In this document: one piece after another, positions 1 to 35,446 of the stretch | Layout: each line of letters begins with the position of its first letter | Position numbering within the stretch: position 1 is the stretch's first letter | From: an uncultured archaeon | GTDB taxonomy: Archaea; Aenigmatarchaeota; Aenigmatarchaeia; GW2011-AR5; JAHLMP01 | NCBI GenBank assembly: GCA_964492465.1 | Contig: CAZBKL010000002.1 | Location: forward strand, 1 to 35,446 | Direction of reading: 5' to 3' | Length of the DNA: 35,446 nucleotides | Notes under the pieces: generated by a model | Databases searched by the model: none | Seen by the model: only the letters and a program-made list of their open reading frames with translations | What the model was told of the DNA's origin: nothing | Position numbers and translations under genes: made by a program

Positions 1-248
1 GGTATGATTTTGTCCACTGCAAAAATAGCAAGGCAACCCGCAGCCACCCCAAAGCAGCATATCCATATTGAAGAGAATTTTATGCTCTCGGGAATCAGGT
101 CCAGGAAAGAAACAGAGAGCATTACTCCTGCTGCAAAAGAGAGCATTGACATCATAAATTTCCGGGAAGGGTATTTCAGAACTCCGATAGCAGAGCCGAT
201 TACTGGGCCGAGCATGGAAATGAATATTATCAATAAAACATTGTCCAT
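1..248 (-). CDS. ZIP-family (ZupT-like) metal transporter, N-terminal part; gene continues past the left edge
   Basis: Absent from the ORF track because it has no stop in the window. My reverse-strand translation from ATG at 248 gives MDNVLLIIFISMLGPVIGSAIGVLKYPSRKFMMSMLSFAAGVMLSVSFLDLIPESIKFSSIWICCFGVAAGCLAIFAVDKII. It has hydrophobic helices and a LSFAAGVML..SFLDLIPE signature typical of ZIP permeases. ORF 4..255(+) is its antisense shadow. Confidence 0.6.
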   Translation of the reverse strand, partial: MDNVLLIIFISMLGPVIGSAIGVLKYPSRKFMMSMLSFAAGVMLSVSFLDLIPESIKFSSIWICCFGVAAGCLAIFAVDKII

Positions 249-264
249 GAAATAATTTCTATTT

Positions 265-288
265 TATAATATAAATTATAATATAAAT
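265..288. repeat. Perfect tandem 12-mer TATAATATAAAT x2 between the ScpB stop and the ZIP gene start
   Basis: Read directly: copies at 265-276 and 277-288 are identical. The sequence is TATA-box-like and sits 17-40 nt upstream of the minus-strand ATG at 248. Confidence 0.8.
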
Positions 289-812
289 CAGACATTCTGC
301 GAAGCAATTTCTGCATTCTCGTTTGAGAGGCTGTTTTTCAGCTTTTCCTTATCAACCCCAAAATACTCCTCGAAAAGCTTTGTTATGAATATCCTCTTTG
401 TCCTGGAATGCTTTTCTGTCTTTATGAAGCCGAGTTCTTCCAGCTCCTTTACATATTCGTAAACGCGGTTGCCAACGACCTTTACCAGGTCGCTTTGCGT
501 GACAGGCTCGTTCCTGGCTATTATTGACAATATTCTCAGCAAGCCGCGCGACATGTCAGAATGCCTTGTAAGCTTGGAAACTTTTTGTATATAAACAGGC
601 TTTATGGCAAGCCTGAATCCGCCTGTCCTGGAAAGTTCTATCCCGCTGGACTGGTCGCTGTATTTCTGCTCAAGCTTTGCTATGAGAGGCTCAACAGAGC
701 CTTTTTTCATTTTGAGAATCTGCTCAATTTCCTCAATCATAAGCGGTCTCTCTGTCATGAAAAGCGCTGCTTCAAGAAGGGCAATCTTCTCCTGTTCGTT
801 TCTTTCGACCAT
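288..812 (-). CDS. scpB: Segregation and condensation protein B (ScpB-like, tandem winged helix)
   Basis: 174 aa. The N-terminal EKIALLEAALFMTERPLMIEEIEQIL, followed by a second wHTH (GLLRILSIIARNEPVTQSDLVKVVGNRVYEYVKELEELGFI), is the typical ScpB layout. Confidence 0.8.
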   Translation of the reverse strand: MVERNEQEKIALLEAALFMTERPLMIEEIEQILKMKKGSVEPLIAKLEQKYSDQSSGIELSRTGGFRLAIKPVYIQKVSKLTRHSDMSRGLLRILSIIARNEPVTQSDLVKVVGNRVYEYVKELEELGFIKTEKHSRTKRIFITKLFEEYFGVDKEKLKNSLSNENAEIASQNV

Positions 813-871
813 TCAAACTAACCTAAAATCAGTAAAGTTAAGAATTACATGGATTAGAGAAAATAAATAAT

Positions 872-1198
872 TTAGTCAGTAAGTTCTATCTCTATTTTTA
901 CATCTTTTGGCATAGGAATCCTGGTTATCTGCCTAAGTACCCTGGGATTGGCGCCAACATCGAGTATTCTTTTATGTATCCTCATTTCCCATGTTTCCCA
1001 GTTTCCGCCACCGCCTCCCCGGTGCATACCGTCGCCGCATGGCGTCCTTATGACCGGTATTCTCATTCTTTTTGTCGGCAGAGGTATCGGTCCCTTGACA
1101 GAAACCCCGAGCTTCTCTGAAAGCAGCTTAATTTCCCTGCATATTGTGTCGAGCTCTTCGGGCTTTCTTCCTATAATTTTTATCCTTGCTTTTTGCAT
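872..1198 (-). CDS. rps10: 30S ribosomal protein S10 (uS10)
   Basis: 108 aa. KARIKIIG...LDTICREI...VKGPIPLPTKRMRIPVIRTPCG...WEMRIHKRILDV matches the uS10 pattern. Confidence 0.9.
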   Translation of the reverse strand: MQKARIKIIGRKPEELDTICREIKLLSEKLGVSVKGPIPLPTKRMRIPVIRTPCGDGMHRGGGGGNWETWEMRIHKRILDVGANPRVLRQITRIPMPKDVKIEIELTD

Positions 1199-1237
1199 AT
1201 CAATCTTAATAAGAAATAAACTATAAAAATGTAATTT

Positions 1238-2557
1238 ATGGCAAGAAAGGCTTCTGCGCAGGTTGACTTTGCAATAGCTTCAGGCATGTTCATAATTATA
1301 TTTGCTTTCCTGGTGCTTTTTTCAACAGACTATTTTTCATCTCTTAAGAACGACGCGACCCTGACTGAGAAACGCGGATTCGCGCTTAGCCTGCTGAACG
1401 ACCTCCTTGACCAGGGCGAGCCTGCAAACTGGCAGTTTTCACTGCAGACTTTCAGCAACAACAGCGCAGCAAACTGGTCTATTAGCCTGAACAGGACTGC
1501 AAATTCCACTATCAGCACTTTCTCAGCAGGGGAGCTTAACCAGGCAGGCGATTCCAAATATGCATTCATAAACAACAGCGAACTGGCAGATGTGCTGGAA
1601 TTCACTTTCCCGTATCTTGGAATTCCGCAAAATGCGGCAATGGGAAATTCGTCATTCAAAGTTCTTTACAACACATCGAGCTTTGAGCAGTCCGGAGGAG
1701 ATGGCGATTATAAGGATGATTTGACAGCTTTTTCCGAAGGCTCTGAAACCTATATGGACGACTGGGGAAACGGCAGCACATCAAATTTATGGATATGGTG
1801 GAACTCGTCTGACTATCTGCTGTGGCTGTACCAGACAGAAGATGCGAACAACCTCGTGGCAAGGATATACTTCTTGCCCTCGTCCCCTGACATATGCTAT
1901 TTTGACCAGATAAATTTCACTGCAAATTACTCCTACTACCCTTATTATCCGAAAAAGCTGGGAATTTCTGCTGATATCTACAGCATGGAGATATTGCTGA
2001 ACAATACTATCAATGACAGCGCAGCAGAGAACGTGACAGTTAATTTCACCCTGCTGGGATATCCTGATGTTGATATAAATTCTGTTTTCGTGCAAAATGA
2101 AACAGGCTCGCCCCTAAGCTGCAATGTTTCCGGAAAGATTCTCCTTTTCCAGACACCAATAAACAACAATACGCAGAAATGGTTCAAGGTATGGTTCAGC
2201 AAAAACAGCACGAGCAACTTCTCCTCTGCTGCCTGCAGCGCAACTCTCAGCAGCGGCACCAACAACCTGACAACAGCAAACAGGAACGAAACGCTGTTTT
2301 CCATCCAAAAATCTTCTGCAATCCACTATTCAAAGCTGTCTGCGCTTAATGCGAGCAATTACATGATAATGAAAAACCTTACTGATGTAAAATATGATTT
2401 TCACGTCACTTTGAAAAATTCCACAGGAAGCGCTGTTCTTGAATATGGAGGCGAAATTCCGCTAAGGGCTGACATAAACGCTCTGCAAAGAAGCGTTCTT
2501 TACCAGAATTCGAGTGCAGGAATAAATTACGGTACTCTTTATTTGTACATGTGGTGA
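1238..2557 (+). CDS. Secreted or cell-surface protein with a pilin-like (class III-like) N-terminal hydrophobic segment; heavily sequon-rich
   Basis: 439 aa. The N-terminus MARKASAQVDFAIASGMFIIIFAFLVLF has a basic head, small residues and a Q before a ~20-aa hydrophobic helix. I count about 26 N-X-S/T sequons by eye. I recognise no catalytic motif. Confidence 0.6.
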   Translation: MARKASAQVDFAIASGMFIIIFAFLVLFSTDYFSSLKNDATLTEKRGFALSLLNDLLDQGEPANWQFSLQTFSNNSAANWSISLNRTANSTISTFSAGELNQAGDSKYAFINNSELADVLEFTFPYLGIPQNAAMGNSSFKVLYNTSSFEQSGGDGDYKDDLTAFSEGSETYMDDWGNGSTSNLWIWWNSSDYLLWLYQTEDANNLVARIYFLPSSPDICYFDQINFTANYSYYPYYPKKLGISADIYSMEILLNNTINDSAAENVTVNFTLLGYPDVDINSVFVQNETGSPLSCNVSGKILLFQTPINNNTQKWFKVWFSKNSTSNFSSAACSATLSSGTNNLTTANRNETLFSIQKSSAIHYSKLSALNASNYMIMKNLTDVKYDFHVTLKNSTGSAVLEYGGEIPLRADINALQRSVLYQNSSAGINYGTLYLYMW

Positions 2558-2624
2558 GATGAAGCCTTTAAAAGATTTTTTTCACAAAAAATAGAATACT
2601 AAATTTGATTTGCAGTGATATCAT

Positions 2625-4793
2625 ATGGCAAAAACAAAAACCGAGTTAATTCAGGAGCTCATGAGCAAGCCCAACAACATAAGGAACATATCAATTGCTG
2701 CTCATATAGACCACGGAAAAACAACGCTGACAGACAGCCTGCTCTATGGAGCTGGAATGCTGTCAGCAGAGATGGCTGGAAAGACGTGCTGGACAGACTT
2801 TGACAAGCAGGAGCAGGAGCGCGGCATAACAATCTATTCTTCGAATGTCTCAATGGTTCATGAGTACGGAGATGACAATTACCTGGTCAATCTTATAGAC
2901 ACGCCAGGTCACGTGGACTTTGGCGGCGATGTCACCAGGGCAATGAGGGCTGTTGACGGCACTATAATTCTTGCCTGCGCTGTTGAAGGAGTCATGCCAC
3001 AGACTGAAACAGTCATAAGGCAGGCTCTTCATGAAAGAGTAAAGCCTGTTCTCTTCATAAACAAGGCTGACAGGCTAATAAGAGAATTAAAGCTGACTCC
3101 AGAAGCTATGCAGGAGCGGTTCATGAAAATCATAAAAGAGGTCAACCGACTGATAATCAAATATTCTGAAAAGGATTTTGCTGACAAGTTTCTGGTCAAT
3201 GTGGAGGATGGTTCTGTGGCGTTCGGCTCTGCCTACAGGAAATGGGCAATATCAGTTCCGTACATGAAAAAGCAGGGCATAACCTTCAAGGAAATAATAG
3301 AATGCTGCTCCCAGGAGCGGGATTCAGACTTGGCTGAAAAAGCACCGCTTCATAGGATTTTGCTCGACATGGTCATTCATCATCTGCCGAATCCGCGCCA
3401 GGCGCAGGTATATAGGATAGAAAAGCTATGGCACGGGAACCAGGAAACCAAGGTTTACAAGGATATGATAGAATGCAACCCAAATGGCGAGCTTGCGCTG
3501 ATTGTCACCAAAGTGGTGCCTGATCCCCATGCAGGAATGGTTGCTGCAGCAAGGATATTCTCAGGGACCATAAAGAGGGGGCAGAACGTTTACCTCGTCG
3601 GAAAGCAGACTGATAGAAGAGTTCAGCAAGTCCTGCTGTACAAGGGGCCTCAATATCTACAGATGGAAGAAATTCCAGCAGGCAACATACTTGGGGTTAT
3701 AGGGATGCCAGATGTCACTTCTGGTGAGACTCTTTGCAGCCCTGAAAATCATATTGAGCCTTTTGAGTCCATAAAGCACATATTTGAGCCTGTTGTAACA
3801 AAATCCATAGAGCCAAAGAGCCCAAATGACCTTCCAAAAGTCATAGAATTTCTCAGGCAGAAGAGCAGGGAGGATCCAACTCTTGTGGTTAGTATAAATG
3901 AGGAAACAGGCGAATACCTTGTTTGCGGGCTTGGCGAGCTTCATATAAATGCAAAAGTTGAGCGTCCGCTTCAGGACAAGGGCATTGAAATACAGACAAG
4001 CCAACCAATAGTTGTCTATAGGGAAACTGTATCAGCGACATCGCCTGAAGTTGAAGGAAAATCCTCCAACAAGCATAATCGCTTCTACATAGTTGTTGAG
4101 CCTCTTGAGCAGGGCGTTTATCAGGCAATTGCTGACGGCAGGATAGAAGAAGGTGTCATAAAGAAGAAGGATGTCTGGCCATTGCTTTCAGAAGCTGGAA
4201 TGAGCAAGGATGAGGCCAAGGGAACGAAGCTGATATTCAACAGGAATATTTTAATTGACACCACAAAAGGCATTCAGCATTTGAGCGAAACAATGGAGCT
4301 CGTTATGGATGCTTTTGAAGCTATTTGCAAAGAAGGCCCCATAGCCAAAGAGCCGTGCTCAGCTGTTAAGGTTAAGATAACAGATGTAAAGCTGCATGAA
4401 GATGCGATTCATAGGGGACCTGCCCAGGTAATACCTGCTGTAAGGCAGGCCATAGGCGAAGCTATGATGAGAGCAGAGCCTGCTTTGCTTGAGCCTGTTC
4501 AGATACTGAGAATAGATGCTCCTGAAGAAGTCATGGGAAACATAATAGACCTTGTGCAGAACAGGAGAGGCCAGATAATGGACATGAAAACAGAGCTCGG
4601 CGCAGCAATAATACAAACAAGGCTTCCTGTGGCAGAAATGTTCGGCTTCGAAGCGGCATTAAAATCCGCGACTGGCGGAAAAGGATTTTACTCGCTCATG
4701 GACGTGATATTTGAGCGCCTGCCAAGCGACCTCAGGGAGCTGACTGTCAGGAAGATAAGGGAGAGAAAGGGCATGAAAGAGAGTTCTGAATAA
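2625..4793 (+). CDS. fusA: Translation elongation factor 2 (aEF-2)
   Basis: 722 aa. GTPase motifs AHIDHGKTT, DTPGHVDF and NKADR are present, as is the diphthamide-site context HEDAIHRGPAQV. Confidence 0.97.
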   Translation: MAKTKTELIQELMSKPNNIRNISIAAHIDHGKTTLTDSLLYGAGMLSAEMAGKTCWTDFDKQEQERGITIYSSNVSMVHEYGDDNYLVNLIDTPGHVDFGGDVTRAMRAVDGTIILACAVEGVMPQTETVIRQALHERVKPVLFINKADRLIRELKLTPEAMQERFMKIIKEVNRLIIKYSEKDFADKFLVNVEDGSVAFGSAYRKWAISVPYMKKQGITFKEIIECCSQERDSDLAEKAPLHRILLDMVIHHLPNPRQAQVYRIEKLWHGNQETKVYKDMIECNPNGELALIVTKVVPDPHAGMVAAARIFSGTIKRGQNVYLVGKQTDRRVQQVLLYKGPQYLQMEEIPAGNILGVIGMPDVTSGETLCSPENHIEPFESIKHIFEPVVTKSIEPKSPNDLPKVIEFLRQKSREDPTLVVSINEETGEYLVCGLGELHINAKVERPLQDKGIEIQTSQPIVVYRETVSATSPEVEGKSSNKHNRFYIVVEPLEQGVYQAIADGRIEEGVIKKKDVWPLLSEAGMSKDEAKGTKLIFNRNILIDTTKGIQHLSETMELVMDAFEAICKEGPIAKEPCSAVKVKITDVKLHEDAIHRGPAQVIPAVRQAIGEAMMRAEPALLEPVQILRIDAPEEVMGNIIDLVQNRRGQIMDMKTELGAAIIQTRLPVAEMFGFEAALKSATGGKGFYSLMDVIFERLPSDLRELTVRKIRERKGMKESSE

Positions 4794-4805
4794 GGAATTT
4801 ATTTT

Positions 4806-5180
4806 CTACCAATATTCAGGCACTTCATTAATTTTTCTTTTTACATCAGAAACCCAATGTGCTCTTTTATCCGAATCCATCAAAGGCATGATATCATCAG
4901 CTTTGTGCTCATCAATAACCATTCTATATATTGATAAAATCCTTTCCATAGATTCTTTCAATGTTTCGCCTTTTGCGAAAGGCATTTTGCCGTTTTCTTT
5001 TCCTAAAAATCTAGATTCACAAACAAAGTCAGTGTACCAAGGTTTTTGATTAATAGAATCTCTCATAGGCTGAGGAAGAATATCATGCAAAATGCCAATG
5101 TCAAGCACCAACTGTGTTGGGTTAGTTAGACCACCCATCGGGATAGTGTCATAAACCAATATTCTATATCGCAGCCACAC
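4806..5180 (-). CDS. Hypothetical protein; possibly the C-terminal half of a frameshifted gene
   Basis: 124-aa ORF that overlaps the upstream ORF by 55 nt in a different frame. The region looks more AT-rich than its neighbours. No motif recognised. Confidence 0.35.
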   Translation of the reverse strand: MWLRYRILVYDTIPMGGLTNPTQLVLDIGILHDILPQPMRDSINQKPWYTDFVCESRFLGKENGKMPFAKGETLKESMERILSIYRMVIDEHKADDIMPLMDSDKRAHWVSDVKRKINEVPEYW

Positions 5181-5524
5181 GCTTTTCCGGAAAATTCATA
5201 AAAAATATGCGGGTTTGGTGATTTTTCTCGATTTATAAATCCAAAAAGAGCGCCAACTGTTTCCATACAGGGTTGTAAATCTTTTACAACCGCATCTCTT
5301 ACGGGTATCAATAAGTCTTTTCTAATCTCTTCCAAACCAGAAAACTTTGAAGGTATGCTAATAACAGGTAGGTTTACTGCTATCTTATAATTTTCCAACC
5401 CAAAATTTATTTTATTACAATCAATGGAAACATCTCTTTCTCTGGGTTTCGTATCTTGATTTTGGTATATGCTAGCATTATAACCTGATATAAGCGCATA
5501 CTCAGCAACAAGCATTTTAATCAC
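5126..5524 (-). CDS. Hypothetical protein; possibly the N-terminal half of a frameshifted gene
   Basis: 132-aa ORF on the same strand as 4806..5180 with a 55-nt out-of-frame overlap. No motif recognised. Confidence 0.4.
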   Translation of the reverse strand: MIKMLVAEYALISGYNASIYQNQDTKPRERDVSIDCNKINFGLENYKIAVNLPVISIPSKFSGLEEIRKDLLIPVRDAVVKDLQPCMETVGALFGFINREKSPNPHIFYEFSGKACGCDIEYWFMTLSRWVV

Positions 5525-5639
5525 TCATAAGTTATTAACAATAAAAGCTTTAAAAAGCTTTTTCGTTTGGTATGAGAAAAAATGAATTTGTATTTGGAGT
5601 GCAATAACCTTTATGTGCTTCCTTGACCAAATATTATTA

Positions 5640-5816
5640 ATGTTTGGATTAAAAAAGAAAAAAGGCGGGAAGAAGCCTTTTGGCGGCTATGGAATAAATT
5701 TTGCTGGCCAGACCAAGACGCTTGAGGAGCTTTTTGGAAGCAAGAAAATAACTCCGAGCGAGATGACCAAGAAGCTATGGACATTTGTCAAGTCAAGGAA
5801 GCTTGGCAAGAAGTAG
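5640..5816 (+). CDS. Small basic protein (58 aa), paralog A; C-terminus resembles a SWIB/MDM2-like helix
   Basis: From the internal ATG at 5640: MFGLKKKKGGKKPFGGYGINFAGQTKTLEELFGSKKITPSEMTKKLWTFVKSRKLGKK. It is about 65 percent identical by eye to the unlisted ORF at 6142..6297. A T-run and a hairpin follow the stop. Confidence 0.5.
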   Translation: MFGLKKKKGGKKPFGGYGINFAGQTKTLEELFGSKKITPSEMTKKLWTFVKSRKLGKK

Positions 5817-5835
5817 TTTTTTTTGTTTTATTTTT

Positions 5836-5860
5836 GACTTCTTCTGGAAAGCAAGAAGTC
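5836..5860 (+). terminator. Hairpin GACTTCTT-(9 nt)-AAGAAGTC after a T-run, downstream of small gene A
   Basis: The 8-bp perfect stem was read directly. It is preceded by TTTTTTTTGTTTTATTTTT. Confidence 0.4.
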
Positions 5861-6009
5861 AGAAAGAAATCCGCAAAGAAACATCCACCTTTAGATGGAA
5901 GTATCGTTGGAATTTCATTTTTTATTTTGGCTTGCAGCAATGATATTCTAAATTATCCCAAATTACAAAACATTTAATCAAACCTTTTATTATCCTGATG
6001 ACAATTATT

Positions 6010-6120
6010 ATAACAATGCATTAATATCTTCCCAAGCTAAAGCTTGGGGTTTCCCTTATGCATTGTTATACAGGTGAGCCCATCTGCGTACTAAAGTCCG
6101 CAGATTTGGCTGTGCTCACC
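6010..6120 (+). ncRNA. Structured RNA-like element of unknown class: two adjacent nested hairpins just upstream of small gene B
   Basis: Hairpin 1 has a 12-bp outer stem, ATAACAATGCAT (6010-6021) pairing with ATGCATTGTTAT (6058-6069). It encloses a 9/9-nt internal loop and an inner stem CCCAAGC-TAAA-GCTTGGG. Hairpin 2 has GGTGAGC (6073-6079) pairing with GCTCACC (6114-6120), enclosing ATCTGCG-(10 nt)-CGCAGAT. All stems were checked by eye as exact complements. Confidence 0.35.
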
Positions 6121-6141
6121 ATGTATTGAAAGAGTGATGCA

Positions 6142-6297
6142 ATGGCTGAGAAAAAAGCATTCGGCGGATATGGCATATGCTTTGCTGGACAGACTGCCAC
6201 AATGGAGGAAGTTTTCGGCAAGGAGTCTATAGCTCCCAGTTTGATGACAAAAAAGCTCTGGGAATTTGTCAAGTCCAAAAATCTTGGAAAGAAGTAA
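6142..6297 (+). CDS. Small basic protein (51 aa), paralog B; not in the ORF track (below its length cutoff)
   Basis: My translation: MAEKKAFGGYGICFAGQTATMEEVFGKESIAPSLMTKKLWEFVKSKNLGKK, then a stop at 6295-6297. It aligns end to end with 5640..5816. ORF 6066..6278(-) in the track is its antisense shadow. Confidence 0.5.
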   Translation: MAEKKAFGGYGICFAGQTATMEEVFGKESIAPSLMTKKLWEFVKSKNLGKK

Positions 6298-6344
6298 GTT
6301 CTTTGATTTTTTTATTTTTTGATATTATTTTTGTTTTTCTAGTT

Positions 6345-7046
6345 TCATGAACCTGCAAGCATGCTCCTGACAAATTCAAGCTCCTTTTCAGCAGCTTCTC
6401 TTGAGCCCATTATGCTCTCTATTATAATCGGGTAATGTTTCAGCTTTCTTATGCATTCTGAAAGCTGCTCTTTGTTTTCAGCGTCAAAAATTGTGGAATG
6501 CCATTTTCCTTTGCTGAAGCCGCTTATGTGAATCATTTTCAGGCTGCTTTCCATGGCACCAAGCATTTCGCCAAACTTGTCAAAATTCCCGTAAGCTGCA
6601 TAGAGATGGGCAATGTCAAAAACAAAGCCGGTATTGTATGACTTTTTTATTTTCATTATGTCTTCTGCTGTTGCGCCGAACTTTTCCAGCACATTCAAAT
6701 TTTCTACCAGAATATTGAAGCCCTTCAGCGGGTCCATGTTTTCTATGGAATCAGCTTCAATTACAAATGAGTTTATTCCCGTCTTCTGACTAATTTCTTC
6801 CATTTTTTTAATCATGGATTCTGTTTCCCTGTTGCAGCCATATCTGATTCCTTTCCAGGGCAGATGAAAATAAACATTTTTCATTTTCACAGGCTGCGGC
6901 CCTGATTTGATAAATTCATCAAGTTCGCCTATGCTGGCGCATAGTATTTGCAAGGCGTTGATATCCATTGAAAGAACTTCTTCCATCTGGCTGCGAACAT
7001 CCGGCTTCCATGGAAAGAAGCATCCTGTGCTAAGCCCAAGTATCAT
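6345..7046 (-). CDS. Xylose-isomerase-like TIM-barrel protein (sugar phosphate isomerase/epimerase family)
   Basis: 233 aa. Alternating beta/alpha pattern with FHLPW, VIEADS, VFDIAHLY and MIHISG strand-end motifs resembling the AP-endonuclease-2/xylose isomerase-like fold. Confidence 0.6.
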   Translation of the reverse strand: MILGLSTGCFFPWKPDVRSQMEEVLSMDINALQILCASIGELDEFIKSGPQPVKMKNVYFHLPWKGIRYGCNRETESMIKKMEEISQKTGINSFVIEADSIENMDPLKGFNILVENLNVLEKFGATAEDIMKIKKSYNTGFVFDIAHLYAAYGNFDKFGEMLGAMESSLKMIHISGFSKGKWHSTIFDAENKEQLSECIRKLKHYPIIIESIMGSREAAEKELEFVRSMLAGS

Positions 7047-7069
7047 GAAACGTGTATTCCAGAAAAATT

Positions 7070-8317
7070 TTAAATTTCAATCTCGTCCCCGTTTTTCGGG
7101 GCAAAAGCAGGTATCTTGAATTCACGTTCAATATCCCTTGCAAACTGCTGGCATTTGTCGCCGTGAACGCATATTACTTGCTCTGGCCTGAGCTTCCTGA
7201 TTATATCCAGAAGCTCGCCCCTGCCAGCATGCGATGAGAAGTCAAAGCGGGTTATGCGACAGCGGACAGCAAATTCCTCGTTCTCGTTTTTGTATATGTT
7301 TGTGTCAAGCAGATGCTTGCCCGGGCTGCCTTCCACCTGGAAGCCGACAATGATTACTTTGGAGTCCCGCCTGTTCTGGATTTTTCTTAAATAGTAAGCG
7401 ACTGGTCCACCTGAGAGCATTCCGGAGGTGGTGACTATTATGGAAGGCTTTTTCAAAGCTGCCTCGCGCTGCTTCTCATTATCAATTTTCCTGATTTTCC
7501 TGAAAATATTTTTCAGCTCATCGCTGTTTCTTATGCACTTGCTGTTTTTCAGTATTATTTTTGTGGCCTCTTTTGCCATTCCGTCAAGGGCCATATAATT
7601 TTCATATCCTTTCAGGTTAAGCAGAATCTCCTGGGCTCTGCCAACTGCAAAAACCGGTATGATAACGTGCTCGTTCATGTTCAGCGCTTCGTCTATTTCG
7701 CTTCGAAAAAGAGCATCCCTGTTATGAACATCAGGATGGTTGCGGTCGCTGTAGGTGCTCTCAATTATCAGCGTGTTGACTTTCTCCTTGGGCAGCCTGC
7801 AGCCTGAAACCAGCTTCTGCGCGCTTAGCTTTGTATCGCCTGTATAGAATATGTTTTTTTTGCCTGAGCTGAGCAGCACTCCGGCAGAGCCTGGTATATG
7901 GCCAGCATCAAAGAGCCTAAGGCTGGCGTCTTTTACAGAAAACGGCTTTTCGCATTTCACCGGCTTGATGCTGTTCATGATCTTCCTCGCATCCTCTTTT
8001 GAGAAGTGCTGCGGATACTGGTTGATTCTGGCTATTTTCAGGAAATCATTTATCAGAAGCTCTGACATTTCTGCTGTTGCGCTGGTTGTAAAAACAGGCG
8101 CCTTGTGCCTAGCAAGAACAGGGACTGCGCCGCAATGGTCAAGGTGGGAATGGGTCGGGATTATTGCATCAACCTTGTCAGGAACCAGCGGAAACTCCCC
8201 TGGCGCAGGCTCTATTTTCACGCCATAGTCCATGATTATGGAAGCATTTTTAGTATGAACCTGAATAGCAGACCTTCCGACTTCCTGGCCTCCACCGAGT
8301 ATTCTTATTTTCATCAT
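7070..8317 (-). CDS. Beta-CASP metallo-beta-lactamase RNase (aCPSF2-like, no KH domains)
   Basis: 415 aa. Motifs THSHLDHCGAVP (HxHxDH), FDAGHIPGS, ESTYSDRNHP, FSSHAGRGEL and VHGD are present. Confidence 0.85.
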   Translation of the reverse strand: MMKIRILGGGQEVGRSAIQVHTKNASIIMDYGVKIEPAPGEFPLVPDKVDAIIPTHSHLDHCGAVPVLARHKAPVFTTSATAEMSELLINDFLKIARINQYPQHFSKEDARKIMNSIKPVKCEKPFSVKDASLRLFDAGHIPGSAGVLLSSGKKNIFYTGDTKLSAQKLVSGCRLPKEKVNTLIIESTYSDRNHPDVHNRDALFRSEIDEALNMNEHVIIPVFAVGRAQEILLNLKGYENYMALDGMAKEATKIILKNSKCIRNSDELKNIFRKIRKIDNEKQREAALKKPSIIVTTSGMLSGGPVAYYLRKIQNRRDSKVIIVGFQVEGSPGKHLLDTNIYKNENEEFAVRCRITRFDFSSHAGRGELLDIIRKLRPEQVICVHGDKCQQFARDIEREFKIPAFAPKNGDEIEI

Positions 8318-8364
8318 GATCAGTCTAAAATTGGTTTTTATAATTTCAAATTATTAACTTAAAT

Positions 8365-8586
8365 ATGCCTGCAGCTGATAAAAAAGGGCTGATAACAAAG
8401 GATATGACATTCCATGAAGTCCTGGAAAAGCATCCGCAGACAGTAAGCATATTCTTCAAGTACCAGCTTCACTGCATTGGCTGCCCCATATCAGCAAGCG
8501 AGAGCATAGAGCAGGGGGCCAGAAGCCATGGCATAAAAGTCGAGAAGCTCCTGGCAGAGCTCAACAAGGCTGCTAAGAAAAAGTAG
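8365..8586 (+). CDS. DUF1858-type small redox-disulfide protein (hybrid-cluster-protein-associated family)
   Basis: 73 aa. ITKDMTFHEVLEKHPQTVSIFFKYQLHCIGCPISASESIEQGARSHGI is the typical DUF1858 pattern with a CxxC. Confidence 0.7.
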   Translation: MPAADKKGLITKDMTFHEVLEKHPQTVSIFFKYQLHCIGCPISASESIEQGARSHGIKVEKLLAELNKAAKKK

Positions 8587-8591
8587 AATTT

Positions 8592-9392
8592 TTATTTGCC
8601 TAAAGTCTGATATCTTTTAAGAATTTCTTCGTAATCAGGCTTTTTCTTTTTTATCAGGAAATCAATGAATTTCCTATCACCGCCATGGATTGAAACGCCA
8701 AGCCTGCATGAATTTTCTATTGCCATTTCCAGGTATTTTTTTGCTTCTTCTGAAGAGCTCTTGTATTTGCTATCTGCCTGGCGAATCGCACTGCTTACGC
8801 TTATTTCATAAGCTTTTTTCAGTATTTTCTTTTTTTCTTTACTAATATCGATTCCGTTATTTTCTGCAACACGCTCTGCTTCCATGATGTCATAGGATAT
8901 TGATGTTGTTGCCATACGATAATTTTCAGGCTTTAATGTTTCGAGGCTATCTGCGCATTCTGTTGCATTTGCCATGTGCCTTTTAACTTTTTTCTCTGCT
9001 AGATCAGGCAAGGATTCTTCGACTGCTTTTTTATATTTTGAAAAATCATCAATTTTTGTTTGTGTTAGATAAGACAAGAGGTCCAAGCTTCTCCAGTAAT
9101 TGCCTGTGCTTTCTTCCTTTGCTTTTTTTATTTTATTTTCGAGCCCAGCACAACCCATATCATAGATTCTTTTATACCCCCTTTCCTTTGCTTCCAGAGC
9201 AGCCATCTCAATATCCATCAATTTGTTTGTGCATAGAGGAGCGGGGGCGTCTTTCAAAGCATTTTCCAGCATACATGCAAGCACTTCGTCATACACAAAT
9301 TCTTTGGGAATATAGTGCGTTCTTAGGTGGGATGCTGTCCAGCCGAATGTTTTAACAACATTCAAGAACTCCTCTTTGCTTATGTATCCCAT
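8592..9392 (-). CDS. Hypothetical all-helical protein
   Basis: 266-aa ORF, K/E-rich and helical. No motif recognised. Confidence 0.5.
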   Translation of the reverse strand: MGYISKEEFLNVVKTFGWTASHLRTHYIPKEFVYDEVLACMLENALKDAPAPLCTNKLMDIEMAALEAKERGYKRIYDMGCAGLENKIKKAKEESTGNYWRSLDLLSYLTQTKIDDFSKYKKAVEESLPDLAEKKVKRHMANATECADSLETLKPENYRMATTSISYDIMEAERVAENNGIDISKEKKKILKKAYEISVSSAIRQADSKYKSSSEEAKKYLEMAIENSCRLGVSIHGGDRKFIDFLIKKKKPDYEEILKRYQTLGK

Positions 9393-9619
9393 TTTATTGG
9401 TATGGAAGGAAATTTTTATAAATTCATATTTTTTTAACCACTTTTAAGTCATATAGAACGCGGCTGAAAATTGTCCAAACATGCGCTTAAATAGTCACTT
9501 GTCTCTATTATTTCAGAAAAGCGCGAGCTTTTTCATAGGATATGAACATGACGAGGAGCAGTTTTTTCTCAGTAATTATGAGTCGCTGTTTTCTTTCAGG
9601 CTCGTACCTATTAAAATTA

Positions 9620-9668
9620 AGGTGAAAACATTCGGAATGCTTTTTAGCATTCCGTGGTTTTAACACCT
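9620..9668 (+). promoter_or_regulatory. Leader hairpin that pairs an SD-like AGGTG with CACCT, upstream of the CxxC mini-gene
   Basis: AGGTG-AAAAC-(ATTC)-GGAATGC-TTTTTA-GCATTCC-(GTG)-GTTTT-(AA)-CACCT. The 13-mer ATTAAGGTGAAAA occurs twice (9617-9629 and 9678-9690). The second copy sits 6 nt upstream of the ATG at 9696. Confidence 0.35.
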
Positions 9669-9695
9669 CAAAAAAAGATTAAGGTGAAAAAAAGT

Positions 9696-9851
9696 ATGGC
9701 ATTTGGAAACAGAGGAGGTTTTGGAGGACCGAGAGAGATGAGCAAAGCGAAATGCTCTGATTGCGGAGCAGAGTGCGAGGTTCCTTTCAAGCCTGCCGAA
9801 GGTAGACCTGTTTACTGCAGGGACTGCTGGCAGAAACACAAGAAGTTCTAA
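9696..9851 (+). CDS. CxxC-x17-CxxC domain mini-protein (51 aa)
   Basis: MAFGNRGGFGGPREMSKAKCSDCGAECEVPFKPAEGRPVYCRDCWQKHKKF. There are exactly 17 residues between CSDC and CRDC, a GG-rich N-terminus, and AAGGTGA upstream. Confidence 0.75.
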   Translation: MAFGNRGGFGGPREMSKAKCSDCGAECEVPFKPAEGRPVYCRDCWQKHKKF

Positions 9852-9914
9852 GCAGCAGTTGGAAAAATAAAAGTTTGATGATTTTTTATTTTGTTTTTTC
9901 CATATTTCTTATTC

Positions 9915-10955
9915 ATGATAGCCCTCGATGGTTCAGAAGGGCACGGCGGAGGCTCTGTCCTTAGAATTGCTTCTGGCTTGGCTGCGCTTACGAGAACGCC
10001 CATAAAAGTGGAAAATATCAGGGCTAACAGGCCCAATCCCGGCATGCAGGCGCAGCACCTGAGCGGGCTGCGCGGTGTTGCGGATTTTTGCAAAGGAAAG
10101 CTTCTTGGAGACGAGCTCGGCTCAACAGAGATGGAATTTTATCCGGGAATAGAAACCAGGGATTACCTGTCAATATCAATACAGACAGCAGGTTCAGTCA
10201 GTTTAGCTTTGCAACCGATACTAATTGCTTCTGCCCTAAGCAGGAAGCGCATAAGAGTGAGCATGAACGGCGGCGGCACAATGGTGAAGTGGGCGCCGCC
10301 AACTGATTTTCTTGAGAATATCACTTTCAGGCTGCTGGAAAAAATGGGATTTAAAATCAGGCTGTTCATAACCAGGCACGGCTTTTACCCGGCAGGGGGC
10401 GCAAGGATTGAAGCTGATGTCAGTGTTCCGCATGAAATAATGCCCCTCTATGTTCCGGAGCGAGGGAAACTTTTCTTTTGCAAGGGAATTTCCTGCGCAG
10501 CATATGGCATGGAGTCCTTTGATGCCGCAGAAAATATGTCAACATCGTGCTCAGAAGCAATGGAAAAATATTTTTCTTCCAGAAATATCAAAATAAAGCC
10601 GGAAATAAAAAGCAGCTATGAAAAAACTGATTCAGAAGGCTGCTGCCTGACTTCTTGGGCAGAATCTGAGAACACGATAATAGGCGCGAGTGAAATAGGG
10701 GACAAAAAAGACTTGCCAGAAGAAATTGGAAAGAATGTTGCGCAGAATCTGGCGAGATTTCTTGATTCCGGAGCCACCCTTGACAGCAACTCTGCGGACC
10801 AGGTCCTGCCATTCATGGCCCTGGCAAAAGGCTCTGAAATAAAAATAGCAGAAATGACTGGCCATATAGAAACAAGCATTGCCCTGACAGAGAAATTCCT
10901 GAAGATGAAATTCAAGGTTGAAAAAGAAAATGATGGCATAAGGATAAGCTGCTGA
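9915..10955 (+). CDS. rtcA: RNA 3'-terminal phosphate cyclase
   Basis: From ATG 9915: MIALDGSEGHGGGSVLRIASGLAALTRTPIKVENIRANRPNPGMQAQHL. Also RHGFYPAGGA, ADQVLPFMALA and the nucleotidylated-His context MTGHIETSIALTEKF. The track start at 9891 is a TTG. Confidence 0.9.
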   Translation: MIALDGSEGHGGGSVLRIASGLAALTRTPIKVENIRANRPNPGMQAQHLSGLRGVADFCKGKLLGDELGSTEMEFYPGIETRDYLSISIQTAGSVSLALQPILIASALSRKRIRVSMNGGGTMVKWAPPTDFLENITFRLLEKMGFKIRLFITRHGFYPAGGARIEADVSVPHEIMPLYVPERGKLFFCKGISCAAYGMESFDAAENMSTSCSEAMEKYFSSRNIKIKPEIKSSYEKTDSEGCCLTSWAESENTIIGASEIGDKKDLPEEIGKNVAQNLARFLDSGATLDSNSADQVLPFMALAKGSEIKIAEMTGHIETSIALTEKFLKMKFKVEKENDGIRISC

Positions 10956-11060
10956 GGGAAATAGGGAAAGCGGAAAGCCGTCGCAAAGGCATGGCAAAAT
11001 TGACTGCCGCCACTGTTGTTAACAATTACTGCGGCGCGGCATTCTGTTTCCACTGACATT

Positions 11061-11357
11061 CTATCCGAAAATATTGCCGAATCCCTGCACTGCGTTGTCT
11101 TCCTCTTCCCTGATTTTTTCAATTATTGCTCTGGAATCATCTATTATTTCTGCTTTGTCTTTCAGAAGCTCTTTTGCCTGATGTACAGCCTGCTCGCTGC
11201 CGTCTATTATCATAATATAACAGTTTTCCAGACCAGAAATGCCCAGGCTTTCAGCAGCTCTGATGATAATGCTCTGCCTGTTTATCAGGTCGTCTGCTCT
11301 GACGAGATTCTCTGCTTCTGCCCGCTTGTCTGTGCTGATCCTGAACACTATTTTCAT
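11061..11357 (-). CDS. Small acidic protein with a stalk-P1-like C-terminal tail (function unknown)
   Basis: 98 aa ending in ...EKIREEEDNAVQGFGNIFG. It is divergent from aIF5A across an 81-nt spacer. Confidence 0.55.
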   Translation of the reverse strand: MKIVFRISTDKRAEAENLVRADDLINRQSIIIRAAESLGISGLENCYIMIIDGSEQAVHQAKELLKDKAEIIDDSRAIIEKIREEEDNAVQGFGNIFG

Positions 11358-11438
11358 GCCAACCGCTGATTTAGATAGTGAGGTATCATTTAAATAAATT
11401 ATCAGTCAAATAAGATGAATACATAGAGAGAGATTCTT

Positions 11439-11837
11439 ATGGAGCTTACAGAAACAAAATTGAATGAAATAAAAAAGTGCATGCCAGGCTCTTTTATCGT
11501 AATAGATGACGAGCCGTCTGTTGTTACAGACTTAAAAATTTCGAAACCCGGCAAGCATGGCGAGGCCAAAGCCAGGCTAGAAGCAGTTGGCATATTTGAC
11601 AACCAGAAACGCGTCCTTGTAAAGCCTGCTGACCATAAGATGAGGGTTCCTGTCATATTGAAGAAATCAGCTCAGGTTCTTGCCATATCAGGCGACCATG
11701 TCCAGCTCATGGACATGGAAACTTACGACACATTTGAAATAAACATTCCTGATGAATTCAAGGGAAAGCTCCAGGAGGGAAAAGAAGTTCTTGTATGGAA
11801 ATTCGGGGCAAAGATTCTGATAAAATCAATGAAGTAA
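11439..11837 (+). CDS. eif5a: Translation initiation factor 5A (aIF5A)
   Basis: 132 aa. Hypusine loop ISKPGKHGEAKARLEAVGIFD, with a C-terminal OB domain. Confidence 0.93.
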   Translation: MELTETKLNEIKKCMPGSFIVIDDEPSVVTDLKISKPGKHGEAKARLEAVGIFDNQKRVLVKPADHKMRVPVILKKSAQVLAISGDHVQLMDMETYDTFEINIPDEFKGKLQEGKEVLVWKFGAKILIKSMK

Positions 11838-11855
11838 TATTTCTGGCTGGAAAAA

Positions 11856-14800
11856 TTATTTTTTCCCTGTTCCATGGCTGCTGCTCAGCATGATTATATT
11901 TTTATTTACCTGTCCCAGTCTTTCCCTGTGCTTTTTCAACACCAGTACATACTCGCTTTTTGGCATCTCCCTGAGCAGAAAATACCTCTTCTGAATGTTC
12001 TTTACCTGATATTCTATATTTGCTTTCTCCTCCCTTAGCTTTGCGATTTTTTTGTTTCTTCTCTCGATTTCAGTCAGCTTATATACCATGAGAAGCGAGA
12101 TCGCTGCTACGCCCAAGATTGCTGCAATGCCCTCCCAATTCTGCCTTAATGCCAATATAATATTGTCTTTTTCTGATGCCTCTACTGTCTTCTTAATAAG
12201 CAACGCATTTTCTGCCTCGTCCAATGCATTTATGGATTTTTGGAAATAATCTTCCGCATCTTCGTATATTTCCGAAATGAAAGCTTCCAGACCTCTCTTG
12301 AAAAGCTCATCTGCAGGTGTGGTATTTACGCCTCTTTTTTCAGAATCCTGCATCTTTCCCTCAACCACATCTATGAGCTGGTTTGCAGACACAGCAGCAT
12401 CCTTTATGGTTTTCACATAAAGGGCAAGGGAAACTGCATTCAGGTACCTTCCCTGATACATCATAAGTTTCGCATCAGTGAGAGTGTCATTCATCCTTTT
12501 TATCCCGAAGCCGGATGCCTGTGCTTCCTTTATCAGAGATTCGGCCACGATGATTGCGTCTTTTGCGTGCTGCTCATCTGCGGCAGATGTTTGATTCATT
12601 GCCAGATTAGAAGCTGCATAAGCAGGCGCTGTTAGGGAAATGAGGAAAAAAACCAGCATAAGCGAAAGCCATATCTTCCTGCTGCCATTCTGCGGCTTCT
12701 TTTCTGTTTCTGCGAGCTCTTTCCTGAGCTCGTTCATGGTATTCCTGTAAATCTTTTTGCTGATTGCCCTGCGCTCATAATAGTTTCTCTGCGCCTCCTC
12801 TATCATGCTGATTATGCTGGCTCTCTTTCTCTCGTTGCTGAAAACGGAAAATCCAAAAAATCCCTTTCTCACAGGCTCAAGAGAAGCCTGCTCCTTCTTT
12901 ATCATTGCAAGCCTTTTCTCATACATTTTCCCCTCGTCTTCGAATTCAGACTTTCCTATTGTTCTGGACTGGAAAAACCTGCTTTGCAGCGATTTCAGAA
13001 GCGATGTTATTATCATTTCCTCGTTTTTCAGGGATATCAACTTTTTGATTCTCTTTCTGACCGCGACATGCCTATAGATTAATATTATAGACGCAACTGC
13101 GACAGCAAAAATAACAGCAGCAATTTTCCAGTTTTTTTCTATTGCTTCTGCTACAACAATCTGGTTGCCGACTTCTAAGCCGTACGCAAGAAAAGCTCCC
13201 GAAGCCCGTTCTTCAGCTCTTTTATAGTCGCCCCGCGCAAATGCCGAGAGCGCAAGTTCATGCAGCTTCTCGGTTTCGTTGGTTGATATTTTATAGATGG
13301 CTGCCTTATCCAGCTTTTGAGAAACTTCTTTTATCAGGGAGTCGGCAGCAAATGCCTGCTCCTGTATTTCAATTATTTTTTCAGCCAGTTCCTTTGCCGT
13401 GTCATAATCAAAATCTGCCATGCTCGCCCTTGTCTGGTTCGCAAGGTTCTCCACATTTTTCACATCCATGCCCAGGGTTTTCATCTTTTCTATCCCATAT
13501 TTGGCAGCTGAGACGAGGCTTGTTGTCTGGTTCTCATCAACGCTGTGAACAAAGACTGTTATTGTTGAGATGGCTCTTACTGTTGTCTCGTTTTCCTCAT
13601 AATTCAGGCGCTTTGCTTTGCCTGCTGCCTGGAGCGATAAATTATACGGCCCGTATTTCATGTATTGCGGGATTGCGAGCTCTATATGGAAACTTTTATC
13701 ATATCCAAAAGAAATGTTTTTCAAAATGATTGGAGTTATTTTTATCTGGCTGGGCGGGTAGCCGGATATGAGGAGCTCTACGCTGTTCATAATTGTTTTG
13801 TTCTCTGTGTTGCGCACAAGAACATCAAAATAGATTGTTCTGTTCCTGTAGCCATCAACGCGGGGCTTGTTCGATAATGAAAAAGCATATTTTTGCTGGG
13901 GTGCCTGAAATCCAACGTACGCCGGCACAGAGCTGGGTGAGCTTCCGCTTTGGGGCGCGGAACATTCTGCATCGTTTGCATAATTGCAGCCGTTGCCGCA
14001 AGCGCCGTCACCGCTTACGCAATTGACAAGAATATCCTGGCATTTTGTATGGTTGCCGTTCTCGTCCCTGCTCACGTTTATGCACACCGAGGCGACGCCA
14101 CTTGCAGCTGAGCTGCCGACAATCATGGTGATGTTGCTTGTGTTTGATACAAGCGGGCTCATGTCACCGAAATCCTGACTGAGCCCTCCTGATGTGTTGA
14201 GCCAGCCAGGAGGAAAGCTCCAGTTGAGCATGACGTTGTGCGCAGTCTCGTTTCCGATATTTCTTATAGTAACAGACATGTTCACGCCTGCCTGGCTGTG
14301 GCTGACCTGGGAAGGCATGCTGTCTATTATTATGTCAATGAAAGGGCCGCCGGTGTATGTATTCATAATGATAGAAGTGACTGCTGAGAGGGGCGAAGCT
14401 GTCTTTGAAGGATTTGTTGGCTGGGCTGATATGTTGATTGCCATTATGCCTGAGCTGTCATAACTCGCGAACTGGGCTGTTATATTCACATCCCTGCTCA
14501 TCTTTGCCGGAACATCAAACGGGTTGGTTGTATTATATGAATACAACCTCGGCCAGTTGTTCAGCAGGGTTATCGCAAGAGTTCCGTCGCCGGTATTGTT
14601 TATTGAAAGCACCCCCACATAGCTTTCGTTGTTGAAGTATCCCTGGGCTGTGGTGTTGGAAATGTTTGCCGTCCATGTATAATCCCAGGTTGAATTGAAG
14701 CTTGCTGATTGGCTTGTGTTATAATGGCTTTGCGTGTCATTGGCAAATATCCGGTAGTAATATATCCTCTCGGGGTCTGTGGTGTTTATTGTTGTGAAAG

Positions 14801-16091
14801 ACGCATTCCATGTGTCGCTGCTGGTGTTTGACATTGTAAGATTAACCCAGTCCACGTCATACTTGTACTGGAATGTCACATTGCTTATGTTGGAAATGCT
14901 TGTTATGTTTGCTGTCACATTTAATGTGACGCCAGGGTCAATGTCATCTGGTGAATTCGGGGAAAATTGTATCCAGTTCACTCTTGGCGGAGACGATACA
15001 TCCTGAAACAGGCTGAAATTGTTCCCGCCCCATGACTGGGACTCATTATCCTGTGCGAGACAGTTCCATTTATAAATCCCATCAGGAACGTTTGCCAGCG
15101 AGAAATTTGCAGAAACATTCCTATGGTCTGCGCTGCCCTCTGCCCAGGCAGAGCTTATTTCTGCCTCGCTCCTGTGCCTATTTGACATTCTCAGCTCATC
15201 GAAGACTGAATTTGAATGGTACTCCCCGTTTGCATCGCTTCCCAGGAACAGGTATTGCCCAAAGTATTCTGTTGCTAATTCACCGGGAAAATAATTTGAG
15301 CTTGATGATATGTTCGACCCGTCTATGAAAACATTTGTCCCGAGTTCATTGTCCTGCTGGCTGGAGTACCACATGGCTGATATAAAATGCCATTCTCCCA
15401 TGTTCCAGCTTGATATACCTGATAATGATATGGTTTCGTATACGCTGTCGTCACTAAGCCTGAGCATAAACCTGAAATAAAGGATATTGCTGCTGGAATA
15501 CATATCTATGTTCGAAGCTACTGTTCCGGTGTCAAAAAGCCAGTAAACGTTGGCAGATGCCGGGTCAAACCCCACCTTGATCCAGAACTCACTGGAACCG
15601 TTGGCTGAGAGGATGCCTGAAGTATTGTATTTCAATGTGCCCGGACTGCTTACTGCTACACCCTGCAAAGACTTTCCCTGCTCAAAGGATGTGGAATCAT
15701 TTATGCCTGTTCCGCCGTCGCATGCATAGGTGTTGTCAAAATGGCATAGCAGCGTTGTGCTTGAATCTTTCTCAATGCCTGTAAGCCTTTTTGTCCAGTT
15801 CAGGGAGAAATTTCCGCTTATATCATTATAAAACGAGACTGCGGAAATGTTGTTCTCCGAGGATGCATTGCAGTAAAATGCCACAACGCTCTGGTTTGAC
15901 AGGCTCGCATTTTGCGGGCTGGTCAGGTTTACAGCGGGCGCAGCCATTGCAACTGGTAAAAATAAAATAAGGAACAGCAAAAGGTATTTCACTTTCGCTT
16001 CAATGCACAGACTCTTTAAGCCTGTGATTAATATGCTCAGTTGAAGCGAAAGGGATACACCACCCTTCGGGGTGGTGAGATTCACTGGCAT
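11856..16091 (-). CDS. Giant (1411 aa) sequon-rich surface protein: signal peptide, LamG domain, CARDB-like beta domains, Cys-knot motif, then two copies of a helical stalk + TM + cytoplasmic module
   Basis: Likely signal peptide (V)KYLLLFLILFLPVAMA-AP at aa 34-50; a GTG at 15992 is an alternative start. LamG signature NSVFDELRMSNRHRSEAEI near aa 295-312. CARDB-like MSVTIRNIGNETAHNVMLNWSFPPGW. CVSGDGACGNGCNYANDAEC. TM segments at aa ~988-1006, ~1139-1158 and ~1319-1337. Confidence 0.85.
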   Translation of the reverse strand: MPVNLTTPKGGVSLSLQLSILITGLKSLCIEAKVKYLLLFLILFLPVAMAAPAVNLTSPQNASLSNQSVVAFYCNASSENNISAVSFYNDISGNFSLNWTKRLTGIEKDSSTTLLCHFDNTYACDGGTGINDSTSFEQGKSLQGVAVSSPGTLKYNTSGILSANGSSEFWIKVGFDPASANVYWLFDTGTVASNIDMYSSSNILYFRFMLRLSDDSVYETISLSGISSWNMGEWHFISAMWYSSQQDNELGTNVFIDGSNISSSSNYFPGELATEYFGQYLFLGSDANGEYHSNSVFDELRMSNRHRSEAEISSAWAEGSADHRNVSANFSLANVPDGIYKWNCLAQDNESQSWGGNNFSLFQDVSSPPRVNWIQFSPNSPDDIDPGVTLNVTANITSISNISNVTFQYKYDVDWVNLTMSNTSSDTWNASFTTINTTDPERIYYYRIFANDTQSHYNTSQSASFNSTWDYTWTANISNTTAQGYFNNESYVGVLSINNTGDGTLAITLLNNWPRLYSYNTTNPFDVPAKMSRDVNITAQFASYDSSGIMAINISAQPTNPSKTASPLSAVTSIIMNTYTGGPFIDIIIDSMPSQVSHSQAGVNMSVTIRNIGNETAHNVMLNWSFPPGWLNTSGGLSQDFGDMSPLVSNTSNITMIVGSSAASGVASVCINVSRDENGNHTKCQDILVNCVSGDGACGNGCNYANDAECSAPQSGSSPSSVPAYVGFQAPQQKYAFSLSNKPRVDGYRNRTIYFDVLVRNTENKTIMNSVELLISGYPPSQIKITPIILKNISFGYDKSFHIELAIPQYMKYGPYNLSLQAAGKAKRLNYEENETTVRAISTITVFVHSVDENQTTSLVSAAKYGIEKMKTLGMDVKNVENLANQTRASMADFDYDTAKELAEKIIEIQEQAFAADSLIKEVSQKLDKAAIYKISTNETEKLHELALSAFARGDYKRAEERASGAFLAYGLEVGNQIVVAEAIEKNWKIAAVIFAVAVASIILIYRHVAVRKRIKKLISLKNEEMIITSLLKSLQSRFFQSRTIGKSEFEDEGKMYEKRLAMIKKEQASLEPVRKGFFGFSVFSNERKRASIISMIEEAQRNYYERRAISKKIYRNTMNELRKELAETEKKPQNGSRKIWLSLMLVFFLISLTAPAYAASNLAMNQTSAADEQHAKDAIIVAESLIKEAQASGFGIKRMNDTLTDAKLMMYQGRYLNAVSLALYVKTIKDAAVSANQLIDVVEGKMQDSEKRGVNTTPADELFKRGLEAFISEIYEDAEDYFQKSINALDEAENALLIKKTVEASEKDNIILALRQNWEGIAAILGVAAISLLMVYKLTEIERRNKKIAKLREEKANIEYQVKNIQKRYFLLREMPKSEYVLVLKKHRERLGQVNKNIIMLSSSHGTGKK
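16058..16077. other. Perfect 8-bp GC-rich hairpin CACCACCC-TTCG-GGGTGGTG (cUUCGg loop on the + strand)
   Basis: Read directly. It lies inside the first 12 codons of the maximal giant ORF and upstream of the alternative GTG start at 15992. Confidence 0.5.
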
Positions 16092-16126
16092 ATTATAGAG
16101 TTTGATTTTCCTGAATTATAAAATGA

Positions 16127-16172
16127 TGTATAAACATATTGTATAAACATTTAGCTTATTTTGTATAAACAT
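16127..16172 (-). promoter_or_regulatory. Three direct copies of an 11-mer (TGTATAAACAT on +, ATGTTTATACA on -) upstream of the giant surface-protein gene
   Basis: Exact copies at 16127-16137, 16140-16150 and 16162-16172. The sense-strand core TTTATA is TATA-box-like. Confidence 0.5.
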
Positions 16173-16174
16173 CG

Positions 16175-16200
16175 TTTCATGATTGTTTTTTATCATGAAA
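16175..16200 (-). terminator. Hairpin TTTCATGAT-(8 nt)-ATCATGAAA just after the KaiC-like gene stop
   Basis: The 9-bp inverted repeat was read directly. It lies 6 nt downstream of the stop at 16206-16208 on the minus strand. Confidence 0.4.
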
Positions 16201-16205
16201 GCGCT

Positions 16206-17114
16206 TTATTCGGTTTTGCCGAATACCTCCTGCTCAGGGAAGACCTCCATACCTTTCTTGGAAGTTATTCTCATGGCAACCACTTTCTTAATGTGCTTTG
16301 CGCCGCGCATCTTCAGTACCTCAATTGCGCTCTCACGAATGTTGCCTGTCCTTTTATTGTAGAGAACTATAACGCCGTCAGCCAAGAATTCCTCAACGCC
16401 TGTCGGGCTAAATACGTCCGGAAACTGTGAAGTTTCAGTGATCAGGAACGATGTTACGCCCAAGCTTTCAAAATACCTGAAAAGGTGCTCTATGTAACTC
16501 CTGTAGCTTTCCCTACCCGAGAATGCTGATGCCACAGCAGTCAGTGAGTCAACAATGATTATATCAGGTGTGAAATTTTTAGGCAACAATATTGGGTTTA
16601 CGTCAATAAGAAGCTCGCCCTGAGACTTTGCCATCATCGCCTCAAGGGTCCTGCCTATGTCGAAAATGCTGAATCTCTTTATAACCAGCCTGCTGCTCAT
16701 ATTGTCTGTTTTCCACCCAAAATCTCTCATATGCTCCCTGAGCCGCTCCTCAGATTCCTCAAAGGTCATGTAAAGGCAGTTCTTACCCTTTTTTACGGCA
16801 TTGAGTATCATTTGCAGGCACATTATGGTCTTACCAGAGCCTGCGCCGCCAGAAATAAGTACAGAAGCTCCTTTTGGAATACCCTTTTCAAAAAGCTTGT
16901 CAAACCCTTCTATGCCCGTGAGAAGGTATTCACGCGGTTTTTCAGTGGCAGAAGCGCTGCTTTTTATTTTTTTCACGTTGTGCGACGATGCCAAAGCCTT
17001 TTCCTTGATATTGCTTTTTTCCCGCCTTTTGGTTCCCTGGCTCTTTTTTTGGGTTTTCTTTGGGTTATTGACAGGGTGCTTCTTCAGCGCCTTTGGCATA
17101 TATGTCATTATCAA
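16206..17114 (-). CDS. KaiC/RadA-like single-domain RecA-superfamily ATPase with a basic N-terminal extension
   Basis: 302 aa. TGIEGFDKLFEKGIPKGASVLISGGAGSGKTIMCLQ (Walker A) and IIIVDSLT (Walker B). The first ~55 aa are K/S-rich. The track start is a TTG; the first ATG is at 17108. Confidence 0.85.
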   Translation of the reverse strand: MIMTYMPKALKKHPVNNPKKTQKKSQGTKRREKSNIKEKALASSHNVKKIKSSASATEKPREYLLTGIEGFDKLFEKGIPKGASVLISGGAGSGKTIMCLQMILNAVKKGKNCLYMTFEESEERLREHMRDFGWKTDNMSSRLVIKRFSIFDIGRTLEAMMAKSQGELLIDVNPILLPKNFTPDIIIVDSLTAVASAFSGRESYRSYIEHLFRYFESLGVTSFLITETSQFPDVFSPTGVEEFLADGVIVLYNKRTGNIRESAIEVLKMRGAKHIKKVVAMRITSKKGMEVFPEQEVFGKTE

Positions 17115-17197
17115 TCTGGGCGTATATAAATCATGCTAAAATTGTGCAATTGTTTAAACATAATGCTTATCAACCCAAAAAGACAATAATTAATTGT

Positions 17198-17722
17198 ATG
17201 AATATGGAGCAGACAATAAAAGGAAATAAAATCCTGCTGTTTGTGGTATCAAACAAAAATTATATAAAAAACATAAATGAAATAGCTTATGGCGTTTCAA
17301 ATGTGAGCAGGAGCATAGTTTATGTTACCCTCAACAAGCCTTACAAAGTGCTTGTAGAATCCTTTGAAAAAAAGGGCATTAATGCGAAAAAAATGGCATT
17401 CATTGACTGTGCCAGCGGAAGCATCCAAAAGCCCAAGGACTATGATGTATTGTTTGTCTCTTCTCCGGAGGCCCTCACGGAATTGAGCATAACAATAAAC
17501 GAGACTATGAAAAAATCCACAAACATCATAATCTTTGATTCGGTATCCACACTCCTTGTGTACAAGGAGCCATCAATTGTCGTCAAATTCATCCACTCCA
17601 TGATATCCAAGATAAGGGCTGCTGACAAGAAATGCGTGATGATATCGCTGTCAGAGGATGCAAATAAAACAGTGCTGAAGGATATAGGGATGTTTATAGA
17701 CAAAATGGTTGTGCTGAAATAG
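17198..17722 (+). CDS. P-loop-less RecA/KaiC-fold protein (DUF835-like), paralog 1
   Basis: From ATG 17198, which avoids overlap with the divergent KaiC gene. It has a beta-alpha pattern like KaiC, but the Walker A position reads LLFVVSNKNYIK. Walker-B-like IIIFDSVSTLLVY. Motifs shared with 18293..18847: LNKPY, FxD, SPxxLxEL, FDxxSTLLxY, KFxHxMxS. Confidence 0.6.
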   Translation: MNMEQTIKGNKILLFVVSNKNYIKNINEIAYGVSNVSRSIVYVTLNKPYKVLVESFEKKGINAKKMAFIDCASGSIQKPKDYDVLFVSSPEALTELSITINETMKKSTNIIIFDSVSTLLVYKEPSIVVKFIHSMISKIRAADKKCVMISLSEDANKTVLKDIGMFIDKMVVLK

Positions 17723-17772
17723 CATTGGGGTATTAAAAAACCTTTATTAACCAGACTGATTATTATTAAATA

Positions 17773-18123
17773 ATGAGCTGTCCGTTATTTGTCGATTTTA
17801 CAAGAGAGTGTATAAAAGAAGTGGAATTCACTCCCACAGACACAACGGAATTCTGTGCAACAGAAAAATATGTTGACTGCCCTTTTTATAGACTATTGAT
17901 AAAAAAAGGGGATGTATGCAAAAATATCGGCAAATGCCCGGCATTCAAGAACTTTCAGGTTGGGGACTTCAACAAGTTTGTGGAAATCTCAAACAGGTTT
18001 TGCACATCTAAAAACCATGTGAGTTGTAAGAGATATATCACCAAAGAGAGCGGGCAGCCTGTGCCAATCAGCCTTCACCCGGACGGGAGCTTTGTTAAGG
18101 AGTGGGAAAACAAGCAGAGCTGA
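17773..18123 (+). CDS. Cys-rich small protein (8 Cys, 116 aa), function unknown
   Basis: MSCPLFVDFTRECIKE...FCATEKYVDCPFY...DVCKNIGKCPAF...RFCTSKNHVSCKRY. Spacings are C-x9-C, C-x7-C, C-x5-C and C-x7-C, which suggests metal or Fe-S binding. Confidence 0.5.
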   Translation: MSCPLFVDFTRECIKEVEFTPTDTTEFCATEKYVDCPFYRLLIKKGDVCKNIGKCPAFKNFQVGDFNKFVEISNRFCTSKNHVSCKRYITKESGQPVPISLHPDGSFVKEWENKQS

Positions 18124-18196
18124 CAATAGAACATACCCTGAAATAGACAGCAAAATGTAGATTTTTCAATGCTAAGCGGAATTCTGTTCTGAAAGC

Positions 18197-18218
18197 ACAT
18201 GTTTATACAAAAACATGT
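18197..18218 (+). promoter_or_regulatory. Inverted repeat ACATGTT-(8 nt)-AACATGT containing the 11-mer ATGTTTATACA, upstream of 18293..18847
   Basis: Read directly. The 11-mer at 18199-18209 is identical to the sense-strand repeat upstream of the giant gene. A TATA-like TTTTTTATATAGG follows near 18235-18247. Confidence 0.45.
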
Positions 18219-18292
18219 TAAATATAACTGTATTTGTTTTTTATATAGGGCACGTTTAATTAAAGTATGGATTTAAACAAAGGCGAGGGGGA

Positions 18293-18847
18293 ATGATTTC
18301 TGATATTCTGCACGAAATAACAACAAACAAGTTTCTGATAATTCTGATGAATGAGAACGAGTACACGAACAAGCTGAAGGAAATAGTTGAATCTGTGGAC
18401 AAGGACAACACCAGAATATGCTATGTATGCCTGAACAAGCCATACAGCTATGTTGTGGAAGACCTGAAATCAAGGGGTGTTGACACAAAAAACTTCTTTT
18501 TCCTGGACATACTGACTTCGCACTATGGAAAGCCGGAGCCTGCTGATAACTGTGTTTTTCTTGAATCCCCGTTAAATCTGGACGAACTCAAGAAGGCTGT
18601 GGATGGCATAGTCAGGGACAGTGGCTGTGAGGTAATACTTTTTGACACATTTTCCACGCTTCTCATATACCACAGGTCTTTCTCATTGATGAAATTCGCC
18701 CATAACATGAAAAGTGAAAAGCTGCAGGAGGAAACAAGGAAGCTCTTTATAGTGCTCAAGGAAGATATGCTTTCTGCAAACGAGGGGGGCTTTGCGAAGG
18801 ACCTTGAGATGTTTGCTGACAAGAATATAGAAATTTCATGCAAATAG
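18293..18847 (+). CDS. P-loop-less RecA/KaiC-fold protein (DUF835-like), paralog 2
   Basis: 184 aa. The Walker A position reads FLIILMNENEYT. VILFDTFSTLLIY is Walker-B-like. It aligns along its full length with 17198..17722. Confidence 0.6.
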   Translation: MISDILHEITTNKFLIILMNENEYTNKLKEIVESVDKDNTRICYVCLNKPYSYVVEDLKSRGVDTKNFFFLDILTSHYGKPEPADNCVFLESPLNLDELKKAVDGIVRDSGCEVILFDTFSTLLIYHRSFSLMKFAHNMKSEKLQEETRKLFIVLKEDMLSANEGGFAKDLEMFADKNIEISCK

Positions 18848-18921
18848 GGCCTTATGGCGCATGATGTGGAAAACGCGTGAATTCTGAAAGATTTAAATAA
18901 ATTGCTTTGAAGTATAAACTA

Positions 18922-19236
18922 ATGGCAGAGTTGTTAAATATAGACTTTAAAATGAAAAAAATTCTGGTCACGCTTGAGCTGTCGGCAGACGAGCACCAGA
19001 ATATAAAGCATCATAGGGAAATGCTGGTTGCGCCGACCAGCTCTTTTACAGATGTGCTGACTACCGGCACTCTCGGAAACAGCAACAGGATAATGCTTCC
19101 GAACAAGATACTTAAAAAAAACGATATTGCCAGGCTCAGGAAAAAGGTTCCCTGCTCTGTTTTAAAAATTAAAAAAGGGAGGTATCTTGTGATTGAGCTG
19201 GAAGGACCAAGCGCTGAGATACCTGAATTTAGATAA
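18922..19236 (+). CDS. AbrB/SpoVT-like small DNA-binding protein (tentative)
   Basis: NSNRIMLPNKILKKNDIARLRKKVPCSVLKIKKGRYLVIELEG resembles the swapped-hairpin AbrB motif (xxIPkeiRkklgi). The start is uncertain: TTG 18907, ATG 18922 or ATG 18952. Confidence 0.4.
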   Translation: MAELLNIDFKMKKILVTLELSADEHQNIKHHREMLVAPTSSFTDVLTTGTLGNSNRIMLPNKILKKNDIARLRKKVPCSVLKIKKGRYLVIELEGPSAEIPEFR

Positions 19237-19267
19237 ATAACCGGTTTTTTCATATTGATGTGGTGCT

Positions 19268-19945
19268 ATGAGGATAACAACAGGTCTTGAGAGATTGGAT
19301 GAGCTGATAGAAGGGGGCTTCCCTGAAAAGACTGCCATTCTGCTATCGGGCGGGCCAGGCGCAGGCAAAACCCTCATGGGCCTTAATTTTCTGATAGAGG
19401 GCGCGAAAAATGGTGAGAAATGCTGCTACCTTTCCCTGACAGAAAGCGAGGAAGAGCTGAAACGCGCTATTGACAGCATAGAATCCCTCAGGGCAGCAAA
19501 CGATTTTCTGGACAAGAATCTCATTCTCAAATGCATGGAGATCGGCGACGAGCTTTGCAATAATGTTGACTATTTCATAAAAACCATATCCACTTACCCG
19601 AAGCTCGACAGGATAGTGGTTGACAACATAAACAAGCTGCTTATATTTGCAGATACCAGAAAAAGCTACCGCATTAACGTGGTAAAATTAATAAAGCACC
19701 TTAAGGAGAAAGCAAACTGCTCCCTGGTTTTATGCGAGACTGAGGGGGATGTAGTGGACACCAAGAACGGGGAAGCATTTGAGTGCGACGGGGTAATTCA
19801 TCTGTCTTTCCTGGAGCTGGAGGAGAAACCTATGCGCACAATAAGAATCCAGAAGCTAAGGTACACAGACTTTGAGCCGCATGTTTCCAGGGAAATAATA
19901 ATCAACAAGAAATGCATCCGTATGGGACCGACCAAAGTAATATGA
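19268..19945 (+). CDS. KaiC/RadA-like single-domain RecA-superfamily ATPase
   Basis: 225 aa. TTGLERLDELIEGGFPEKTAILLSGGPGAGKTLMGLNF (Walker A), RIVVDNINKL (Walker B), and a KaiC-like C-terminus IRIQKLRYTDFE. Confidence 0.85.
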   Translation: MRITTGLERLDELIEGGFPEKTAILLSGGPGAGKTLMGLNFLIEGAKNGEKCCYLSLTESEEELKRAIDSIESLRAANDFLDKNLILKCMEIGDELCNNVDYFIKTISTYPKLDRIVVDNINKLLIFADTRKSYRINVVKLIKHLKEKANCSLVLCETEGDVVDTKNGEAFECDGVIHLSFLELEEKPMRTIRIQKLRYTDFEPHVSREIIINKKCIRMGPTKVI

Positions 19946-20005
19946 CGTGCGGCCGCCGGCAACAAATAAATTTCATTTATATTCTGCCCTTTTCTCTTAA
20001 TAGTT

Positions 20006-21019
20006 ATGAGAATGTCTGAGTCGCTGCGGAGAGGCACAATAGATGCAGTTACGGGGGTAATACTAAATCGGTTTAAAATAAAGAGCAGAAGAAATATGCT
20101 GTTTTTTGAGGACATACTTGCAAATTATGTAAAGACATGCGAACAAAACGGAAAGGGCGTTGAGATCAAGAAAATCAATCAAAAATGGGCCATATTATGC
20201 ATATCCCAGCTTATCCCACCTGTTCTCATAAGAATTCTTCCTGTTTCTATTTTGGCCCAAAGAATAAAGGGCGTATGGATTAATCTTGGTCTCGTTGAGG
20301 ATTTCAAAGTCGAAAAAAACGAAGATATAATAACCATCGTGACGAAAAATGAGTTCGTAACCAGGATTGTAAAAAACAATGTCTACATGTCGGGGGCATA
20401 TGAAGGTATCATAAATGAGGTTTTTGGGCTCGGTGCAATATGCATAGAAATTTCCCAAGACAAGAATATTAGTAAATACGTCTTCAAATTATCGGGTTCT
20501 CCTCCTGTTGTCAGGGGAAAGTATAAAAAAACTTACGATGCGCTGAACTCTTTTAAGTTTTTCGGGGGTTTTGGGCTCAAAGATGCGCTAAAATCCGGAA
20601 TTTTTCAATTAAGGAGTGATAATAGAATTTATTTCAGGGGAAAGTCCATAATTCCGATTGAAAATACGGTTTTTCATATATTCAGCAACCAAGGAATATT
20701 TTTAGAGGAGGTGCCAAAAATATCATTCGATTATTTCAGTAAATTGATAGAAATGGGCTCTTCAAACGAGCAAAAATTATCATTGCTTAAAAAACTGCTT
20801 CAGGCAATGGGCTGGGGTTCTATTAAGATGTCATTAAACGGACATAAAAATATTGCTATGGAGATTGCAAACCCACCATATGGATTGCAGACGGAACCCG
20901 ATAATTGGAGATTTTTGTCAATGGTTATTTTGGGATATTTCTGGTTATTAGATAATAGATTTGGAATTGATAATATTTATGAGAAACGCAATACCTTATT
21001 TATTTCATATGGCTGCTGA
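20006..21019 (+). CDS. Hypothetical protein with two V4R-like (4-vinyl-reductase / small-molecule-binding) halves (tentative)
   Basis: 337 aa. ITIVTKNEFVTRIVKNNVYMSGAYEGIINEVFGLGAICIEISQDKNISKYVFKL and LLQAMGWGSIKMSLNGHKNIAMEIANPPYG...LSMVILGYFWLL both resemble the V4R pattern, but they lack its usual Cys residues. Confidence 0.5.
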   Translation: MRMSESLRRGTIDAVTGVILNRFKIKSRRNMLFFEDILANYVKTCEQNGKGVEIKKINQKWAILCISQLIPPVLIRILPVSILAQRIKGVWINLGLVEDFKVEKNEDIITIVTKNEFVTRIVKNNVYMSGAYEGIINEVFGLGAICIEISQDKNISKYVFKLSGSPPVVRGKYKKTYDALNSFKFFGGFGLKDALKSGIFQLRSDNRIYFRGKSIIPIENTVFHIFSNQGIFLEEVPKISFDYFSKLIEMGSSNEQKLSLLKKLLQAMGWGSIKMSLNGHKNIAMEIANPPYGLQTEPDNWRFLSMVILGYFWLLDNRFGIDNIYEKRNTLFISYGC

Positions 21020-22042
21020 ACAAATATAATCAATTTCATTTCCTTCAGTTCTTCTCGCAAAGCAACCGGAAAGACATGTTTTAAATTTGCAGTATTTACA
21101 CTGGTCTGAAAATGTCAATTTTTCCTTATGCTCATTCAGCCTCTTTGAGTGGGTATTAATAAGTTTTCCATCTATCTGCAGGATATTATACATGGGTGTT
21201 CTGTCCATAGCACAGAAATAGACATCACCTTTGACTGATATCGTTGTGTAAAGACCAGCCAGCGCCACGCAATAACCCCCAGTTACGCTGAGGGCGGTCT
21301 GGAAATCGAGCGGATAGAGCGGGTCGCCAGATTCCACATTTACAGCTCCTGTCTCCTCTGCAAATCTTGTCAGCTTTTTGAGGGTCTCGATATAATCAGT
21401 CGGCAAAATGCTCATTTGCTCCTTTGCCCGCCCGGCGGGGGTCATGTCCCAAACACGGCACCGCTCCACTCCCAGCGAGCGGGCGAAATTGAATATTTCA
21501 AAAATTTCGCCCTCGTTTTCCTTTGTGAGAACAGTTTGTGATGTGCAAACGATGCCGGCGTCCTGTGCATTCTTCATGGCTTGCACAGACTTTTCAAAGG
21601 AGCCTTCGCGCCCTCTTATCTGGTCGTGCTTCCCCGGCTCTATGCTGTCTATGTTAATCTGGACCTGCGAAAGGCCGATTTCCTTCATCTCCTGCGCAAG
21701 CTCTCTTGTAAGCAGCCAACCGTTTGTATTCATGTGCACTATAAAACCGCGGTCGCTCGCCTCTTTTACAGCTTCCCTTATGTACGGATGCACAAGCGGC
21801 TCCCCGCCTGAAAAAGTCACCTGCATGACCCCTCCGCTTTTCAGTGTGTCAAGAATTTTTTTAACATTGTCCAGGCTCATGTGCTCGCCATTCTGGGTTG
21901 AGCTTGCATAGCACCATTTGCAGTTCAGGTTGCATGCTTCTGTAATCTCGAGCACGACCCATGACAGCGACCTGTTCCTGTCAAAATTCCTGAATTTCTC
22001 CCCCGCGTCCGTATGCTTCCAGCCGAATGTCACCACGCACAT
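21005..22042 (-). CDS. Radical SAM enzyme with a C-terminal SPASM/twitch-type auxiliary cluster domain
   Basis: 345 aa. LEITEACNLNCKWCY (CxxxCxxC), FSGGEPL, NTNG, and a C-terminal CKYCKFKTCLSGC. Confidence 0.85.
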   Translation of the reverse strand: MCVVTFGWKHTDAGEKFRNFDRNRSLSWVVLEITEACNLNCKWCYASSTQNGEHMSLDNVKKILDTLKSGGVMQVTFSGGEPLVHPYIREAVKEASDRGFIVHMNTNGWLLTRELAQEMKEIGLSQVQINIDSIEPGKHDQIRGREGSFEKSVQAMKNAQDAGIVCTSQTVLTKENEGEIFEIFNFARSLGVERCRVWDMTPAGRAKEQMSILPTDYIETLKKLTRFAEETGAVNVESGDPLYPLDFQTALSVTGGYCVALAGLYTTISVKGDVYFCAMDRTPMYNILQIDGKLINTHSKRLNEHKEKLTFSDQCKYCKFKTCLSGCFARRTEGNEIDYICSAAI

Positions 22043-22069
22043 CCCAAATAACCCGCAAATACGCTTATC

Positions 22070-22849
22070 TTACAGCAAAAACAGCCACAAATCAAGAAAA
22101 GCAAAAGACATCATGCCAAAACTATGCGCAAAGCCAAAATTGTTTCTGATAAGCTCAATAAGCACTATAAAATTGCATACGAGGATTATGCATAACCTGC
22201 TGAAGTCAAATGCTGCGAGCATACCTGTCAGAAAAATCAGGGCATAAATCATTTTTTTAATTTTGGCTGGCCCGAAAATCACCGGCAGGGTATTTATGCC
22301 CGCATCTTTGTCGCCCTCATAATCCCTCAAATCCGACAAAATGCTTCCTGCGAGGATGAACAAATAAAACTCAGTATAATAAAACAAAGTCCCTGCATCA
22401 ATATAGCCGTATCCCACAAGAAACAGCTGCGATATCAAAAAAGCTGTGTACAAATTTTTTATCAAAGGATGTTTTTTAATTCTGAAATGAGAGTAGGCGA
22501 TACCAGTGACAATAAACGTGAGTATGAAAAAAGCTGAATAGAAAGTGAGCGAAAACGAAAGCATGATGCTGGTAAGTGCGCAGCATGAGACAACTGCCAA
22601 ACCGAGTTTTTTATTCAAAACAAGCCTGTTCAGACTACCCCTGTTTTTCAGGTCCTCCTCTTTGTCCGTTATATTGTTGTATGAGTAAACAGCTGCGCAT
22701 GCAAAAAAGGAGCATGCCAGCACGAAAGCCGCAGAAATGCCGTGCGCTGACAGCAGTATTCCCGCAAGAGCCAGGAGAGAGGCTGAGATGCATATCCTAA
22801 CCCTGATAAAATTCAGGAATTCCATGACCATTTCTGCAACCAGGACCAT
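22070..22849 (-). CDS. UbiA-superfamily prenyltransferase, paralog 2
   Basis: 259 aa, about 8 TM helices. First Asp-rich motif NNITDKEEDL, second motif DLRDYEGDKDAGINTLP. Confidence 0.75.
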   Translation of the reverse strand: MVLVAEMVMEFLNFIRVRICISASLLALAGILLSAHGISAAFVLACSFFACAAVYSYNNITDKEEDLKNRGSLNRLVLNKKLGLAVVSCCALTSIMLSFSLTFYSAFFILTFIVTGIAYSHFRIKKHPLIKNLYTAFLISQLFLVGYGYIDAGTLFYYTEFYLFILAGSILSDLRDYEGDKDAGINTLPVIFGPAKIKKMIYALIFLTGMLAAFDFSRLCIILVCNFIVLIELIRNNFGFAHSFGMMSFAFLDLWLFLL

Positions 22850-23656
22850 TCATAAACCACTCATAACATAAATATATGGCGTGAGAAATTCCACAAGCAC
22901 AATCCTTCCGCGAACTTTCCTGGTTATTGTCCTGTTATGAATTTTTTTCAGGTTCAGTATTTTTGCAGAAAGGTTGATTACCCACGGGACTGCCATTGCA
23001 GGCGAATATATCAACCCGCCAAATGAAACCAGCGAAACCGCAGCTGCTGTTATGCAAATCATCCATGCCATTTTCAATTTGTTCGCAAGAAAGAGGTTTG
23101 TATCATCCTTTTTGTCAGTAGAATCCTTTTGGCATCCGATGTACAGGTATTGAGACATGCAAAAAACCGTTAGAGAAATTATGGGCAGGCTCATACTCTC
23201 CATAAAAAAATAATTCAGCGAAATAATTGTTACAAGCCAGGTGGTGGTCGCGAGCAGATAACACTTGATATGATACTTCTTAAGCCGTACCCTTTTGTTG
23301 GAGTAGGCAAAAAGCAAAACGGCATAATAAATTCCTGCGGCTAGCAGAACATTGCTGAATGAAGAAAGAATTAACAGGCCGAATAACAGGGATAAAAATG
23401 AGAGATTCCTCATTCCTTTTGGGGTCATAAATTTATTTACAGACAGCTTGTCATGCCTGGCATTCCTTACATCTTCATGATAATCACAGAAGTCATTGTA
23501 GATGTCGCCGAACAGGTGGACCAGAAAAAAGCCAGTGGCAATTAGGAGCAGGCTGGCACTTATATTTGAAGTCAGTGCGCCGTACATCAATATAAATCCA
23601 AACGTGAGTCCCATCCCTGGACGGACCCTTTTATATATTAAATATGGAAGTTTCAA
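22850..23656 (-). CDS. UbiA-superfamily prenyltransferase, paralog 1 (divergent)
   Basis: 268 aa, polytopic. YNDFCDYHEDVRN (NDxxDxxxD) and a second acidic patch QKDSTDKKDD. The track start is a TTG overlapping the upstream stop; ATG 23614 is an alternative. Confidence 0.7.
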   Translation of the reverse strand: MKLPYLIYKRVRPGMGLTFGFILMYGALTSNISASLLLIATGFFLVHLFGDIYNDFCDYHEDVRNARHDKLSVNKFMTPKGMRNLSFLSLLFGLLILSSFSNVLLAAGIYYAVLLFAYSNKRVRLKKYHIKCYLLATTTWLVTIISLNYFFMESMSLPIISLTVFCMSQYLYIGCQKDSTDKKDDTNLFLANKLKMAWMICITAAAVSLVSFGGLIYSPAMAVPWVINLSAKILNLKKIHNRTITRKVRGRIVLVEFLTPYIYVMSGL

Positions 23657-24783
23657 ATCACCATCCCCTGCTTATGCATACTGCTGCATAATCGCAACAC
23701 CTCTTCCTCGGAGAAAGCTCTCTTCTGCTGCTCTGACTCGCTCTTTATATGCTTCAGGAAGCCATCCAAGCTGTTCTCTGATAAGTGCACGTCAGTCTTT
23801 TCCAGTACATGCTTCAGGGCATTTTTTCCACTGTGCTTGCCGAACCTGAACTTTCGCCTGCATCCTATAAGTTCTGGTTCAAATGGCTCGAAGGTCAAAG
23901 GATGCTTTAATACAGCATCTGAATGTATGCCAGACTCATGAGAGAATATATTGCTTCCGATAATGGGCTTGTGTGGGTGTATCCTTACGCCAGAATATTT
24001 CTCAACGAGGTCGCATATTTCCTTTATTAATCCGTATCTGACATTCATTTCCATGTTTTCGAGGCATTTTAGAGCGACGCAAACTTCCTCTATTGGCGCA
24101 TTGCCTGCGCGTTCCCCTATTCCTGTAAAAGTTCCAGAAAACGCATCAGCCCCGGCTTTAATGCCTGAAATGGTATTGGCAGTTGCCATGGAAAAATCAT
24201 TATGAACGTGCATGCCGATTCTGCATCTGGTCTCTTTCTTGATGCTGGAAACAAATCCCGCAACTTCCGAAGGCCTAAGGTGCCCTACTGTGTCAGCGAT
24301 GTAAAAAATATCTATGGAATCTTCAATGCTCTTCATGAACTTCAGGAGATATGTATAATCTGCTCTTGTTGAGTCCATGCCGGCAAAGCTTATTTTCAGT
24401 CCAAGCCTGTTGGCGTATTTCACTGACTCTATTGCCCTTCTGAGGTTTGTTCTCCTGTCGTTTCCGAATTTTGGGCCGAGAAAAATGTCAGAGACTGGTG
24501 CAAAAAGGGTTATTTTTTTAATACCAAGGCTCTTAACCTGATTGATATCATCCTTTCTCATACGGCAGGTTGCAGAAATCTTGTCATGATATCTTTCTGC
24601 CAGCTCTTTTGCCAAGCGTGCCTCTGAATCAGAAACAGCAGGCATTATGTCAATCTCATCAACGCCAAATTCAACGAATTTTTCAGCCAACTCAATCTTT
24701 TCCTCGCTCGTGAACACTATGTCAGGCATCTGTTCACCGTCGCGCAAAGTCGTGTCGTGTATGTATATTTTTGTCAGGGGCAT
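23653..24783 (-). CDS. Homocitrate/2-isopropylmalate/citramalate synthase family enzyme (HMGL-like DRE-TIM, no LeuA regulatory domain)
   Basis: 376 aa. IHDTTLRDGEQMP, HVHNDFSMATANTISGIKAGA and GIGERAGNAPIEEV are present. Confidence 0.85.
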   Translation of the reverse strand: MPLTKIYIHDTTLRDGEQMPDIVFTSEEKIELAEKFVEFGVDEIDIMPAVSDSEARLAKELAERYHDKISATCRMRKDDINQVKSLGIKKITLFAPVSDIFLGPKFGNDRRTNLRRAIESVKYANRLGLKISFAGMDSTRADYTYLLKFMKSIEDSIDIFYIADTVGHLRPSEVAGFVSSIKKETRCRIGMHVHNDFSMATANTISGIKAGADAFSGTFTGIGERAGNAPIEEVCVALKCLENMEMNVRYGLIKEICDLVEKYSGVRIHPHKPIIGSNIFSHESGIHSDAVLKHPLTFEPFEPELIGCRRKFRFGKHSGKNALKHVLEKTDVHLSENSLDGFLKHIKSESEQQKRAFSEEEVLRLCSSMHKQGMVI

Positions 24784-24993
24784 GAAATCCGCTTTTGTTT
24801 AAATGTATATATATTTAATAATAATCTTATACATATAATGTATTTATATATATAATAAAATAACAAATATAATAAATTTTTATTACTAGTTATGAATTAA
24901 TAGTTATGCTATAACATTGAACTGATGGGTGTGATTAGAAGGGTACCCTAAAAGATAACAACCTTTTTAAGTAACCGGAATAAGAAAATAATA

Positions 24994-25362
24994 ATGAAAA
25001 AGAAGCTTATTATGATTGTTGACGACGAAGAGAACATCCGTGAGTTTCTTACTGTCATTCTGGAAAAGGAAAATTTTGATGTGGTAACTGCTTCTGACGG
25101 GCAAGACTGCCTTAATAAGCTTAAGACCATAAAGCCAGACCTGATACTTCTTGATATGATGATGCCCGTGATGTCTGGGAGGGAGGTTGCTGAGAAAATA
25201 AGGAAGAGCCCTGATACAAAAAACCTCAAGATAGCATTTGTCACAGTTGCGCGATTTTCTGAGCTTGGAAAAGACACGCTTTCCAAACTGAATGTTTTGG
25301 ATTACATAACAAAGCCTTTTGACAACGAGAAACTTATAGAAAGGGTGAAGAAGCTGGCTTAG
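24994..25362 (+). CDS. Stand-alone CheY-like response regulator receiver
   Basis: 122 aa. IMIVDDEENI, LILLDMMMPVMSG (phospho-Asp context), and KIAFVTV with a downstream K. Confidence 0.9.
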   Translation: MKKKLIMIVDDEENIREFLTVILEKENFDVVTASDGQDCLNKLKTIKPDLILLDMMMPVMSGREVAEKIRKSPDTKNLKIAFVTVARFSELGKDTLSKLNVLDYITKPFDNEKLIERVKKLA

Positions 25363-25444
25363 AAGGCGGTTTCTGCAAAAGGCAATGATACTCTTCCCGC
25401 GCCATTAGAAACAAGGACAATTATGACCAAAGGTGTTTCTGCAT

Positions 25445-27703
25445 TTAATCATTTTTTCTTGGATTTTTAATAGGTATCCTGAAGCTGAACTCGCTCCCCT
25501 TTCCAAGTTCGCTCTTAAACCATATCTCACCGCTCATGGCTTTTACATATTCTTTCGAGAGAGCAAGCCCAAGCCCTGTGCCGCCAGCTTTCCTTGTGTA
25601 TGACGAGTCAACCTGAAAGAACCTTTCAAAGAGCCTTTTCTGGTCTTTTTCTGCTATCCCTATTCCCGTGTCCTTAACGCTAAAAATGACAAAGCCATTT
25701 TCTACGTGCACTTTCATAGTTATGGTCCCCTTTGGTGTATATTTTACAGCATTGTTGATGAGATTGAGCAGGACTTCTATAAGCCTGTCTTTGTCAGTGA
25801 AAATTTTGGGCAGATCCTTTTCTATATCCTGTTCCAGTTCCATATTCTTCTCCTTTGCAAGCATAGCAGCTTCTTTCATCACATCTTCCATAAGCATGTT
25901 AAGATCGGTTTCTTCTTCGTTAAGCTTGAATGTGCCCAGATCTATTCTCGAGAGGTCCAGTATGTCTGTGACGAGTTTTGCAAGCCTGTTGGTTTCCTTG
26001 TCCACTATTTTCAGGTACTTGCCCCTTTTCTCATCATTTTTTATTATGTCTTTGTCTTGCAGGAGCTGCGAAAAGCCATGGATAGAAGTAAGCGGTGTCT
26101 TGAGCTCATGGGCGGCGACTGATATAAATTCATCTTTTTTCTTGTCCATCTCCTTCAGCTTTTCAAGATTAATCTTGAGTTCTCCGTGCGTTTTTATAAG
26201 CTCTTTGTTTGCCTCATCCGAATCTTCCATCATGTTGAGAATCGCAGTCTGTATGTCATTCAGTTCTTTTACCTTTGATTCCAGTTCTGCTGTCCGCTCA
26301 GCAACCTGCTTTTCAAGGGTTTTGCTGTATTCTTCAAGCTTTTTCCTAGATTCTTTCAGATCTGTAGTCATCTCGCTGAAAGAGGATGCAAGCTGACCTA
26401 TTTCATTGCTTGATTTTATATCGGGTTTTATATCAAAATTGCCTCTGGATATTTCCTTGATGTTTTCTGTCAATTTTTGAATAGGCTTGACCATACGGTT
26501 AGTGTACAGAACACCGAGAAGCCATGCCACCATGATAATAGCCAAGCCCGTGGGCAAAATGTAAAGGTAAATCATCCTCTGTTCAGACTCCTCTACTTTT
26601 TTTTGCATATCACTGACAGCCTTCAGTACAACCTCCTTTTCCACGACAATGCCAAGGCTGAACCCTGTGCTTTTCAGGGGTGCATATGCAACGTAGAGTT
26701 CTTTATTGTCCAGGCTCATGTTCTGAAAACCGGAAAGACCGCTTTTCATTTTGTTTATGACGGGACCGAATTCATTTGTGATATTGCTGAGATTGGTGCG
26801 CGACTCATTTGCACTGCGAATTCTGCCAAACATATCTTTGTATGCCTGTTCCGGAAGCGCGATAGAATATCTTTCTTTGTCTATAAGGAATGCGTAAGAA
26901 TGTTCTATAGGATTATATTCTTCGATGTTTTTTATTATGGCTTTCAGAGTTACATCAATGCCCAACACACCATAAAATCCTTTTTTAGTATAAATTGGCG
27001 CTGATGTAGTTATCATGAGCCCCTGCCCTGCAGGATCGTCATACACGGGCGTCCATACAACCGTTTTATTGGGGTTATTCTCAGGATTGGCAATTGCGAC
27101 AAAGACCTCTTCGATAAATTTTTCGTCCGGGGGCGCTATATTTCCAAGACCGATGTTGGGGTAGTACCGTGCATAGTATTCTGACTTATTTACAATGCCC
27201 ACAATCCAGATTGCAACAGCATTTGGCTCGTTTTGAAGCGACATGGGAAATACGTTGTCAAGATATGCGCTTAGCTCCGCGCCTTTTTTCAGGTCATCGG
27301 TGATATCAATATGATTTGGTATGAATAACGAAGAGGTTTCGTTCATGCCGTTAAGGTGTTGTCCATGCTCGCCAACAAAAACATGTTCATCAAATTTCCA
27401 ATAATTTTCTATTGCAAATGCGTCAGGATTATCAAACACATTTTTTGCATATGCCGCTACACTACTCGCATCCTTCCATATATTGTCAAAGACCATATCA
27501 TTTTTGTCAGCCGCCTGTTGTGTAAGCTGCAGCAGGAAATTCTCTGACTGGGAACTCAAGACAGAAGAAGTAATCTGCCTAGCTTCGTATCCCGTATTTG
27601 TGATCGAAACGGTGCCTATATATGCAGTGATGCCTATTGACACTGCAATAAGAATCAGTAGAAAAGCTATCATTTCTGTTTTAATGCTTTGCTTAATCTT
27701 CAT
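25445..27703 (-). CDS. Sensor histidine kinase: TM - dCache - TM - HAMP - coiled coil - HisKA - HATPase_c
   Basis: 752 aa. dCache-like LMITTSAPIYTKKGFYGVLGIDVTL, HAMP NRMVKPIQKLTENIKEISRGNFD, H-box FISVAAHELKTPLTSI, N box LLNLINNAVKYT, G boxes VKDTGIGI and GGTGLGLA. Confidence 0.92.
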   Translation of the reverse strand: MKIKQSIKTEMIAFLLILIAVSIGITAYIGTVSITNTGYEARQITSSVLSSQSENFLLQLTQQAADKNDMVFDNIWKDASSVAAYAKNVFDNPDAFAIENYWKFDEHVFVGEHGQHLNGMNETSSLFIPNHIDITDDLKKGAELSAYLDNVFPMSLQNEPNAVAIWIVGIVNKSEYYARYYPNIGLGNIAPPDEKFIEEVFVAIANPENNPNKTVVWTPVYDDPAGQGLMITTSAPIYTKKGFYGVLGIDVTLKAIIKNIEEYNPIEHSYAFLIDKERYSIALPEQAYKDMFGRIRSANESRTNLSNITNEFGPVINKMKSGLSGFQNMSLDNKELYVAYAPLKSTGFSLGIVVEKEVVLKAVSDMQKKVEESEQRMIYLYILPTGLAIIMVAWLLGVLYTNRMVKPIQKLTENIKEISRGNFDIKPDIKSSNEIGQLASSFSEMTTDLKESRKKLEEYSKTLEKQVAERTAELESKVKELNDIQTAILNMMEDSDEANKELIKTHGELKINLEKLKEMDKKKDEFISVAAHELKTPLTSIHGFSQLLQDKDIIKNDEKRGKYLKIVDKETNRLAKLVTDILDLSRIDLGTFKLNEEETDLNMLMEDVMKEAAMLAKEKNMELEQDIEKDLPKIFTDKDRLIEVLLNLINNAVKYTPKGTITMKVHVENGFVIFSVKDTGIGIAEKDQKRLFERFFQVDSSYTRKAGGTGLGLALSKEYVKAMSGEIWFKSELGKGSEFSFRIPIKNPRKND

Positions 27704-27707
27704 CTAA

Positions 27708-28208
27708 TCACTTATTTTTGCTTTCCATCTCTTCGGCCCTCTTTTTCATCTCAGCCATCTTCAGTTCCCTGCCGACTGCAAGCTTCCTGAACTTCTCAAG
27801 TTCCACGACCTTTGATTCCAGTTCCTTCTTGAGCTTTTCCAAGTCATTTGTCCGCTCTCTTACGGCTGACTCTATTTCGTCACTTCTTTTTTTCAAATCC
27901 TCGGTAGCTTTTTTGCTCTCATGTATCTTCCTGATGCTTGAAAGCGACAGCGAAACGACCAGAAATACATATATGGCCCCAAAGCAGTATATCGCACTTA
28001 TCATAAGCTTGTCATCAAGCTGTATGTTTGAGATTTCAACAAATATTTGAAATATATAACCTACAAAAAAGAAGAGCGTGAGCAGGGACAAAATTATCCA
28101 GTATTTTTTCGTGCTCCCCTCCTCAGTGATTTTTATAATGCCCATGTACTTGAAGAAGGATAAAATAAAAACTGCCGCCCCAATTCCGATTAAAATTACA
28201 TTTATCAT
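27708..28208 (-). CDS. Small membrane protein (about 4 TM) ending in a signalling-type coiled coil with no output domain
   Basis: 166 aa. The C-terminus is ...VRERTNDLEKLKKELESKVVELEKFRKLAVGRELKMAEMKKRAEEMESKNK. Its start overlaps the upstream gene by 4 nt, and its stop is 4 nt from the HK start. Confidence 0.6.
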   Translation of the reverse strand: MINVILIGIGAAVFILSFFKYMGIIKITEEGSTKKYWIILSLLTLFFFVGYIFQIFVEISNIQLDDKLMISAIYCFGAIYVFLVVSLSLSSIRKIHESKKATEDLKKRSDEIESAVRERTNDLEKLKKELESKVVELEKFRKLAVGRELKMAEMKKRAEEMESKNK

Positions 28209-29107
28209 TTTTTAACACCTTTCTCCAGCTCTTCGATCCTCTTCTTCAGCTCAATCATTTTCAGTTCCCTGCCCACGGAAAGCTTTGTAAACTTCTCGAG
28301 TTCAACAACCTTGCCTTTAAGCATCTCTTCCATTTTTTTACTGTCCTCGATGTCCATTACCATTCCTGAGAGTATGTCTCCGTCGATGGTGGCGCTTATC
28401 ACGACATTTTTTACCTCCCCGTTTTTTGTGATAAACTCAGTCTCAAAACTGCTTACCTTCCCGTTTTTTTTCAATTCTTCCAGGAATCTTGCCCTGTCGG
28501 CCGGGTTTTTGTATATCGAGACGACTTCTTTGTTTTTCATCTCATCATAATTTTCAAATCCGAGCAATTTTGCCAGTGCGTCATTGGTAAAAAGGAACTT
28601 TCCGTCCGCAGTCGTTTTGTAAATGCCGATAAGGGAATTGTCAACAAGTCCCCTGTACTTCTTCTCTGATTTTGCCACTTCTTCTTCTGCCTTCTTCCGT
28701 TTGGTTATGTCATGGGAAATCCCTATCATCGAAGTCACTTCGCCGGAACTGTTTTTTACAGGAGAAAGCCTGATTTCGACCCAATAATCTTCGCCCGAAG
28801 TTTCGTGTATCTCGCTATATAACGGCTCGCCTTTCTCAAAGACTTTTTCTATGCCATTCTGGAGAAATTTCAGGCTTTCCTGCGGGAATATGTTCTTGAT
28901 GTCTATGCAGACATTTGCGTCTTTTTTCAGCTTGAATCCCTTGGCAGCCGCAGAATTGACAAACGTGATGCATCTGCTCTTGTCAATCAGGTATATTTTG
29001 TCTGTTATCGATTCAGCCAGCGTCCTGTAAAGCTCCTCGCTCTTTTTGATTTTTTCCTCGCCATTTTTTTGTTCTGTAATATCTCTTGCGCTAATCATGG
29101 TGTTCAT
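28205..29107 (-). CDS. Cytoplasmic tandem PAS/PAC sensor protein ending in the same coiled-coil motif, with no output domain
   Basis: 300 aa. Two PAS/PAC units (SEELYRTLAESITDKIYLID..., ISHDITKRKKAEEEV..., EKKYRGLVDNSLIGIY...). The C-terminus is KGKVVELEKFTKLSVGRELKMIELKKRIEELEKGVKK. Confidence 0.8.
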   Translation of the reverse strand: MNTMISARDITEQKNGEEKIKKSEELYRTLAESITDKIYLIDKSRCITFVNSAAAKGFKLKKDANVCIDIKNIFPQESLKFLQNGIEKVFEKGEPLYSEIHETSGEDYWVEIRLSPVKNSSGEVTSMIGISHDITKRKKAEEEVAKSEKKYRGLVDNSLIGIYKTTADGKFLFTNDALAKLLGFENYDEMKNKEVVSIYKNPADRARFLEELKKNGKVSSFETEFITKNGEVKNVVISATIDGDILSGMVMDIEDSKKMEEMLKGKVVELEKFTKLSVGRELKMIELKKRIEELEKGVKK

Positions 29108-29128
29108 CTTTTTTCAAAGGCAGAAATC

Positions 29129-29410
29129 ATGATTGTGAAGAACCGCTGGTCAATAGACCTTGGCTCTTACACGCCGCAAACCACCAGTCTGCACATTAGG
29201 AATGACATTGTCATTCCTATGCATGAGAATATAAAGTATTCCCAATGGGCTGGTGGCATTGCTACGTATAAAAATTATATTTCCTGGCTTATATACAGCG
29301 CTGCATTTATATTTAAGCTGCATATGTTTAAACCTCGGCAGGAGCAAAATTTTTCAAAAATCCCGAAATTAAAAAATATTATTAGCCTGAAAAACAAGAG
29401 CTTAGCATGA
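29129..29410 (+). CDS. Possible small ORF translationally coupled (ATGA overlap) to the archaeosortase-like gene; very uncertain
   Basis: 93 codons from ATG 29129. Its stop TGA at 29408-29410 overlaps the ATG at 29407. The region also carries an antisense ORF (29150..29347), so it may simply be a 300-nt divergent promoter region. Confidence 0.2.
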   Translation: MIVKNRWSIDLGSYTPQTTSLHIRNDIVIPMHENIKYSQWAGGIATYKNYISWLIYSAAFIFKLHMFKPRQEQNFSKIPKLKNIISLKNKSLA

Positions 29411-29979
29411 AAAAGCGCAAGAATCTGGCTGAAAAAAAATATAAAAACAGCAAGATGCTGAAAAAGGTCCTGAAATTCCTAATTCTCTTCAACATCTTTT
29501 CCATACCGCTTTACATAATTCTGCTGACAGGATACAGCTTCCCGCCTCTCCAGTTCGCGACAGCGCAGGCTGTTGATTCTTTTCTCAATGCTTTTGGAAT
29601 AAAAAGCCAACTCAGTGGCTTGATAATATCTGTGCCTGAGCCTTCAGGAAGCTTTGCCGGACATATAAGCTGGGACTGCACAGGTTGGAAATCCATGCTC
29701 GCATTTGCAGCTCTGGTTCTGGCAACAGATGCCAAAAGAAACAAGAAGCTGCTTGGGCTGGCGCTGATTCCAATAATATATGCATTTAACATATTCAGGG
29801 TGACATCTGTCTTTGCCCTTGTTTCAATCTTCGGTGCCCAATACTTCCCGACAATCCATGCCATAATGTTCAGCTTTGCCATGGTGGCGTTCATCCTGCT
29901 GCTCTGGGTGGCGTGGCTGAAGCATGTCAATGTCTATGATACTCGCTCAAAGAAGCCCAAGAAGAAGAAAAATAAATAA
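29407..29979 (+). CDS. Exosortase/archaeosortase-family transpeptidase (short form)
   Basis: 190 aa, polytopic. Candidate catalytic triad: ISWDCTGWKSM (Cys), AFNIFRVTS (Arg), PTIHAIMF (His). Basic C-terminal tail. Confidence 0.7.
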   Translation: MKKRKNLAEKKYKNSKMLKKVLKFLILFNIFSIPLYIILLTGYSFPPLQFATAQAVDSFLNAFGIKSQLSGLIISVPEPSGSFAGHISWDCTGWKSMLAFAALVLATDAKRNKKLLGLALIPIIYAFNIFRVTSVFALVSIFGAQYFPTIHAIMFSFAMVAFILLLWVAWLKHVNVYDTRSKKPKKKKNK

Positions 29980-30840
29980 AATAGAAAAGGGTAGCGATAT
30001 TGAAATAAGATTTGCCGCATATCTGGTATCAAGCTTGTTATCTTTTGCAAAAATTATTGTGATTATGCTAGTTGGCAGAGATGCTCCCACGATCACCGCT
30101 ATTCTTTCCAGTCCGCTGAGACCGAAAAGAAATGAAACTAAAAGACCCAGAGCCAAGCCTGAGAATGCTTTAAGCAGCATAGCAAGAAAAGGCAACTTCA
30201 GAGAGGATTTTGTTGGCTCAAACTCCAAAGCAACCAGCAGCATCACGAGGACTATTGTTCCGCTTCCTATGATGCCAAAAAGATTTGACAGGAAATCGTT
30301 CCTGAATCCGCTGATGTTTAGCAAAACTCCTAATATTATTGCCCATATAAGCGGGGTTTTGAAAACACTTGAAATGCTATGAAAAATGTCAGATGACTTT
30401 TTTCCAAGAATATTCGCAAGTGTGTATATCACGATAAACTCAAAGAAAATATTAGCAGCGTCAAATATCACTATTCTCGACAGCCCAATCTTACCAAAAG
30501 CTGCGAGCATGAAAGCATATCCTATTGTGCCTATCTCGAGTGTCGGAAAAGTTATTATGAAAGAGGCAAAAGTCTTTCCCTTTAGCCTTAAAACCTGAGC
30601 TGAAAAATATCCTATGAAAAGAAGAGAGGCTACGATGATTATTGCTGAAAGCGGGATGAAGAAAAGGCTGTATTCAAAACTCATGCTCCATATAGCATCT
30701 ATTATTATCGCCGGAACCACGATGTTCAGAATCAGCCTGCTTAAAACCCCGGAATCTTCTTTTTTCAATATTTTGAATTTTTTCAGCAAAAATCCGATAA
30801 TAAATATGACAATTATAGGCAGTACCTTTTCAAGAACCAT
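29947..30840 (-). CDS. AEC-family (auxin efflux carrier-like) membrane transporter
   Basis: 297 aa, about 9-10 TM. The N-terminus MVLEKVLPIIVIFIIGFLLKKFKILKKEDSGVLSRLILNIVVPAII is typical of AEC/Mem_trans proteins. Confidence 0.8.
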   Translation of the reverse strand: MVLEKVLPIIVIFIIGFLLKKFKILKKEDSGVLSRLILNIVVPAIIIDAIWSMSFEYSLFFIPLSAIIIVASLLFIGYFSAQVLRLKGKTFASFIITFPTLEIGTIGYAFMLAAFGKIGLSRIVIFDAANIFFEFIVIYTLANILGKKSSDIFHSISSVFKTPLIWAIILGVLLNISGFRNDFLSNLFGIIGSGTIVLVMLLVALEFEPTKSSLKLPFLAMLLKAFSGLALGLLVSFLFGLSGLERIAVIVGASLPTSIITIIFAKDNKLDTRYAANLISISLPFSILFIFLLLGLL

Positions 30841-30897
30841 ATCTATTATTTTACGAGCAACTTATAAATCCTATGCGCAATTATAACTTTAGCAATC

Positions 30898-31097
30898 GGG
30901 CCCATGGTCTAACGGCATGACGCTACCTCGGCATGGTAGAGGTTGCGGGTTCAAAACGGTTTTTCTTTCTTTACCGAGAAAGAAACCCCGTCGTATGCTC
31001 GAAATGCAAAAGCATTTCGGCACCTTAAGAAAGCTCTGCTTTCTGCAGGAAAGAAAAAGCAAAGACGGTAAAGTCGATGAAAATCCCGCTGGGTCCA
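30898..31097 (+). tRNA. tRNA-Ala (anticodon GGC) interrupted by a ~128-nt insert in the T-loop; no encoded CCA
   Basis: 5' part, 30898-30955: GGGCCCA TG GTCT AACGGCA TGAC G CTACC TCGGCAT GGTAG AGGTT GCGGG TTCAAA. 3' part, 31084-31097: T CCCGC TGGGTCC A. Joined, they give a 72-nt cloverleaf with G3:U70 and A73 (alanine identity), G18G19 and a T-loop TTCAAAT. ORF 30889..31368(-) is spurious. Confidence 0.75.
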
Positions 31098-31113
31098 TAT
31101 TTAATTGATTTGT

Positions 31114-31386
31114 ATGATGAAGCGCTTCCATATTTTTATTTCCGGCCAGGTTCAGGGCGTCAATTACCGCTCTTTCACAAAGAAATGCGCAATGCTTCTG
31201 GAAATAAAGGGCTTTGCCAGGAACCTTCCAGACGGCAGAGTCGAGCTCGTGGTCGAAGGCCAGGAGCATGACCTCAAAGAATTCCTCGCAAAGCTGCGTG
31301 TGGGTCCCGATGCAGCTTCTGTTGAAGCTTTGACAAAGGAAGATGAAGAATTCAAAAACGAGTTTCATTCTTTTGAAATATTATGA
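31114..31386 (+). CDS. acyP: Acylphosphatase
   Basis: From ATG 31114: MMKRFHIFISGQVQGVNYRSFTKKCAMLLEIKGFARNLPDGRVELVVEGQEHDLKEF, which is the canonical V-x-G-x-VQGV-x-FR ... N-x-x-DG-x-VE pattern. Confidence 0.85.
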   Translation: MMKRFHIFISGQVQGVNYRSFTKKCAMLLEIKGFARNLPDGRVELVVEGQEHDLKEFLAKLRVGPDAASVEALTKEDEEFKNEFHSFEIL

Positions 31387-32442
31387 GGGCAGGCTTTTCG
31401 ACAACCATCTGGCTCCTGCTATCGGGATTTTATGGCTGCATTTCGGGCATTTGAAAGAATTGCCCTTTCTCAGCAGAGAAAACTTGCTTATGAAAAATCC
31501 TTCGCGCTTTATTAGCAGGGTTTTGCATTTTGGGCAGAATGTGCTTTCCCTGTCGCTGCTTATGTTGCCTGCATAAACATAATCCAGATAATCGTCTGCT
31601 ATTTTGATTGCCTTTTCTATTATGGCAGCAGGTGTAGCTGGAATATTCATCTTGTAAGCAGGATAATAAGCGGAAAAATGCAGTGGCACTTCCCTGCCAA
31701 GATTATCAGCTATCCATTTCAACATTTCAATTATCTGGTCCTTGCTGTCGTTCTTGCCAGGTATCAGCAGATTGGCTATCTCTATCCATACTCCAAGCTT
31801 GCGGTACTCTTTCATAGCTTCCAGAACCGGCTCTAATCTGGCTGAGCAAATTTCCTGGTAAAATTTATCATCGCCTTTGTAATCAACATTTGCTGCGTCA
31901 AGAAGCTTGGAGGCCTCCCTGACTACAGGGATGTTTGTGAAGCCGTTTGTGACCCATACCTGGTAGAATTTCCTCTTTATGTCAAACATTGCCGTGTCAA
32001 AGAAGTACTCAAAAAACATTGTGGGCTCTGTGTATGTCCAGCTCATGCCTGCAGTTTCTGACTTCACTGCAGAATCAAACAGCTCTTTTGGCAAAATATC
32101 TTCGCCGACTATCTTATGATAGAGCTTAGGATATTGTGATATTTCCCAGTTCTGGCAGTGCAGGCAGGAGAGATTGCATCCCATTGTTGATATCGATATC
32201 GTCCTTGAGCCGGGGGCAAAATGAAATAGCGGCTTTTTCTCAATCGGGTCAACTGCCACAGAGCACGGCTTTCCATAAACAAGCGAGCGGAGCTTGCCTG
32301 AAATATTCTTGCGGACGCCGCATTTGCCGATGCTATTTTCAGGCAAAAAGCAGAAGTGCGGACATAGCTGGCACTGGACTCCGGATTCTTTTTTTTCATA
32401 GAAAGAGGCTTCTTTCAGCTCGGGCATAAAATAAGATGGCAT
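31381..32442 (-). CDS. AmmeMemoRadiSam-type radical SAM enzyme (PFL-activase-like) with a C-terminal zinc ribbon
   Basis: From ATG 32442: MPSYFMPELKEASFYEKKESGVQCQLCPHFCFLPENSIGKCGVRKN. Radical SAM motif GCNLSCLHCQNW. C-terminal CPKC...CPKC. The longer track ORF (start 32523) would overlap the upstream gene. Confidence 0.8.
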   Translation of the reverse strand: MPSYFMPELKEASFYEKKESGVQCQLCPHFCFLPENSIGKCGVRKNISGKLRSLVYGKPCSVAVDPIEKKPLFHFAPGSRTISISTMGCNLSCLHCQNWEISQYPKLYHKIVGEDILPKELFDSAVKSETAGMSWTYTEPTMFFEYFFDTAMFDIKRKFYQVWVTNGFTNIPVVREASKLLDAANVDYKGDDKFYQEICSARLEPVLEAMKEYRKLGVWIEIANLLIPGKNDSKDQIIEMLKWIADNLGREVPLHFSAYYPAYKMNIPATPAAIIEKAIKIADDYLDYVYAGNISSDRESTFCPKCKTLLIKREGFFISKFSLLRKGNSFKCPKCSHKIPIAGARWLSKSLPS

Positions 32443-32468
32443 TTTGGTTAATAAAAGCAATTTAGAAA

Positions 32469-33491
32469 TCAGCCGCAGTTGCCGCTGGCTGCCTGGCCTG
32501 CGGTTGAAAGCGACTGGTTGCATTCAGACGGGGCTGTTGTGAACGCAGAGCAGACTGCTTGCTTGAAAGCATCAGAGTTTCGGGCTCCGCTGTACATGAC
32601 GCCGTTTATTATTATTGTAGGCGAGCCTGAGATGCCATTCTGTGCTGAGAGTGTTTCATCAACTTTCAGGAGCTCAAGCCCCTCGCTTCCGTAAGCGCAG
32701 GTTTCTATCTGAGAAACGTTGATGCCAAGTTTTGTTGAAGCGTTCTTCCAACATGCATCCATAACTGCAGAATCCCTGTAATTGGGATAGCAGTTTGTGT
32801 TTATGTCCATGAGATATGACCAGTATTTGCCAGGAGCGTATTTCATTATGCATACCTGGCGCAAATCTTCCTTGGCTTCCTCTAATCCATGCAGGGACTG
32901 CACAGAATTGGTGACATTTCCAGCTACAGAAGCTATGAACCTGACCTCGAAATCAGCTTTCTTGCCGAGCAAATCAGCAACAGGCTTCATAAGCTGCTCA
33001 GCCTGGACTCCGTAAGGACAGAATGACATCACATAAAGCTCCACAACAGGCGTTGCTGTCTTCGGCATTTCTGGTGCTTGCTGCTCTTCCTGGCTGGGAA
33101 TCTCTTGCGATGTATTTATGACTGAAACAAAGAGCATCTCGCAGTCTTTTGACATGTAAACAGGGATGGAAGCATTCTGGTAGTTTGTGGTTATCTCATA
33201 AACCCCAGCGACTTCCTTGACCTCTTCCAGAGAAGCTGATGTTCCCGGGCTCACTAGGTTCGTGTTGAGGAAATCTATTGCCTTTGTGCTGCACTCAGTG
33301 GCTGTCTTGAAAGCGCCAGCTTTTGGCATAGCGTAAGTGAAAGCAAAAAAGGCTATCAAAATTATAACAAGAATGGCAGTGGTGTGCATCCATATATTAG
33401 ATTTTTTTGCATGAACATGCTCGGCTCTGCTTTCAGCATGCTCTTCTCTTTGCTCAGAATTTTCTTTTTTGTGATGTTCGTGTTTGGGCAT
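32469..33491 (-). CDS. Membrane-anchored extracytoplasmic thioredoxin-fold (DsbA-like) thiol:disulfide oxidoreductase with a His-rich N-terminus
   Basis: 340 aa. MPKHEHHKKENSEQREEHAESRAEHVHAKK, then one TM segment, then VELYVMSFCPYGVQAE (CPYG redox motif) and GISGSPTIIINGVMYSG (DsbA-like cis-Pro loop). Confidence 0.7.
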   Translation of the reverse strand: MPKHEHHKKENSEQREEHAESRAEHVHAKKSNIWMHTTAILVIILIAFFAFTYAMPKAGAFKTATECSTKAIDFLNTNLVSPGTSASLEEVKEVAGVYEITTNYQNASIPVYMSKDCEMLFVSVINTSQEIPSQEEQQAPEMPKTATPVVELYVMSFCPYGVQAEQLMKPVADLLGKKADFEVRFIASVAGNVTNSVQSLHGLEEAKEDLRQVCIMKYAPGKYWSYLMDINTNCYPNYRDSAVMDACWKNASTKLGINVSQIETCAYGSEGLELLKVDETLSAQNGISGSPTIIINGVMYSGARNSDAFKQAVCSAFTTAPSECNQSLSTAGQAASGNCG

Positions 33492-33526
33492 GAATGCACC
33501 TGTTTTTACTATTAAGCATTTAAGGC

Positions 33527-33808
33527 TTAAAAAGCTTCAATTTTTTTGCACAGAGCGCAGATTTCCTTTTCCAAAACAGCTTTGTCCTTGACCAGATTCT
33601 GGCATATTTCCTTTATCTCATTCTGGAAGCCTGCCACAAACAAATCCCTTCCGCGGTGCTTGTTTATGTACTGGGAAATAGCTCCCTGGCTCACGCCAAG
33701 AAGCTCTGCTATGCGCTCCTGCTGCACGCCCTGGCTGGCGAGCTCCTTGGCAATAGCAGCGCGGATTGCTGGAATTTTCTTTGCCATTTTTTCGCATCTA
33801 AGCGCCAT
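33527..33808 (-). CDS. Small HTH transcriptional regulator
   Basis: IAKELASQGVQQERIAELLGVSQGAISQYINKHRG is a clear helix-turn-helix. The C-terminus has CxxC (CALC). The likely start is MAKKIP at 33787. Confidence 0.6.
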   Translation of the reverse strand: MALRCEKMAKKIPAIRAAIAKELASQGVQQERIAELLGVSQGAISQYINKHRGRDLFVAGFQNEIKEICQNLVKDKAVLEKEICALCKKIEAF

Positions 33809-33841
33809 AGGAATATTACGGCGTTATAGAAATTTAATGCT

Positions 33842-34855
33842 TTAACTCTTTAGGAAAGAGCCGAGCGACTTCTGGCTGGCTTTCTCTGCCAGCTTCCCAA
33901 TAACTGAATCCACGCGCTCCTCTGAAAAATCGTGCTCGCCGCACAGGATTTTCTTTACTTTTTCTGCATCAGCGTTGTGAAATTCAAGAGCAGGCTTTGG
34001 ATATTCTTTTTCTTTGAAAGCTTCAAATATCATCCTGGGTTCAACTTCAAAATCCCATTTGACATTTTCAAATATTTTGTCAAATGTCTGAAATTCCTTG
34101 ACAAGCTTAAGGGATTTTTTAGGACCAAGTCCCTTAACGCCTCCGGGATTGTAGTCTGTTCCTATCAGGATTCCTAATATAATAAATTGCTCATGAGTTA
34201 ATCCAAGGCTGCTCAGAACTTCCTGAAGCTCTATCATCTCGGGATAAATGAAACTCTCCCTGCCCCTTATCTTGCGCTTGCCTGTTATGTTGAGGTTTCT
34301 TATCATTCTCGGCGCCCCAAAAAGCAGTGAATCAAAATCCTGGCTGGCAACAGCATAAGCATCATTATGTTTGCACATCAGCGCACAAAGCGCCTCGCCT
34401 TCGCCCTCTGCCTGAATTATTGGAATTCCCAGAGCATTCAGCAGGGATTTGCTTTCTTCTATCATCTCTGGTGTGAGCTCTGAAGTTCTGGAAGCTTGTT
34501 TTCTGGCTTCCTCCTCATCACCGGCTTCAATTGCAGCAGCAAGCTTTGCTTTTGCTTCCTCCTTAATTTCACGGCGCATTGCAGCGAGGGTCTTTTTCAG
34601 CTCAGGAGCTTTGCCGTCAAAGACGTAAACAAGCTTTATGCCATTCTCAATAAGTTTGGCGTTGCGATAAAGCAAGCCTGAAAGGTGTGATGTAATATTG
34701 CCATGGCTATCCTTCAAAGGCGTGCCATCTGGCTGGCGAATGGATGTCAGGAATTGATACAACCAATTGAATGCATCAACAGCTATTATTTTGCTGCCCA
34801 TAGAATCAATCTCTGTCTGGCGCTTTGGTAATATCTCTGATATTTGCACTCCCAT
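33842..34855 (-). CDS. fen: Flap endonuclease 1
   Basis: 337 aa. MGVQISEILP...IAVDAFNWLYQFL, VYVFDGKAPELK, a GEGEA acidic cluster, an H3TH GIGPKK-like segment (GLGPKKSLKLV), and a C-terminal PIP-like QKSLGSFL. Confidence 0.93.
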   Translation of the reverse strand: MGVQISEILPKRQTEIDSMGSKIIAVDAFNWLYQFLTSIRQPDGTPLKDSHGNITSHLSGLLYRNAKLIENGIKLVYVFDGKAPELKKTLAAMRREIKEEAKAKLAAAIEAGDEEEARKQASRTSELTPEMIEESKSLLNALGIPIIQAEGEGEALCALMCKHNDAYAVASQDFDSLLFGAPRMIRNLNITGKRKIRGRESFIYPEMIELQEVLSSLGLTHEQFIILGILIGTDYNPGGVKGLGPKKSLKLVKEFQTFDKIFENVKWDFEVEPRMIFEAFKEKEYPKPALEFHNADAEKVKKILCGEHDFSEERVDSVIGKLAEKASQKSLGSFLKS

Positions 34856-34906
34856 GAATTATTTCTTGTATAGGGCATTTTTATTTTAATTGAGCAAATA
34901 TAATTC

Positions 34907-35446
34907 ATGGCTTATGATTACGCTTCTCTTGGCTTGAAAATTGGTCTGGAAATTCACCAGCAGCTCAACATAAGGAAGCTTTTCTGCAATTGCAGCACAG
35001 GAATGAAAGAACAAAACCAGATATTTGAAATTCACAGAAGACTGCGGCCTGCTGTTGGCGAGCTCGGCAAAGTTGACCGCGCTGCTCTTTTCGAATTCCT
35101 GAGAAGCAGGGAATTTGTTTACCATGGCTATGAAGGCGAAGCGTGTTTAGTGGATACGGACGATGAGCCGCCTCACCAGGTTAATGATGAAGCGCTCAGG
35201 ATTTCACTGAGTTTGTCAGTCATGCTTGGACTGGAAATACCTGATGAAATTCATGTGATGAGAAAAACAGTCCTGGATGGCTCTGCTATAACGAGCTTCC
35301 AGCGAACAATGCTCGTTGGATTTGGCAGCGCTGATTTTAATAGCGTTCGCATAAAATCGCTTTGCCTGGAAGAAGATGCTGCCAAGCCGCAGGATGCAAA
35401 AGGAGGTTCTGTATCATACTCGCTAAGCAGATTAGGGATTCCTTTG
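34907..35446 (+). CDS. gatE: Glu-tRNA(Gln) amidotransferase subunit E, N-terminal 180 codons; gene continues past the right edge
   Basis: Absent from the ORF track because it has no stop. My translation: MAYDYASLGLKIGLEIHQQLNIRKLFCNCS...GEACLVDTDDEPPH...VMRKTVLDGSAITSFQRTMLVGFG...LCLEEDAAK...YSLSRLGIPL. ORF 34886..35125(-) is its antisense shadow. Confidence 0.85.
   Translation, partial: MAYDYASLGLKIGLEIHQQLNIRKLFCNCSTGMKEQNQIFEIHRRLRPAVGELGKVDRAALFEFLRSREFVYHGYEGEACLVDTDDEPPHQVNDEALRISLSLSVMLGLEIPDEIHVMRKTVLDGSAITSFQRTMLVGFGSADFNSVRIKSLCLEEDAAKPQDAKGGSVSYSLSRLGIPL

What the first reader, a model, noticed from the sequence alone, without database searches (positions are those of the whole stretch)
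11856..16091. Giant LamG surface protein that looks like an in-frame fusion or duplication: a second signal-peptide-like segment and a repeated stalk-TM-cytoplasmic module
After the large sequon-rich ectodomain, the protein has a helical stalk, TM1 (aa ~988-1006) and a cytoplasmic module RKRIKKLISLKNEEMIITSLLKSLQSRFFQSRTIGKSEFEDEGKMYEKRLAMIKKE. The ectodomain contains a LamG signature FDELRMSNRHRSEAEI, CARDB-like repeats and CVSGDGACGNGCNYANDAEC. Next comes RKIWLSLMLVFFLISLTAPAYA-AS (aa ~1138-1161), which reads like a complete signal peptide with an AxA cleavage site. After that there is a second helical ectodomain, TM3 (aa ~1319-1337) and a second cytoplasmic module RRNKKIAKLREEKANIEYQVKNIQKRYFLLREMPKSEYVLVLKKHRERLGQVNKN, which aligns with the first (K.I.KL..E...Q.R(F/Y)F..R...KSE(F/Y)....RL). 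So the C-terminal ~270 aa duplicate the preceding anchor unit, giving an unusual out-in-out-in topology. Alternatively the product could be proteolytically split into two anchored proteins. Such a protein is a candidate adhesin or host-contact factor.
Basis: partly seen in the sequence, partly recalled or inferred. Interest (0 to 1): 0.6.

Follow-up and report, generated by a model that had tools for sequence, protein, structure and literature searches.

The report
Surface protein fused to its membrane partner
This 1411-residue archaeal surface glycoprotein is a real, widely conserved fusion of a giant cell-surface protein with the small, related membrane protein that other archaea encode as the next gene, and it keeps that partner's signal peptide in the middle of the chain, so one gene may yield two anchored proteins.

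Summary
ORF 11856..16091 (-) encodes 1411 aa. Residues 850-1067 (helical stalk, TM1, cytoplasmic motif) are repeated at 1171-1398: 24% identity, 81.6 bits against 18 +/- 3.4 for shuffles. A signal-peptide-like segment (aa 1138-1159, ...APAYA|AS) sits between the two copies.

It is not an assembly artefact. The same one-frame architecture occurs in at least 46 protein clusters from independent assemblies and in about 22 of 201 sampled genomes of the phylum.

In about 16 other genomes the two halves are separate adjacent genes. The small gene has its own N-terminal signal peptide, and in four of five junctions read its start overlaps the giant gene's stop.

A tree separates all 'a' modules (giant) from all 'b' modules (small partner). 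Stand-alone and fused b modules are interleaved. So the duplication is old, and fusion or fission happened several times.

Charge bias and N-glycosylation sequon density support an out-in-out-in topology. The internal segment keeps a signal-peptidase-type end (small residues at -1/-3 in 22/47, against 4/92 for TM1 and TM3). Cleavage into two proteins is plausible but untested.

A KaiC-like ATPase gene lies within 5 kb in 20 of 35 genomes (2.6 expected).

The module has no Pfam or NCBIfam family, no PDB relative and no source name.

The parts
11856..16091 (-). Whole ORF, 1411 aa plus stop: fused giant surface protein plus partner module
   Evidence: One-frame orthologues at 36-50% identity in other assemblies.
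15942..15995 (-). N-terminal signal peptide, aa 33-50 (KVKYLLLFLILFLPVAMA|AP). The 32 residues before it have no counterpart in orthologues, so the true start may lie downstream of the ATG at 16091.
   Evidence: KD peak 2.42. Orthologue N-termini. DNA read.
13545..15941 (-). Ectodomain, aa 51-849: chain of beta-sandwich domains, 46 N-x-S/T sequons
   Evidence: AlphaFold model pLDDT 81, all-beta. Foldseek finds only generic Ig-like or MG-domain chains. Sequons counted.
15153..15608 (-). LamG (Laminin_G_3) domain, aa 162-313
   Evidence: PF13385, E 8.7e-9, 36.1 bits against cut-off 27.6.
13962..14021 (-). Conserved four-Cys motif CxSxDGxCGxGCxYxNDxDC, aa 691-710, in a low-confidence linker
   Evidence: C, D and G positions invariant in 12 orthologues. 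pLDDT <50 just after it.
13131..13544 (-). Helical stalk 'a', aa 850-987 (extracellular)
   Evidence: Module profile positions 1-138. Five helices in the AlphaFold model. Net acidic.
13074..13130 (-). TM1, aa 988-1006 (out to in), followed by RHVAVRKR
   Evidence: KD 2.31. The first polar or charged residue after it is R or K in 40/45 relatives.
12891..13073 (-). Cytoplasmic helical-hairpin repeat 1, aa 1007-1067
   Evidence: The helix continues from TM1, then a turn and a second helix.
12699..12830 (-).
   Evidence: Partial match to module profile positions 174-217, E 2.7e-4. Present in all fused and unfused relatives examined.
12615..12680 (-). Internal signal-peptide-like segment / TM2, aa 1138-1159 (RK-IWLSLMLVFFLISL-TAPAYA|AS), in to out
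   Evidence: KD 1.96. Basic n-region, small residues at -3/-1, polar +1 as in relatives. Positionally equivalent to the N-terminal signal peptide of stand-alone b proteins. pLDDT <50.
12132..12614 (-). Helical stalk 'b', aa 1160-1320 (extracellular), with the conserved N-D-T sequon at N1201
12075..12131 (-). TM3, aa 1321-1339 (out to in)
   Evidence: KD 2.07. Followed by K or R in 38/47 relatives.
11859..12074 (-). Cytoplasmic helical-hairpin repeat 3 and basic tail, aa 1340-1411
   Evidence: Net charge +14 per 100 aa across 45 relatives.
16206..17114 (-). KaiC-like ATPase gene directly upstream on the same strand: a conserved neighbour, not part of the ORF
   Evidence: PF06745, E 1.1e-51. A KaiC-like gene lies within 5 kb of the locus in 20/35 genomes against 2.6 expected.

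Best explanation
**What it is.** The ORF is one genuine gene that joins two proteins which many related archaea encode as adjacent, usually overlapping genes.
- Part 1 is a giant, heavily N-glycosylated surface protein: signal peptide, LamG domain, a chain of beta-sandwich domains, helical stalk 'a', TM1 and two cytoplasmic helical-hairpin repeats.
- Part 2 is a small type-I membrane protein 'b': signal peptide, paralogous stalk, TM and one hairpin repeat.

**Shown.** The a/b duplication is older than the joining. Fused and split states both occur many times. The former signal peptide of b is retained inside the chain.

**Inferred, well supported.** This segment inserts N-in/C-out and sends the chain out again. 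The topology is then ectodomain and stalk a outside, a 130-aa loop inside, stalk b outside and the tail inside.

**Inferred.**
- Stalks a and b with TM1 and TM3 form a pseudo-heterodimeric anchor. The fusion fixes its 1:1 stoichiometry, and three hairpin repeats are presented together in the cytoplasm.
- The internal segment keeps a signal-peptidase-I-type end (APAYA|AS). The genome encodes an archaeal signal peptidase I. So the chain is probably cut there into a giant hairpin-anchored protein and a separate roughly 250-residue b protein. I put this step at roughly 45%.
- The conserved KaiC-like ATPase neighbour suggests the cytoplasmic hairpins couple the surface protein to a KaiC-type switch, that is, contact or ligand sensing rather than passive adhesion. 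I put this step at roughly 40%.
For: - **Repeat.** Significance established.
- **Fused frame conserved.** Seen in G026, G034, G039, G040, P0002, L042 and L043. Also in at least 46 of the 150 best cluster representatives and in about 22 of 201 genomes across at least 7 families.
- **Split state read from DNA.** L011 has an ATGA overlap. G042, G043 and G044 have 7-16-nt overlaps. G029 is convergent. One search lists about 12 more adjacent split pairs by coordinates.
- **Tree.** All 70 a modules form one clade (SH-aLRT 97). Stand-alone b modules are interleaved with fused b modules, with at least 4 changes forced by well-supported branches. In the six-copy alignment, the three b copies share a 12-aa insertion that the three a copies lack.
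- **Other fusions.** A reverse-order fusion (P0048) and a four-module chain (P0020) each keep signal-peptide-like segments between units.
- **Topology.** Sequons per 100 aa are 5.17 / 0.80 / 0.19 / 1.22 / 0.26 for ectodomain, stalk a, loop, stalk b and tail. Net charge is -6.0 / -5.6 / +7.1 / -9.2 / +14.1 over 45 fused proteins.
- **End of the internal segment.** Small residues at -1 and -3 in 22/47, against 4/92 for TM1 and TM3 (Fisher 4e-9), and 9/34 for the same proteins' N-terminal signal peptides. The +1 residue is Q/N/D/E in 43/47.
- **Enzyme present.** Archaeal signal peptidase I in the genome: TIGR02228, 90 bits against cut-off 51.9.
- **Model.** AlphaFold gives confident helical stalks, TM helices and hairpins, but pLDDT <50 for aa 1133-1173.
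- **KaiC neighbour.**; statistics.
Against: - No experimental or read-level data were available, and no dedicated topology or signal-peptide predictor could be run.
- The hydrophobic core of the internal segment is no shorter than those of TM1 and TM3 (medians 14, 12, 15). It could equally stay as an ordinary uncleaved TM helix.
- About 8-10 of 47 fused relatives lack a clear small-x-small end, so cleavage cannot be essential everywhere.
- Any hydrophobic N-in/C-out segment would be retained for topological reasons alone.
- pTM of the C-terminal model is only 0.43, and no contact map was available. Pairing of a with b is therefore not shown.
- 12 of 35 genomes show no KaiC-like gene within 10 kb, though several of those contigs are short.
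- The direction of change (fusion or fission) is not polarised, because the tree is unrooted.
Confidence: 0.8

Rival explanations
1. Uncleaved polytopic protein. The middle segment is simply a second TM helix. The product stays one polypeptide with three membrane passes after removal of the N-terminal signal peptide, and the signal-peptide-like end is a relic of the fusion.
For: Hydrophobic core and uncharged stretch are as long as those of TM1 and TM3. Some fused relatives have no small-x-small end. G029's giant protein has a TM2 followed by a short outside tail with no fusion.
Against: The small -3/-1 and acidic or polar +1 pattern is kept across fused proteins that differ by more than one substitution per site. 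It matches or exceeds the frequency in the same proteins' real N-terminal signal peptides. The organism has signal peptidase I.
Confidence: 0.45
2. Assembly or frameshift artefact that joins two adjacent genes in this metagenome-assembled genome.
For: The genome is a 112-contig draft. In split relatives the two genes overlap, so a single-base error could fuse them. Reads could not be checked.
Against: The same in-frame junction, with a similar loop length and no stop, is present in dozens of independent assemblies from JGI, ENA, NCBI and Logan at 30-50% identity. The nearest relative, P0002, is fused in the same way.
Confidence: 0.02
3. The fused form is ancestral: an internal tandem duplication inside one gene, with the split two-gene forms being later fissions.
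For: The tree is unrooted. Fused forms are frequent (about 22 against 16 genomes) and form large clades.
Against: Unfused giants are the most numerous and diverse class among the 150 best clusters. A reverse-order fusion exists. A fission would have to create a start codon and a working signal peptide each time, whereas a fusion only needs a one-base shift at an overlapping stop/start. Either direction leaves the same present-day reading of this gene.
Confidence: 0.2
4. It is the S-layer (cell-wall lattice) protein of this archaeon, and the b module is its membrane stalk, analogous to SlaA/SlaB. It is not an adhesin or sensor.
For: It is a large, heavily sequon-rich, TM-anchored surface protein. 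It is single-copy in the genome. A small stalk-type partner is encoded next to it in split forms.
Against: Distribution is patchy: 55 of 201 genomes in the phylum sample, and none of 8 other genomes of its own family. Linkage to KaiC-like ATPases and response regulators is tight. There are elaborate conserved cytoplasmic repeats. No sequence match to any known S-layer family was found.
Confidence: 0.15

Closest known systems
Rosetta-stone gene fusions (interacting partners encoded as one chain in some genomes; Marcotte et al. 1999, from my own knowledge)
   Same: Two proteins that are separate, adjacent and translationally coupled in some genomes form a single ORF in others. Each part is orthologous to the separate gene.
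   Different: Both partners are membrane proteins with outside domains. The fusion therefore has to carry an internal export signal and creates an out-in-out-in topology. The partners are also paralogues of each other.
Viral envelope polyproteins cut by host signal peptidase at internal signal sequences (flavivirus structural region, bunyavirus glycoprotein precursor; from my own knowledge)
   Same: TM anchor, cytoplasmic loop, internal signal sequence with a small-x-small end, then the next ectodomain. The internal signal would remain as the last TM of the upstream product.
   Different: This is a cellular archaeal gene with no sequence or fold relation. Cleavage is not shown here. This is a 'works like' comparison, not membership.
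KaiC-like ATPase neighbourhoods proposed as archaeal signal-transduction hubs (Makarova, Galperin and Koonin 2017, mBio 8:e01959-17; listed in the references of PMC6393860; paper not held)
   Same: A KaiC-like ATPase (PF06745), DUF7504 paralogues and a response regulator flank the gene. The linkage is statistically strong.
   Different: I could not check whether that work lists this stalk-TM-hairpin module or the giant protein. No physical link is shown.
Sulfolobales S-layer pair SlaA/SlaB (large outer protein plus small coiled-coil, TM-anchored stalk protein encoded next to it; from my own knowledge)
   Same: A large glycosylated surface protein and a small helical TM-anchored partner from adjacent genes.
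   Different: No sequence similarity was detected. Here both partners carry the same stalk-TM-hairpin module and conserved cytoplasmic repeats. Distribution is patchy.
LamG / concanavalin-like lectin-domain surface proteins of small-genome (DPANN-type) archaea, proposed as host-contact factors
   Same: Laminin_G_3 domain above threshold, Ig-like domain chain, small-genome uncultured archaeon.
   Different: The C-terminal anchor architecture described here is not part of any named family. The ligand is unknown.

Membership tests
Laminin_G_3 (PF13385) domain protein | Match to the Pfam model above the gathering score | tested here: met
   36.1 bits against 27.6, aa 162-313. A beta-sandwich is modelled in that region.
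CARDB / NPCBM_assoc (NEW3) repeat protein | Match to the Pfam model above the gathering score | tested here: not met
   NPCBM_assoc 20.2 bits against 24.4, one short stretch at aa 603-634. No CARDB hit. The fold is beta-sandwich, so a distant relation is possible.
Gene fusion of separately encoded partners (Rosetta-stone type) | Both parts exist as separate genes in other genomes | tested here: met
   L011, G029, G042, G043 and G044 read at DNA level. About 12 more seen by coordinates.
Gene fusion of separately encoded partners (Rosetta-stone type) | Each part groups with its separate counterpart rather than with the other part | tested here: met
   The a clade (70 rows, SH-aLRT 97) excludes all b modules. 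Stand-alone b modules nest among fused b modules (quick IQ-TREE search).
Sec-type signal peptide cut by signal peptidase I (here internal) | Basic n-region, hydrophobic h-region, c-region with small residues at -3 and -1 | tested here: met
   SRK / IWLSLMLVFFLISL / TAPAYA|AS. The pattern is shared by 22/47 fused relatives against 4/92 control TM ends.
Sec-type signal peptide cut by signal peptidase I (here internal) | The enzyme is encoded by the organism | tested here: met
   TIGR02228, 90.2 bits against cut-off 51.85, at G000:C33:7607-7996.
Sec-type signal peptide cut by signal peptidase I (here internal) | Cleavage actually occurs | not testable with these tools
   Needs N-terminal proteomics or tagged expression.
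Sec-type signal peptide cut by signal peptidase I (here internal) | h-region shorter than a membrane-spanning helix | tested here: inconclusive
   By my crude measure, core length does not differ from TM1, TM3 or the N-terminal signal peptides (medians 14, 12, 15, 12; p >0.49).
KaiC-associated membrane signalling module | Conserved genomic linkage to a KaiC-like ATPase (PF06745) | tested here: met
   20/35 genomes within 5 kb against 2.6 expected, p about 3e-14. Directly adjacent in the window.
KaiC-associated membrane signalling module | Physical or functional coupling to the ATPase | not testable with these tools
   No multimer prediction or experiment was available.
Archaeal S-layer protein | Membership of a known S-layer family, or near-universal presence in the lineage | tested here: not met
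   No Pfam or NCBIfam S-layer match. The module is present in only 27% of sampled genomes, and in none of 8 other genomes of the same family.
Any family with a solved structure (stalk-TM-hairpin module) | Sequence-profile or fold match to the PDB | tested here: not met
   Best profile E 0.015, to a Rad50 coiled coil. Best Foldseek E 0.49.

The most novel reading that the evidence does not exclude
One archaeal gene makes two proteins. Signal peptidase I cuts an internal, conserved signal peptide, as in viral envelope polyproteins. This releases a giant glycosylated LamG sensor or adhesin and its small paralogous partner in fixed 1:1 ratio. The two assemble through their stalks and TM helices into a heterodimeric anchor, and its three cytoplasmic hairpins dock a KaiC-like ATPase. 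Surface contact, for example with a host cell, is thereby relayed to a KaiC-type switch. This would be an undescribed transmembrane signalling system of small-genome archaea.
Probability: 0.25. Interest if true: 0.8.

Novelty: new variant of a known kind. Interest (0 to 1): 0.58.

Why it matters
The stalk-TM-hairpin module defines a large protein family that none of the libraries or papers searched here names. A profile search finds 2263 clusters at 50% identity, and the module occurs in about a quarter of sampled genomes of this small-genome archaeal phylum.

- **Partner prediction.** The fused and split forms give a ready-made prediction that the giant protein and the small b protein work together at 1:1.
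- **Processing.** The retained internal signal peptide is a testable case of polyprotein-like processing by signal peptidase in a cellular organism. I know of no described archaeal example, and one literature search found none.
- **Signalling.** The strong linkage to KaiC-like ATPases offers a concrete membrane input for those still poorly understood archaeal switches. It may also be a handle on how episymbiotic archaea sense or hold their hosts.

Tried and rejected
- **Word-indexed homologue search with module b alone:** 1085 candidates, none significant. The family is too divergent for that tool; the profile search was needed.
- **The search for related loci with the 21-row alignment** failed because no stretch was conserved enough. 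The single-protein scan gave two more fused orthologues.
- **Foldseek of the helical C-terminal model against the PDB** gave only generic helical bundles, best E 0.49. The PDB profile search gave nothing meaningful.
- **Foldseek of the ectodomain** gave only generic chains of Ig-like or MG domains with TM-scores of 0.19 or less. No specific adhesin or S-layer relative emerged.
- **The idea that the internal segment has a shorter hydrophobic core than true TM helices** was tested and not supported, so I dropped that argument.
- **Pfam and NCBIfam on stand-alone b proteins and C-terminal regions** gave only sub-threshold noise: TPR, DUFs, and SAXB at 22 against 95 bits.
- **Source names for ten cluster representatives:** none beyond 'hypothetical protein'.
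- **Literature searches** found no description of the architecture, nor of internal signal-peptide cleavage in archaea. The Makarova 2017 paper is not held.
- **Internal translation start for b inside the fused gene** was considered and rejected. No in-frame ATG precedes the segment in P0001, P0002 or G026. The only nearby Met in P0001 lies inside the hydrophobic core.

Full report
**1. Observation**

The minus-strand ORF 11856..16091 is open and encodes 1411 aa. Hydropathy peaks lie at aa 36-54, 988-1006, 1140-1158 and 1321-1339. Laminin_G_3 matches aa 162-313 above Pfam's threshold. NPCBM_assoc is below threshold.

Residues 850-1066 align with 1170-1397 at 24% identity over 228 columns. The score is 81.6 bits, or 63.2 bits (E 3e-16) with composition correction. 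200 shuffles of the second half gave 18.0 +/- 3.4 bits, maximum 33.9. The repeated stalk-TM-cytoplasmic unit is therefore real.

A profile of the unit also finds a third, partial copy of the cytoplasmic motif in the loop between TM1 and the middle segment: window 12699-12830, aa 1088-1131, E 2.7e-4.

**2. Not an artefact, and a large family**

The genome holding the window is a 0.79-Mb, 112-contig draft, 87% complete. Its relatives have 0.4-1.9 Mb genomes, and the two named relatives are 'uncultured archaeon' MAGs. I call it DPANN-like; that is an inference.

One-frame orthologues with the same order of parts were read in:
- G026, 1359 aa
- P0002, 1367 aa, from a JGI metagenome
- G034, G039 and G040
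- two further MAGs

A profile of six module copies (A1) was searched against 1.84 billion cluster representatives. It found 2263 proteins at E <= 1e-3 and 426 at E <= 1e-30. Of the 150 best, at least 46 have the pattern module a, short repeat, module b in one chain, mostly 1340-1450 aa. No source gives any of ten representatives a name other than 'hypothetical protein'.

In a 201-genome sample of the phylum, 55 genomes in 39 of 119 genera carry the module. In the window's own family only this genome does, 0 of 8 others.

**3. The halves are separate genes elsewhere**

- **L011.** The giant protein P0003 (1649 aa) ends 20 residues after the second cytoplasmic repeat. The next gene starts at an ATG overlapping the stop (AAAAAATGAAAAAG). 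It encodes a 271-aa protein: signal peptide MKKVILILLVLLCFNFVAA|EQ, helical stalk, TM and cytoplasmic motif.
- **G042, G043 and G044** belong to the same genus as the fused G026 and G039. A 292-294-aa gene (MVKKIIFILFLLTMLASLGHA|AS...) overlaps the end of the giant gene by 7-16 nt.
- **G029.** The small gene follows a KaiC-like ATPase gene and converges on the giant gene. That giant ends with TM1, two repeats, a second TM and a short Cys/Asp-rich outside tail.

By coordinates, one search shows about 22 genomes with both modules in one open frame. About 12 have a giant followed on the same strand by a 260-400-aa ORF. The states are largely family-specific, but both occur in families f3 and f16.

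**4. Duplication first, joining later**

In alignment A1 the three b copies share a 12-residue insertion that the three a copies lack.

I built a maximum-likelihood tree of 120 modules (quick IQ-TREE search; the careful search did not finish). All 70 a modules fall in one clade (SH-aLRT 97), apart from all b modules. Stand-alone b modules are interleaved with fused ones, and well-supported branches force at least four changes of state. The a and b subtrees show similar groupings, as expected for partners inherited together.

Two proteins show that joining has happened in other ways:
- P0048 has the order signal peptide, b, TM, motif, internal signal-like segment (...FLISFVSA|EY), giant, a.
- P0020 strings four modules together with seven hydrophobic segments.

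At the L011 junction, one extra A in the A-run would put the two frames in register and keep the Met. This is my reading of the sequence.

**5. The middle segment and topology**

In every fused representative the stretch between the second repeat and module b has three parts: a basic cluster, a hydrophobic core, then a short stretch rich in P, S, G and A that ends before Q, N, D or E.

| Hydrophobic segment | Small residues at both -1 and -3 | First polar or charged residue after it (+1) |
|---|---|---|
| Middle segment (TM2) | 22/47 | Q/N/D/E in 43/47 |
| TM1 and TM3 combined | 4/92 (Fisher 4e-9) | R or K in 78/92 |
| N-terminal signal peptides of the same proteins | 9/34 | N/D/E/Q in 32/34 |

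These counts are taken at the C-terminal boundary of each hydrophobic stretch.

The core is not shorter than that of TM1 or TM3, so I make no argument from length.

Regional statistics over 45 fused proteins:

| Region | Sequons per 100 aa | Net charge per 100 aa |
|---|---|---|
| Ectodomain | 5.17 | -6.0 |
| Stalk a | 0.80 | -5.6 |
| Loop | 0.19 | +7.1 |
| Stalk b | 1.22 | -9.2 |
| Tail | 0.26 | +14.1 |

An N-D-T sequon in stalk b (N1201 here) has an invariant Asn and a nearly invariant Thr in 21 fused relatives. Together with the homology of stalk b to secreted stand-alone proteins, this supports out-in-out-in. The genome encodes an archaeal signal peptidase I. Whether it cuts at APAYA|AS cannot be decided here.

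**6. Structure**

- **C-terminal region (aa 844-1411, 21-row alignment).** AlphaFold gives pLDDT 78 and pTM 0.43. Each stalk is five helices. TM1 runs on as one long helix into the cytoplasm. Each cytoplasmic repeat is a helix-turn-helix hairpin. Residues 1133-1173 are below pLDDT 50, with only an 11-residue helix. There is no PDB relative by fold (best E 0.49) or by profile.
- **Ectodomain (aa 34-853).** The model has pLDDT 81. It is a chain of beta-sandwich domains around the LamG domain, with a low-confidence Cys-rich linker. Foldseek returns only generic multi-Ig or MG-domain proteins.

**7. Context**

A KaiC-like ATPase gene (PF06745, E 1e-51) lies 115 nt upstream on the same strand. KaiC-like genes, DUF7504 paralogues or a response regulator flank the gene in L010, L011, L006, L042 and L043.

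I compared module coordinates with PF06745 hits in 35 genomes. A KaiC-like gene lies within 5 kb in 20 genomes, and within 10 kb in 23. Chance predicts 2.6 (p about 3e-14). This agrees with an earlier agent's note on the neighbouring KaiC cluster, which I used only as a lead.

**8. Reading**

- **Shown:** a conserved fusion of two anciently paralogous, normally adjacent genes, with the partner's signal peptide retained internally.
- **Well supported:** out-in-out-in topology.
- **Inferred:**
  - The two stalk-TM units pair, following fusion logic and the overlapping genes.
  - The three hairpins act together, since the total is three per pair whether fused or split.
  - The chain may be cut by signal peptidase (about 45%).
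  - The cytoplasmic side talks to the KaiC-like ATPase (about 40%).
- **Ectodomain:** its content (LamG lectin fold, Ig-like chain, dense glycosylation) fits an adhesin or contact sensor. A lattice (S-layer) role is less likely, given the patchy distribution.

**9. Comparison and novelty**

The thing works like a Rosetta-stone fusion. If it is cut, it also works like a viral envelope polyprotein processed by signal peptidase. It belongs to no named family beyond its LamG domain. I class it as a new variant of a known kind. The uncharacterised module family and its KaiC linkage are the more interesting part.

**10. Limits**

- No dedicated topology predictor.
- No multimer modelling.
- The tree comes from a quick search.
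- The fused and split counts are my tally from coordinates.

Noticed in passing
L011:14930-14960: The giant gene's stop and the partner gene's start overlap inside an A-rich run (AAAAAATGAAAAAG). One extra A would fuse the two frames and keep the Met. This is a simple route to the fused form and a possible slippage site.
   Followed up: partly
P0048 (2156 aa) and P0020 (1683 aa): P0048 is a reverse-order fusion: partner module first, then an internal signal-like segment, then the giant protein. P0020 is a chain of four modules with seven hydrophobic segments. Joining of these units has happened in several independent ways.
   Followed up: partly
P0043, P0050, P0060, P0084, P0093, P0114, P0115, P0119, P0124: Some very large proteins (1500-3900 aa) carry 11-32 tandem matches to the first roughly 115 positions of the module. 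The helical stalk unit therefore also exists as a long repeat array.
   Followed up: no
window 13962-14021 (aa 691-710): The Cys motif CxSxDGxCGxGCxYxNDxDC is invariant at its C, D and G positions in 12 orthologues. It is followed by a Gly/Ser-rich low-confidence linker. G029's giant protein ends in a similar Cys/Asp-rich tail. It may be a small disulfide or metal-binding knot.
   Followed up: no
window 15996-16091 (aa 1-32): The first 32 residues have no counterpart in orthologues, which start a few residues before the signal-peptide core.
   Followed up: partly
window 12646-12652: A run of seven T on the coding strand lies inside the codons of the internal signal-like segment (LVFFL). It is a homopolymer where a one-base slip would end the frame soon after. 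There is no evidence that this is used.
   Followed up: no
G000 against its family: None of 8 other genomes of the window's own family has the module, and the closest orthologues sit in other families. The patchy distribution suggests loss or horizontal transfer.
   Followed up: no
L011:15762-16187: A 141-aa two-TM protein (weak DUF2207_C match, E 4.7e-4) lies between the partner gene and the KaiC-like ATPase in the split locus. It may be a further member of the system there.
   Followed up: no
window 12489-12491 (N1201) and relatives: An N-D-T sequon in stalk b has an invariant Asn and a nearly invariant Thr across 21 fused relatives (ANDTLxEA). This suggests a conserved glycosylation site or structural motif on the outside.
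   Followed up: partly

Follow-up and report, generated by a model that had tools for sequence, protein, structure and literature searches.

KaiC-type ATPases are already known as hubs in archaea. Archaeal fusions of receiver (REC) and DUF835 (iKaiC) domains have been documented, as have V4R/H-NOX-like output domains of receivers (PMC5847659), and Bet3 and V4R are homologous (PMC2253512). The window analysed here, a 35,446-nucleotide stretch of DNA from an uncultured archaeon of the Aenigmatarchaeota, combines such proteins in seven genes at 16206-21019, which the original prediction took for a self-contained module. All seven open reading frames are confirmed in position and strand.

Extent and conservation of the cluster

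Comparison with 24 related loci from Altiarchaeota, Aenigmatarchaeota, Hydrothermarchaeota and Bathyarchaeota, MAGs throughout, shows that the conserved unit is not a seven-gene module but a cluster of some 16 genes in about 17 kb (11856-29335), with a two-component system, UbiA, radical SAM and HMGL enzymes and a giant glycoprotein. Twenty-one of the loci (L001-L021) were retrieved through p337, the product of the last of the seven genes, and L022, L030 and L031 were examined in addition. When the window proteins were compared by phmmer with the open reading frames of the 21 p337-derived loci, no conservation was found outside 11856-29107. Of the seven genes, six are neighbours elsewhere too, in up to 17-18 of these 21 independently sampled loci, and for them the predicted linkage holds across phyla; the seventh, encoding a Cys-rich protein, does not belong to the conserved set.

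The invariant core comprises the genes for a small AbrB-like protein, the ATPase KaiC2 and p337, convergent with one or two genes for UbiA prenyltransferases, which are accompanied by a radical SAM enzyme, a homocitrate-synthase-like enzyme (HMGL) or both. Around this core are found an iKaiC-REC pair, a dCache histidine kinase (HK), a PAS protein, a second ATPase (KaiC1) and a 1411-residue glycoprotein (BIG). By phmmer, KaiC2 is present in 18 of the 21 loci, the AbrB-like protein and UbiA1 in 17 each, the radical SAM enzyme in 12, REC in 11, HK and KaiC1 in 9 (the latter approximately), HMGL, UbiA2 and the PAS protein in 8 each, and BIG in 5. The P-loop-less paralogs iKa and iKb each occur in 8. 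Some loci, such as L004, lack KaiC1, iKa, iKb and BIG within ±10 kb, so that not all of the circuit is universal. The order in L030 and L031, the closest relatives, is kaiC1; then iKa-AbrB-kaiC2-p337, met by the opposing (rSAM) UbiA-UbiA-HMGL genes; then iKb-REC, met by the opposing HK gene. The window flanks carry housekeeping genes (ScpB, aEF-2, beta-CASP, RtcA, eIF5A and FEN1) and lack any integrase, transposase or tRNA. We read the seven genes as the KaiC-centred regulatory part of this larger archaeal cluster.

Components of the regulatory part

KaiC1 (16206..17114, minus strand) is a single-domain KaiC-like ATPase (Pfam KaiC, PF06745, 1.1e-51) whose N-terminal tail, about 60 residues long, is Lys-rich and of low complexity; the Walker A sequence GGAGSGKT, together with FEES and the Walker B sequence IIVDS, is kept in 8 orthologs. 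KaiC2 (19268..19945, plus strand; Pfam KaiC 2.5e-35), likewise single-domain, has GGPGAGKT, and its orthologs conserve GGPGxGKT and VVDN. Orthologs of both retain Walker A, the Walker B Asp and the catalytic Glu, in agreement with the two active ATPases that had been predicted.

The two inactivated RecA/KaiC-fold paralogs of the original prediction are also upheld. The first, iKa (17198..17722, plus strand), is a P-loop-less iKaiC protein (DUF7504/DUF835-like) that matches Pfam KaiC (1.7e-6; 28 bits against a cut-off of 26.6), DUF7504 (4e-6) and DUF835 (7e-5), and by hhalign KaiC1 itself (E 1.3e-5), other residues taking the place of the P-loop; its family profile matches PDB KaiC 8zn5 (1.4e-4) and FlaH 4yds (2.7e-4). 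The second, iKb (18293..18847, plus strand), matches DUF835 at 1e-4, below the cut-off, and is paralogous to iKa (hhalign probability 99.95%, E 2.6e-38); GKT occurs in neither. For 16206-17114 and 17198-17722 public gene calls disagree, which leaves the exact start of each uncertain by a few codons.

Orthologs of iKb nearly always adjoin the gene for REC (24994..25362, plus strand; Pfam Response_reg 4.7e-27), a stand-alone CheY-like receiver that is mostly found in this position. Beyond it, a minus-strand run begins with a cytoplasmic PAS-PAS sensor protein (28205..29107; Pfam PAS_9 2.6e-24), continues with a small polytopic membrane protein, mem166 (27708..28208), and ends with HK (25445..27703), a dCache-HAMP-HisKA-HATPase sensor kinase with two TM segments. 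The L025 homolog of mem166 is fused to PAS, and the fusion protein carries HisKA_7TM.

The small protein encoded at 18922..19236 (plus strand) is a candidate DNA binder. No Pfam or NCBIfam model matched it in the window, and Pfam MazE_antitoxin matches 4 of 18 family members, at E >= 0.013. Its AlphaFold2 (AF2) model (pLDDT 77) consists of an N-terminal β-hairpin and helix followed by a β-β-α-β-β half-barrel, and the top Foldseek matches are mostly MazE, VapB, C68, C56 and AbrB, all with E >= 0.58; comparison with the PDB gives MraZ (E 0.76), and hhalign against AbrB/MazE an E of 0.009 at 4.5% probability. An LTTGxLGNSNRIMLP motif is invariant in the family. This evidence for an AbrB/MazE-like half-barrel is weak, though convergent, and the modelled topology agrees with it; an AbrB-type protein, as first proposed, is probable. 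Each of the 17 assessable loci has the gene, always directly 5' of kaiC2 with a gap of about -4 to +22 nt, and kaiC2 is tightly or translationally coupled to it in the orthologs. A BRE/TATA-like sequence, AAAGATTTAAATAA, lies about 22 nt upstream of its ATG, and the six-gene plus-strand run therefore probably has internal promoters.

The protein p337 (20006..21019, plus strand; 337 residues) is the first member of a so far unannotated family of proteins about 336 residues long, in none of whose 87 clusters is a Pfam domain found; p337 itself has no NCBIfam match either. Its confident AF2 model (pLDDT 87.5, pTM 0.87) apparently holds the Bet3/V4R/H-NOX fold twice, in line with the tandem V4R-like protein originally described. 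The best Foldseek match is Bet3 (6aq3_B), at a marginal 2.5e-4, followed by TPC6, BcsD, H-NOX, YslB and the MopR sensor; no sequence similarity was detected to V4R, or between the two halves. The N-terminal 30 residues are conserved though unstructured in the model. In an Altiarchaeota locus (L013), the gene for a canonical Pfam V4R protein stands between a UbiA gene and iKa.

A promoter palindrome and the proposed circuit

What might such a circuit control? A 12-bp palindrome, ATGTTTAWACAT, which contains the TATA-like TTTAAA, marks cluster promoters in distant phyla. Allowing up to one mismatch, it has 31 matches in 239 kb of cluster spans and none in 128 kb of flanks, and 27 of the 31 are intergenic, at recurrent promoters. 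Shuffles that preserve local composition give 5.2-5.5 matches on average (maximum 14), and 0.16-0.19 exact copies against the 8 observed. In the window, three tandem copies (ATGTTTATACAT/A; 16126..16172, minus strand) lie 35-70 nt 5' of the BIG start codon, and the element is also upstream of BIG in L017 and L018. Another copy, TTGTTTAAACAT (17150..17161, no strand assigned), occupies the divergent promoter region between kaiC1 and iKa, in a position identical to that in L030 and L031. A third site, ATGTTTATACAA (18199..18210, plus strand), is 83 nt 5' of iKb, a gene that the element precedes in about 10 loci, and a fourth, ATGTTTAAACCT (29324..29335, no strand assigned), stands 217 nt 5' of the PAS-mem166-HK genes at the right-hand edge of the cluster. 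A cluster-specific promoter element of this kind fits a DNA-binding output, although with its TATA-like core it could represent shared promoter architecture and not an operator.

We propose that a KaiC/two-component circuit controls the synthesis of a prenylated compound and of the surface protein, a proposal to which we give an even chance. The kinase, PAS and 7TM sensors would phosphorylate the receiver, which would act on the iKaiC subunits, a pairing with a precedent in the known REC-DUF835 fusions. Together, iKaiC and KaiC subunits may build mixed RecA-type rings that switch through their ATPase state. As a putative sensor of hydrophobic ligands, p337 would bind the prenylated product or an intermediate and report to KaiC2, which would in turn control the AbrB-like protein. 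The latter could be the operator binder on the palindrome, recognising ATGTTTAAACAT-containing promoter DNA, and its binding would place the enzymes and the giant surface protein, and with them the circuit's own signalling genes, under common control.

Competing interpretations

Could the cluster instead be a machine for biogenesis of the surface protein? BIG (11856..16091, minus strand; Pfam Laminin_G_3 8.7e-9) is a predicted membrane glycoprotein; hydropathy indicates a signal/TM segment, about 930 extracellular residues, which include the LamG domain and, by count, some 50 N-x-S/T sequons, and then three more TM segments with coiled-coil stretches between them. Full-length homologs are present in L002, L011, L012 and L018, and a homolog of the N-terminal part, about 440 residues, at the L017 contig end. 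The KaiC and iKaiC proteins would then be assembly or energising ATPases, comparable to ArlH of the archaellum, that serve its export, glycosylation, lipid anchoring or assembly; the UbiA, radical SAM and HMGL enzymes would synthesise its lipid anchor or a lipid of the envelope, with p337 as a Bet3-like lipid carrier or scaffold and the small "AbrB-like" protein as a protein adaptor. The gene for BIG follows kaiC1 in the window and is co-oriented with iKaiC and sensor genes elsewhere: in L011, BIG, iKa and HK adjoin one another on a single strand, with overlaps of about 2 nt (BIG/iKa) and 5 nt (iKa/HK), and the arrangement is the same for BIG-iKa in L012 and BIG-iKa-PAS in L018. UbiA enzymes sit in the membrane. 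The FlaH/ArlH match of the iKaiC profile, the weakness of the AbrB assignment and the covalent binding of palmitate by Bet3, according to the title of 6aq3, point the same way. However, BIG is detectable in so few loci, while AbrB-KaiC2-p337-UbiA is universal; the cluster holds no secretion, pilus or glycosyltransferase genes; and a promoter-specific palindrome suggests dedicated transcriptional control. We consider this explanation unlikely.

A biosynthetic cluster for a prenylated metabolite or lipid, in which KaiC, two-component and AbrB proteins are ordinary regulating neighbours and p337, uncoupled from KaiC, is a pathway component (a BchJ-like substrate carrier or an unrecognised enzyme), seems to us rather improbable. 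The enzymes, all on the minus strand, are a NirJ/AhbD-like, SPASM-type radical SAM protein (21005..22042; Pfam Radical_SAM 1.1e-33), convergent on p337, whose best NCBIfam models, NirJ2, GeoRSP and AhbD, all score far under cut-off; UbiA1 (22070..22849; Pfam UbiA 1.8e-21), nearest to archaeal prenyltransferase and DGGGP synthase models; UbiA2 (22850..23656; Pfam UbiA 8.6e-13); and HMGL (23653..24783; Pfam HMGL-like 1.6e-58, with HCS_D2), which resembles homocitrate, isopropylmalate and citramalate synthases. Every match of the cluster enzymes, those of UbiA1 and HMGL included, falls under equivalog cut-offs. UbiA2 and HMGL also occur in L022, L030 and L031. The enzymes vary around the invariant p337-UbiA convergence (SPASM or, in L022, B12-radical-SAM proteins, an aminotransferase in 7 loci and a geranylgeranyl-reductase (GGR)-like flavoprotein in 3), and the invariant polar residues of p337, C45, E219-N220-T221, H224 and W270, could make an active site. 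Against this, AbrB-KaiC2 lies in most loci immediately 5' of p337 and in the same orientation, a link as invariant as that to UbiA, and the conserved disordered N-terminus of p337 resembles a partner-binding peptide.

The originally proposed hetero-oligomeric ATPase switch, confined to the seven genes, with redox or metal input through the Cys-rich protein, ligand input through the V4R-like protein and transcriptional output through the AbrB-like protein, we regard as quite improbable. In the window the seven genes do lie side by side, and the fold assignments stand. The Cys-rich protein (Cys8; 17773..18123, plus strand) is real, with exactly 8 Cys that are invariant across 72 representative clusters and compatible with a metal or Fe-S site. 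Its gene, however, is found in none of the 24 related loci (in L001-L021 not even at E<=10). Elsewhere it adjoins mem166/7TM-PAS, HK and REC genes, not KaiC, or, in bacteria, a nitroreductase gene, and it is probably a lineage-specific accessory of the kinase branch. The order iKaiC-Cys-iKaiC-AbrB is confined to this window, iKb adjoining the response regulator in the closest relatives, and the conserved unit is far larger.

That the genes are grouped by chance, or form a mobile island or an anti-phage defence system, is extremely improbable: a cluster with sharp borders that is found in several phyla could have spread by horizontal transfer, and there are weak PADLOC P-loop and radical-SAM matches, but these reflect generic similarity only, the flanks are housekeeping genes free of mobility markers, and synteny over 24 loci excludes chance.

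Extent and variation of the conserved cluster

The seven open reading frames of the original prediction were all found exactly where it had placed them: kaiC1 on the minus strand (16206–17114) and, on the plus strand, iKa (17198–17722), cys8 (17773–18123), iKb (18293–18847), the gene for an AbrB-like protein (18922–19236), kaiC2 (19268–19945) and p337, which encodes a putative ligand-binding protein (20006–21019). Related loci were fetched with the p337 family as bait (an 8-sequence alignment), which gave 21 loci (L001–L021) on one-genome-per-species contigs from Altiarchaeota, Candidatus Hydrothermarchaeum, Aenigmatarchaeota, Bathyarchaeota and unclassified archaea; three more distinct loci from closer relatives (L022, L030 and L031) bring the total to 24. 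Each window protein was compared by phmmer with the six-frame ORFs of L001–L021. The conserved span defined in this way runs from 11856 to 29107, with nothing beyond it shared with these loci. Gene models in the relatives, all of them metagenome-assembled, are six-frame ORFs with starts set by alignment, and the locus counts are minima because many loci end at contig ends.

The seven genes had been seen as a self-contained unit. The conserved unit is larger, and takes in a two-component system, a set of UbiA, radical-SAM (rSAM) and HMGL enzymes, and BIG, a 1411-aa membrane glycoprotein encoded on the minus strand at 11856–16091. The two-component system consists of a histidine kinase (HK; 25445–27703, minus strand) with dCache, HAMP, HisKA and HATPase domains, and a receiver protein (REC; 24994–25362, plus strand) that matches Response_reg at 4.7e-27; the genes for mem166, a small polytopic membrane protein (27708–28208), and for a PAS-PAS protein (28205–29107) lie beside HK on the minus strand. 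Among the 21 loci there are about 9 true orthologs of KaiC1, and homologs of iKa in 8, of iKb in 8, of the AbrB-like protein in 17 and of KaiC2 in 18; p337, being the bait, is present in 21/21, and BIG in 5. For the enzymes the counts are 12 (SPASM-type radical-SAM), 17 (UbiA1), 8 (UbiA2) and 8 (HMGL), and for the sensor genes 11 (REC), 9 (dCache-HAMP HK), 6 (mem166) and 8 (PAS-PAS). In this neighbourhood comparison the iKa/iKb family and its partners, Cys8 excepted, recur as neighbours across archaeal phyla.

Some parts of the arrangement hardly vary. The AbrB-like gene and kaiC2 occur together in the cluster in 17 of 17 assessable loci, with a gap of about −4 to +22 nt, and in 16 of the 17 the pair precedes p337 on its strand. 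The p337 gene converges on a UbiA gene, either directly or via an rSAM gene, and iKb nearly always adjoins REC. The enzymes come in two flavours, one with rSAM and UbiA1, the other with UbiA1, UbiA2 and HMGL and with an aminotransferase gene between kaiC2 and p337 (7 loci), the latter sometimes adding a geranylgeranyl-reductase-like flavoprotein (3 loci); L022 substitutes a B12-radical-SAM enzyme, and the window joins rSAM, UbiA1, UbiA2 and HMGL on the minus strand (21005–24783). In L011 one strand carries BIG, iKa and HK in an unbroken row, with overlaps of ∼2 nt (BIG/iKa) and ∼5 nt (iKa/HK), and the same co-orientation is found in L012 (BIG-iKa) and L018 (BIG-iKa-PAS). The closest relatives, L030 and L031, have kaiC1, then iKa-AbrB-kaiC2-p337 with (rSAM) UbiA, UbiA and HMGL converging on it, then iKb-REC with HK converging on it. 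Compared with this order, the window has undergone a local rearrangement that put Cys8 and iKb between iKa and the AbrB-like gene.

UbiA1 and UbiA2 score 77.0 and 48.6 bits against the UbiA (PF01040) cut-off of 34.2 and have multiple TM segments; neither reaches an NCBIfam equivalog. Tetrapyrrole modification, DGGGP-type lipid synthesis and quinone pathways are unsupported, all enzyme matches lying below equivalog cut-offs. A 112-aa ORF antisense to REC (24948–25286, minus strand) appears conserved in 10 loci because it mirrors the overlapping REC gene, and is almost certainly not a gene.

The KaiC-family proteins and their partners

Both of the predicted active KaiC-like ATPases carry the Walker A motifs first noticed in them and match Pfam PF06745, KaiC1 at 1.1e-51 (175.9 bits) and KaiC2 at 2.5e-35 (122.4 bits), both well above the cut-off of 26.6 bits and each as a single domain. 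Alignment shows GGAGSGKT / FEES / IIVDS to be kept in 8 orthologs of KaiC1 and GGPGAGKT / L(T/N)E / VVDN in 17 of KaiC2; Walker A, the Walker B Asp and the catalytic Glu are intact in both, KaiC1 having an EE pair (FEES) and KaiC2 a single Glu. A circadian KaiC (NCBIfam NF006799 / TIGR02655) is ruled out, at 135.6 and 82.4 bits against a cut-off of 408, and in place of a double KaiC domain (∼500 aa) KaiC1 (302 aa) and KaiC2 (225 aa) have one domain each. Cyanobacterial KaiABC shares with KaiC1 the KaiC-family P-loop ATPase and the EE catalytic motif, whereas the window proteins are single-domain, of 225–302 aa compared with ∼520, and are accompanied by neither KaiA nor KaiB. In KaiC1 and all its orthologs the N-terminal ∼60 residues are Lys-rich and of low complexity, an extension that may contact nucleic acid or membrane; KaiC2 has no such extension.

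The two P-loop-less proteins had been taken for paralogs with a RecA/KaiC fold, and profile searches bear this out, with family matches to KaiC, FlaH and DUF835. For iKa, Pfam scores lie just above the cut-offs for KaiC (28.0 bits against 26.6) and DUF7504 (PF24336; 27.8 against 27) and below that for DUF835 (PF05763; 23.0 against 33.1), and iKb is sub-threshold (DUF835 22.6 bits against 33.1; KaiC 13.1). By hhalign the two are paralogs (E 2.6e-38), and iKa matches KaiC1 at E 1.3e-5, with VSNKNYIK at the Walker A position, NKP at the catalytic EE and a retained Walker-B-like FDS. There is no direct hhalign match between iKb and KaiC, and iKb is assigned to the family because of its link via iKa and the Pfam results. 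Searched against the PDB, a joint profile of 19 members retrieves KaiC (8zn5, 1.4e-4), FlaH/ArlH (4yds, 2.7e-4) and PH0284 (2dr3, 1.8e-3); among the same 19, Pfam KaiC is matched in 15 (best 5.1e-9), DUF835 in 15, DUF7504 in 12 and, weakly, Elong_Iki1 in 5. Given their KaiC homology and the loss of the P-loop, iKa and iKb are therefore 'iKaiC' proteins, the term used for inactivated KaiC by Galperin et al. 2018 (PMC5847659).

What kind of protein is p337? The tandem V4R-like protein of the original prediction survives at the level of fold and not of sequence. The family comprises 87 clusters, all of ∼336 aa, with named sources among Aenigmarchaeota and Altiarchaeales MAGs, and a Pfam domain in none; p337 itself matches no Pfam or NCBIfam model, and neither as a single sequence nor as a profile does it find anything significant among PDB sequences. 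V4R (PF02830) is present in 0 of 28 family members at E ≤ 1, the N- and C-terminal halves of p337 have no sequence similarity to each other, and the V4R Cys cluster is absent, C45 being the sole invariant cysteine of the family alignment. With the sequence searches null, only fold comparison is informative. An AF2 model built from a 28-sequence alignment (pLDDT 87.5, pTM 0.87) has TRAPP Bet3 as its best Foldseek match in the PDB (6aq3_B; a marginal E of 2.5e-4, TM-target 0.54), within a coherent top list that also holds TPC6, BcsD/CesD, H-NOX, YslB and the aromatic-sensor domain of MopR (5kbh_B). The alignments, of 120–180 columns, cover about half of the protein and are not tied to either half, and a pattern of helices-hairpin-helix-hairpin is present twice in the DSSP string of the model. 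Because V4R is the prokaryotic homolog of Bet3 (PMC2253512), two V4R-like halves, and a Bet3/V4R/H-NOX-like fold at the superfamily level, are supported for the modelled protein at fold level. The first 30 residues, although highly conserved, have no structure in the model; a partner-binding peptide would be expected to look like this.

In L013, an Altiarchaeota MAG in which the V4R locus is a variant of the window's cluster, a canonical Pfam V4R protein (3475–4071; 5.4e-12) is encoded between a UbiA gene and iKa, which ties V4R-type domains independently to the cluster neighbourhood. By hhalign p337 has no similarity to it (E 0.62). The L013 protein is 199 aa long as a stop-to-stop ORF translation and has a C-terminal Cys cluster; two more KaiC-like genes lie upstream.

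The AbrB-like protein, of 104 aa and with an invariant LTTGxLGNSNRIMLP motif, matches no Pfam (PF04014 included) or NCBIfam model. Pfam MazE_antitoxin is matched weakly in 4 of 18 orthologs (E ≥ 0.013), and a MraZ motif match in the PDB is likewise weak (E 0.76). Its AF2 model (pLDDT 77) has a β-β-α-β-β order over residues 47–91 (strands 47–51 and 54–58, helix 61–66, strands 78–83 and 86–91), with a Foldseek top list of mostly MazE, VapB, C68/C56 and AbrB (TM 0.43–0.58 over ∼53 residues, E ≥ 0.58). By hhalign it aligns in the expected register, but weakly (E 0.009, probability 4.5%), with a hand-entered alignment of AbrB/Abh/SpoVT/MazE. The description as a small AbrB-like protein falls short of the PF04014 gathering score and leans on the modelled half-barrel topology, and with four weak lines in agreement a half-barrel of the AbrB/MazE/MraZ type is probable, though not established.

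Cys8 is the one proposed member of the KaiC module that its distribution removes. A homolog is found in none of the 24 related loci (L001–L021 searched down to E ≤ 10). In L025 (Aenigmatarchaeota, GCA_039000685.1) a Cys8 homolog (6001–6333) lies head-to-head with the gene for a 1957-aa surface protein (74–5947) and is followed by a mem166-like 7TM-PAS protein, FIST, a HAMP-HK and REC; on a second archaeal contig the Cys8 gene comes just before those for a mem166 homolog, a HAMP protein, a dCache HK and REC, and a third contig has it beside genes for a DUF3108 protein and a nitroreductase. From these neighbourhoods, Cys8 travels with the kinase branch, not with KaiC. The giant surface protein of L025 has no homology to BIG at E ≤ 1e-3; a giant surface protein with Cys8 and a two-component system may be a recurrent theme. 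Cys8 has no Pfam or NCBIfam match. Its family comprises 72 representative clusters at E ≤ 1e-3, with all eight cysteines invariant, and ranges over Aenigmatarchaeota and Nanoarchaeia and also Patescibacteria and Omnitrophota, which suggests that a small protein binding metal or Fe-S, and lacking a Pfam model, has passed between domains of life. The nearest homologs of named origin are from MAGs of Aenigmatarchaeota and Nanoarchaeia. The homologs include P0240, P0248 and P0178, and the bacterial carriers are small-genome or candidate-phylum lineages.

A palindrome in the intergenic regions

Between kaiC1 and BIG (16126–16172), TGTATAAACAT occurs three times in tandem, with spacings of 13 and 22 nt, and one further copy lies upstream of iKb; with ≤1 mismatch it has 7 matches in the window, compared with 0.61 expected. 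The exact 11-mer of the window, ATGTTTATACA, is absent from the other loci. The conserved form, found once W was allowed at the centre, is the palindrome ATGTTTAAACAT, of which L007 has three perfect copies in intergenic regions of its cluster. Searched as ATGTTTAWACAT with ≤1 mismatch through the window and the 24 loci, it gives 31 matches in 239 kb of cluster spans, 27 of them intergenic, and 0 in 128 kb of flanking DNA. Shuffles that kept composition in 30–120-nt blocks gave 5.2–5.5 expected matches (maximum 14) against the 31, and 0.16–0.19 exact copies against the 8 observed.

In about 10 loci the palindrome is in the promoter region from which iKb-REC and the enzyme operon (HMGL or UbiA) diverge. 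It is also found between the divergent kaiC1 and iKa (window 17150, L030, L031), upstream of BIG (three copies in the window; L017, L018) and upstream of PAS/HK genes (window 29324, L007). It holds a TATA-like TTTAAA, is usually placed 37–66 nt ahead of a start codon, and may overlap the core promoter; archaeal repressor sites usually do so. Read from sequence, it could be either an operator or a shared promoter architecture. The AbrB-like genes have a conserved BRE/TATA-like element of their own, AAAGTTTAAATAT, ∼25 nt upstream of the ATG, so that a single obligatory transcript of the six-gene plus-strand run appears unlikely. The spacer between HMGL and REC (24784–24993), of ∼210 nt, is unusually AT-rich with TATATA runs, and has a degenerate half-palindrome, TTGTTTAAATGT, ∼12 nt from the HMGL start, where other loci have the perfect palindrome.

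A possible circuit, its precedents and its alternatives

How might these parts work together? On the reading that we favour, the dCache kinase, with its PAS and 7TM partners, would sense external or redox cues and phosphorylate the stand-alone REC; in the window's organism Cys8 is perhaps part of this sensing. REC would act on the iKaiC subunits, as a split-gene equivalent of the REC-DUF835 fusions that, with REC-MEDS and iKaiC-REC response regulators and the V4R/H-NOX-like MetOD1 output domain, were described by Galperin et al. 2018 (PMC5847659). Those regulators resemble the window in coupling a receiver to an inactivated KaiC, and in having V4R/H-NOX-like domains as partners of archaeal two-component systems; in the window, by contrast, REC, iKaiC and the V4R-like protein each have a gene of their own, with iKb adjoining REC in most loci. 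KaiC and iKaiC subunits would assemble into mixed rings of RecA type, and the nucleotide state of these rings would act as the switch. Elongator Elp4/5/6, a eukaryotic tRNA-modification factor, is a hetero-oligomeric ring of RecA/KaiC-like subunits that have lost the P-loop, and serves for mixed iKaiC rings as a precedent in structure only.

On the output side, p337 would bind a hydrophobic product or intermediate of the UbiA/rSAM/HMGL pathway and report to KaiC2, which would control the AbrB-like protein; this would bind the palindrome and so bring the enzymes, BIG and the signalling genes under common control. Taken as a whole, this would be a hitherto unrecognised circuit of DPANN-like and other uncultured archaea, in which p337, as a new tandem Bet3/V4R-like sensor of a lipid or isoprenoid, governs a KaiC ATPase that acts through an AbrB-type repressor on an operator found across phyla, ATGTTTAAACAT, with two-component input via iKaiC and with a prenylated compound and BIG as targets; it is a tentative proposal that we consider possible but on balance doubtful. 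If true, no earlier KaiC 'hub' would have had a defined input, output, cis-element and target genes. The two UbiA proteins, the occasional GGR-like reductase, the 2-oxoacid-condensing enzyme and the aminotransferase suggest, speculatively, a doubly prenylated polar product, be it a non-canonical isoprenoid lipid, a lipid anchor or a signal.

The KaiC proteins could instead energise the biogenesis of the giant glycoprotein or of a lipid anchor, in an ArlH-like manner, and not act on transcription. KaiC1 and KaiC2 are single-domain KaiC-like ATPases, as are GvpD, which acts on the transcription factor GvpE, and ArlH/FlaH, which acts within the archaellum machine; the window has no gvp or arl genes, however, and scores against the ArlH/FlaH NCBIfam models, at 61–71 bits, lie far below the cut-offs of 194–215. 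Similarly, p337 could be a carrier or an enzyme of the pathway and not its sensor. In the phenol sensors XylR, DmpR, MopR and PoxR a single polypeptide carries an HTH together with a V4R sensor domain and an AAA+ ATPase, and the window is predicted to follow the same logic, in which a V4R-type domain for hydrophobic ligands works with an oligomeric P-loop ATPase and a DNA binder. There are differences: three genes are involved, the ATPase is of RecA/KaiC type and not AAA+/sigma54, the predicted binder is AbrB-like and not HTH, and p337 has neither the V4R Cys/Zn motif nor any sequence match.

Archaeal KaiC-like ATPases were reportedly proposed as 'signal transduction hubs' by Makarova, Galperin and Koonin in 2017 (mBio 8:e01959-17; cited in PMC5847659), the role being predicted from neighbourhoods alone, and the general theme of such ATPases with inactivated paralogs and two-component links is already known. 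Like the window, the 2017 hubs combine single-domain KaiC-like ATPases and inactivated homologs of KaiC with sensor domains and small proteins for output; the window cluster differs in the convergence of the AbrB-like gene, kaiC2 and p337 on UbiA/rSAM/HMGL, in the giant glycoprotein and in its cluster-specific palindrome. The lineages that carry clusters of this type were barely sampled in 2017. The view that the seven-gene combination is not a described system stands as far as the searchable literature goes (the figures of the 2017 hub paper lying outside the comparison), and within the same scope the cluster, the p337, AbrB-like and Cys8 families and the palindrome were not found either.

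The hub proposal rests almost entirely on gene neighbourhoods, and to our knowledge few KaiC hubs have defined inputs, outputs and targets. On paper, the present cluster offers one input through sensor kinase, receiver and iKaiC, a second through a new, predicted ligand-binding family beside a KaiC ATPase, a candidate DNA-binding output with a conserved putative operator, and an identifiable regulon that joins the giant glycoprotein to prenyltransferase, radical-SAM and HMGL enzymes. Three families without annotation (p337, AbrB-like and Cys8) come to light as well, and the cluster points to a probably new prenylated metabolite or lipid in Aenigmatarchaeota, Altiarchaeota and Hydrothermarchaeota, lineages in which envelope biology and cell–cell interactions are poorly understood.

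The closed seven-gene switch with a redox or ligand input, as first conceived, is weakened by the absence of Cys8 from related loci and by the larger size of the conserved unit. Nor is it likely that the genes are neighbours by chance or make up a mobile island or a defence system: the synteny recurs across 24 loci, the flanks are housekeeping (to one side ScpB, aEF-2 at 2625–4793, beta-CASP RNase, RtcA and eIF5A; to the other a transporter, rSAM, a DsbA-like protein and FEN1), mobile-element genes, tRNAs and Rfam matches are absent from the window, and PADLOC gives only weak P-loop matches (mad8, 6e-7, 90 residues) and a generic rSAM similarity to pVip. Outside the cluster, at 31381–33491, a second radical-SAM protein (380 aa) overlaps a DsbA/thioredoxin-like protein (340 aa), neither being conserved in related loci. 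Upstream of the cluster in L022 (2107–9360) is a redox/arsenic-type island, unrelated to the window flanks, with genes for an ArsR-like HTH protein, thioredoxin-like proteins, ferredoxins, a prismane/hybrid-cluster protein, an ArsP permease and DsbD.

Follow-up and report, generated by a model that had tools for sequence, protein, structure and literature searches.

Archaeal response regulators of the REC-DUF835, iKaiC-REC and MEDS-REC types have been catalogued as carrying inactivated KaiC domains (PMC5847659), the iKaiC domains being referred to Makarova, Galperin and Koonin (2017) as cited in Galperin et al. (2018; PMC5847659). The catalogued fusions come from Methanomicrobia, Thermoplasmata, Methanosarcinaceae and Nitrososphaera-type archaea (PMC5847659). 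Here we analyzed two predicted proteins, iKaiC-A and iKaiC-B (hereafter A and B), encoded in a window of 35,446 nucleotides (the whole stretch of DNA under study), whose family appears from its sequences to belong to this already catalogued kind. In common with DUF835, MEDS and iKaiC-REC proteins, they combine a predicted KaiC/RecA fold that has lost its ATPase motifs with coupling, genomic or physical, to receivers, kinases and KaiC ATPases. Unlike in iKaiC-REC and REC-DUF835, the domain is a stand-alone protein of ~175 aa, encoded beside REC and not fused to it. The discovery is a modest one: descriptions of inactivated KaiC domains in archaeal signalling go back to 2017–2018, and the family borders existing Pfam DUFs. 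The majority of response regulators in archaea consist of a receiver alone, and a census of archaeal two-component systems describes one such class as having no experimental study and unknown interacting partners (PMC5847659). Stand-alone dead-KaiC proteins are a concrete and very common candidate partner.

The two genes lie in the middle of the window, among the following features:

11856..16091, minus strand: giant LamG-domain surface protein, downstream of KaiC1.
16206..17114, minus strand: KaiC1, an active-type single-domain KaiC (GGAGSGKT), divergent from iKaiC-A, a pairing that recurs in related loci.
17151..17161, minus strand: near-palindromic TATA-like motif ATGTTTAAACA, a one-mismatch copy of a repeated 11-mer.
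17198..17722, plus strand: iKaiC-A (ORF A), 174 aa, predicted KaiC fold without Walker A.
17773..18123, plus strand: Cys-rich 116-aa protein with eight invariant Cys and an LHPDG motif, between A and B.
18199..18209, plus strand: the 11-mer ATGTTTATACA without mismatch, ~85 bp ahead of the start of iKaiC-B.
18293..18847, plus strand: iKaiC-B (ORF B), 184 aa, paralogue of A from a separate, well-supported clade.
18907..21019, plus strand: consecutive genes for a 109-aa protein, KaiC2 and a 337-aa protein, found together also in related loci L010 and L011.
24994..25362, plus strand: stand-alone receiver (REC), sharing 72.5% identity with the REC found immediately after iKaiC-B in related locus L003.
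25445..27703, minus strand: sensor histidine kinase (dCache-HAMP-HisKA-HATPase_c), ortholog of the L003 kinase.
28205..29107, minus strand: PAS-PAS protein without a kinase domain, from the family of PAS genes that follow A-type iKaiC elsewhere.

Both reading frames are intact at these coordinates, with an alternative ATG for iKaiC-A at 17204. A and B are the sole iKaiC copies in the 792-kb assembly; their host is a tiny DPANN archaeon. A first-pass annotation of the window had described the two as full-length paralogues with a set of shared motifs and had proposed a pairwise alignment as the check. BLASTP bore this out, giving 33% identity and 53% positives over 171 columns, near full length (E 1e-27). 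All of the listed motifs are present in the alignment: LNKPY is common to both proteins, and the others occur as the A/B pairs FID/FLD, SPEALTEL/SPLNLDEL, IIFDSVSTLLVY/ILFDTFSTLLIY, KFIHSMIS/KFAHNMKS and MFIDK/MFADK.

The same annotation had assigned the pair to the RecA fold, and profile and structure searches agreed. In the Pfam search, A scored just above the cut-off for KaiC (PF06745; 28.0 bits against 26.6) and marginally above the gathering cut-off for DUF7504 (PF24336; 27.8 bits against 27), while B gave matches to DUF835 and KaiC only, both sub-threshold, and none to DUF7504 even at E<=1. Neither protein reached the DUF835 gathering cut-off (PF05763; 33.1 bits, against 23.0 for A and 22.6 for B) or matched MEDS (PF14417) at E<=1, which sets them apart from both of these catalogued types. 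Among 69 sampled family members, DUF7504 matched 62 and DUF7090 (PF23365) 38 at E<=1e-3; these archaeal families are the best-matching named ones, with scores at the model edge, and they have no function attached and no mention in the literature searched. Weak Elong_Iki1 or PAXNEB matches, far below threshold, were seen in A and a few other members. Since the PDB search of the sequence alone gave weak matches (KaiC, E 0.007; FlaH, E 0.02), a fold search was needed. A was modelled with AF2 (pLDDT 92.6, pTM 0.90), and in Foldseek this model had its best PDB match in the single-domain KaiC-like ATPase PH0284 (2dr3; TMq 0.73–0.76), with KaiC and FlaH/ArlH as further top matches (probability 1.00, TMq range 0.67–0.76); A was thereby placed with KaiC, PH0284 and FlaH instead of in a non-P-loop fold. 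PH0284 and FlaH/ArlH (4yds) are the closest solved folds; their strand order is shared with A and B, as is the Walker B Asp. They differ in having a P-loop, 4yds being FlaH with ATP and Mg. From A and B this loop is missing, as are the catalytic Glu pair, the segment at the N terminus and the Lys/Arg region at the C terminus. We assign both proteins to the RecA/KaiC-fold superfamily as predicted members, A on its modelled chain and B on its identity to A.

At the Walker A position, A reads S18-N-K-N21 and B reads N-E-N-E, with no GxxxxGK[ST], and the loop is glycine-free and three residues shorter than that of KaiC. The A model has a strand at residues 12–17, a four-residue loop and a helix from residue 22, which agrees, as does the register of the profile alignment to the neighbouring KaiCs, with the earlier placement of VVSNKNY and ILMNENEY at the P-loop position. 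That profile–profile alignment of the family was modest (probability 68%, E 5e-5) and leaves the first 27 residues uncovered, so the P-loop register was taken from the secondary structure of the model. GxxxxGK[ST] is absent from all 109 family copies in 81 related loci. A cryptic nucleotide-binding loop elsewhere in the sequence, which would have undercut the first-pass reading, was sought across the family and rejected: no Gly-rich loop is conserved, a single column reaches 40% Gly, and [AG]x4GK[ST] occurs sporadically, in 3 of 69 members, at a non-P-loop position in the alpha1-beta2 linker.

Other parts of the KaiC active site have gone the same way. TLNKP of A aligns with TFEES of KaiC1, so that Asn46-Lys47 stand in place of the catalytic Glu pair; N46 and K47 are conserved in 99% and 94% of the family, and in the KaiC set E119 is close to invariant. 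The Walker-B-like strand ending in Asp that had been noted earlier is real: the hydrophobic strand of the family ends in the invariant D114, matched in the alignment by D189, the Walker B Asp that is invariant in the KaiC set. The chain of A stops at residue 174, directly past the strand aligned to KaiC1 246–252, and has no counterpart of K268 and R270, which are invariant in the KaiC set and mark the trans-acting arginine-finger region of KaiC; the N-terminal segment of KaiC is missing from A and B as well. With no P-loop, no Glu pair and truncated ends, A and B are predicted to be unable to bind or hydrolyse ATP in the KaiC manner, a claim confined to that manner. The nearly invariant polar residues (Y22, N46, K47, D70, S88, S89, P90, D114 and S115) all lie at C-terminal strand ends surrounding the former nucleotide site, as judged by strand topology, not coordinates, and 15 columns are invariant in a 14-member family set that includes A and B.

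A word-indexed search retrieved 611 matches, and the family extends to 3053 representative clusters at E<=1e-3 (480 at E<=1e-30) and to 225 species genomes, mostly of DPANN phyla, in contrast to the catalogued iKaiC fusions. Its architectures include CheC-iKaiC and CBS-CBS-iKaiC fusions, a form in which iKaiC carries two TM helices, and long proteins with regions predicted as coiled coil. In the tree, A and B belong to different clades (support of 1.0 for the B clade), and no fewer than 18 related genomes, mostly Aenigmatarchaeota, encode both types: six related loci besides the window hold both, as do 11 of 16 further genomes, 8 of these 11 on one contig at a distance of 6–18 kb. On this phylogeny, A and B diverged anciently within a large family of stand-alone iKaiC proteins of ~175 aa that is found mostly in DPANN. 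They had been read at first as a duplicated sensor cassette flanking the Cys-rich gene. We reject both a local A/B duplication, given the separate old clades shared by at least 18 related genomes, and a cassette around the Cys-rich gene, which is absent from all 81 related loci. Nor was an iKaiC called among the neighbours of the three Cys-rich homologues whose contexts were looked up, two of them on Patescibacteria-type contigs, and the 189-aa gene beside the homologue in L087 failed the iKaiC family HMM. The Cys-rich gene, whose AF2 model is poor (pLDDT 60.4), is a lineage-specific insertion outside the conserved module.

We counted genes no more than two genes away from an iKaiC in the 81 loci, with cluster identities confirmed by Pfam. 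REC was found in 32 loci, active KaiC in 27, a kinase in 25, a PAS protein in 14 and a CheC-like protein in 9, and at least one receiver, kinase, PAS protein or active KaiC in 67. Two-component genes accounted for 46 loci against the 27 with KaiC, both being present in just 6. The two types differ in their company: a co-directional REC gene lies directly 3' of B in 12 of 17 evaluable cases, and A-clade genes are upstream of PAS or kinase genes in 12 of 24 and adjoin KaiC in 7 of 24, whether or not the LamG giant is there too. The divergent pair of KaiC1 and A is kept in L003, L012, L015 and L030, and the whole unit giant <- KaiC <- | -> iKaiC-A is conserved. In Altiarchaeota and Iainarchaeota, KaiC->iKaiC(->iKaiC) operons with 0–4 bp spacing or overlaps are found (for example, L021, L035 and L039), and whole clades have the order REC-REC-iKaiC-HK with no KaiC nearby; sensor proteins without a kinase domain adjoin some other members. 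In the window itself, KaiC1 and KaiC2 alone lie close to A and B, with REC, kinase and PAS 6–10 kb off and the genes at 18907..21019 forming part of the ~6-kb stretch that parts B from the receiver. As none of the three adjoins A or B here, their link to REC, PAS and kinase rests on orthologous loci. Synteny with L003 gave identities of 74% for KaiC1, 57% for A, 38% for B, 72.5% for REC and 46% for the kinase. A defence-island reading was rejected, PADLOC models giving no match for A, B or the Cys-rich, 109-aa and 337-aa proteins, and weak generic P-loop matches only for KaiC1 and KaiC2.

A KaiC-like fold with lost ATPase motifs in a conserved signalling neighbourhood is what would be expected of an iKaiC, and on sequence grounds A and B have both. 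We infer, with a probability of roughly 60%, that they are non-enzymatic 'inactivated KaiC' proteins serving phosphorelay signalling as adaptor or output modules, a reading supported by residues, gene context and single-chain models, with partner contacts of A and B as predictions. B-type proteins would be partners of a stand-alone CheY-like receiver, the two corresponding to the REC-iKaiC response regulators of other archaea split into separate genes; in the window, the orthologous receiver has perhaps been moved 6 kb from B by an inserted cassette. A-type proteins may act with a PAS/histidine-kinase branch and also with the unit formed by the divergent KaiC1 ATPase and the giant LamG surface protein. 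The remodelled crevice at the former nucleotide site is likely to be a partner- or ligand-binding surface. There would then be two specialised paralogues, one tied to the receiver and the other to sensor kinases and a real KaiC ATPase, and the proposed connection of two-component systems of bacterial type with the archaeal KaiC 'hub' becomes testable with small soluble proteins.

The first-pass annotation had expected catalytically dead subunits that oligomerise with, or regulate, active KaiC rings. A link to KaiC is plausible, given the conserved KaiC1/A pair and the KaiC->iKaiC operons of Altiarchaeota and Iainarchaeota, whose tight or overlapping spacing is typical of subunits of one complex, and A shares the KaiC fold core. 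Mixed rings with active KaiC1 or KaiC2, in which A and B would tune an ATPase or autophosphorylation cycle, nevertheless seem to us unlikely. Both the N-terminal segment and the C-terminal part with K268 and R270 are missing, so that an adaptor role is more likely than a regular position in a KaiC ring, and lacking the arginine-finger region, A and B would be unable to complete a neighbour's active site. The two-component link is moreover the commoner one, and the REC-REC-iKaiC-HK clades do without a nearby KaiC. Full KaiC genes accompanied iKaiC in all 26 genomes tested, but 14 of 14 control genomes also matched the KaiC model; as every iKaiC genome tested also has KaiC, KaiC-dependent and KaiC-independent roles are inseparable by this comparison. 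It is less probable still that A and B are MEDS-like small-molecule sensors, whose former nucleotide pocket would bind a metabolite or second messenger and signal to kinases or KaiC. MEDS has been described as a sensory domain of the inactivated-KaiC kind (PMC5847659), and the grouping of conserved polar residues at the old ligand site, the CBS-pair fusions and the neighbouring sensor proteins without a kinase domain would suit such a role; set against this are the missing Pfam MEDS match, a gene context that yields no ligand candidate, and the CheC fusions and B->REC adjacency, which indicate protein partners. That the two are decaying KaiC remnants with no function of their own is hardly credible, even though the catalytic motifs are gone and B evolves fast (its identity to the L003 ortholog being about half that of KaiC1), given two intact frames, the invariant columns, the conservation of both clades with their gene contexts and a family thousands strong across phyla in which no copy at the 81 loci has a P-loop.

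Within the adaptor reading, a more elaborate and rather improbable version can be outlined, in which A and B form a two-paralogue pseudo-ATPase adaptor, possibly a hetero-oligomer resembling Elp4/5/6, that would pass the phosphorylation state of the orphan CheY-like receiver through B, A and KaiC1 to control of the giant LamG protein, as a host-attachment switch of episymbiotic Aenigmatarchaeota whose genes would form one regulon through the shared 11-mer. Elongator Elp4/5/6 and other motif-less RecA-like paralogues use the RecA-like fold as a non-catalytic, multi-paralogue scaffold; the biological context of A and B differs from theirs, and the likeness is one of analogy. As for the 11-mer itself, ATGTTTAAACA lies inside the 83-bp spacer between KaiC1 and iKaiC-A, and ATGTTTATACA occurs, besides its copy upstream of B, in three copies ahead of the gene for the giant LamG protein. 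Altogether, seven matches to the 11-mer were found upstream of the giant gene, KaiC1/A and B, against 0.6 expected.

The window carries two genes of one inactivated KaiC (iKaiC) family, iKaiC-A and iKaiC-B (A and B below), set among an active-type KaiC gene and two-component genes as follows:

16206-17114, minus strand, KaiC1, an active-type KaiC divergent from A
17198-17722, plus strand, A, open frame of 174 aa
17773-18123, plus strand, Cys-rich protein of 116 aa
18293-18847, plus strand, B, open frame of 184 aa
24994-25362, plus strand, stand-alone receiver (REC)
25445-27703, minus strand, kinase
28205-29107, minus strand, PAS-PAS protein

A and B are the only family copies in the 792-kb assembly (about 87% complete), whose closest relatives are Aenigmatarchaeota genomes. 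Pairwise alignment gave 33% identity (E 1e-27) over nearly the full length of both proteins and contained every motif listed in the first-pass annotation, bearing out its claim of full-length paralogy. A matched Pfam KaiC at 28.0 bits (cut-off 26.6) and DUF7504 at 27.8 bits (cut-off 27), and the only Pfam matches of B, DUF835 and KaiC, were sub-threshold. A PDB search by sequence alone matched KaiC and FlaH weakly. The AlphaFold2 model of A, built from an alignment of 69 sequences, was confident (pLDDT 92.6, pTM 0.90), with strands alternating with helices, and its top PDB matches were the single-domain KaiC-like ATPase PH0284 (2dr3, TMq 0.73-0.76), cyanobacterial KaiC and FlaH/ArlH. Profile and structure matches were therefore of KaiC type, no non-P-loop fold was seen, and the RecA fold initially proposed stands.

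To place the ATPase motifs, 26 active KaiC genes from the window and related loci were aligned and compared, profile against profile, with the iKaiC family (probability 68%, E 5e-5). The Walker B aspartate is kept: IIFDS aligns with IIVDS, and the invariant D114 with D189 of KaiC1, in agreement with the Walker-B-like strand ending in D noted earlier. The EFLADG motif is also kept, as MFIDK. The catalytic Glu pair of KaiC (TFEES) is replaced by TLNKP, with Asn46 and Lys47 conserved at 99% and 94%, respectively. A KaiC segment of about 25 residues ahead of strand 1 is absent, as are the invariant K268/R270, which we take to be part of the arginine-finger region, the chain stopping directly past the preceding strand. 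Where KaiC has the seven-residue P-loop GGAGSGK, A has a four-residue loop, S-N-K-N, between strand 12-17 and a helix starting at residue 22; this register, which combines the secondary structure of the model with the profile-profile alignment, puts the invariant Tyr22 roughly at the position of the Walker A Ser/Thr. The family alignment contains no conserved Gly column, and matches to [AG]x4GK[ST] are sporadic (3 of 69 members) and lie in another linker. Thus, there is no cryptic P-loop, and Walker A has indeed been replaced. The near-invariant polar residues Y22, N46, K47, D70, S88, S89, P90, D114 and S115 all stand directly after a strand end and, as mapped from strand topology, appear to encircle the former nucleotide site, a pattern that speaks for a functional surface put to new use and not for decay.

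A single-sequence search retrieved 13 relatives and a profile search 611. An exhaustive profile search of cluster representatives returned 3053 matches at E<=1e-3, of which 480 reached E<=1e-30. With one peptide pattern as query, relatives were found in 225 species genomes, mostly of Aenigmat-, Alti-, Iain-, Woese-, Pace-, Nano- and Undinarchaeota, with a few Methanosarcinales, Hadesarchaea or Methanobacteriota MAGs. The 80 loci that were fetched and the window, 81 in all and each with a family hit, contain 109 family copies, every one of them lacking Walker A. The 69 sampled members matched DUF7504 (62), KaiC (44), DUF7090 (38) and DUF835 (18) at E<=1e-3; source annotations, where given, read hypothetical, 'KaiC/GvpD/RAD55 family RecA-like ATPase' or 'FlaH'. 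Fusions of the dead KaiC domain to CheC, to a CBS pair (CBS-CBS-iKaiC) or to two C-terminal TM helices confirm a signalling theme. There are also long forms, Lys/Glu-rich proteins of 500-850 aa with predicted coiled-coil regions, one of them in the complete AR10 genome (unusual architectures: proteins P0189, P0180, P0238, P0167 and P0127, and locus L080 at 5050-7428). In Woesearchaeota-type genomes (G003, G004, G008, G011, G015, G016 and G017), several short iKaiC-type matches to the KaiC model, covering roughly its positions 41-190, have TAG or TAA codons in frame, between one and three each, and could be pseudogenes, matches spanning gene borders or something else.

All ORFs of the 81 loci were clustered without prior labels, and cluster representatives were checked against Pfam.

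Neighbours at most two genes away from an iKaiC family gene (loci of 81)
Stand-alone REC, 32
KaiC with Walker A, 27
HAMP-HisKA-HATPase kinase, 25
Multi-PAS protein, 14
CheC-like protein, 9
Two-component gene of any sort, 46
KaiC or any two-component gene, 67

Annotating the tree with these contexts showed that the wiring differs from clade to clade: REC-REC-iKaiC-HK in Woese- and Nanoarchaeia-type genomes, CheC then iKaiC in one further clade, KaiC followed by two iKaiC genes in Altiarchaeota, and KaiC then iKaiC in Iainarchaeota, where the stop codon of the first gene often overlaps the start codon of the second. The defence-system models of PADLOC matched neither A nor B. In several related loci, mostly of Aenigmatarchaeota, a ParA/MinD-like P-loop ATPase (272 aa) lies one to a few genes upstream of the A-type gene (L022, L023 and L024, about 3.7-5.8 kb).

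A and B themselves fall into separate clades, A with 24 members (support 0.71) and B with 7 (support 1.0). Their nearest relatives are, respectively, the first (57-64% identity) and second (48-50%) copies in related, mostly Aenigmatarchaeota, loci. Apart from the window, six related loci contain both types. Another 16 A-clade genomes were checked for B-type genes: 11 have one (39-54% identity), and in 8 of those it shares a contig with A, 6-18 kb away. A and B form an ancient pair and did not arise by duplication at this locus. Each type has its own surroundings. A co-directional REC gene directly follows 12 of 17 evaluable B genes, and lies within two genes of two more. A PAS or kinase gene follows 12 of the 24 A-clade genes, and seven adjoin a KaiC gene, divergent or directly downstream; four of those seven form a unit in which KaiC and a giant LamG gene diverge from A. 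The LamG surface protein (window 11856-16091, minus strand, about 1400 aa) is conserved beside KaiC and A in L003, L015, L030 and L008.

The closest locus, L003, has the LamG giant and KaiC on one strand, A, B and REC on the other, then HK and PAS on the first.

Identity between window and L003 orthologues
LamG giant, 46%
KaiC1, 74%
A, 57%
B, 38%
REC, 72.5%
Kinase, 46%

The window is this backbone with two insertions. One, of about 6 kb between B and REC (18907-24783), holds a 109-aa protein, KaiC2 and a 337-aa protein in that order, plus a radical-SAM/UbiA/UbiA/HMGL-like block; the trio (18907-21019) recurs in L010 (7449-9624) and L011 (736-4802), in the latter likewise interspersed with UbiA and radical-SAM genes. 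Neither the 109-aa nor the 337-aa protein matched Pfam, NCBIfam or PADLOC. The other insertion, between A and B, is the Cys-rich gene, once taken for the centre of a duplicated sensor cassette. It belongs to a small family (13 homologues, 37-62% identity; eight invariant Cys, C-terminal LHPDG motif) and is absent from all related loci. No iKaiC was called among the neighbours of its homologues in the three contexts examined (L087, L088 and L089; homologues 52-62% identical), and a 189-aa gene adjoining the homologue in L087 did not match the iKaiC family HMM. The cassette is therefore unsupported. Two of the three contexts are Patescibacteria-type contigs, at least one so labelled (L088), and in L089 the gene stands in the same order after glycosyltransferase genes; label and gene order suggest that the gene has moved between DPANN archaea and CPR bacteria. 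The AlphaFold2 model of the Cys-rich protein (pLDDT 60) was too poor for use.

A and B belong to a kind already described, the inactivated KaiC domains of archaeal signalling; Galperin et al. (2018; PMC5847659) catalogued REC-iKaiC regulators. We propose that A and B act as non-enzymatic adaptor or output modules, B partnering the bare receiver as a split counterpart of the REC-iKaiC regulators and A probably placed on the sensor/KaiC1 side. The first-pass annotation had them oligomerise with, or regulate, active KaiC rings; a mixed ring is possible and fits the tight KaiC-iKaiC operons, but the N- and C-terminal elements of KaiC that iKaiC is missing and the many KaiC-free operons count against it. 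A MEDS-like ligand-sensor role is possible too. What A and B add to the described kind is a conserved division of labour between them in an Aenigmatarchaeota-centred clade, and the rearranged locus.

The 11-mer ATGTTTATACA, with one mismatch allowed, occurs seven times in the window against 0.6 expected:

16127-16172, three tandem copies upstream of the giant LamG gene
17151-17161, near-palindromic copy in the 83-bp KaiC1/A spacer
17690-17700, copy within the 3'-terminal part of A, ahead of the Cys-rich gene
18199-18209, exact copy about 85 bp upstream of B
31570-31580, seventh copy, one mismatch, distant from the module

The copy ahead of B is embedded in the palindrome CATGTTTATACAAAAACATG (18198-18217). 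Within the window, this excess upstream of module genes suggests that the genes bearing the 11-mer may be under common regulation.

What the first reader, a model, noticed from the sequence alone, without database searches (positions are those of the whole stretch)
21005..24783. Tightly coupled operon of unknown product: homocitrate-synthase-like enzyme, two UbiA prenyltransferases and a radical SAM/SPASM enzyme
Four minus-strand genes have essentially no spacers: a 4-nt overlap at 23653-23656, stop and start abutting at 22849/22850, and a 27-nt gap before 22042. Gene 1 has the DRE-TIM acyl-CoA:2-oxoacid condensing motifs (LRDGEQ, HxHND, GERAGN). Genes 2 and 3 are short (about 260 aa) divergent UbiA-family paralogs with Asp-rich motifs (NDFCDYHED; NNITDKEED plus DYEGDKD). 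Gene 4 has CxxxCxxC plus a C-terminal CxxC-x4-C-x3-C auxiliary-cluster motif. I know of no described pathway that combines a Claisen-condensing 2-alkylmalate-type synthase, two membrane prenyltransferases and a SPASM radical enzyme. The layout suggests synthesis and radical modification of a prenylated carboxylic-acid head group, giving an unusual lipid, quinone-like molecule or cofactor. That is inference only.
Basis: partly seen in the sequence, partly recalled or inferred. Interest (0 to 1): 0.7.

Follow-up and report, generated by a model that had tools for sequence, protein, structure and literature searches.

The report
Swappable prenyl-lipid cassette wired to KaiC
The four-gene operon is real, but it is part of a larger undescribed gene neighbourhood in uncultured archaea, where a swappable set of isoprenoid-lipid enzymes always travels with a new lipid-pocket-type protein next to KaiC-type signalling genes, which suggests a strain-specific lipid molecule and its matching binding protein.

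Summary
Four intact minus-strand genes sit at the stated coordinates: an HCS/IPMS-like condensing enzyme, two unrelated UbiA prenyltransferases and a radical SAM/SPASM enzyme. The junctions are a TTGA overlap, an abutting TGA-ATG and a 27-nt gap.

None of the four reaches any curated orthologue cutoff.

The operon is not the functional unit:
- **Invariant partners:** UbiA2 and a convergent 337-aa protein of a new family (unk337, a tandem Bet3/V4R/H-NOX-like fold), followed by a KaiC-like ATPase and a 104-aa protein.
- **Optional genes:** the HCS-like gene is present in 23 of 30 loci and the radical SAM gene in 10 of 30.
- **Variable slot:** the radical SAM gene shares its position with UbiA3, CruF-like, cis- or trans-prenyl-diphosphate synthase-like or UbiE-type methyltransferase genes.
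- **Swapped block:** unk337, the slot gene and UbiA2 stay about 35–46% identical even where the flanking KaiC, HCS and small genes are 70–93% identical. One breakpoint lies exactly at the start of unk337.

Best reading: a strain-variable prenyl-lipid cassette with a matched hydrophobic-ligand-binding protein, plugged into KaiC and two-component signalling. The product and the signalling role are inferred, not shown.

The parts
23653..24783 (-). HCS/IPMS-like DRE-TIM Claisen-condensing enzyme (376 aa, no LeuA regulatory domain). It belongs to the conserved 'frame' of the locus.
   Evidence: Pfam HMGL-like 198.6 bits plus HCS_D2 77 bits. Best NCBIfam scores are 353 bits (cutoff 517, IPMS subfamily) and 346 bits (cutoff 463, NifV). 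Best PDB match is Sulfolobus HCS 6ktq, E 1.8e-60. T72, S132, A134 and M136 align with SpHCS H103, R163, S165 and E167. Present in 23 of 30 loci. 72% identical to the L005 orthologue.
22850..23656 (-). UbiA1, an orphan UbiA-superfamily membrane prenyltransferase (268 aa, TTG start overlapping the HCS stop).
   Evidence: Pfam UbiA 48.6 bits. No NCBIfam model matches and there is no PDB sequence match. Motifs YNDYxDxxED and QKDSTDxxD are conserved in nearly all of 17 orthologues. Present in 12 of 30 loci.
22070..22849 (-). UbiA2, a DGGGP-synthase-like UbiA prenyltransferase (259 aa). It is the one enzyme present in essentially every locus and is part of the swapped cassette.
   Evidence: Pfam UbiA 77 bits. 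Best NCBIfam score is PRK12884 at 62 bits against a cutoff of 269. The profile's best PDB match is M. jannaschii DGGGPS 6m31, E 1.2e-18. Only 18 relatives were found among 5.8e9 proteins. Present in 29 of 30 loci. Identity stays 32-38% where KaiC is 80-90%.
21005..22042 (-). Radical SAM/SPASM enzyme (345 aa). It occupies the variable tailoring slot.
   Evidence: Pfam Radical_SAM 117 bits. Best NCBIfam score is NirJ2 at 160 bits against a cutoff of 500. PDB matches are SkfB, BlsE and the tetraether synthase Tes. CxxxCxxC at residue 37 and a full SPASM cysteine set. Present in 10 of 30 loci. Only 43% identical to L005, although the flanking genes are 61-76%.
20006..21019 (+). unk337, a new protein family with two tandem Bet3/V4R/H-NOX/BcsD-like domains. 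It is the proposed binding protein for the cassette's lipid product and is always convergent on the biosynthetic genes.
   Evidence: No Pfam or NCBIfam hit. 87 homologues of about 336 aa, all annotated as hypothetical. 250 representatives among 1.84e9 proteins. AF2 pLDDT 89.5, pTM 0.90. Foldseek finds BcsD, TPC6/Bet3, H-NOX and YslB, each covering one half, with prob 1.0 and E about 1e-3. Found beside UbiA2 in 37 of 39 loci.
19268..19945 (+). KaiC225, a single-domain KaiC/RecA-type ATPase (Walker A GGPGAGKT). Part of the conserved frame.
   Evidence: Pfam KaiC 122.4 bits. Lies upstream of unk337 in 38 of 41 loci. 71% identical to L005.
18922..19236 (+). small109/104, a small conserved protein with an invariant LTTGKLGNSNRIMLPxK core. 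It may be an AbrB/MazE/MraZ-type DNA binder.
   Evidence: The database gene call is 104 aa. Lies upstream of KaiC225 in 27 of 29 loci. PF04014 is hit weakly by 6 of 12 members, best E 0.029. MraZ is the top PDB profile hit, E about 0.9, on the same motif. The AF2 model has pLDDT 76 but no Foldseek neighbour.
24784..24993 (.). AT-rich divergent intergenic region between the biosynthetic operon and the response-regulator gene. It is a probable promoter region and holds no credible peptide ORF.
   Evidence: Sequence read; ORF list.
24994..25362 (+). Stand-alone receiver-domain response regulator, transcribed divergently from the HCS-like gene.
   Evidence: Pfam Response_reg 94.8 bits. An RR lies next to HCS or UbiA2 in most loci. 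76% identical to L005.
25445..27703 (-). Membrane histidine kinase (dCache/PDC sensor, HAMP, HisKA, HATPase_c).
   Evidence: Recurs beside the cluster in L001, L005, L009, L012, L014, L019, L020 and others.
18293..18847 (+). DUF835-type inactivated-KaiC-like protein (184 aa).
   Evidence: PF05763, E 9.9e-5. Orthologues lie beside HCS or RR in L005, L009, L012, L014, L019 and L020. DUF835 is described as an iKaiC domain in PMC5847659.
17093..17722 (+). DUF7504/DUF835 KaiC-like protein (209 aa).
   Evidence: Recurs in L001, L005, L014, L017 and L037.
16206..17114 (-). Second KaiC-like ATPase (302 aa).
   Evidence: Pfam KaiC 175.9 bits. Recurs in L001, L005, L014, L020, L037, L051 and L055.

Best explanation
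The four genes are the enzyme arm of a larger archaeal locus built from a conserved frame and a swappable cassette.

**Frame.** A histidine kinase, response regulator(s), inactivated-KaiC proteins, the HCS/IPMS-like condensing enzyme, a KaiC-like ATPase and a 104-aa protein that may bind DNA.

**Cassette.** UbiA2 (always), often UbiA1, one tailoring gene and unk337. In this window the tailoring gene is the radical SAM/SPASM enzyme. Elsewhere it is a third UbiA, a CruF-like hydratase-type membrane protein, a cis- or trans-prenyl-diphosphate synthase-like protein, or a UbiE-type methyltransferase. unk337 is a cytosolic protein with two Bet3/V4R/H-NOX-like domains that bind hydrophobic ligands.

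**Proposed mechanism.**
1. The condensing enzyme joins acetyl-CoA to a 2-oxoacid that is not 2-oxoglutarate, giving a 2-alkylmalate-type hydroxy-acid. In many loci a neighbouring class-I aminotransferase could supply the 2-oxoacid.
2. The UbiA enzyme or enzymes attach isoprenoid chains in the membrane.
3. The slot enzyme tailors the chain. In this window that would be radical C-H chemistry on the prenyl moiety.
4. unk337 binds the resulting lineage-specific prenyl lipid, as a sensor or carrier, and couples it to the KaiC-like ATPase, the small protein and the two-component genes.

**Shown:** gene identities, synteny, cassette swapping, the fold of unk337 and intact catalytic motifs.
**Inferred:** the substrate and product, that unk337 binds the product, and any signalling output.
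For: **Conserved synteny.** Across about 60 non-redundant loci at 35-55% protein identity, UbiA2 lies beside unk337 in 37 of 39, KaiC225 is upstream in 38 of 41 and the small protein in 27 of 29.

**Isoprenoid chemistry.**
- Every variable slot gene is a prenyl-lipid enzyme: UppS PF01255 at 139-147 bits, CruF-like PF04240 up to 53.6 bits, UbiE/COQ5 methyltransferases at 50-73 bits, a weak polyprenyl-synthetase match, a third UbiA, or the rSAM/SPASM.
- In L003 and L006 the cluster abuts the archaeal mevalonate pathway.
- UbiA2's nearest solved relative is DGGGP synthase.

**Not housekeeping.** All curated cutoffs are missed. HCS residues H103 and R163 are absent in 28 of 28 orthologues.

**unk337.** Confident model (pLDDT 89.5). 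Each half matches the Bet3/TPC6, H-NOX, YslB and BcsD folds. Relatives of this fold class bind phenols or haem (PMC5847659).

**Cassette behaviour.**
- For locus pairs with KaiC225 80-90% identical, HCS is 75% and the small protein 71%, but UbiA2 is 35% (32-38) and unk337 46% (40-60).
- L022 and L033 are 90-96% identical in DNA across KaiC225, dropping to 52-63% exactly at the unk337 start, and they carry different downstream genes.
- The same frame-versus-cassette contrast appears in three independent pairs.
- Among unk337's correlations the highest is with UbiA2 (Mantel r 0.53, p 0.001), while UbiA2 does not track KaiC225 (r 0.11, not significant).
- In the closest full pair, L003/L006, unk337 is the most conserved gene at 91%, so it is not simply fast-evolving.

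**Enzymes look active.** Catalytic motifs are intact in nearly all orthologues (the one gap is the SPASM pattern in L043).
Against: - No product, substrate or ligand is known. All function is inferred from families and context.
- The fold match of unk337 is weak in E-value (about 1e-3; TM 0.5-0.6 per domain). No member hits V4R, HNOB or Bet3 sequence models. Its invariant Cys, His, Glu and Arg residues could mean it is an enzyme rather than a receptor.
- The DNA-binding assignment of the small protein is inconclusive.
- The HCS-like gene is missing from about a quarter of loci. 8 of 28 copies, including this window's, lack an active-centre Glu, so the hydroxy-acid head group may not be essential, or the enzyme may do something else.
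- The aminotransferase is absent from this window.
- Flat identity near 40% could partly reflect saturation in membrane proteins.
- The locus pairs are not phylogenetically independent, and many contigs are short metagenome fragments.
Confidence: 0.5

Rival explanations
1. Variable structural or surface lipid. The cassette makes a lineage-specific membrane lipid, lipid anchor or polyprenyl carrier rather than a signal. unk337 acts as a cytosolic lipid chaperone or transfer protein with a Bet3-like acyl pocket. The KaiC and two-component genes only regulate expression. Diversification would be driven by viruses or, for DPANN symbionts, by host interaction.
For: UbiA2 is closest to DGGGP synthase. 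UppS-type cis-prenyltransferases, which normally make carrier lipids, occur in the slot. The rSAM also resembles lipid-modifying Tes in its radical SAM core. Hypervariable cassettes are typical of surface-structure loci. The cassette swapping fits this reading as well as it fits signalling.
Against: This reading does not explain why a KaiC ATPase and the small protein are glued to unk337 in about 93% of loci. It also does not explain why the N-terminal 40 residues of unk337 stay conserved with the frame. UbiA2 scores far below the DGGGPS cutoffs (62 against 269-353 bits). The family is very rare (18 word-indexed relatives), which is unusual for a core membrane-lipid enzyme.
Confidence: 0.25
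2. Prenylquinone- or redox-cofactor-type pathway. The UbiA enzymes prenylate an aromatic or cyclic head group built from the condensing enzyme's product. UbiE-type methylation or radical SAM tailoring follows, as in menaquinone or ubiquinone biosynthesis. unk337 would be a carrier, like the V4R protein BchJ.
For: UbiE/COQ5-family methyltransferases occupy the slot in L042, L055 and L059. UbiA3 is weakly MenA/ChlG-like. UbiA plus a methyltransferase is the classic quinone pairing.
Against: No ring-forming enzymes (chorismate, futalosine or polyketide type) appear in any locus. UbiA2's best matches are O-prenylating DGGGPS rather than MenA or UbiA. An essential respiratory cofactor would not be expected to vary as a cassette between near-identical strains.
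Confidence: 0.1
3. Undescribed anti-virus defence or conflict system. A hypervariable cassette next to P-loop ATPases would act as an immunity module, with the rSAM making an antiviral small molecule as viperins do.
For: The cassette varies sharply between close relatives. The rSAM core hits PADLOC pVip models at 96.8-98 bits. KaiC/RecA-type ATPases occur in some defence systems.
Against: No core protein (unk337, UbiA1, UbiA2, HCS-like, small protein) hits any of 5027 PADLOC models. The pVip hit is generic radical-SAM-core similarity, lower than the 160 bits to NirJ2. The protein has a full SPASM domain, which to my knowledge viperins lack. There are no nucleases, toxins or mobile-element genes in the neighbourhood. 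The flanks are housekeeping genes.
Confidence: 0.05
4. C50-carotenoid-like pigment pathway. UbiA would act as a lycopene-elongase-type enzyme with a CruF-like hydratase, as in haloarchaeal bacterioruberin synthesis. unk337 would bind the chromophore, possibly as a light sensor feeding KaiC.
For: UbiA is adjacent to a CruF-like PF04240 gene in L017, L019 and L025, with further CruF-like BLAST matches in L028-L030. The LyeJ(UbiA)-CruF-CrtD cluster is known in Halobacteria (PMC9258230). KaiC is a clock-type ATPase.
Against: CruF-like genes occur in only a minority of loci and not in this window. No phytoene synthase or desaturase or CrtD-type gene is in any locus. The reading gives no role to the HCS-like enzyme or the rSAM.
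Confidence: 0.05
5. Chance adjacency of ordinary housekeeping genes (AksA/LeuA, DGGGP synthase, haem-type rSAM), or a peptide (RiPP) pathway using the SPASM enzyme.
For: Each family has well-known housekeeping members. SPASM enzymes often modify peptides. The top NCBIfam names for the rSAM are NirJ2, AhbD and peptide maturases.
Against: Order and orientation are conserved in about 60 loci. All equivalog cutoffs are missed. The 2-oxoglutarate-binding residues are absent. No ORF for a precursor peptide exists, and the gene junctions leave no room for one. The radical SAM core starts at residue 30, leaving no room for an N-terminal RRE domain. The rSAM is optional.
Confidence: 0.03

Closest known systems
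ComQXPA quorum-sensing locus of Bacillus (polymorphic pherotype cassette)
   Same: An isoprenyl-transferring enzyme and the signal-recognition part of the receptor are highly polymorphic between close strains, while the downstream regulator is conserved (PMC4008528). Here UbiA2, the slot enzyme and the body of unk337 are swapped, while KaiC225, the small protein, RR and HCS are conserved.
   Different: There is no precursor peptide. The prenyltransferase is a membrane UbiA rather than ComQ. The putative receptor is a soluble tandem Bet3/V4R-like protein, not a membrane histidine kinase. The output would run through a KaiC-like ATPase. The host is archaeal. The resemblance is one of evolutionary logic only, and no homology is claimed.
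Archaeal ether-lipid step catalysed by DGGGP synthase (UbiA family; PDB 6m31)
   Same: UbiA2's best structural-sequence relative (E 1.2e-18) and best NCBIfam models are DGGGPS-type prenyltransferases. The Asp-rich motifs are intact.
   Different: Scores are 43.1-62.1 bits against cutoffs of 269-353. The family is tiny and confined to this cluster. It is partnered with a Claisen-condensing enzyme rather than GGGP synthase, and it varies as a cassette between close strains.
Homocitrate, isopropylmalate, citramalate and methylthioalkylmalate synthases (DRE-TIM Claisen condensing enzymes)
   Same: Same two-domain architecture. The metal and 2-oxoacid C1/C2 ligands (R14, D15, HxH, T165, E283/H287) are conserved. 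In many loci a class-I aminotransferase sits nearby. This matches the aminotransferase-then-condensation logic of glucosinolate chain elongation (PMC8490860).
   Different: The residues that hold the distal carboxylate of 2-oxoglutarate in HCS are never present (0 of 28). 8 of 28 copies, including the window's, replace an active-centre Glu (ScHCS Glu155, PMC8276798) with Met, Val or Ala. There is no LeuA regulatory domain, and no isomerase or dehydrogenase partners are in the locus.
Haloarchaeal bacterioruberin genes lyeJ (UbiA) - cruF - crtD
   Same: A UbiA prenyltransferase lies next to a PF04240 CruF-like membrane protein in several related loci. The haloarchaeal cluster is described in PMC9258230.
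   Different: There is no CrtD or desaturase and no carotenoid backbone genes. The CruF-like gene is only one of six slot alternatives and is absent from this window.
KaiC-like ATPase signalling neighbourhoods of archaea, with iKaiC/DUF835, receiver domains and V4R/H-NOX-like output domains
   Same: KaiC-like ATPase, DUF835/iKaiC proteins, stand-alone receivers and a V4R/H-NOX-like fold all co-occur. DUF835 as iKaiC, and MetOD1 as an HNOB/V4R-like domain, are described in PMC5847659.
   Different: I found no report of a biosynthetic prenyl-lipid operon embedded in such a hub. unk337 matches no existing V4R, HNOB or MetOD model.

Membership tests
Homocitrate synthase (NifV/AksA/LysS type) | DRE-TIM barrel plus HCS_D2 subdomain with metal and 2-oxoacid ligands (RDGEQ, HxH, GERAGN, HESGIH) | tested here: met
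   Pfam 198.6 and 77 bits. Motifs are conserved in 14 of 14, then in 28 orthologues.
Homocitrate synthase (NifV/AksA/LysS type) | Residues binding the C5 carboxylate of 2-oxoglutarate (SpHCS His103, Arg163, Ser165; their roles are from my recollection of the SpHCS and TtHCS structures) | tested here: not met
   The window has T72, S132 and A134 at these positions (alignment to 3ivs). 0 of 28 orthologues have the His or the Arg.
Homocitrate synthase (NifV/AksA/LysS type) | Curated orthologue score (NCBIfam TIGR02660 nifV cutoff 462.9; TIGR02146 cutoff 413.55) | tested here: not met
   346.1 and 273.7 bits.
Homocitrate synthase / IPMS (shared) | Active-centre Glu of the x-E-D motif (ScHCS Glu155 = SpHCS Glu167; the aligned Glu in MAM synthase 6E1J is probably the substrate-contacting E233, by my count of the alignment) | tested here: not met
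   The window has Met136. 20 of 28 orthologues keep Glu, and 8 have Met, Val or Ala. Glu155 is listed in the ScHCS active centre in PMC8276798, and E233 contacts substrate in PMC8490860.
2-Isopropylmalate synthase (LeuA) | C-terminal LeuA-dimer regulatory domain and equivalog score | tested here: not met
   Only HMGL-like and HCS_D2 are found in 376 aa. Best score is 353.5 bits against a cutoff of 517.
UbiA prenyltransferase superfamily | Polytopic membrane protein with two Asp-rich motifs (NDxxDxxxD-like and DxxxD-like) | tested here: met
   PF01040 at 48.6 bits (UbiA1) and 77 bits (UbiA2), above the cutoff of 34.2. Motifs are conserved in nearly all of 17 and 30 orthologues.
DGGGP synthase | Equivalog-level similarity to archaeal DGGGPS models | tested here: not met
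   UbiA2 scores 43.1-62.1 bits against cutoffs of 269-353. UbiA1 has no hit. 6m31 is only the nearest solved relative.
DGGGP synthase | It is the genome's membrane-lipid enzyme (sole copy, acting with GGGP synthase) | not testable with these tools
   Only 7-10 kb around each locus could be read, so whole-genome gene content was not available.
Radical SAM / SPASM | CxxxCxxC cluster motif plus the 7-Cys SPASM auxiliary-cluster pattern | tested here: met
   CNLNCKWC at residue 37, C-x13-G-x4-C, CKYCKFKTCLSGC and a final Cys. CxxxCxxC is present in 15 of 15 orthologues and the full pattern in 14 of 15. PF04055 scores 117 bits.
SPASM peptide maturases (RiPP) | Precursor peptide gene nearby and an RRE/PqqD-like recognition domain | tested here: not met
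   No credible small ORF exists. The junctions are overlapping or abutting. The radical SAM core begins at residue 30, and only Radical_SAM and Fer4_12 are found.
Haem-pathway rSAMs NirJ/AhbC/AhbD | Equivalog score | tested here: not met
   160, 120 and 144.5 bits against cutoffs of 500-650.
Prokaryotic viperin (pVip) | Viperin-type rSAM without SPASM; NCBIfam cutoff 180 | tested here: not met
   82.8 bits and PADLOC 98 bits over the core only. A full SPASM domain is present.
V4R / H-NOX / Bet3 (TRAPP) fold class | Fold similarity of each domain | tested here: met
   Foldseek prob 1.0, E 1.5e-3 to 3e-2, target TM 0.5-0.61 to BcsD, TPC6/Bet3, H-NOX and YslB, each about 140 aligned columns, which is half the protein, on a pLDDT 89.5 model. 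The match is weak and should be treated as fold-class only.
V4R / H-NOX / Bet3 (TRAPP) fold class | Match to the family sequence models (PF02830, PF07700, PF04051) | tested here: not met
   None of 38 members hits them at E up to 1. The profile finds only its own family among 1.84e9 proteins.
V4R / H-NOX / Bet3 (TRAPP) fold class | A ligand (haem, phenolic, acyl chain) bound in the pocket | not testable with these tools
   This needs biochemistry.
KaiC-like ATPase | RecA/KaiC P-loop domain with Walker A and B | tested here: met
   PF06745 at 122.4 bits. GGPGAGKT and hhhhD (IVVDN) are visible in the translation.
AbrB/SpoVT/MazE/MraZ looped-hinge DNA binders | Sequence or fold match to the swapped-hairpin domain | tested here: inconclusive
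   PF04014 is hit by 6 of 12 members, but the best E is 0.029. MraZ is the top PDB hit at E about 0.9. The monomer AF2 model has no Foldseek neighbour. The fold is an intertwined dimer, so a monomer model is a poor probe.
ComQXPA-type pherotype locus (analogy only) | Signal-synthesis gene and receptor-recognition region are polymorphic while the flanking regulators are conserved | tested here: met
   compared with PMC4008528.
ComQXPA-type pherotype locus (analogy only) | ComX-type precursor peptide and ComP-type membrane kinase receptor | tested here: not met
   There is no peptide ORF. The variable partner is the soluble unk337, while the HK is part of the conserved frame (66% identity between the window and L005).

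The most novel reading that the evidence does not exclude
These uncultured DPANN-type and Altiarchaeota archaea carry a self-contained lipid 'pheromone' system. A swappable cassette would encode both the enzymes for a strain-specific prenylated small lipid and its matched cytosolic receptor, unk337, a new tandem Bet3/V4R-like family. The receptor would dock through a conserved N-terminal segment onto a KaiC-like ATPase and a small DNA-binding protein. That would make it an archaeal, non-peptide counterpart of bacterial pherotype quorum-sensing loci. It would also be the first case in which a KaiC-type hub reads a dedicated, locally synthesised ligand.
Probability: 0.2. Interest if true: 0.85.

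Novelty: new variant of a known kind. Interest (0 to 1): 0.68.

Why it matters
Each enzyme belongs to a known superfamily, but the combination is not described in the literature I could search. The most constant partner, unk337, has no Pfam model and no annotation in 87+ database entries. Three things follow if the reading holds.

1. **A defined biosynthetic locus in poorly understood archaea.** The lipid and signalling biology of Aenigmatarchaeota/DPANN-like and Altiarchaeota archaea is almost unknown. DPANN archaea are usually assumed to be biosynthetically poor.
2. **A testable input for archaeal KaiC-like ATPases.** They have been proposed as signalling hubs, but their inputs are largely unknown. 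A ligand-binding protein welded to a KaiC gene, next to the genes that make a candidate ligand, can be tested directly.
3. **A sign of specificity evolution.** The sharp frame-versus-cassette pattern (KaiC 93% against unk337 50% in adjacent genes) points to specificity evolving in communication, surface variation or conflict. That has rarely been documented for lipid pathways or for archaea.

It also flags an HCS/IPMS-like clade with a non-canonical active site for enzymology.

Tried and rejected
- **Precursor peptide.** The 24784-24993 spacer holds only low-complexity AT-rich ORFs of 23-51 aa. The 27-nt gap is too short and the other junctions overlap or abut. Rejected.
- **RNA elements.** No tRNA and no Rfam family in the window.
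- **Housekeeping orthologues.** NCBIfam cutoffs are missed for all four genes. Rejected.
- **Defence system.** PADLOC gives only a generic rSAM-core hit to pVip. Not supported.
- **V4R/HNOB/Bet3 membership of unk337 by sequence.** No hits in 38 members, none in PDB by sequence, and the exhaustive profile search recovers only the family itself.
- **small109 as AbrB-like.** Pfam on the window copy finds nothing. Per-member scans are weak, the PDB profile hit to MraZ is at E about 0.9, and the AF2 model finds no Foldseek neighbour. Left as inconclusive.
- **Organism of the window.** Exact-sequence look-ups gave no record or name. Its affiliation is inferred only from relatives.
- **Literature.** No paper combines UbiA, homocitrate synthase, radical SAM and archaea, or KaiC, arCOG and prenyltransferase. 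The Makarova 2017 KaiC-hub paper and Kumar 2019 MAM synthase paper were not held. PMC9860122 had no text on catalytic residues.
- **Bacterial promoter and terminator scan.** Uninformative for an archaeon.

Full report
**1. The observation**

They are an HCS/IPMS-like protein (23653-24783, 376 aa), UbiA1 (22850-23656, 268 aa, TTG start), UbiA2 (22070-22849, 259 aa) and a radical SAM protein (21005-22042, 345 aa).

The junctions are as described. The UbiA1 TTG start overlaps the HCS TGA stop in 'TTGA'. The UbiA1 stop is followed directly by the UbiA2 ATG. A 27-nt gap precedes the rSAM start.

Pfam confirms HMGL-like plus HCS_D2, UbiA twice, and Radical_SAM. The rSAM has CxxxCxxC at residue 37 and a complete 7-Cys SPASM pattern.

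The rest of the window is archaeal housekeeping: aEF-2, aIF5A, aCPSF-type beta-CASP nuclease, RtcA, ScpB and FEN-1. It has no tRNA or Rfam hit.

**2. Not housekeeping orthologues**

Against NCBIfam, none of the four reaches any curated cutoff:
- The condensing enzyme scores 353 bits (cutoff 517, IPMS subfamily), 346 (cutoff 463, NifV) and 345 (cutoff 485, LEU1_arch).
- UbiA2 scores at most 62 bits (cutoff 269).
- UbiA1 matches no model.
- The rSAM scores at most 160 bits (cutoff 500, NirJ2).

The nearest solved structures are Sulfolobus homocitrate synthase (6ktq), M. jannaschii DGGGP synthase for UbiA2 (6m31, E 1.2e-18), and SkfB, BlsE and Tes for the rSAM core. UbiA1 has no match. The two UbiA proteins show no significant similarity to each other, so they are distinct UbiA clades, not recent paralogues.

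**3. The condensing enzyme is not a homocitrate synthase in the strict sense**

The alignment to S. pombe HCS (3ivs, chain index minus 5) puts window T72, S132, A134 and M136 opposite His103, Arg163, Ser165 and Glu167. In 28 cluster-linked orthologues the Arg position is never Arg (mostly Asp) and the His position is never His. The catalytic-metal and C1/C2 ligands are invariant.

The Glu position is listed as part of the active centre in ScHCS (Glu155, PMC8276798). The aligned Glu in MAM synthase 6E1J is probably the substrate-contacting E233 of PMC8490860, by my count of the alignment. This position is Glu in 20 of 28 orthologues, but Met in the window and L005, and Val or Ala in six others.

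The role I assign to His103, Arg163 and Ser165 (binding the distal carboxylate) comes from my recollection of the SpHCS and TtHCS structures. The enzyme therefore probably uses a 2-oxoacid other than 2-oxoglutarate. The window's variant may have altered chemistry.

**4. The conserved unit is larger and different**

UbiA2 has only 18 word-indexed relatives among 5.8 billion proteins. Contexts came from encoding contigs, a GTDB-genome scan (Aenigmatarchaeota MAGs plus one Altiarchaeota MAG) and a metagenome scan with the unk337 profile (61 loci). All give the same picture:

[HK, RR, DUF835/iKaiC] <-> HCS > (UbiA1) > UbiA2 > [slot] > < unk337 (aminotransferase) < KaiC225 < small protein

Counts over non-redundant loci:

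| Gene | Present / loci with enough sequence |
|---|---|
| UbiA2 beside unk337 | 37 / 39 |
| UbiA2 | 29 / 30 |
| HCS-like | 23 / 30 |
| UbiA1 | 12 / 30 |
| rSAM | 10 / 30 |
| KaiC225 upstream of unk337 | 38 / 41 |
| Small protein | 27 / 29 |
| Class-I aminotransferase | 8 / 29 (absent from this window) |

**5. The variable slot is all isoprenoid chemistry**

The position held by the rSAM in this window is occupied elsewhere by:
- a third UbiA, weakly MenA/ChlG-like;
- a CruF-like PF04240 membrane protein in L019, L025 and L017;
- a UppS-family cis-prenyltransferase in L030 and L073 at 139-147 bits, and in L022;
- a weak trans-polyprenyl-synthetase-like protein in L007, with a BLAST relative in L060;
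- UbiE/COQ5-type SAM methyltransferases in L042, L055 and L059.

In L003 and L006 the cluster directly follows the archaeal mevalonate pathway genes. This supports a prenyl-lipid product. It also makes the SPASM enzyme a tailoring enzyme acting on a small molecule rather than a peptide maturase. There is no peptide ORF and no room for an N-terminal RRE domain.

**6. unk337**

The convergent 337-aa gene (20006-21019) has no Pfam, NCBIfam or PDB sequence hit. It belongs to a compact family of uniform length. That family has 87 clusters at 90% identity, all annotated as hypothetical. It has 250 representatives among 1.84 billion proteins, all about 336 aa or fragments.

An AlphaFold2 model is confident (pLDDT 89.5, pTM 0.90) and shows two similar alpha/beta halves. 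Foldseek matches each half to BcsD/CesD, TRAPP Bet3/TPC6, H-NOX and YslB (prob 1.0, E about 1e-3, target TM 0.5-0.6). This is the Bet3/V4R/H-NOX fold class, whose members bind acyl chains, haem or phenolics. The V4R/HNOB relationship and the phenol sensors are noted in PMC5847659.

No member hits the corresponding sequence models. I therefore call it a new family with fold-class resemblance only.

**7. Frame versus cassette**

This was the unexpected result. Against its closest relative L005, the window's genes fall into two groups:

| Group | Identity to L005 |
|---|---|
| Flanking genes | HCS 72%, UbiA1 61%, KaiC225 71%, small protein 75%, RR 76% |
| Central block | UbiA2 45%, rSAM 43%, unk337 44% |

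The central block is no closer to L005 than to the most distant loci.

With the enlarged set, pairs with KaiC225 80-90% identical have HCS at 75% and the small protein at 71%. In the same pairs UbiA2 is 35% (range 32-38) and unk337 46% (40-60). Yet in the closest full pair, L003/L006, unk337 is the most conserved gene at 91%. It is therefore not intrinsically fast-evolving.

L022 and L033 are 90-96% identical in DNA across KaiC225. Identity drops to 52-63% exactly at the start of unk337 and to 33-44% beyond it. Their downstream genes differ: L022 has UppS-like then UbiA2, and L033 has UbiA2 then HCS.

Sliding-window comparisons of three independent pairs repeat the pattern. They also show that the first 40 or so residues of unk337 remain conserved (58-78%) while its body is 22-50%.

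Among unk337's identity correlations the highest is with UbiA2 (Mantel r 0.53, p 0.001). UbiA2 does not track KaiC225 (r 0.11, not significant), whereas KaiC225 tracks the small protein (0.60) and HCS (0.51).

Caveats are non-independent pairs, short contigs and possible saturation in membrane proteins.

I read this as a conserved frame (two-component genes, iKaiC, HCS-like, KaiC225, small protein) into which a cassette (unk337 body, slot gene, UbiA2, partly UbiA1) is exchanged.

**8. The signalling arm**

KaiC225 is a single-domain KaiC/RecA ATPase (122 bits) with an intact Walker A. The window holds three further KaiC or iKaiC (DUF835/DUF7504) genes at 16206-18847, which recur beside the cluster elsewhere. 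DUF835 is described as an inactivated KaiC domain in PMC5847659.

The small protein is called as 104 aa (18922-19236). It has an invariant LTTGKLGNSNRIMLPxK core that resembles the looped-hinge motif of MazE, AbrB and MraZ. The evidence is weak: PF04014 in 6 of 12 members with best E 0.029, MraZ as the top PDB profile hit at E about 0.9, and a monomer model (pLDDT 76) with no structural neighbour. I leave that assignment as inconclusive.

**9. Mechanism proposed**

Shown: the parts, their conservation, the cassette behaviour, intact catalytic motifs and the fold class of unk337.

Inferred:
1. The condensing enzyme makes a 2-alkylmalate-type hydroxy-acid from acetyl-CoA and a 2-oxoacid that is not 2-oxoglutarate. 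The neighbouring aminotransferase would supply the 2-oxoacid where present. This mirrors the aminotransferase-then-MAM-synthase logic of PMC8490860.
2. The UbiA enzymes add isoprenoid chains.
3. The slot enzyme tailors the chain. In this window that would be SPASM radical chemistry on the prenyl chain, by analogy with lipid-modifying rSAMs such as Tes.
4. unk337 binds the lineage-specific product and communicates with KaiC225 and the small protein, perhaps through its conserved N-terminus.

I put about 0.5 on this layered statement. That breaks down to about 0.75 on 'dedicated prenyl-lipid cassette', about 0.5 on 'unk337 binds the product' and about 0.2-0.3 on a true signal-receptor (pherotype-like) role.

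**10. Rivals**

- **Variable structural or surface lipid with unk337 as chaperone (0.25).** It fits the DGGGPS-likeness, the UppS genes and the hypervariability. It does not explain the fixed KaiC and small-protein linkage.
- **Prenylquinone or cofactor route (0.10).** Suggested by the UbiE-type methyltransferases. It lacks ring-forming genes and sits badly with cassette swapping.
- **Defence system (0.05).** Only a generic rSAM-core hit to pVip in PADLOC.
- **C50-carotenoid-like pathway (0.05).** Suggested by UbiA plus CruF-like genes (PMC9258230). It lacks backbone genes and is not represented in this window.
- **Chance adjacency or a RiPP pathway (0.03).** Effectively excluded by synteny, cutoffs and the absence of a peptide gene.

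**11. Comparison with known systems and novelty**

The closest analogue in evolutionary logic is the Bacillus ComQXPA locus. There an isoprenyl transferase, the signal and the sensor part of the receptor are polymorphic while the regulator is conserved (PMC4008528). Here there is no peptide, the enzymes and the receptor are unrelated to the Com proteins, and the output would be a KaiC-type ATPase.

At family level the parts are new, unannotated clades of known superfamilies plus one new family (unk337). My literature searches found no description of the combination. The key KaiC-hub paper could not be read, so prior mention of part of this neighbourhood cannot be excluded.

I rate it a new variant of a known kind: an isoprenoid biosynthetic cluster with cognate regulatory genes. 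There is a 0.2 chance that it is something categorically new, an archaeal lipid pheromone-receptor cassette read by a KaiC hub.

**12. Verdict**

Interest is 0.68.

Noticed in passing
window 31381-32523 (-): A second, unrelated radical SAM gene is the AmmeMemoRadiSam-system enzyme (TIGR04337, 303.9 bits, above the cutoff of 220). I did not look for its AmmeMemo partners.
   Followed up: no
window 11856-16091 (-): A 1411-aa ORF with a Laminin_G_3/ConA-like lectin domain and a weak NPCBM_assoc hit. It is probably a large surface or adhesion protein.
   Followed up: no
window 16206-18847: A run of extra KaiC-type genes: KaiC302, a DUF7504/DUF835 protein of 209 aa, an unannotated 116-aa ORF and a DUF835 protein of 184 aa. 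The same families recur beside the cluster in L005, L014, L037, L055 and others.
   Followed up: partly
window 21001-22000 versus 20001-21000: The rSAM gene is 47% G+C, while the adjacent unk337 gene is 36% and the UbiA genes about 42%. This fits the slot gene having a separate history.
   Followed up: partly
L003 1-6048 and L006 1-6045: In two Aenigmatarchaeota-type loci the cluster lies just downstream of an archaeal mevalonate-pathway block: GHMP kinase, UbiD-like decarboxylase, AcnX large and small subunits, UbiX-like flavoprotein, isopentenyl-phosphate kinase and an FMN-dependent IDI2-like gene.
   Followed up: partly
L017 2979-5514; also L033 and L073: The Altiarchaeota locus has six tandem single-domain response-regulator genes next to the HCS-like gene. 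L033 and L073 have three or four. This expansion of stand-alone receivers is unexplained.
   Followed up: no
L025 7773-8192 (-): A 139-aa ORF just beyond the HCS-like gene has a weak V4R-domain hit (PF02830, E 0.0065). It may be a second small ligand-binding protein in that locus.
   Followed up: no
L007/L008, L065-L067, L069: unk337 appears in two or three consecutive pieces in these loci. The cause could be frameshifts, assembly errors or real pseudogenes. I did not resolve this.
   Followed up: no
window 23653-24783 (-), residue 136: The window's HCS-like protein, and that of L005, has Met where HCS, IPMS and MAM synthases have an active-centre Glu. Six other orthologues have Val or Ala, and 20 keep Glu. 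The loss has occurred in several lineages and does not simply follow rSAM presence.
   Followed up: partly
window 27708-29107 (-): Directly downstream of the histidine kinase lie a 166-aa membrane protein and a 300-aa tandem-PAS protein, with overlapping stops and starts. They probably belong to the same sensory operon.
   Followed up: no

Follow-up and report, generated by a model that had tools for sequence, protein, structure and literature searches.

Positions 30898-31097 (+) of the window, the 35,446-nt stretch of archaeal DNA analysed here, very probably hold a functional tRNA-Ala(GGC) gene whose T-loop is interrupted at tRNA position 59/60 by a 128-nt, protein-spliced intron of the bulge-helix-bulge (BHB) type. 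The reading rests on the anatomy of the gene, the motif at its junctions, the conservation of this motif among orthologues and the intron-free T-arm of one orthologue, each of which is observed directly. The locus reads GGGCCCAUGGUCUAACGGCAUGACGCUACCUCGGCAUGGUAGAGGUUGCGGGUUCAAA, then 128 nt, then UCCCGCUGGGUCCA, and its features are as follows.

30862-30869, plus strand: TATA-box-like element TTATAAAT, about 30 nt 5′ of tRNA position 1, read from the sequence
30898-30955, plus strand: exon 1 of tRNA-Ala(GGC), tRNA positions 1-59, from a partial Rfam match and from ARAGORN after joining
30950-30953, plus strand: UUCA (T-loop 54-57), 5′ strand of the central helix, paired in unconstrained and cloverleaf-constrained folds
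30954-30956, plus strand: 5′ splice-site bulge A30954 A30955 / A30956, cut AA↓A (↓ marks the splice site), directly 3′ of UUCA
30956-31083, plus strand: intron at tRNA position 59/60, 128 nt, from fold z-score and orthologue comparison
30960-30964, plus strand: T5 run, read from the sequence
30962-30985, plus strand: P1 hairpin UUUCUUUCUU/GAGAAAGAAA, with a homologous P1 in relatives
30988-30992 and 31065-31069, plus strand: possible closing stem P2, CCGUC/GACGG, read from the sequence
30996-31022, plus strand: hairpin with core CGAAAUGC-AAAA-GCAUUUCG, showing compensatory changes against orthologue L017
31023-31049, plus strand: hairpin with core AGAAAGC-UCU-GCUUUCU, showing compensatory changes against L017
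31050-31064, plus strand: purine-rich run, read from the sequence
31078-31084, plus strand: UGAA (31078-31081), 3′ strand of the central helix, and bulge A31082 A31083↓U31084, which holds the 3′ splice site
31084-31097, plus strand: exon 2, consisting of U60, T-stem 3′ strand CCCGC, acceptor UGGGUCC and A73, identical in all orthologues
31114-31386, plus strand: acylphosphatase gene (Pfam PF00708, E = 6.7e-26), starting 16 nt past the tRNA 3′ end

Exon 1 contains the acceptor 5′ strand GGGCCCA, the D arm, the anticodon arm CUACC/UCGGCAU/GGUAG and the variable loop AGGUU, and ends with the T-stem 5′ strand GCGGG (30945-30949) and the T-loop nucleotides UUCAAA (30950-30955). Exon 2 has no encoded CCA. 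The alanine identity set is present (G3:U70, A73 and anticodon GGC at 30930-30932).

Standard gene finders miss this tRNA because the folded intron interrupts its T-loop. In particular, ARAGORN reports no tRNA anywhere in the native 35-kb window, nor does Rfam at gathering thresholds, and once the E-value cut-off is relaxed, the Rfam tRNA model matches 30898-30953 partially, at 19 bits, skipping the T-arm. When every possible segment around the insert was deleted and each product was given to ARAGORN, joining 30955 to 31084 yielded a 72-nt tRNA-Ala(GGC). A preliminary description of this DNA had proposed a tRNA-Ala(GGC) with a 128-nt gap, G3:U70 and A73; its statements about the sequence all hold, and ARAGORN, blind to the native gene, accepts the joined 72-mer. 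The same blindness extends to the relatives: at the window's locus and at those of four complete orthologues, Rfam (gathering thresholds) calls no tRNA, and ARAGORN likewise misses the gene in all of them save L004, which it miscalls as a tRNA-Asp.

Without constraints, the 200-nt precursor has a minimum-energy fold in which the acceptor, anticodon and T stems are intact and the T-stem GCGGG/CCCGC is lengthened by a 4-bp helix between UUCA and UGAA. BHB cleavage falls after the second bulge nucleotide, as in the canonical 37/38 case. The motif has a 3-4-3 geometry of a 4-bp helix and 3-nt bulges (PMC3239211). Applied to the precursor, the BHB rule gives exon 1 as 30898-30955, the intron as 30956-31083 (128 nt) and exon 2 as 31084-31097, with the intron at 59/60 and a mature T-loop of UUCAAAU. 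This position bears out an earlier estimate of about 59/60, and the orthologous genes are interrupted at the same point. The preliminary description had been unable to draw a bulge-helix-bulge and had left the junction ambiguous within the flanking A-runs. Neither statement survives: the precursor fold, examined for a relaxed motif, contains the hBH-type helix UUCA/UGAA even when unconstrained, and this motif fixes the junction uniquely.

Enforcing both the cloverleaf and the UUCA/UGAA helix costs at most 3 kcal/mol in 5/5 complete introns. In a rule-based scan of all boundaries, which pairs positions -6 to -3 of the exon with the equally numbered positions of the intron, the 59/60 site comes out best for the window and for L012. 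The scan is poorly specific in U/A-rich introns: in L003 other sites score as high as the true one, and in L013 the true one lies outside the top four shown. The outer helix of the motif is the 5-bp T-stem. The inner helix, beyond the 5′ bulge towards the intron, varies: in the window it is weak (CGGU/GUCG, shifted by an extra A), in L003 it reads GCAA/UUGU and adjoins the central helix, and in L012 and L013 it is absent or alternative. Judged from these folds, the motif seems best described as a relaxed hBH-type rather than a strict hBHBh′. The narrow-specificity α4 and α′2 enzymes require the strict hBHBh′ form, with true 3-nt bulges on both sides; the non-strict motif therefore requires a broad-specificity EndA, which counts against the intron reading. 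No EndA domain was found among the ORFs of the window.

Syntenic metagenome contigs were collected by way of homologous radical SAM and acylphosphatase genes, the two that flank the tRNA; a contig reached through EF-2 (P0188) ends before the tRNA region. L016 and L017 derive from samples ENA ERZ27247916 and JGI 3300052988, respectively, which contain close relatives. The orthologous genes differ in their inserts as follows.

L003, L012, L013 and L016: T-loop inserts of 72, 68, 80 and 73 nt, respectively, at the same point (GCGGG-UUCA-AA↓R ... UGAA-A(A/U)↓U-CCCGC)
L017: T-loop insert of at least 133 nt with the same 3′ junction, truncated by a contig end
L005, L006 and L007: T-loop insert of at least 66 nt, truncated by contig ends, with the same 3′ junction, UGGA (UGGA-AU↓U) replacing UGAA
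L004: no T-loop insert, 43 nt in the D arm, and a continuous T-arm GCGGG-TTCAAAT-CCCGC

The 3′ junction motif lies directly before CCCGC in every orthologue with a T-loop intron, and the neighbouring intron sequence differs. Further, the T-arm of L004 is exactly the predicted ligation product of the window gene. The D-arm insert of L004, read by hand under the BHB rule, has a perfect 4-bp central helix GCUA/UAGC; its junction was also placed by hand, the ARAGORN deletion scan being too permissive to fix it. L004 has lost the T-loop intron and bears a D-arm intron in its place. More distant genes lack an intron: L015, an Aenigmatarchaeota-related locus that is syntenic beside the archaeosortase, and L008 (Woesearchaeota) both have an intron-free tRNA-Ala(GGC), the latter scoring 55.6 bits with the Rfam tRNA model. 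These intron-free relatives indicate that the intron is a derived feature of one subclade. L008 came from a pattern scan for the tRNA 5′ end GGGCCCATGGTCTAACGG in genome and metagenome contigs, which returned four loci (L008-L011). Of these, L008 and L009 are of use as outgroups, L010 is a different tRNA and L011 has no recognisable tRNA; L009 is called a tRNA-Thr(GGT) with an intron by ARAGORN and is read here, as a peripheral case, as a putative Ala(GGC) with a 37/38 intron because it has G3:U70 and A73.

The host of the window is, by its proteins, a DPANN archaeon of the Aenigmatarchaeota. Its ORFs encode FEN-1 (XPG_N/XPG_I), aEF-2, eIF5A, ribosomal protein S10, RNA 3′-phosphate cyclase, a beta-CASP nuclease and an archaeosortase; the best EF-2 matches that carry names all come from Candidatus Aenigmatarchaeota MAGs (65-74% identity), and the named best matches of the AmmeMemoRadiSam radical SAM protein encoded beside the tRNA are likewise all Candidatus Aenigmatarchaeota. 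In Archaea, tRNA splicing relies on EndA and RtcB. The archaeal host, the shared insertion point and the continuous T-arm of L004, identical to the predicted product, together uphold the earlier proposal of a non-canonical intron of the archaeal type.

The exons of the orthologues are 95-100% identical to one another (exon 1 matches that of the window at 58/58 positions in L012 and at 55/58 in L003 and L013), whereas their introns have no BLAST similarity and their neighbouring proteins are only 60-67% identical. In a set of five distinct spliced sequences, pairing of the cloverleaf is complete (100%), G3:U70 does not vary (5/5) and all five pairs of the anticodon stem have changed on both sides. 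The covariation score was reached by 0/500 shuffles, and slid controls scored far lower. Conservation and covariation of the exons despite diverged introns indicate a gene under strong purifying selection.

These comparisons bear directly on the idea that the tRNA is dead, its T-loop having received 128 nt of foreign or mobile DNA (MITE-like, or an integration scar) that left a decaying pseudogene or an att-site remnant. The failure of ARAGORN and Rfam to see the native gene, the atypical C33 and the A-runs flanking the insert, readable as a short target duplication, would all fit such an origin. However, the near-identity of the exons beside diverged introns and neighbouring proteins, the compensatory change in the anticodon stem and the conserved junction motif contradict decay. 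Moreover, the insert dates back at least to the origin of the subclade, no second copy of it lies in the window or the fetched loci, and there is neither an integrase among the neighbouring ORFs nor a duplicated tRNA segment, making a dead tRNA highly improbable. The decayed-tRNA and att-remnant scenarios, raised earlier as possible refutations, are contradicted by the exon conservation, the anticodon-stem covariation and this lack of integrase or duplication. As for the att site of an integrative element in particular, the interruption consists of 128 nt of non-coding hairpins, and that candidate was rejected. A dispersed repeat or mobile element was also rejected, as the intron has no second copy: a BLAST search with the intron as query, covering the window and every fetched locus, returned only chance matches of 8-14 nt, and there is a single GAAAGC-N-GCTTTC hairpin motif in each of the window, L016 and L017.

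The anticodon loop reads UCGGCAU, with C at position 33 (30929). U33 is near-universal in elongator tRNAs and is not a defining feature of alanine identity, and the departure from it would count against an intact gene. C33 is common to the window, L003, L004, L012 and L013, and the outgroups L015 and L008 have U33; the C noted at this position in the preliminary description is real and fixed in the subclade. Precedents for C33 are the tRNA-Cys(GCA) of Sulfolobales (PMC7668247) and the eukaryotic initiator tRNA-Met (PMC5041475), which likewise have a rare, clade-fixed C33; the present case is an elongator Ala(GGC) in another lineage and represents a second archaeal elongator tRNA with this rare nucleotide.

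The intron is highly structured. Alone, it folds to -42.9 kcal/mol, compared with -26.2 ± 3.3 kcal/mol in 200 dinucleotide-preserving shuffles (z = -5.1; 0/200 as good). This result and the presence of the named hairpins agree with the earlier account of a highly structured insert. One element of that account fared differently: the long-range pairing of CUUUACCG (30969-30976) with CGGUAAAG (31066-31073) exists in the sequence but is absent from the minimum-energy fold and unconserved in relatives.

The introns of the subclade share a modular arrangement. P1, whose 5′ strand is rich in U and whose 3′ strand is rich in A, is homologous in six introns (window, L003, L012, L013, L016 and L017), of which L017 shows only the 3′ strand, its contig starting inside the intron; the L005-L007 contigs are cut before the P1 region. 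In L003, for example, P1 is CUUUUUUUUCUUUU/AAAAGAAAAAAAAG. In the short introns, P1 is followed by a second hairpin, P2, with a purine-rich loop (AAAGAAAGAA), and the long form common to the window and L017 has two extra hairpins inside P2. Between the window and L017, the 8-bp stem CGAAAUGC/GCAUUUCG becomes CAAAACAC/GUGUUUUG, where three base pairs are substituted in both strands and no pairing is lost, and in the hairpin that follows, the outer stem CCU/AGG is replaced by CACUCA/UGAGUG; the three compensatory pairs were counted by hand, and RNAalifold (window vs L017) shifts hairpin 2 by one column. The compact fold is evidently kept either by selection or by a DNA-level process that preserves palindromes. 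Its simplest reason is that a long intron must spare the folding of the cloverleaf and the presentation of the splice sites.

The compact fold and its compensatory changes could also be expected if the insert were never removed, so that the mature tRNA carried a 128-nt structured expansion protruding from its T-loop. This is extremely unlikely: L004 and the outgroups L015 and L008 work without the insert, insert lengths vary from 68 to at least 133 nt, what is conserved is precisely the geometry of the splice sites, and the elbow between the D-loop and T-loop needs a seven-nucleotide T-loop.

An unlikely further reading is that the insert goes beyond a passive intron, and forms a conserved, modular, structured RNA family of one Aenigmatarchaeota subclade with a function of its own. 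If so, the family would have a U-rich/A-rich P1, a P2 with a purine loop, and extra hairpins nested in P2 or P1 of the long forms, its structure upheld by compensatory substitutions. Its function could be that of a stable, probably circular RNA formed by the excised insert, or that of a cis attenuator, in which the oligo-T/P1 element would set the output of full-length tRNA-Ala(GGC) and of acylphosphatase mRNA. Rfam searches of the region at E up to 10 returned only AaHKsRNA20, snoR100, sR52, sraL, IsrM and sR47, all far below their gathering scores and treated as chance matches, and an E-value search of the whole window gave nothing at E up to 1. An intron-borne box C/D guide was rejected, since 30956-31083 contains no RUGAUGA or CUGA and none is conserved in the alignment; the C/D snoRNA matches are weak (14 bits where the cut-off is 50, and 10 where it is 40) and reach outside the intron. 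No H/ACA features were found in the intron. Group I and group II introns have a conserved catalytic core and lengths well above 128 nt. A self-splicing intron of either group was rejected, there being no match to an Rfam intron family at E up to 10 and an insert of only 128 nt.

Upstream of the gene, the TATA-like element TTATAAAT is, we infer, a candidate archaeal promoter of the tRNA; comparable elements, CTTTATAAAT and CTTTTAAAT, lie equally far 5′ of the orthologous genes in L004 and L003. Downstream, the adjacency of tRNA and acylphosphatase recurs in L003, L004, L012, L016 and L017. The acylphosphatase gene is a neighbour outside the tRNA itself, and the two are probably co-transcribed. 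It has no room for a promoter of its own, which implies read-through from the tRNA.

The oligo-T run inside the intron (T5 in the window, T8 in L003) counts against an uninterrupted transcript, as such runs can terminate archaeal transcription. T5-T8 runs lie no more than about 20 nt from the 5′ splice site in the T-loop inserts whose 5′ end is available, with the exception of L016, which has T3 only. The tRNA could then be split, its 5′ part stopping at the oligo-T and a separate 14-nt 3′ transcript being joined to it in trans through the BHB-like helix. Split tRNAs joined through a BHB do exist in Nanoarchaeota (PMC4033280). However, the two parts lie only 128 nt apart on the same strand, no TATA-like element was seen by eye in the 3′ half of the insert, and the insert forms local hairpins instead of the long leader/trailer duplex typical of split tRNAs. 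With the read-through implied by the acylphosphatase gene added to these points, a split tRNA is very unlikely.

For the spliced intron at 59/60, we infer that the gene is transcribed, that its transcript is cleaved and ligated, and that the intron is set free. Transcription would start from the TATA-like element about 30 nt upstream, and the pre-tRNA would form its cloverleaf while the intron folds separately into three local hairpins. Pairing of UUCA with UGAA would extend the T-stem and present the AA↓U bulge on the 3′ strand and AA↓A on the 5′ strand, in the relaxed hBH-type arrangement. EndA, expected to be of broad specificity in this lineage, would cut after the second bulge nucleotide on each side; an RtcB-type ligase would then join the exons into a 72-nt tRNA with the T-loop UUCAAAU, and the intron would be released, probably as a circle.

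The gene is a new and unusually long case of a known kind of archaeal intron, and its splicing mechanism is the ordinary one, unchanged. Position 59/60 is a listed non-canonical archaeal intron site (PMC4090602). The closest parallel in site and motif type is the pre-tRNA-Cys(GCA) of ARMAN-2 (Candidatus Micrarchaeum, DPANN), whose 13-nt hBH intron at 59/60 is cleaved in vitro by an ε2 EndA; the same organism has a tRNA-Pro with two T-loop introns (PMC3239211). Both the ARMAN-2 tRNA-Cys and the present gene have a DPANN host, the 59/60 site and a relaxed motif with the T-stem as its outer helix. Unlike the 13-nt ARMAN-2 intron, the present one has 128 nt and three internal hairpins and interrupts Ala(GGC) in an Aenigmatarchaeota member. 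Archaeal tRNA introns are generally shorter than 100 nt (PMC4033280), a length that the insert exceeds; the preliminary description rightly called it long for a tRNA intron, and its length counts against the intron reading.

Non-canonical BHB introns are also found in Thermoproteales and other Crenarchaeota, at 20/21, 22/23, 25/26, 53/54, 56/57, 59/60 and other positions (PMC4090602, PMC4033280). As in the crenarchaeal introns, the sites here are transplantable and defined by structure, positions shift among relatives (the T-loop in the window, the D arm in L004), and gene finders miss the genes. In contrast, the crenarchaeal introns are mostly short, whereas here one family keeps to the same site throughout a subclade and lengthens through added hairpins. 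No spread of the intron sequence to other tRNA genes was found in the window and the fetched loci. The intron of the Haloferax volcanii tRNA-Trp, of about 105 nt, occupies the canonical 37/38 site and carries a box C/D guide RNA. It resembles the present intron in being long and having its own conserved structure, and differs in its C/D boxes and its position. Within the library searched, there was no published description of such an intron in Aenigmatarchaeota.

L3-loop EndAs are reported from across DPANN together with increased disruption of tRNA genes, as are incomplete DPANN tRNA sets that point to undetected disrupted genes (Kaneta et al., PMC5829648). The gene offers a worked example of why these sets look incomplete, and the junction rule UUCA-AA↓N ... 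UGAA-AN↓U-CCCGC could be used to find more hidden tRNAs in DPANN genomes. Overall, the orthologue series offers a snapshot of how an intron was gained, grew and moved within one locus, in which an intron of 68-80 nt in the subclade appears to have expanded to 128 nt in the window and to at least 133 nt in L017. Noteworthy are the length of the intron, its growth by modules accompanied by compensatory changes, its move to another site in a close relative, and the fixed C33.

Six-frame translation of the tRNA and insert region gave no meaningful ORF, and a 159-aa minus-strand ORF at 30889-31368 was dismissed as spurious, having no Pfam match and overlapping the acylphosphatase gene. The radical SAM ORF of the window is 380 aa as called, with its true start probably at ~348 aa.

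The tRNA-Ala(GGC) carries C at position 33 (window position 30929), within an anticodon loop that reads UCGGCAU, and the same base is present in the orthologous genes at L003, L004, L012 and L013. Across the intron-bearing subclade C33 is fixed, yet the surrounding anticodon stem covaries. The intron-free tRNA-Ala(GGC) genes of two more distant relatives, used as outgroups, have U33 (L015, 5151-5222, minus strand; L008, 276-346, minus strand). Elongator tRNAs with C33 have few published precedents, for example the tRNA-Cys of Sulfolobales (PMC7668247).

The position of the insert also differs at this locus. In one orthologue, the T-arm is uninterrupted and the insert is found elsewhere:

L004, 7409-7524, minus strand: orthologous tRNA gene with an intact T-loop and a 43 nt insert in the D-arm

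Applying the bulge-helix-bulge rule places this insert 3′ of the 23rd nucleotide (about position 23/24), with GCUA/UAGC as its perfect 4-bp helix. Together, the D-arm insert and the intact T-loop indicate that the intron site varies among close relatives at a single locus. ARAGORN wrongly called this gene as an intron-containing tRNA-Asp.

Within the T-loop introns, every orthologue has a purine-rich run in the loop of hairpin P2 that resembles the 3′ strand of hairpin P1 (AAAGAAAGAA or AAAAGAAAA), and L016 has a further hairpin outside the intron:

window, 31050-31064: P2-loop purine run, compared with 30976-30985 of P1; corresponding runs in L003, L012, L013 and L016
L016, 136-155, plus strand: hairpin GGAAAGCAT-CAGA-ATGCTTTCT, between the tRNA and the acylphosphatase gene

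The purine run could pair with the U-rich 5′ strand of P1 to form an alternative structure, or its likeness to the P1 3′ strand may have arisen by chance within low-complexity sequence. The L016 hairpin is similar to the GAAAGC-NNN-GCTTTC hairpins inside the introns of the window and L017, and one type of small hairpin module may have been inserted repeatedly around the tRNA locus.

Five contigs from independent assemblies stop within this tRNA gene or its intron, at the following positions:

L005, 8080
L006, 6153
L007, 2126
L016, 1
L017, 1

These breaks are likely due to the perfect, low-complexity palindrome of P1, which would disrupt de Bruijn graphs; alternatively, they may reflect intron variants at the population level, the more interesting of the two explanations.

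Most T-loop introns have a run of 5 to 8 T just past their 5′ end, with L016 as the exception (T3 only):

window, 30960-30964: oligo-T run
L003: T8
L012: T5
L013: T6 and T5

Archaeal transcription can be terminated by oligo-T runs, and the intron runs could therefore attenuate both the full-length precursor and the output of the downstream mRNA. The tRNA 3′ end lies about 15-35 nt from the start of the acylphosphatase ORF (window 31098-31113; L003, L004, L012 and L017), a gap too short to give that gene space for its own TATA box. The acylphosphatase mRNA is probably derived from a tRNA-mRNA co-transcript and freed through tRNA 3′ processing.

An open reading frame lies antisense to the same region:

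window, 30889-31368, minus strand: 159-aa ORF that covers the tRNA with its intron and the greater part of the acylphosphatase gene

No Pfam match was obtained for this frame, which overlaps both genes and is almost certainly spurious; a gene caller that annotated it could mask the tRNA. Elsewhere, the window's EF-2 has 722 aa and lacks PF14528 and PF14890, the two additional Pfam domains of four homologues of about 1215-1225 aa (P0229, P0251, P0298 and P0306), which we interpret as belonging to an intein and a homing endonuclease.

In the relatives L003, L004, L012 and L013, eIF5A adjoins the archaeosortase gene, which adjoins the tRNA. In the window, eIF5A and archaeosortase are separated by about 18 kb, and a Mem_trans transporter gene (29947-30840) sits between archaeosortase and the tRNA. 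The separating block (about 11856-29400) contains:

a 1411-aa Laminin_G_3 surface-type protein and KaiC-like ATPases
a PAS/HAMP histidine kinase and response regulator
two UbiA prenyltransferases and an HMGL-like synthase

The extra genes around archaeosortase may represent a lineage-specific insertion.
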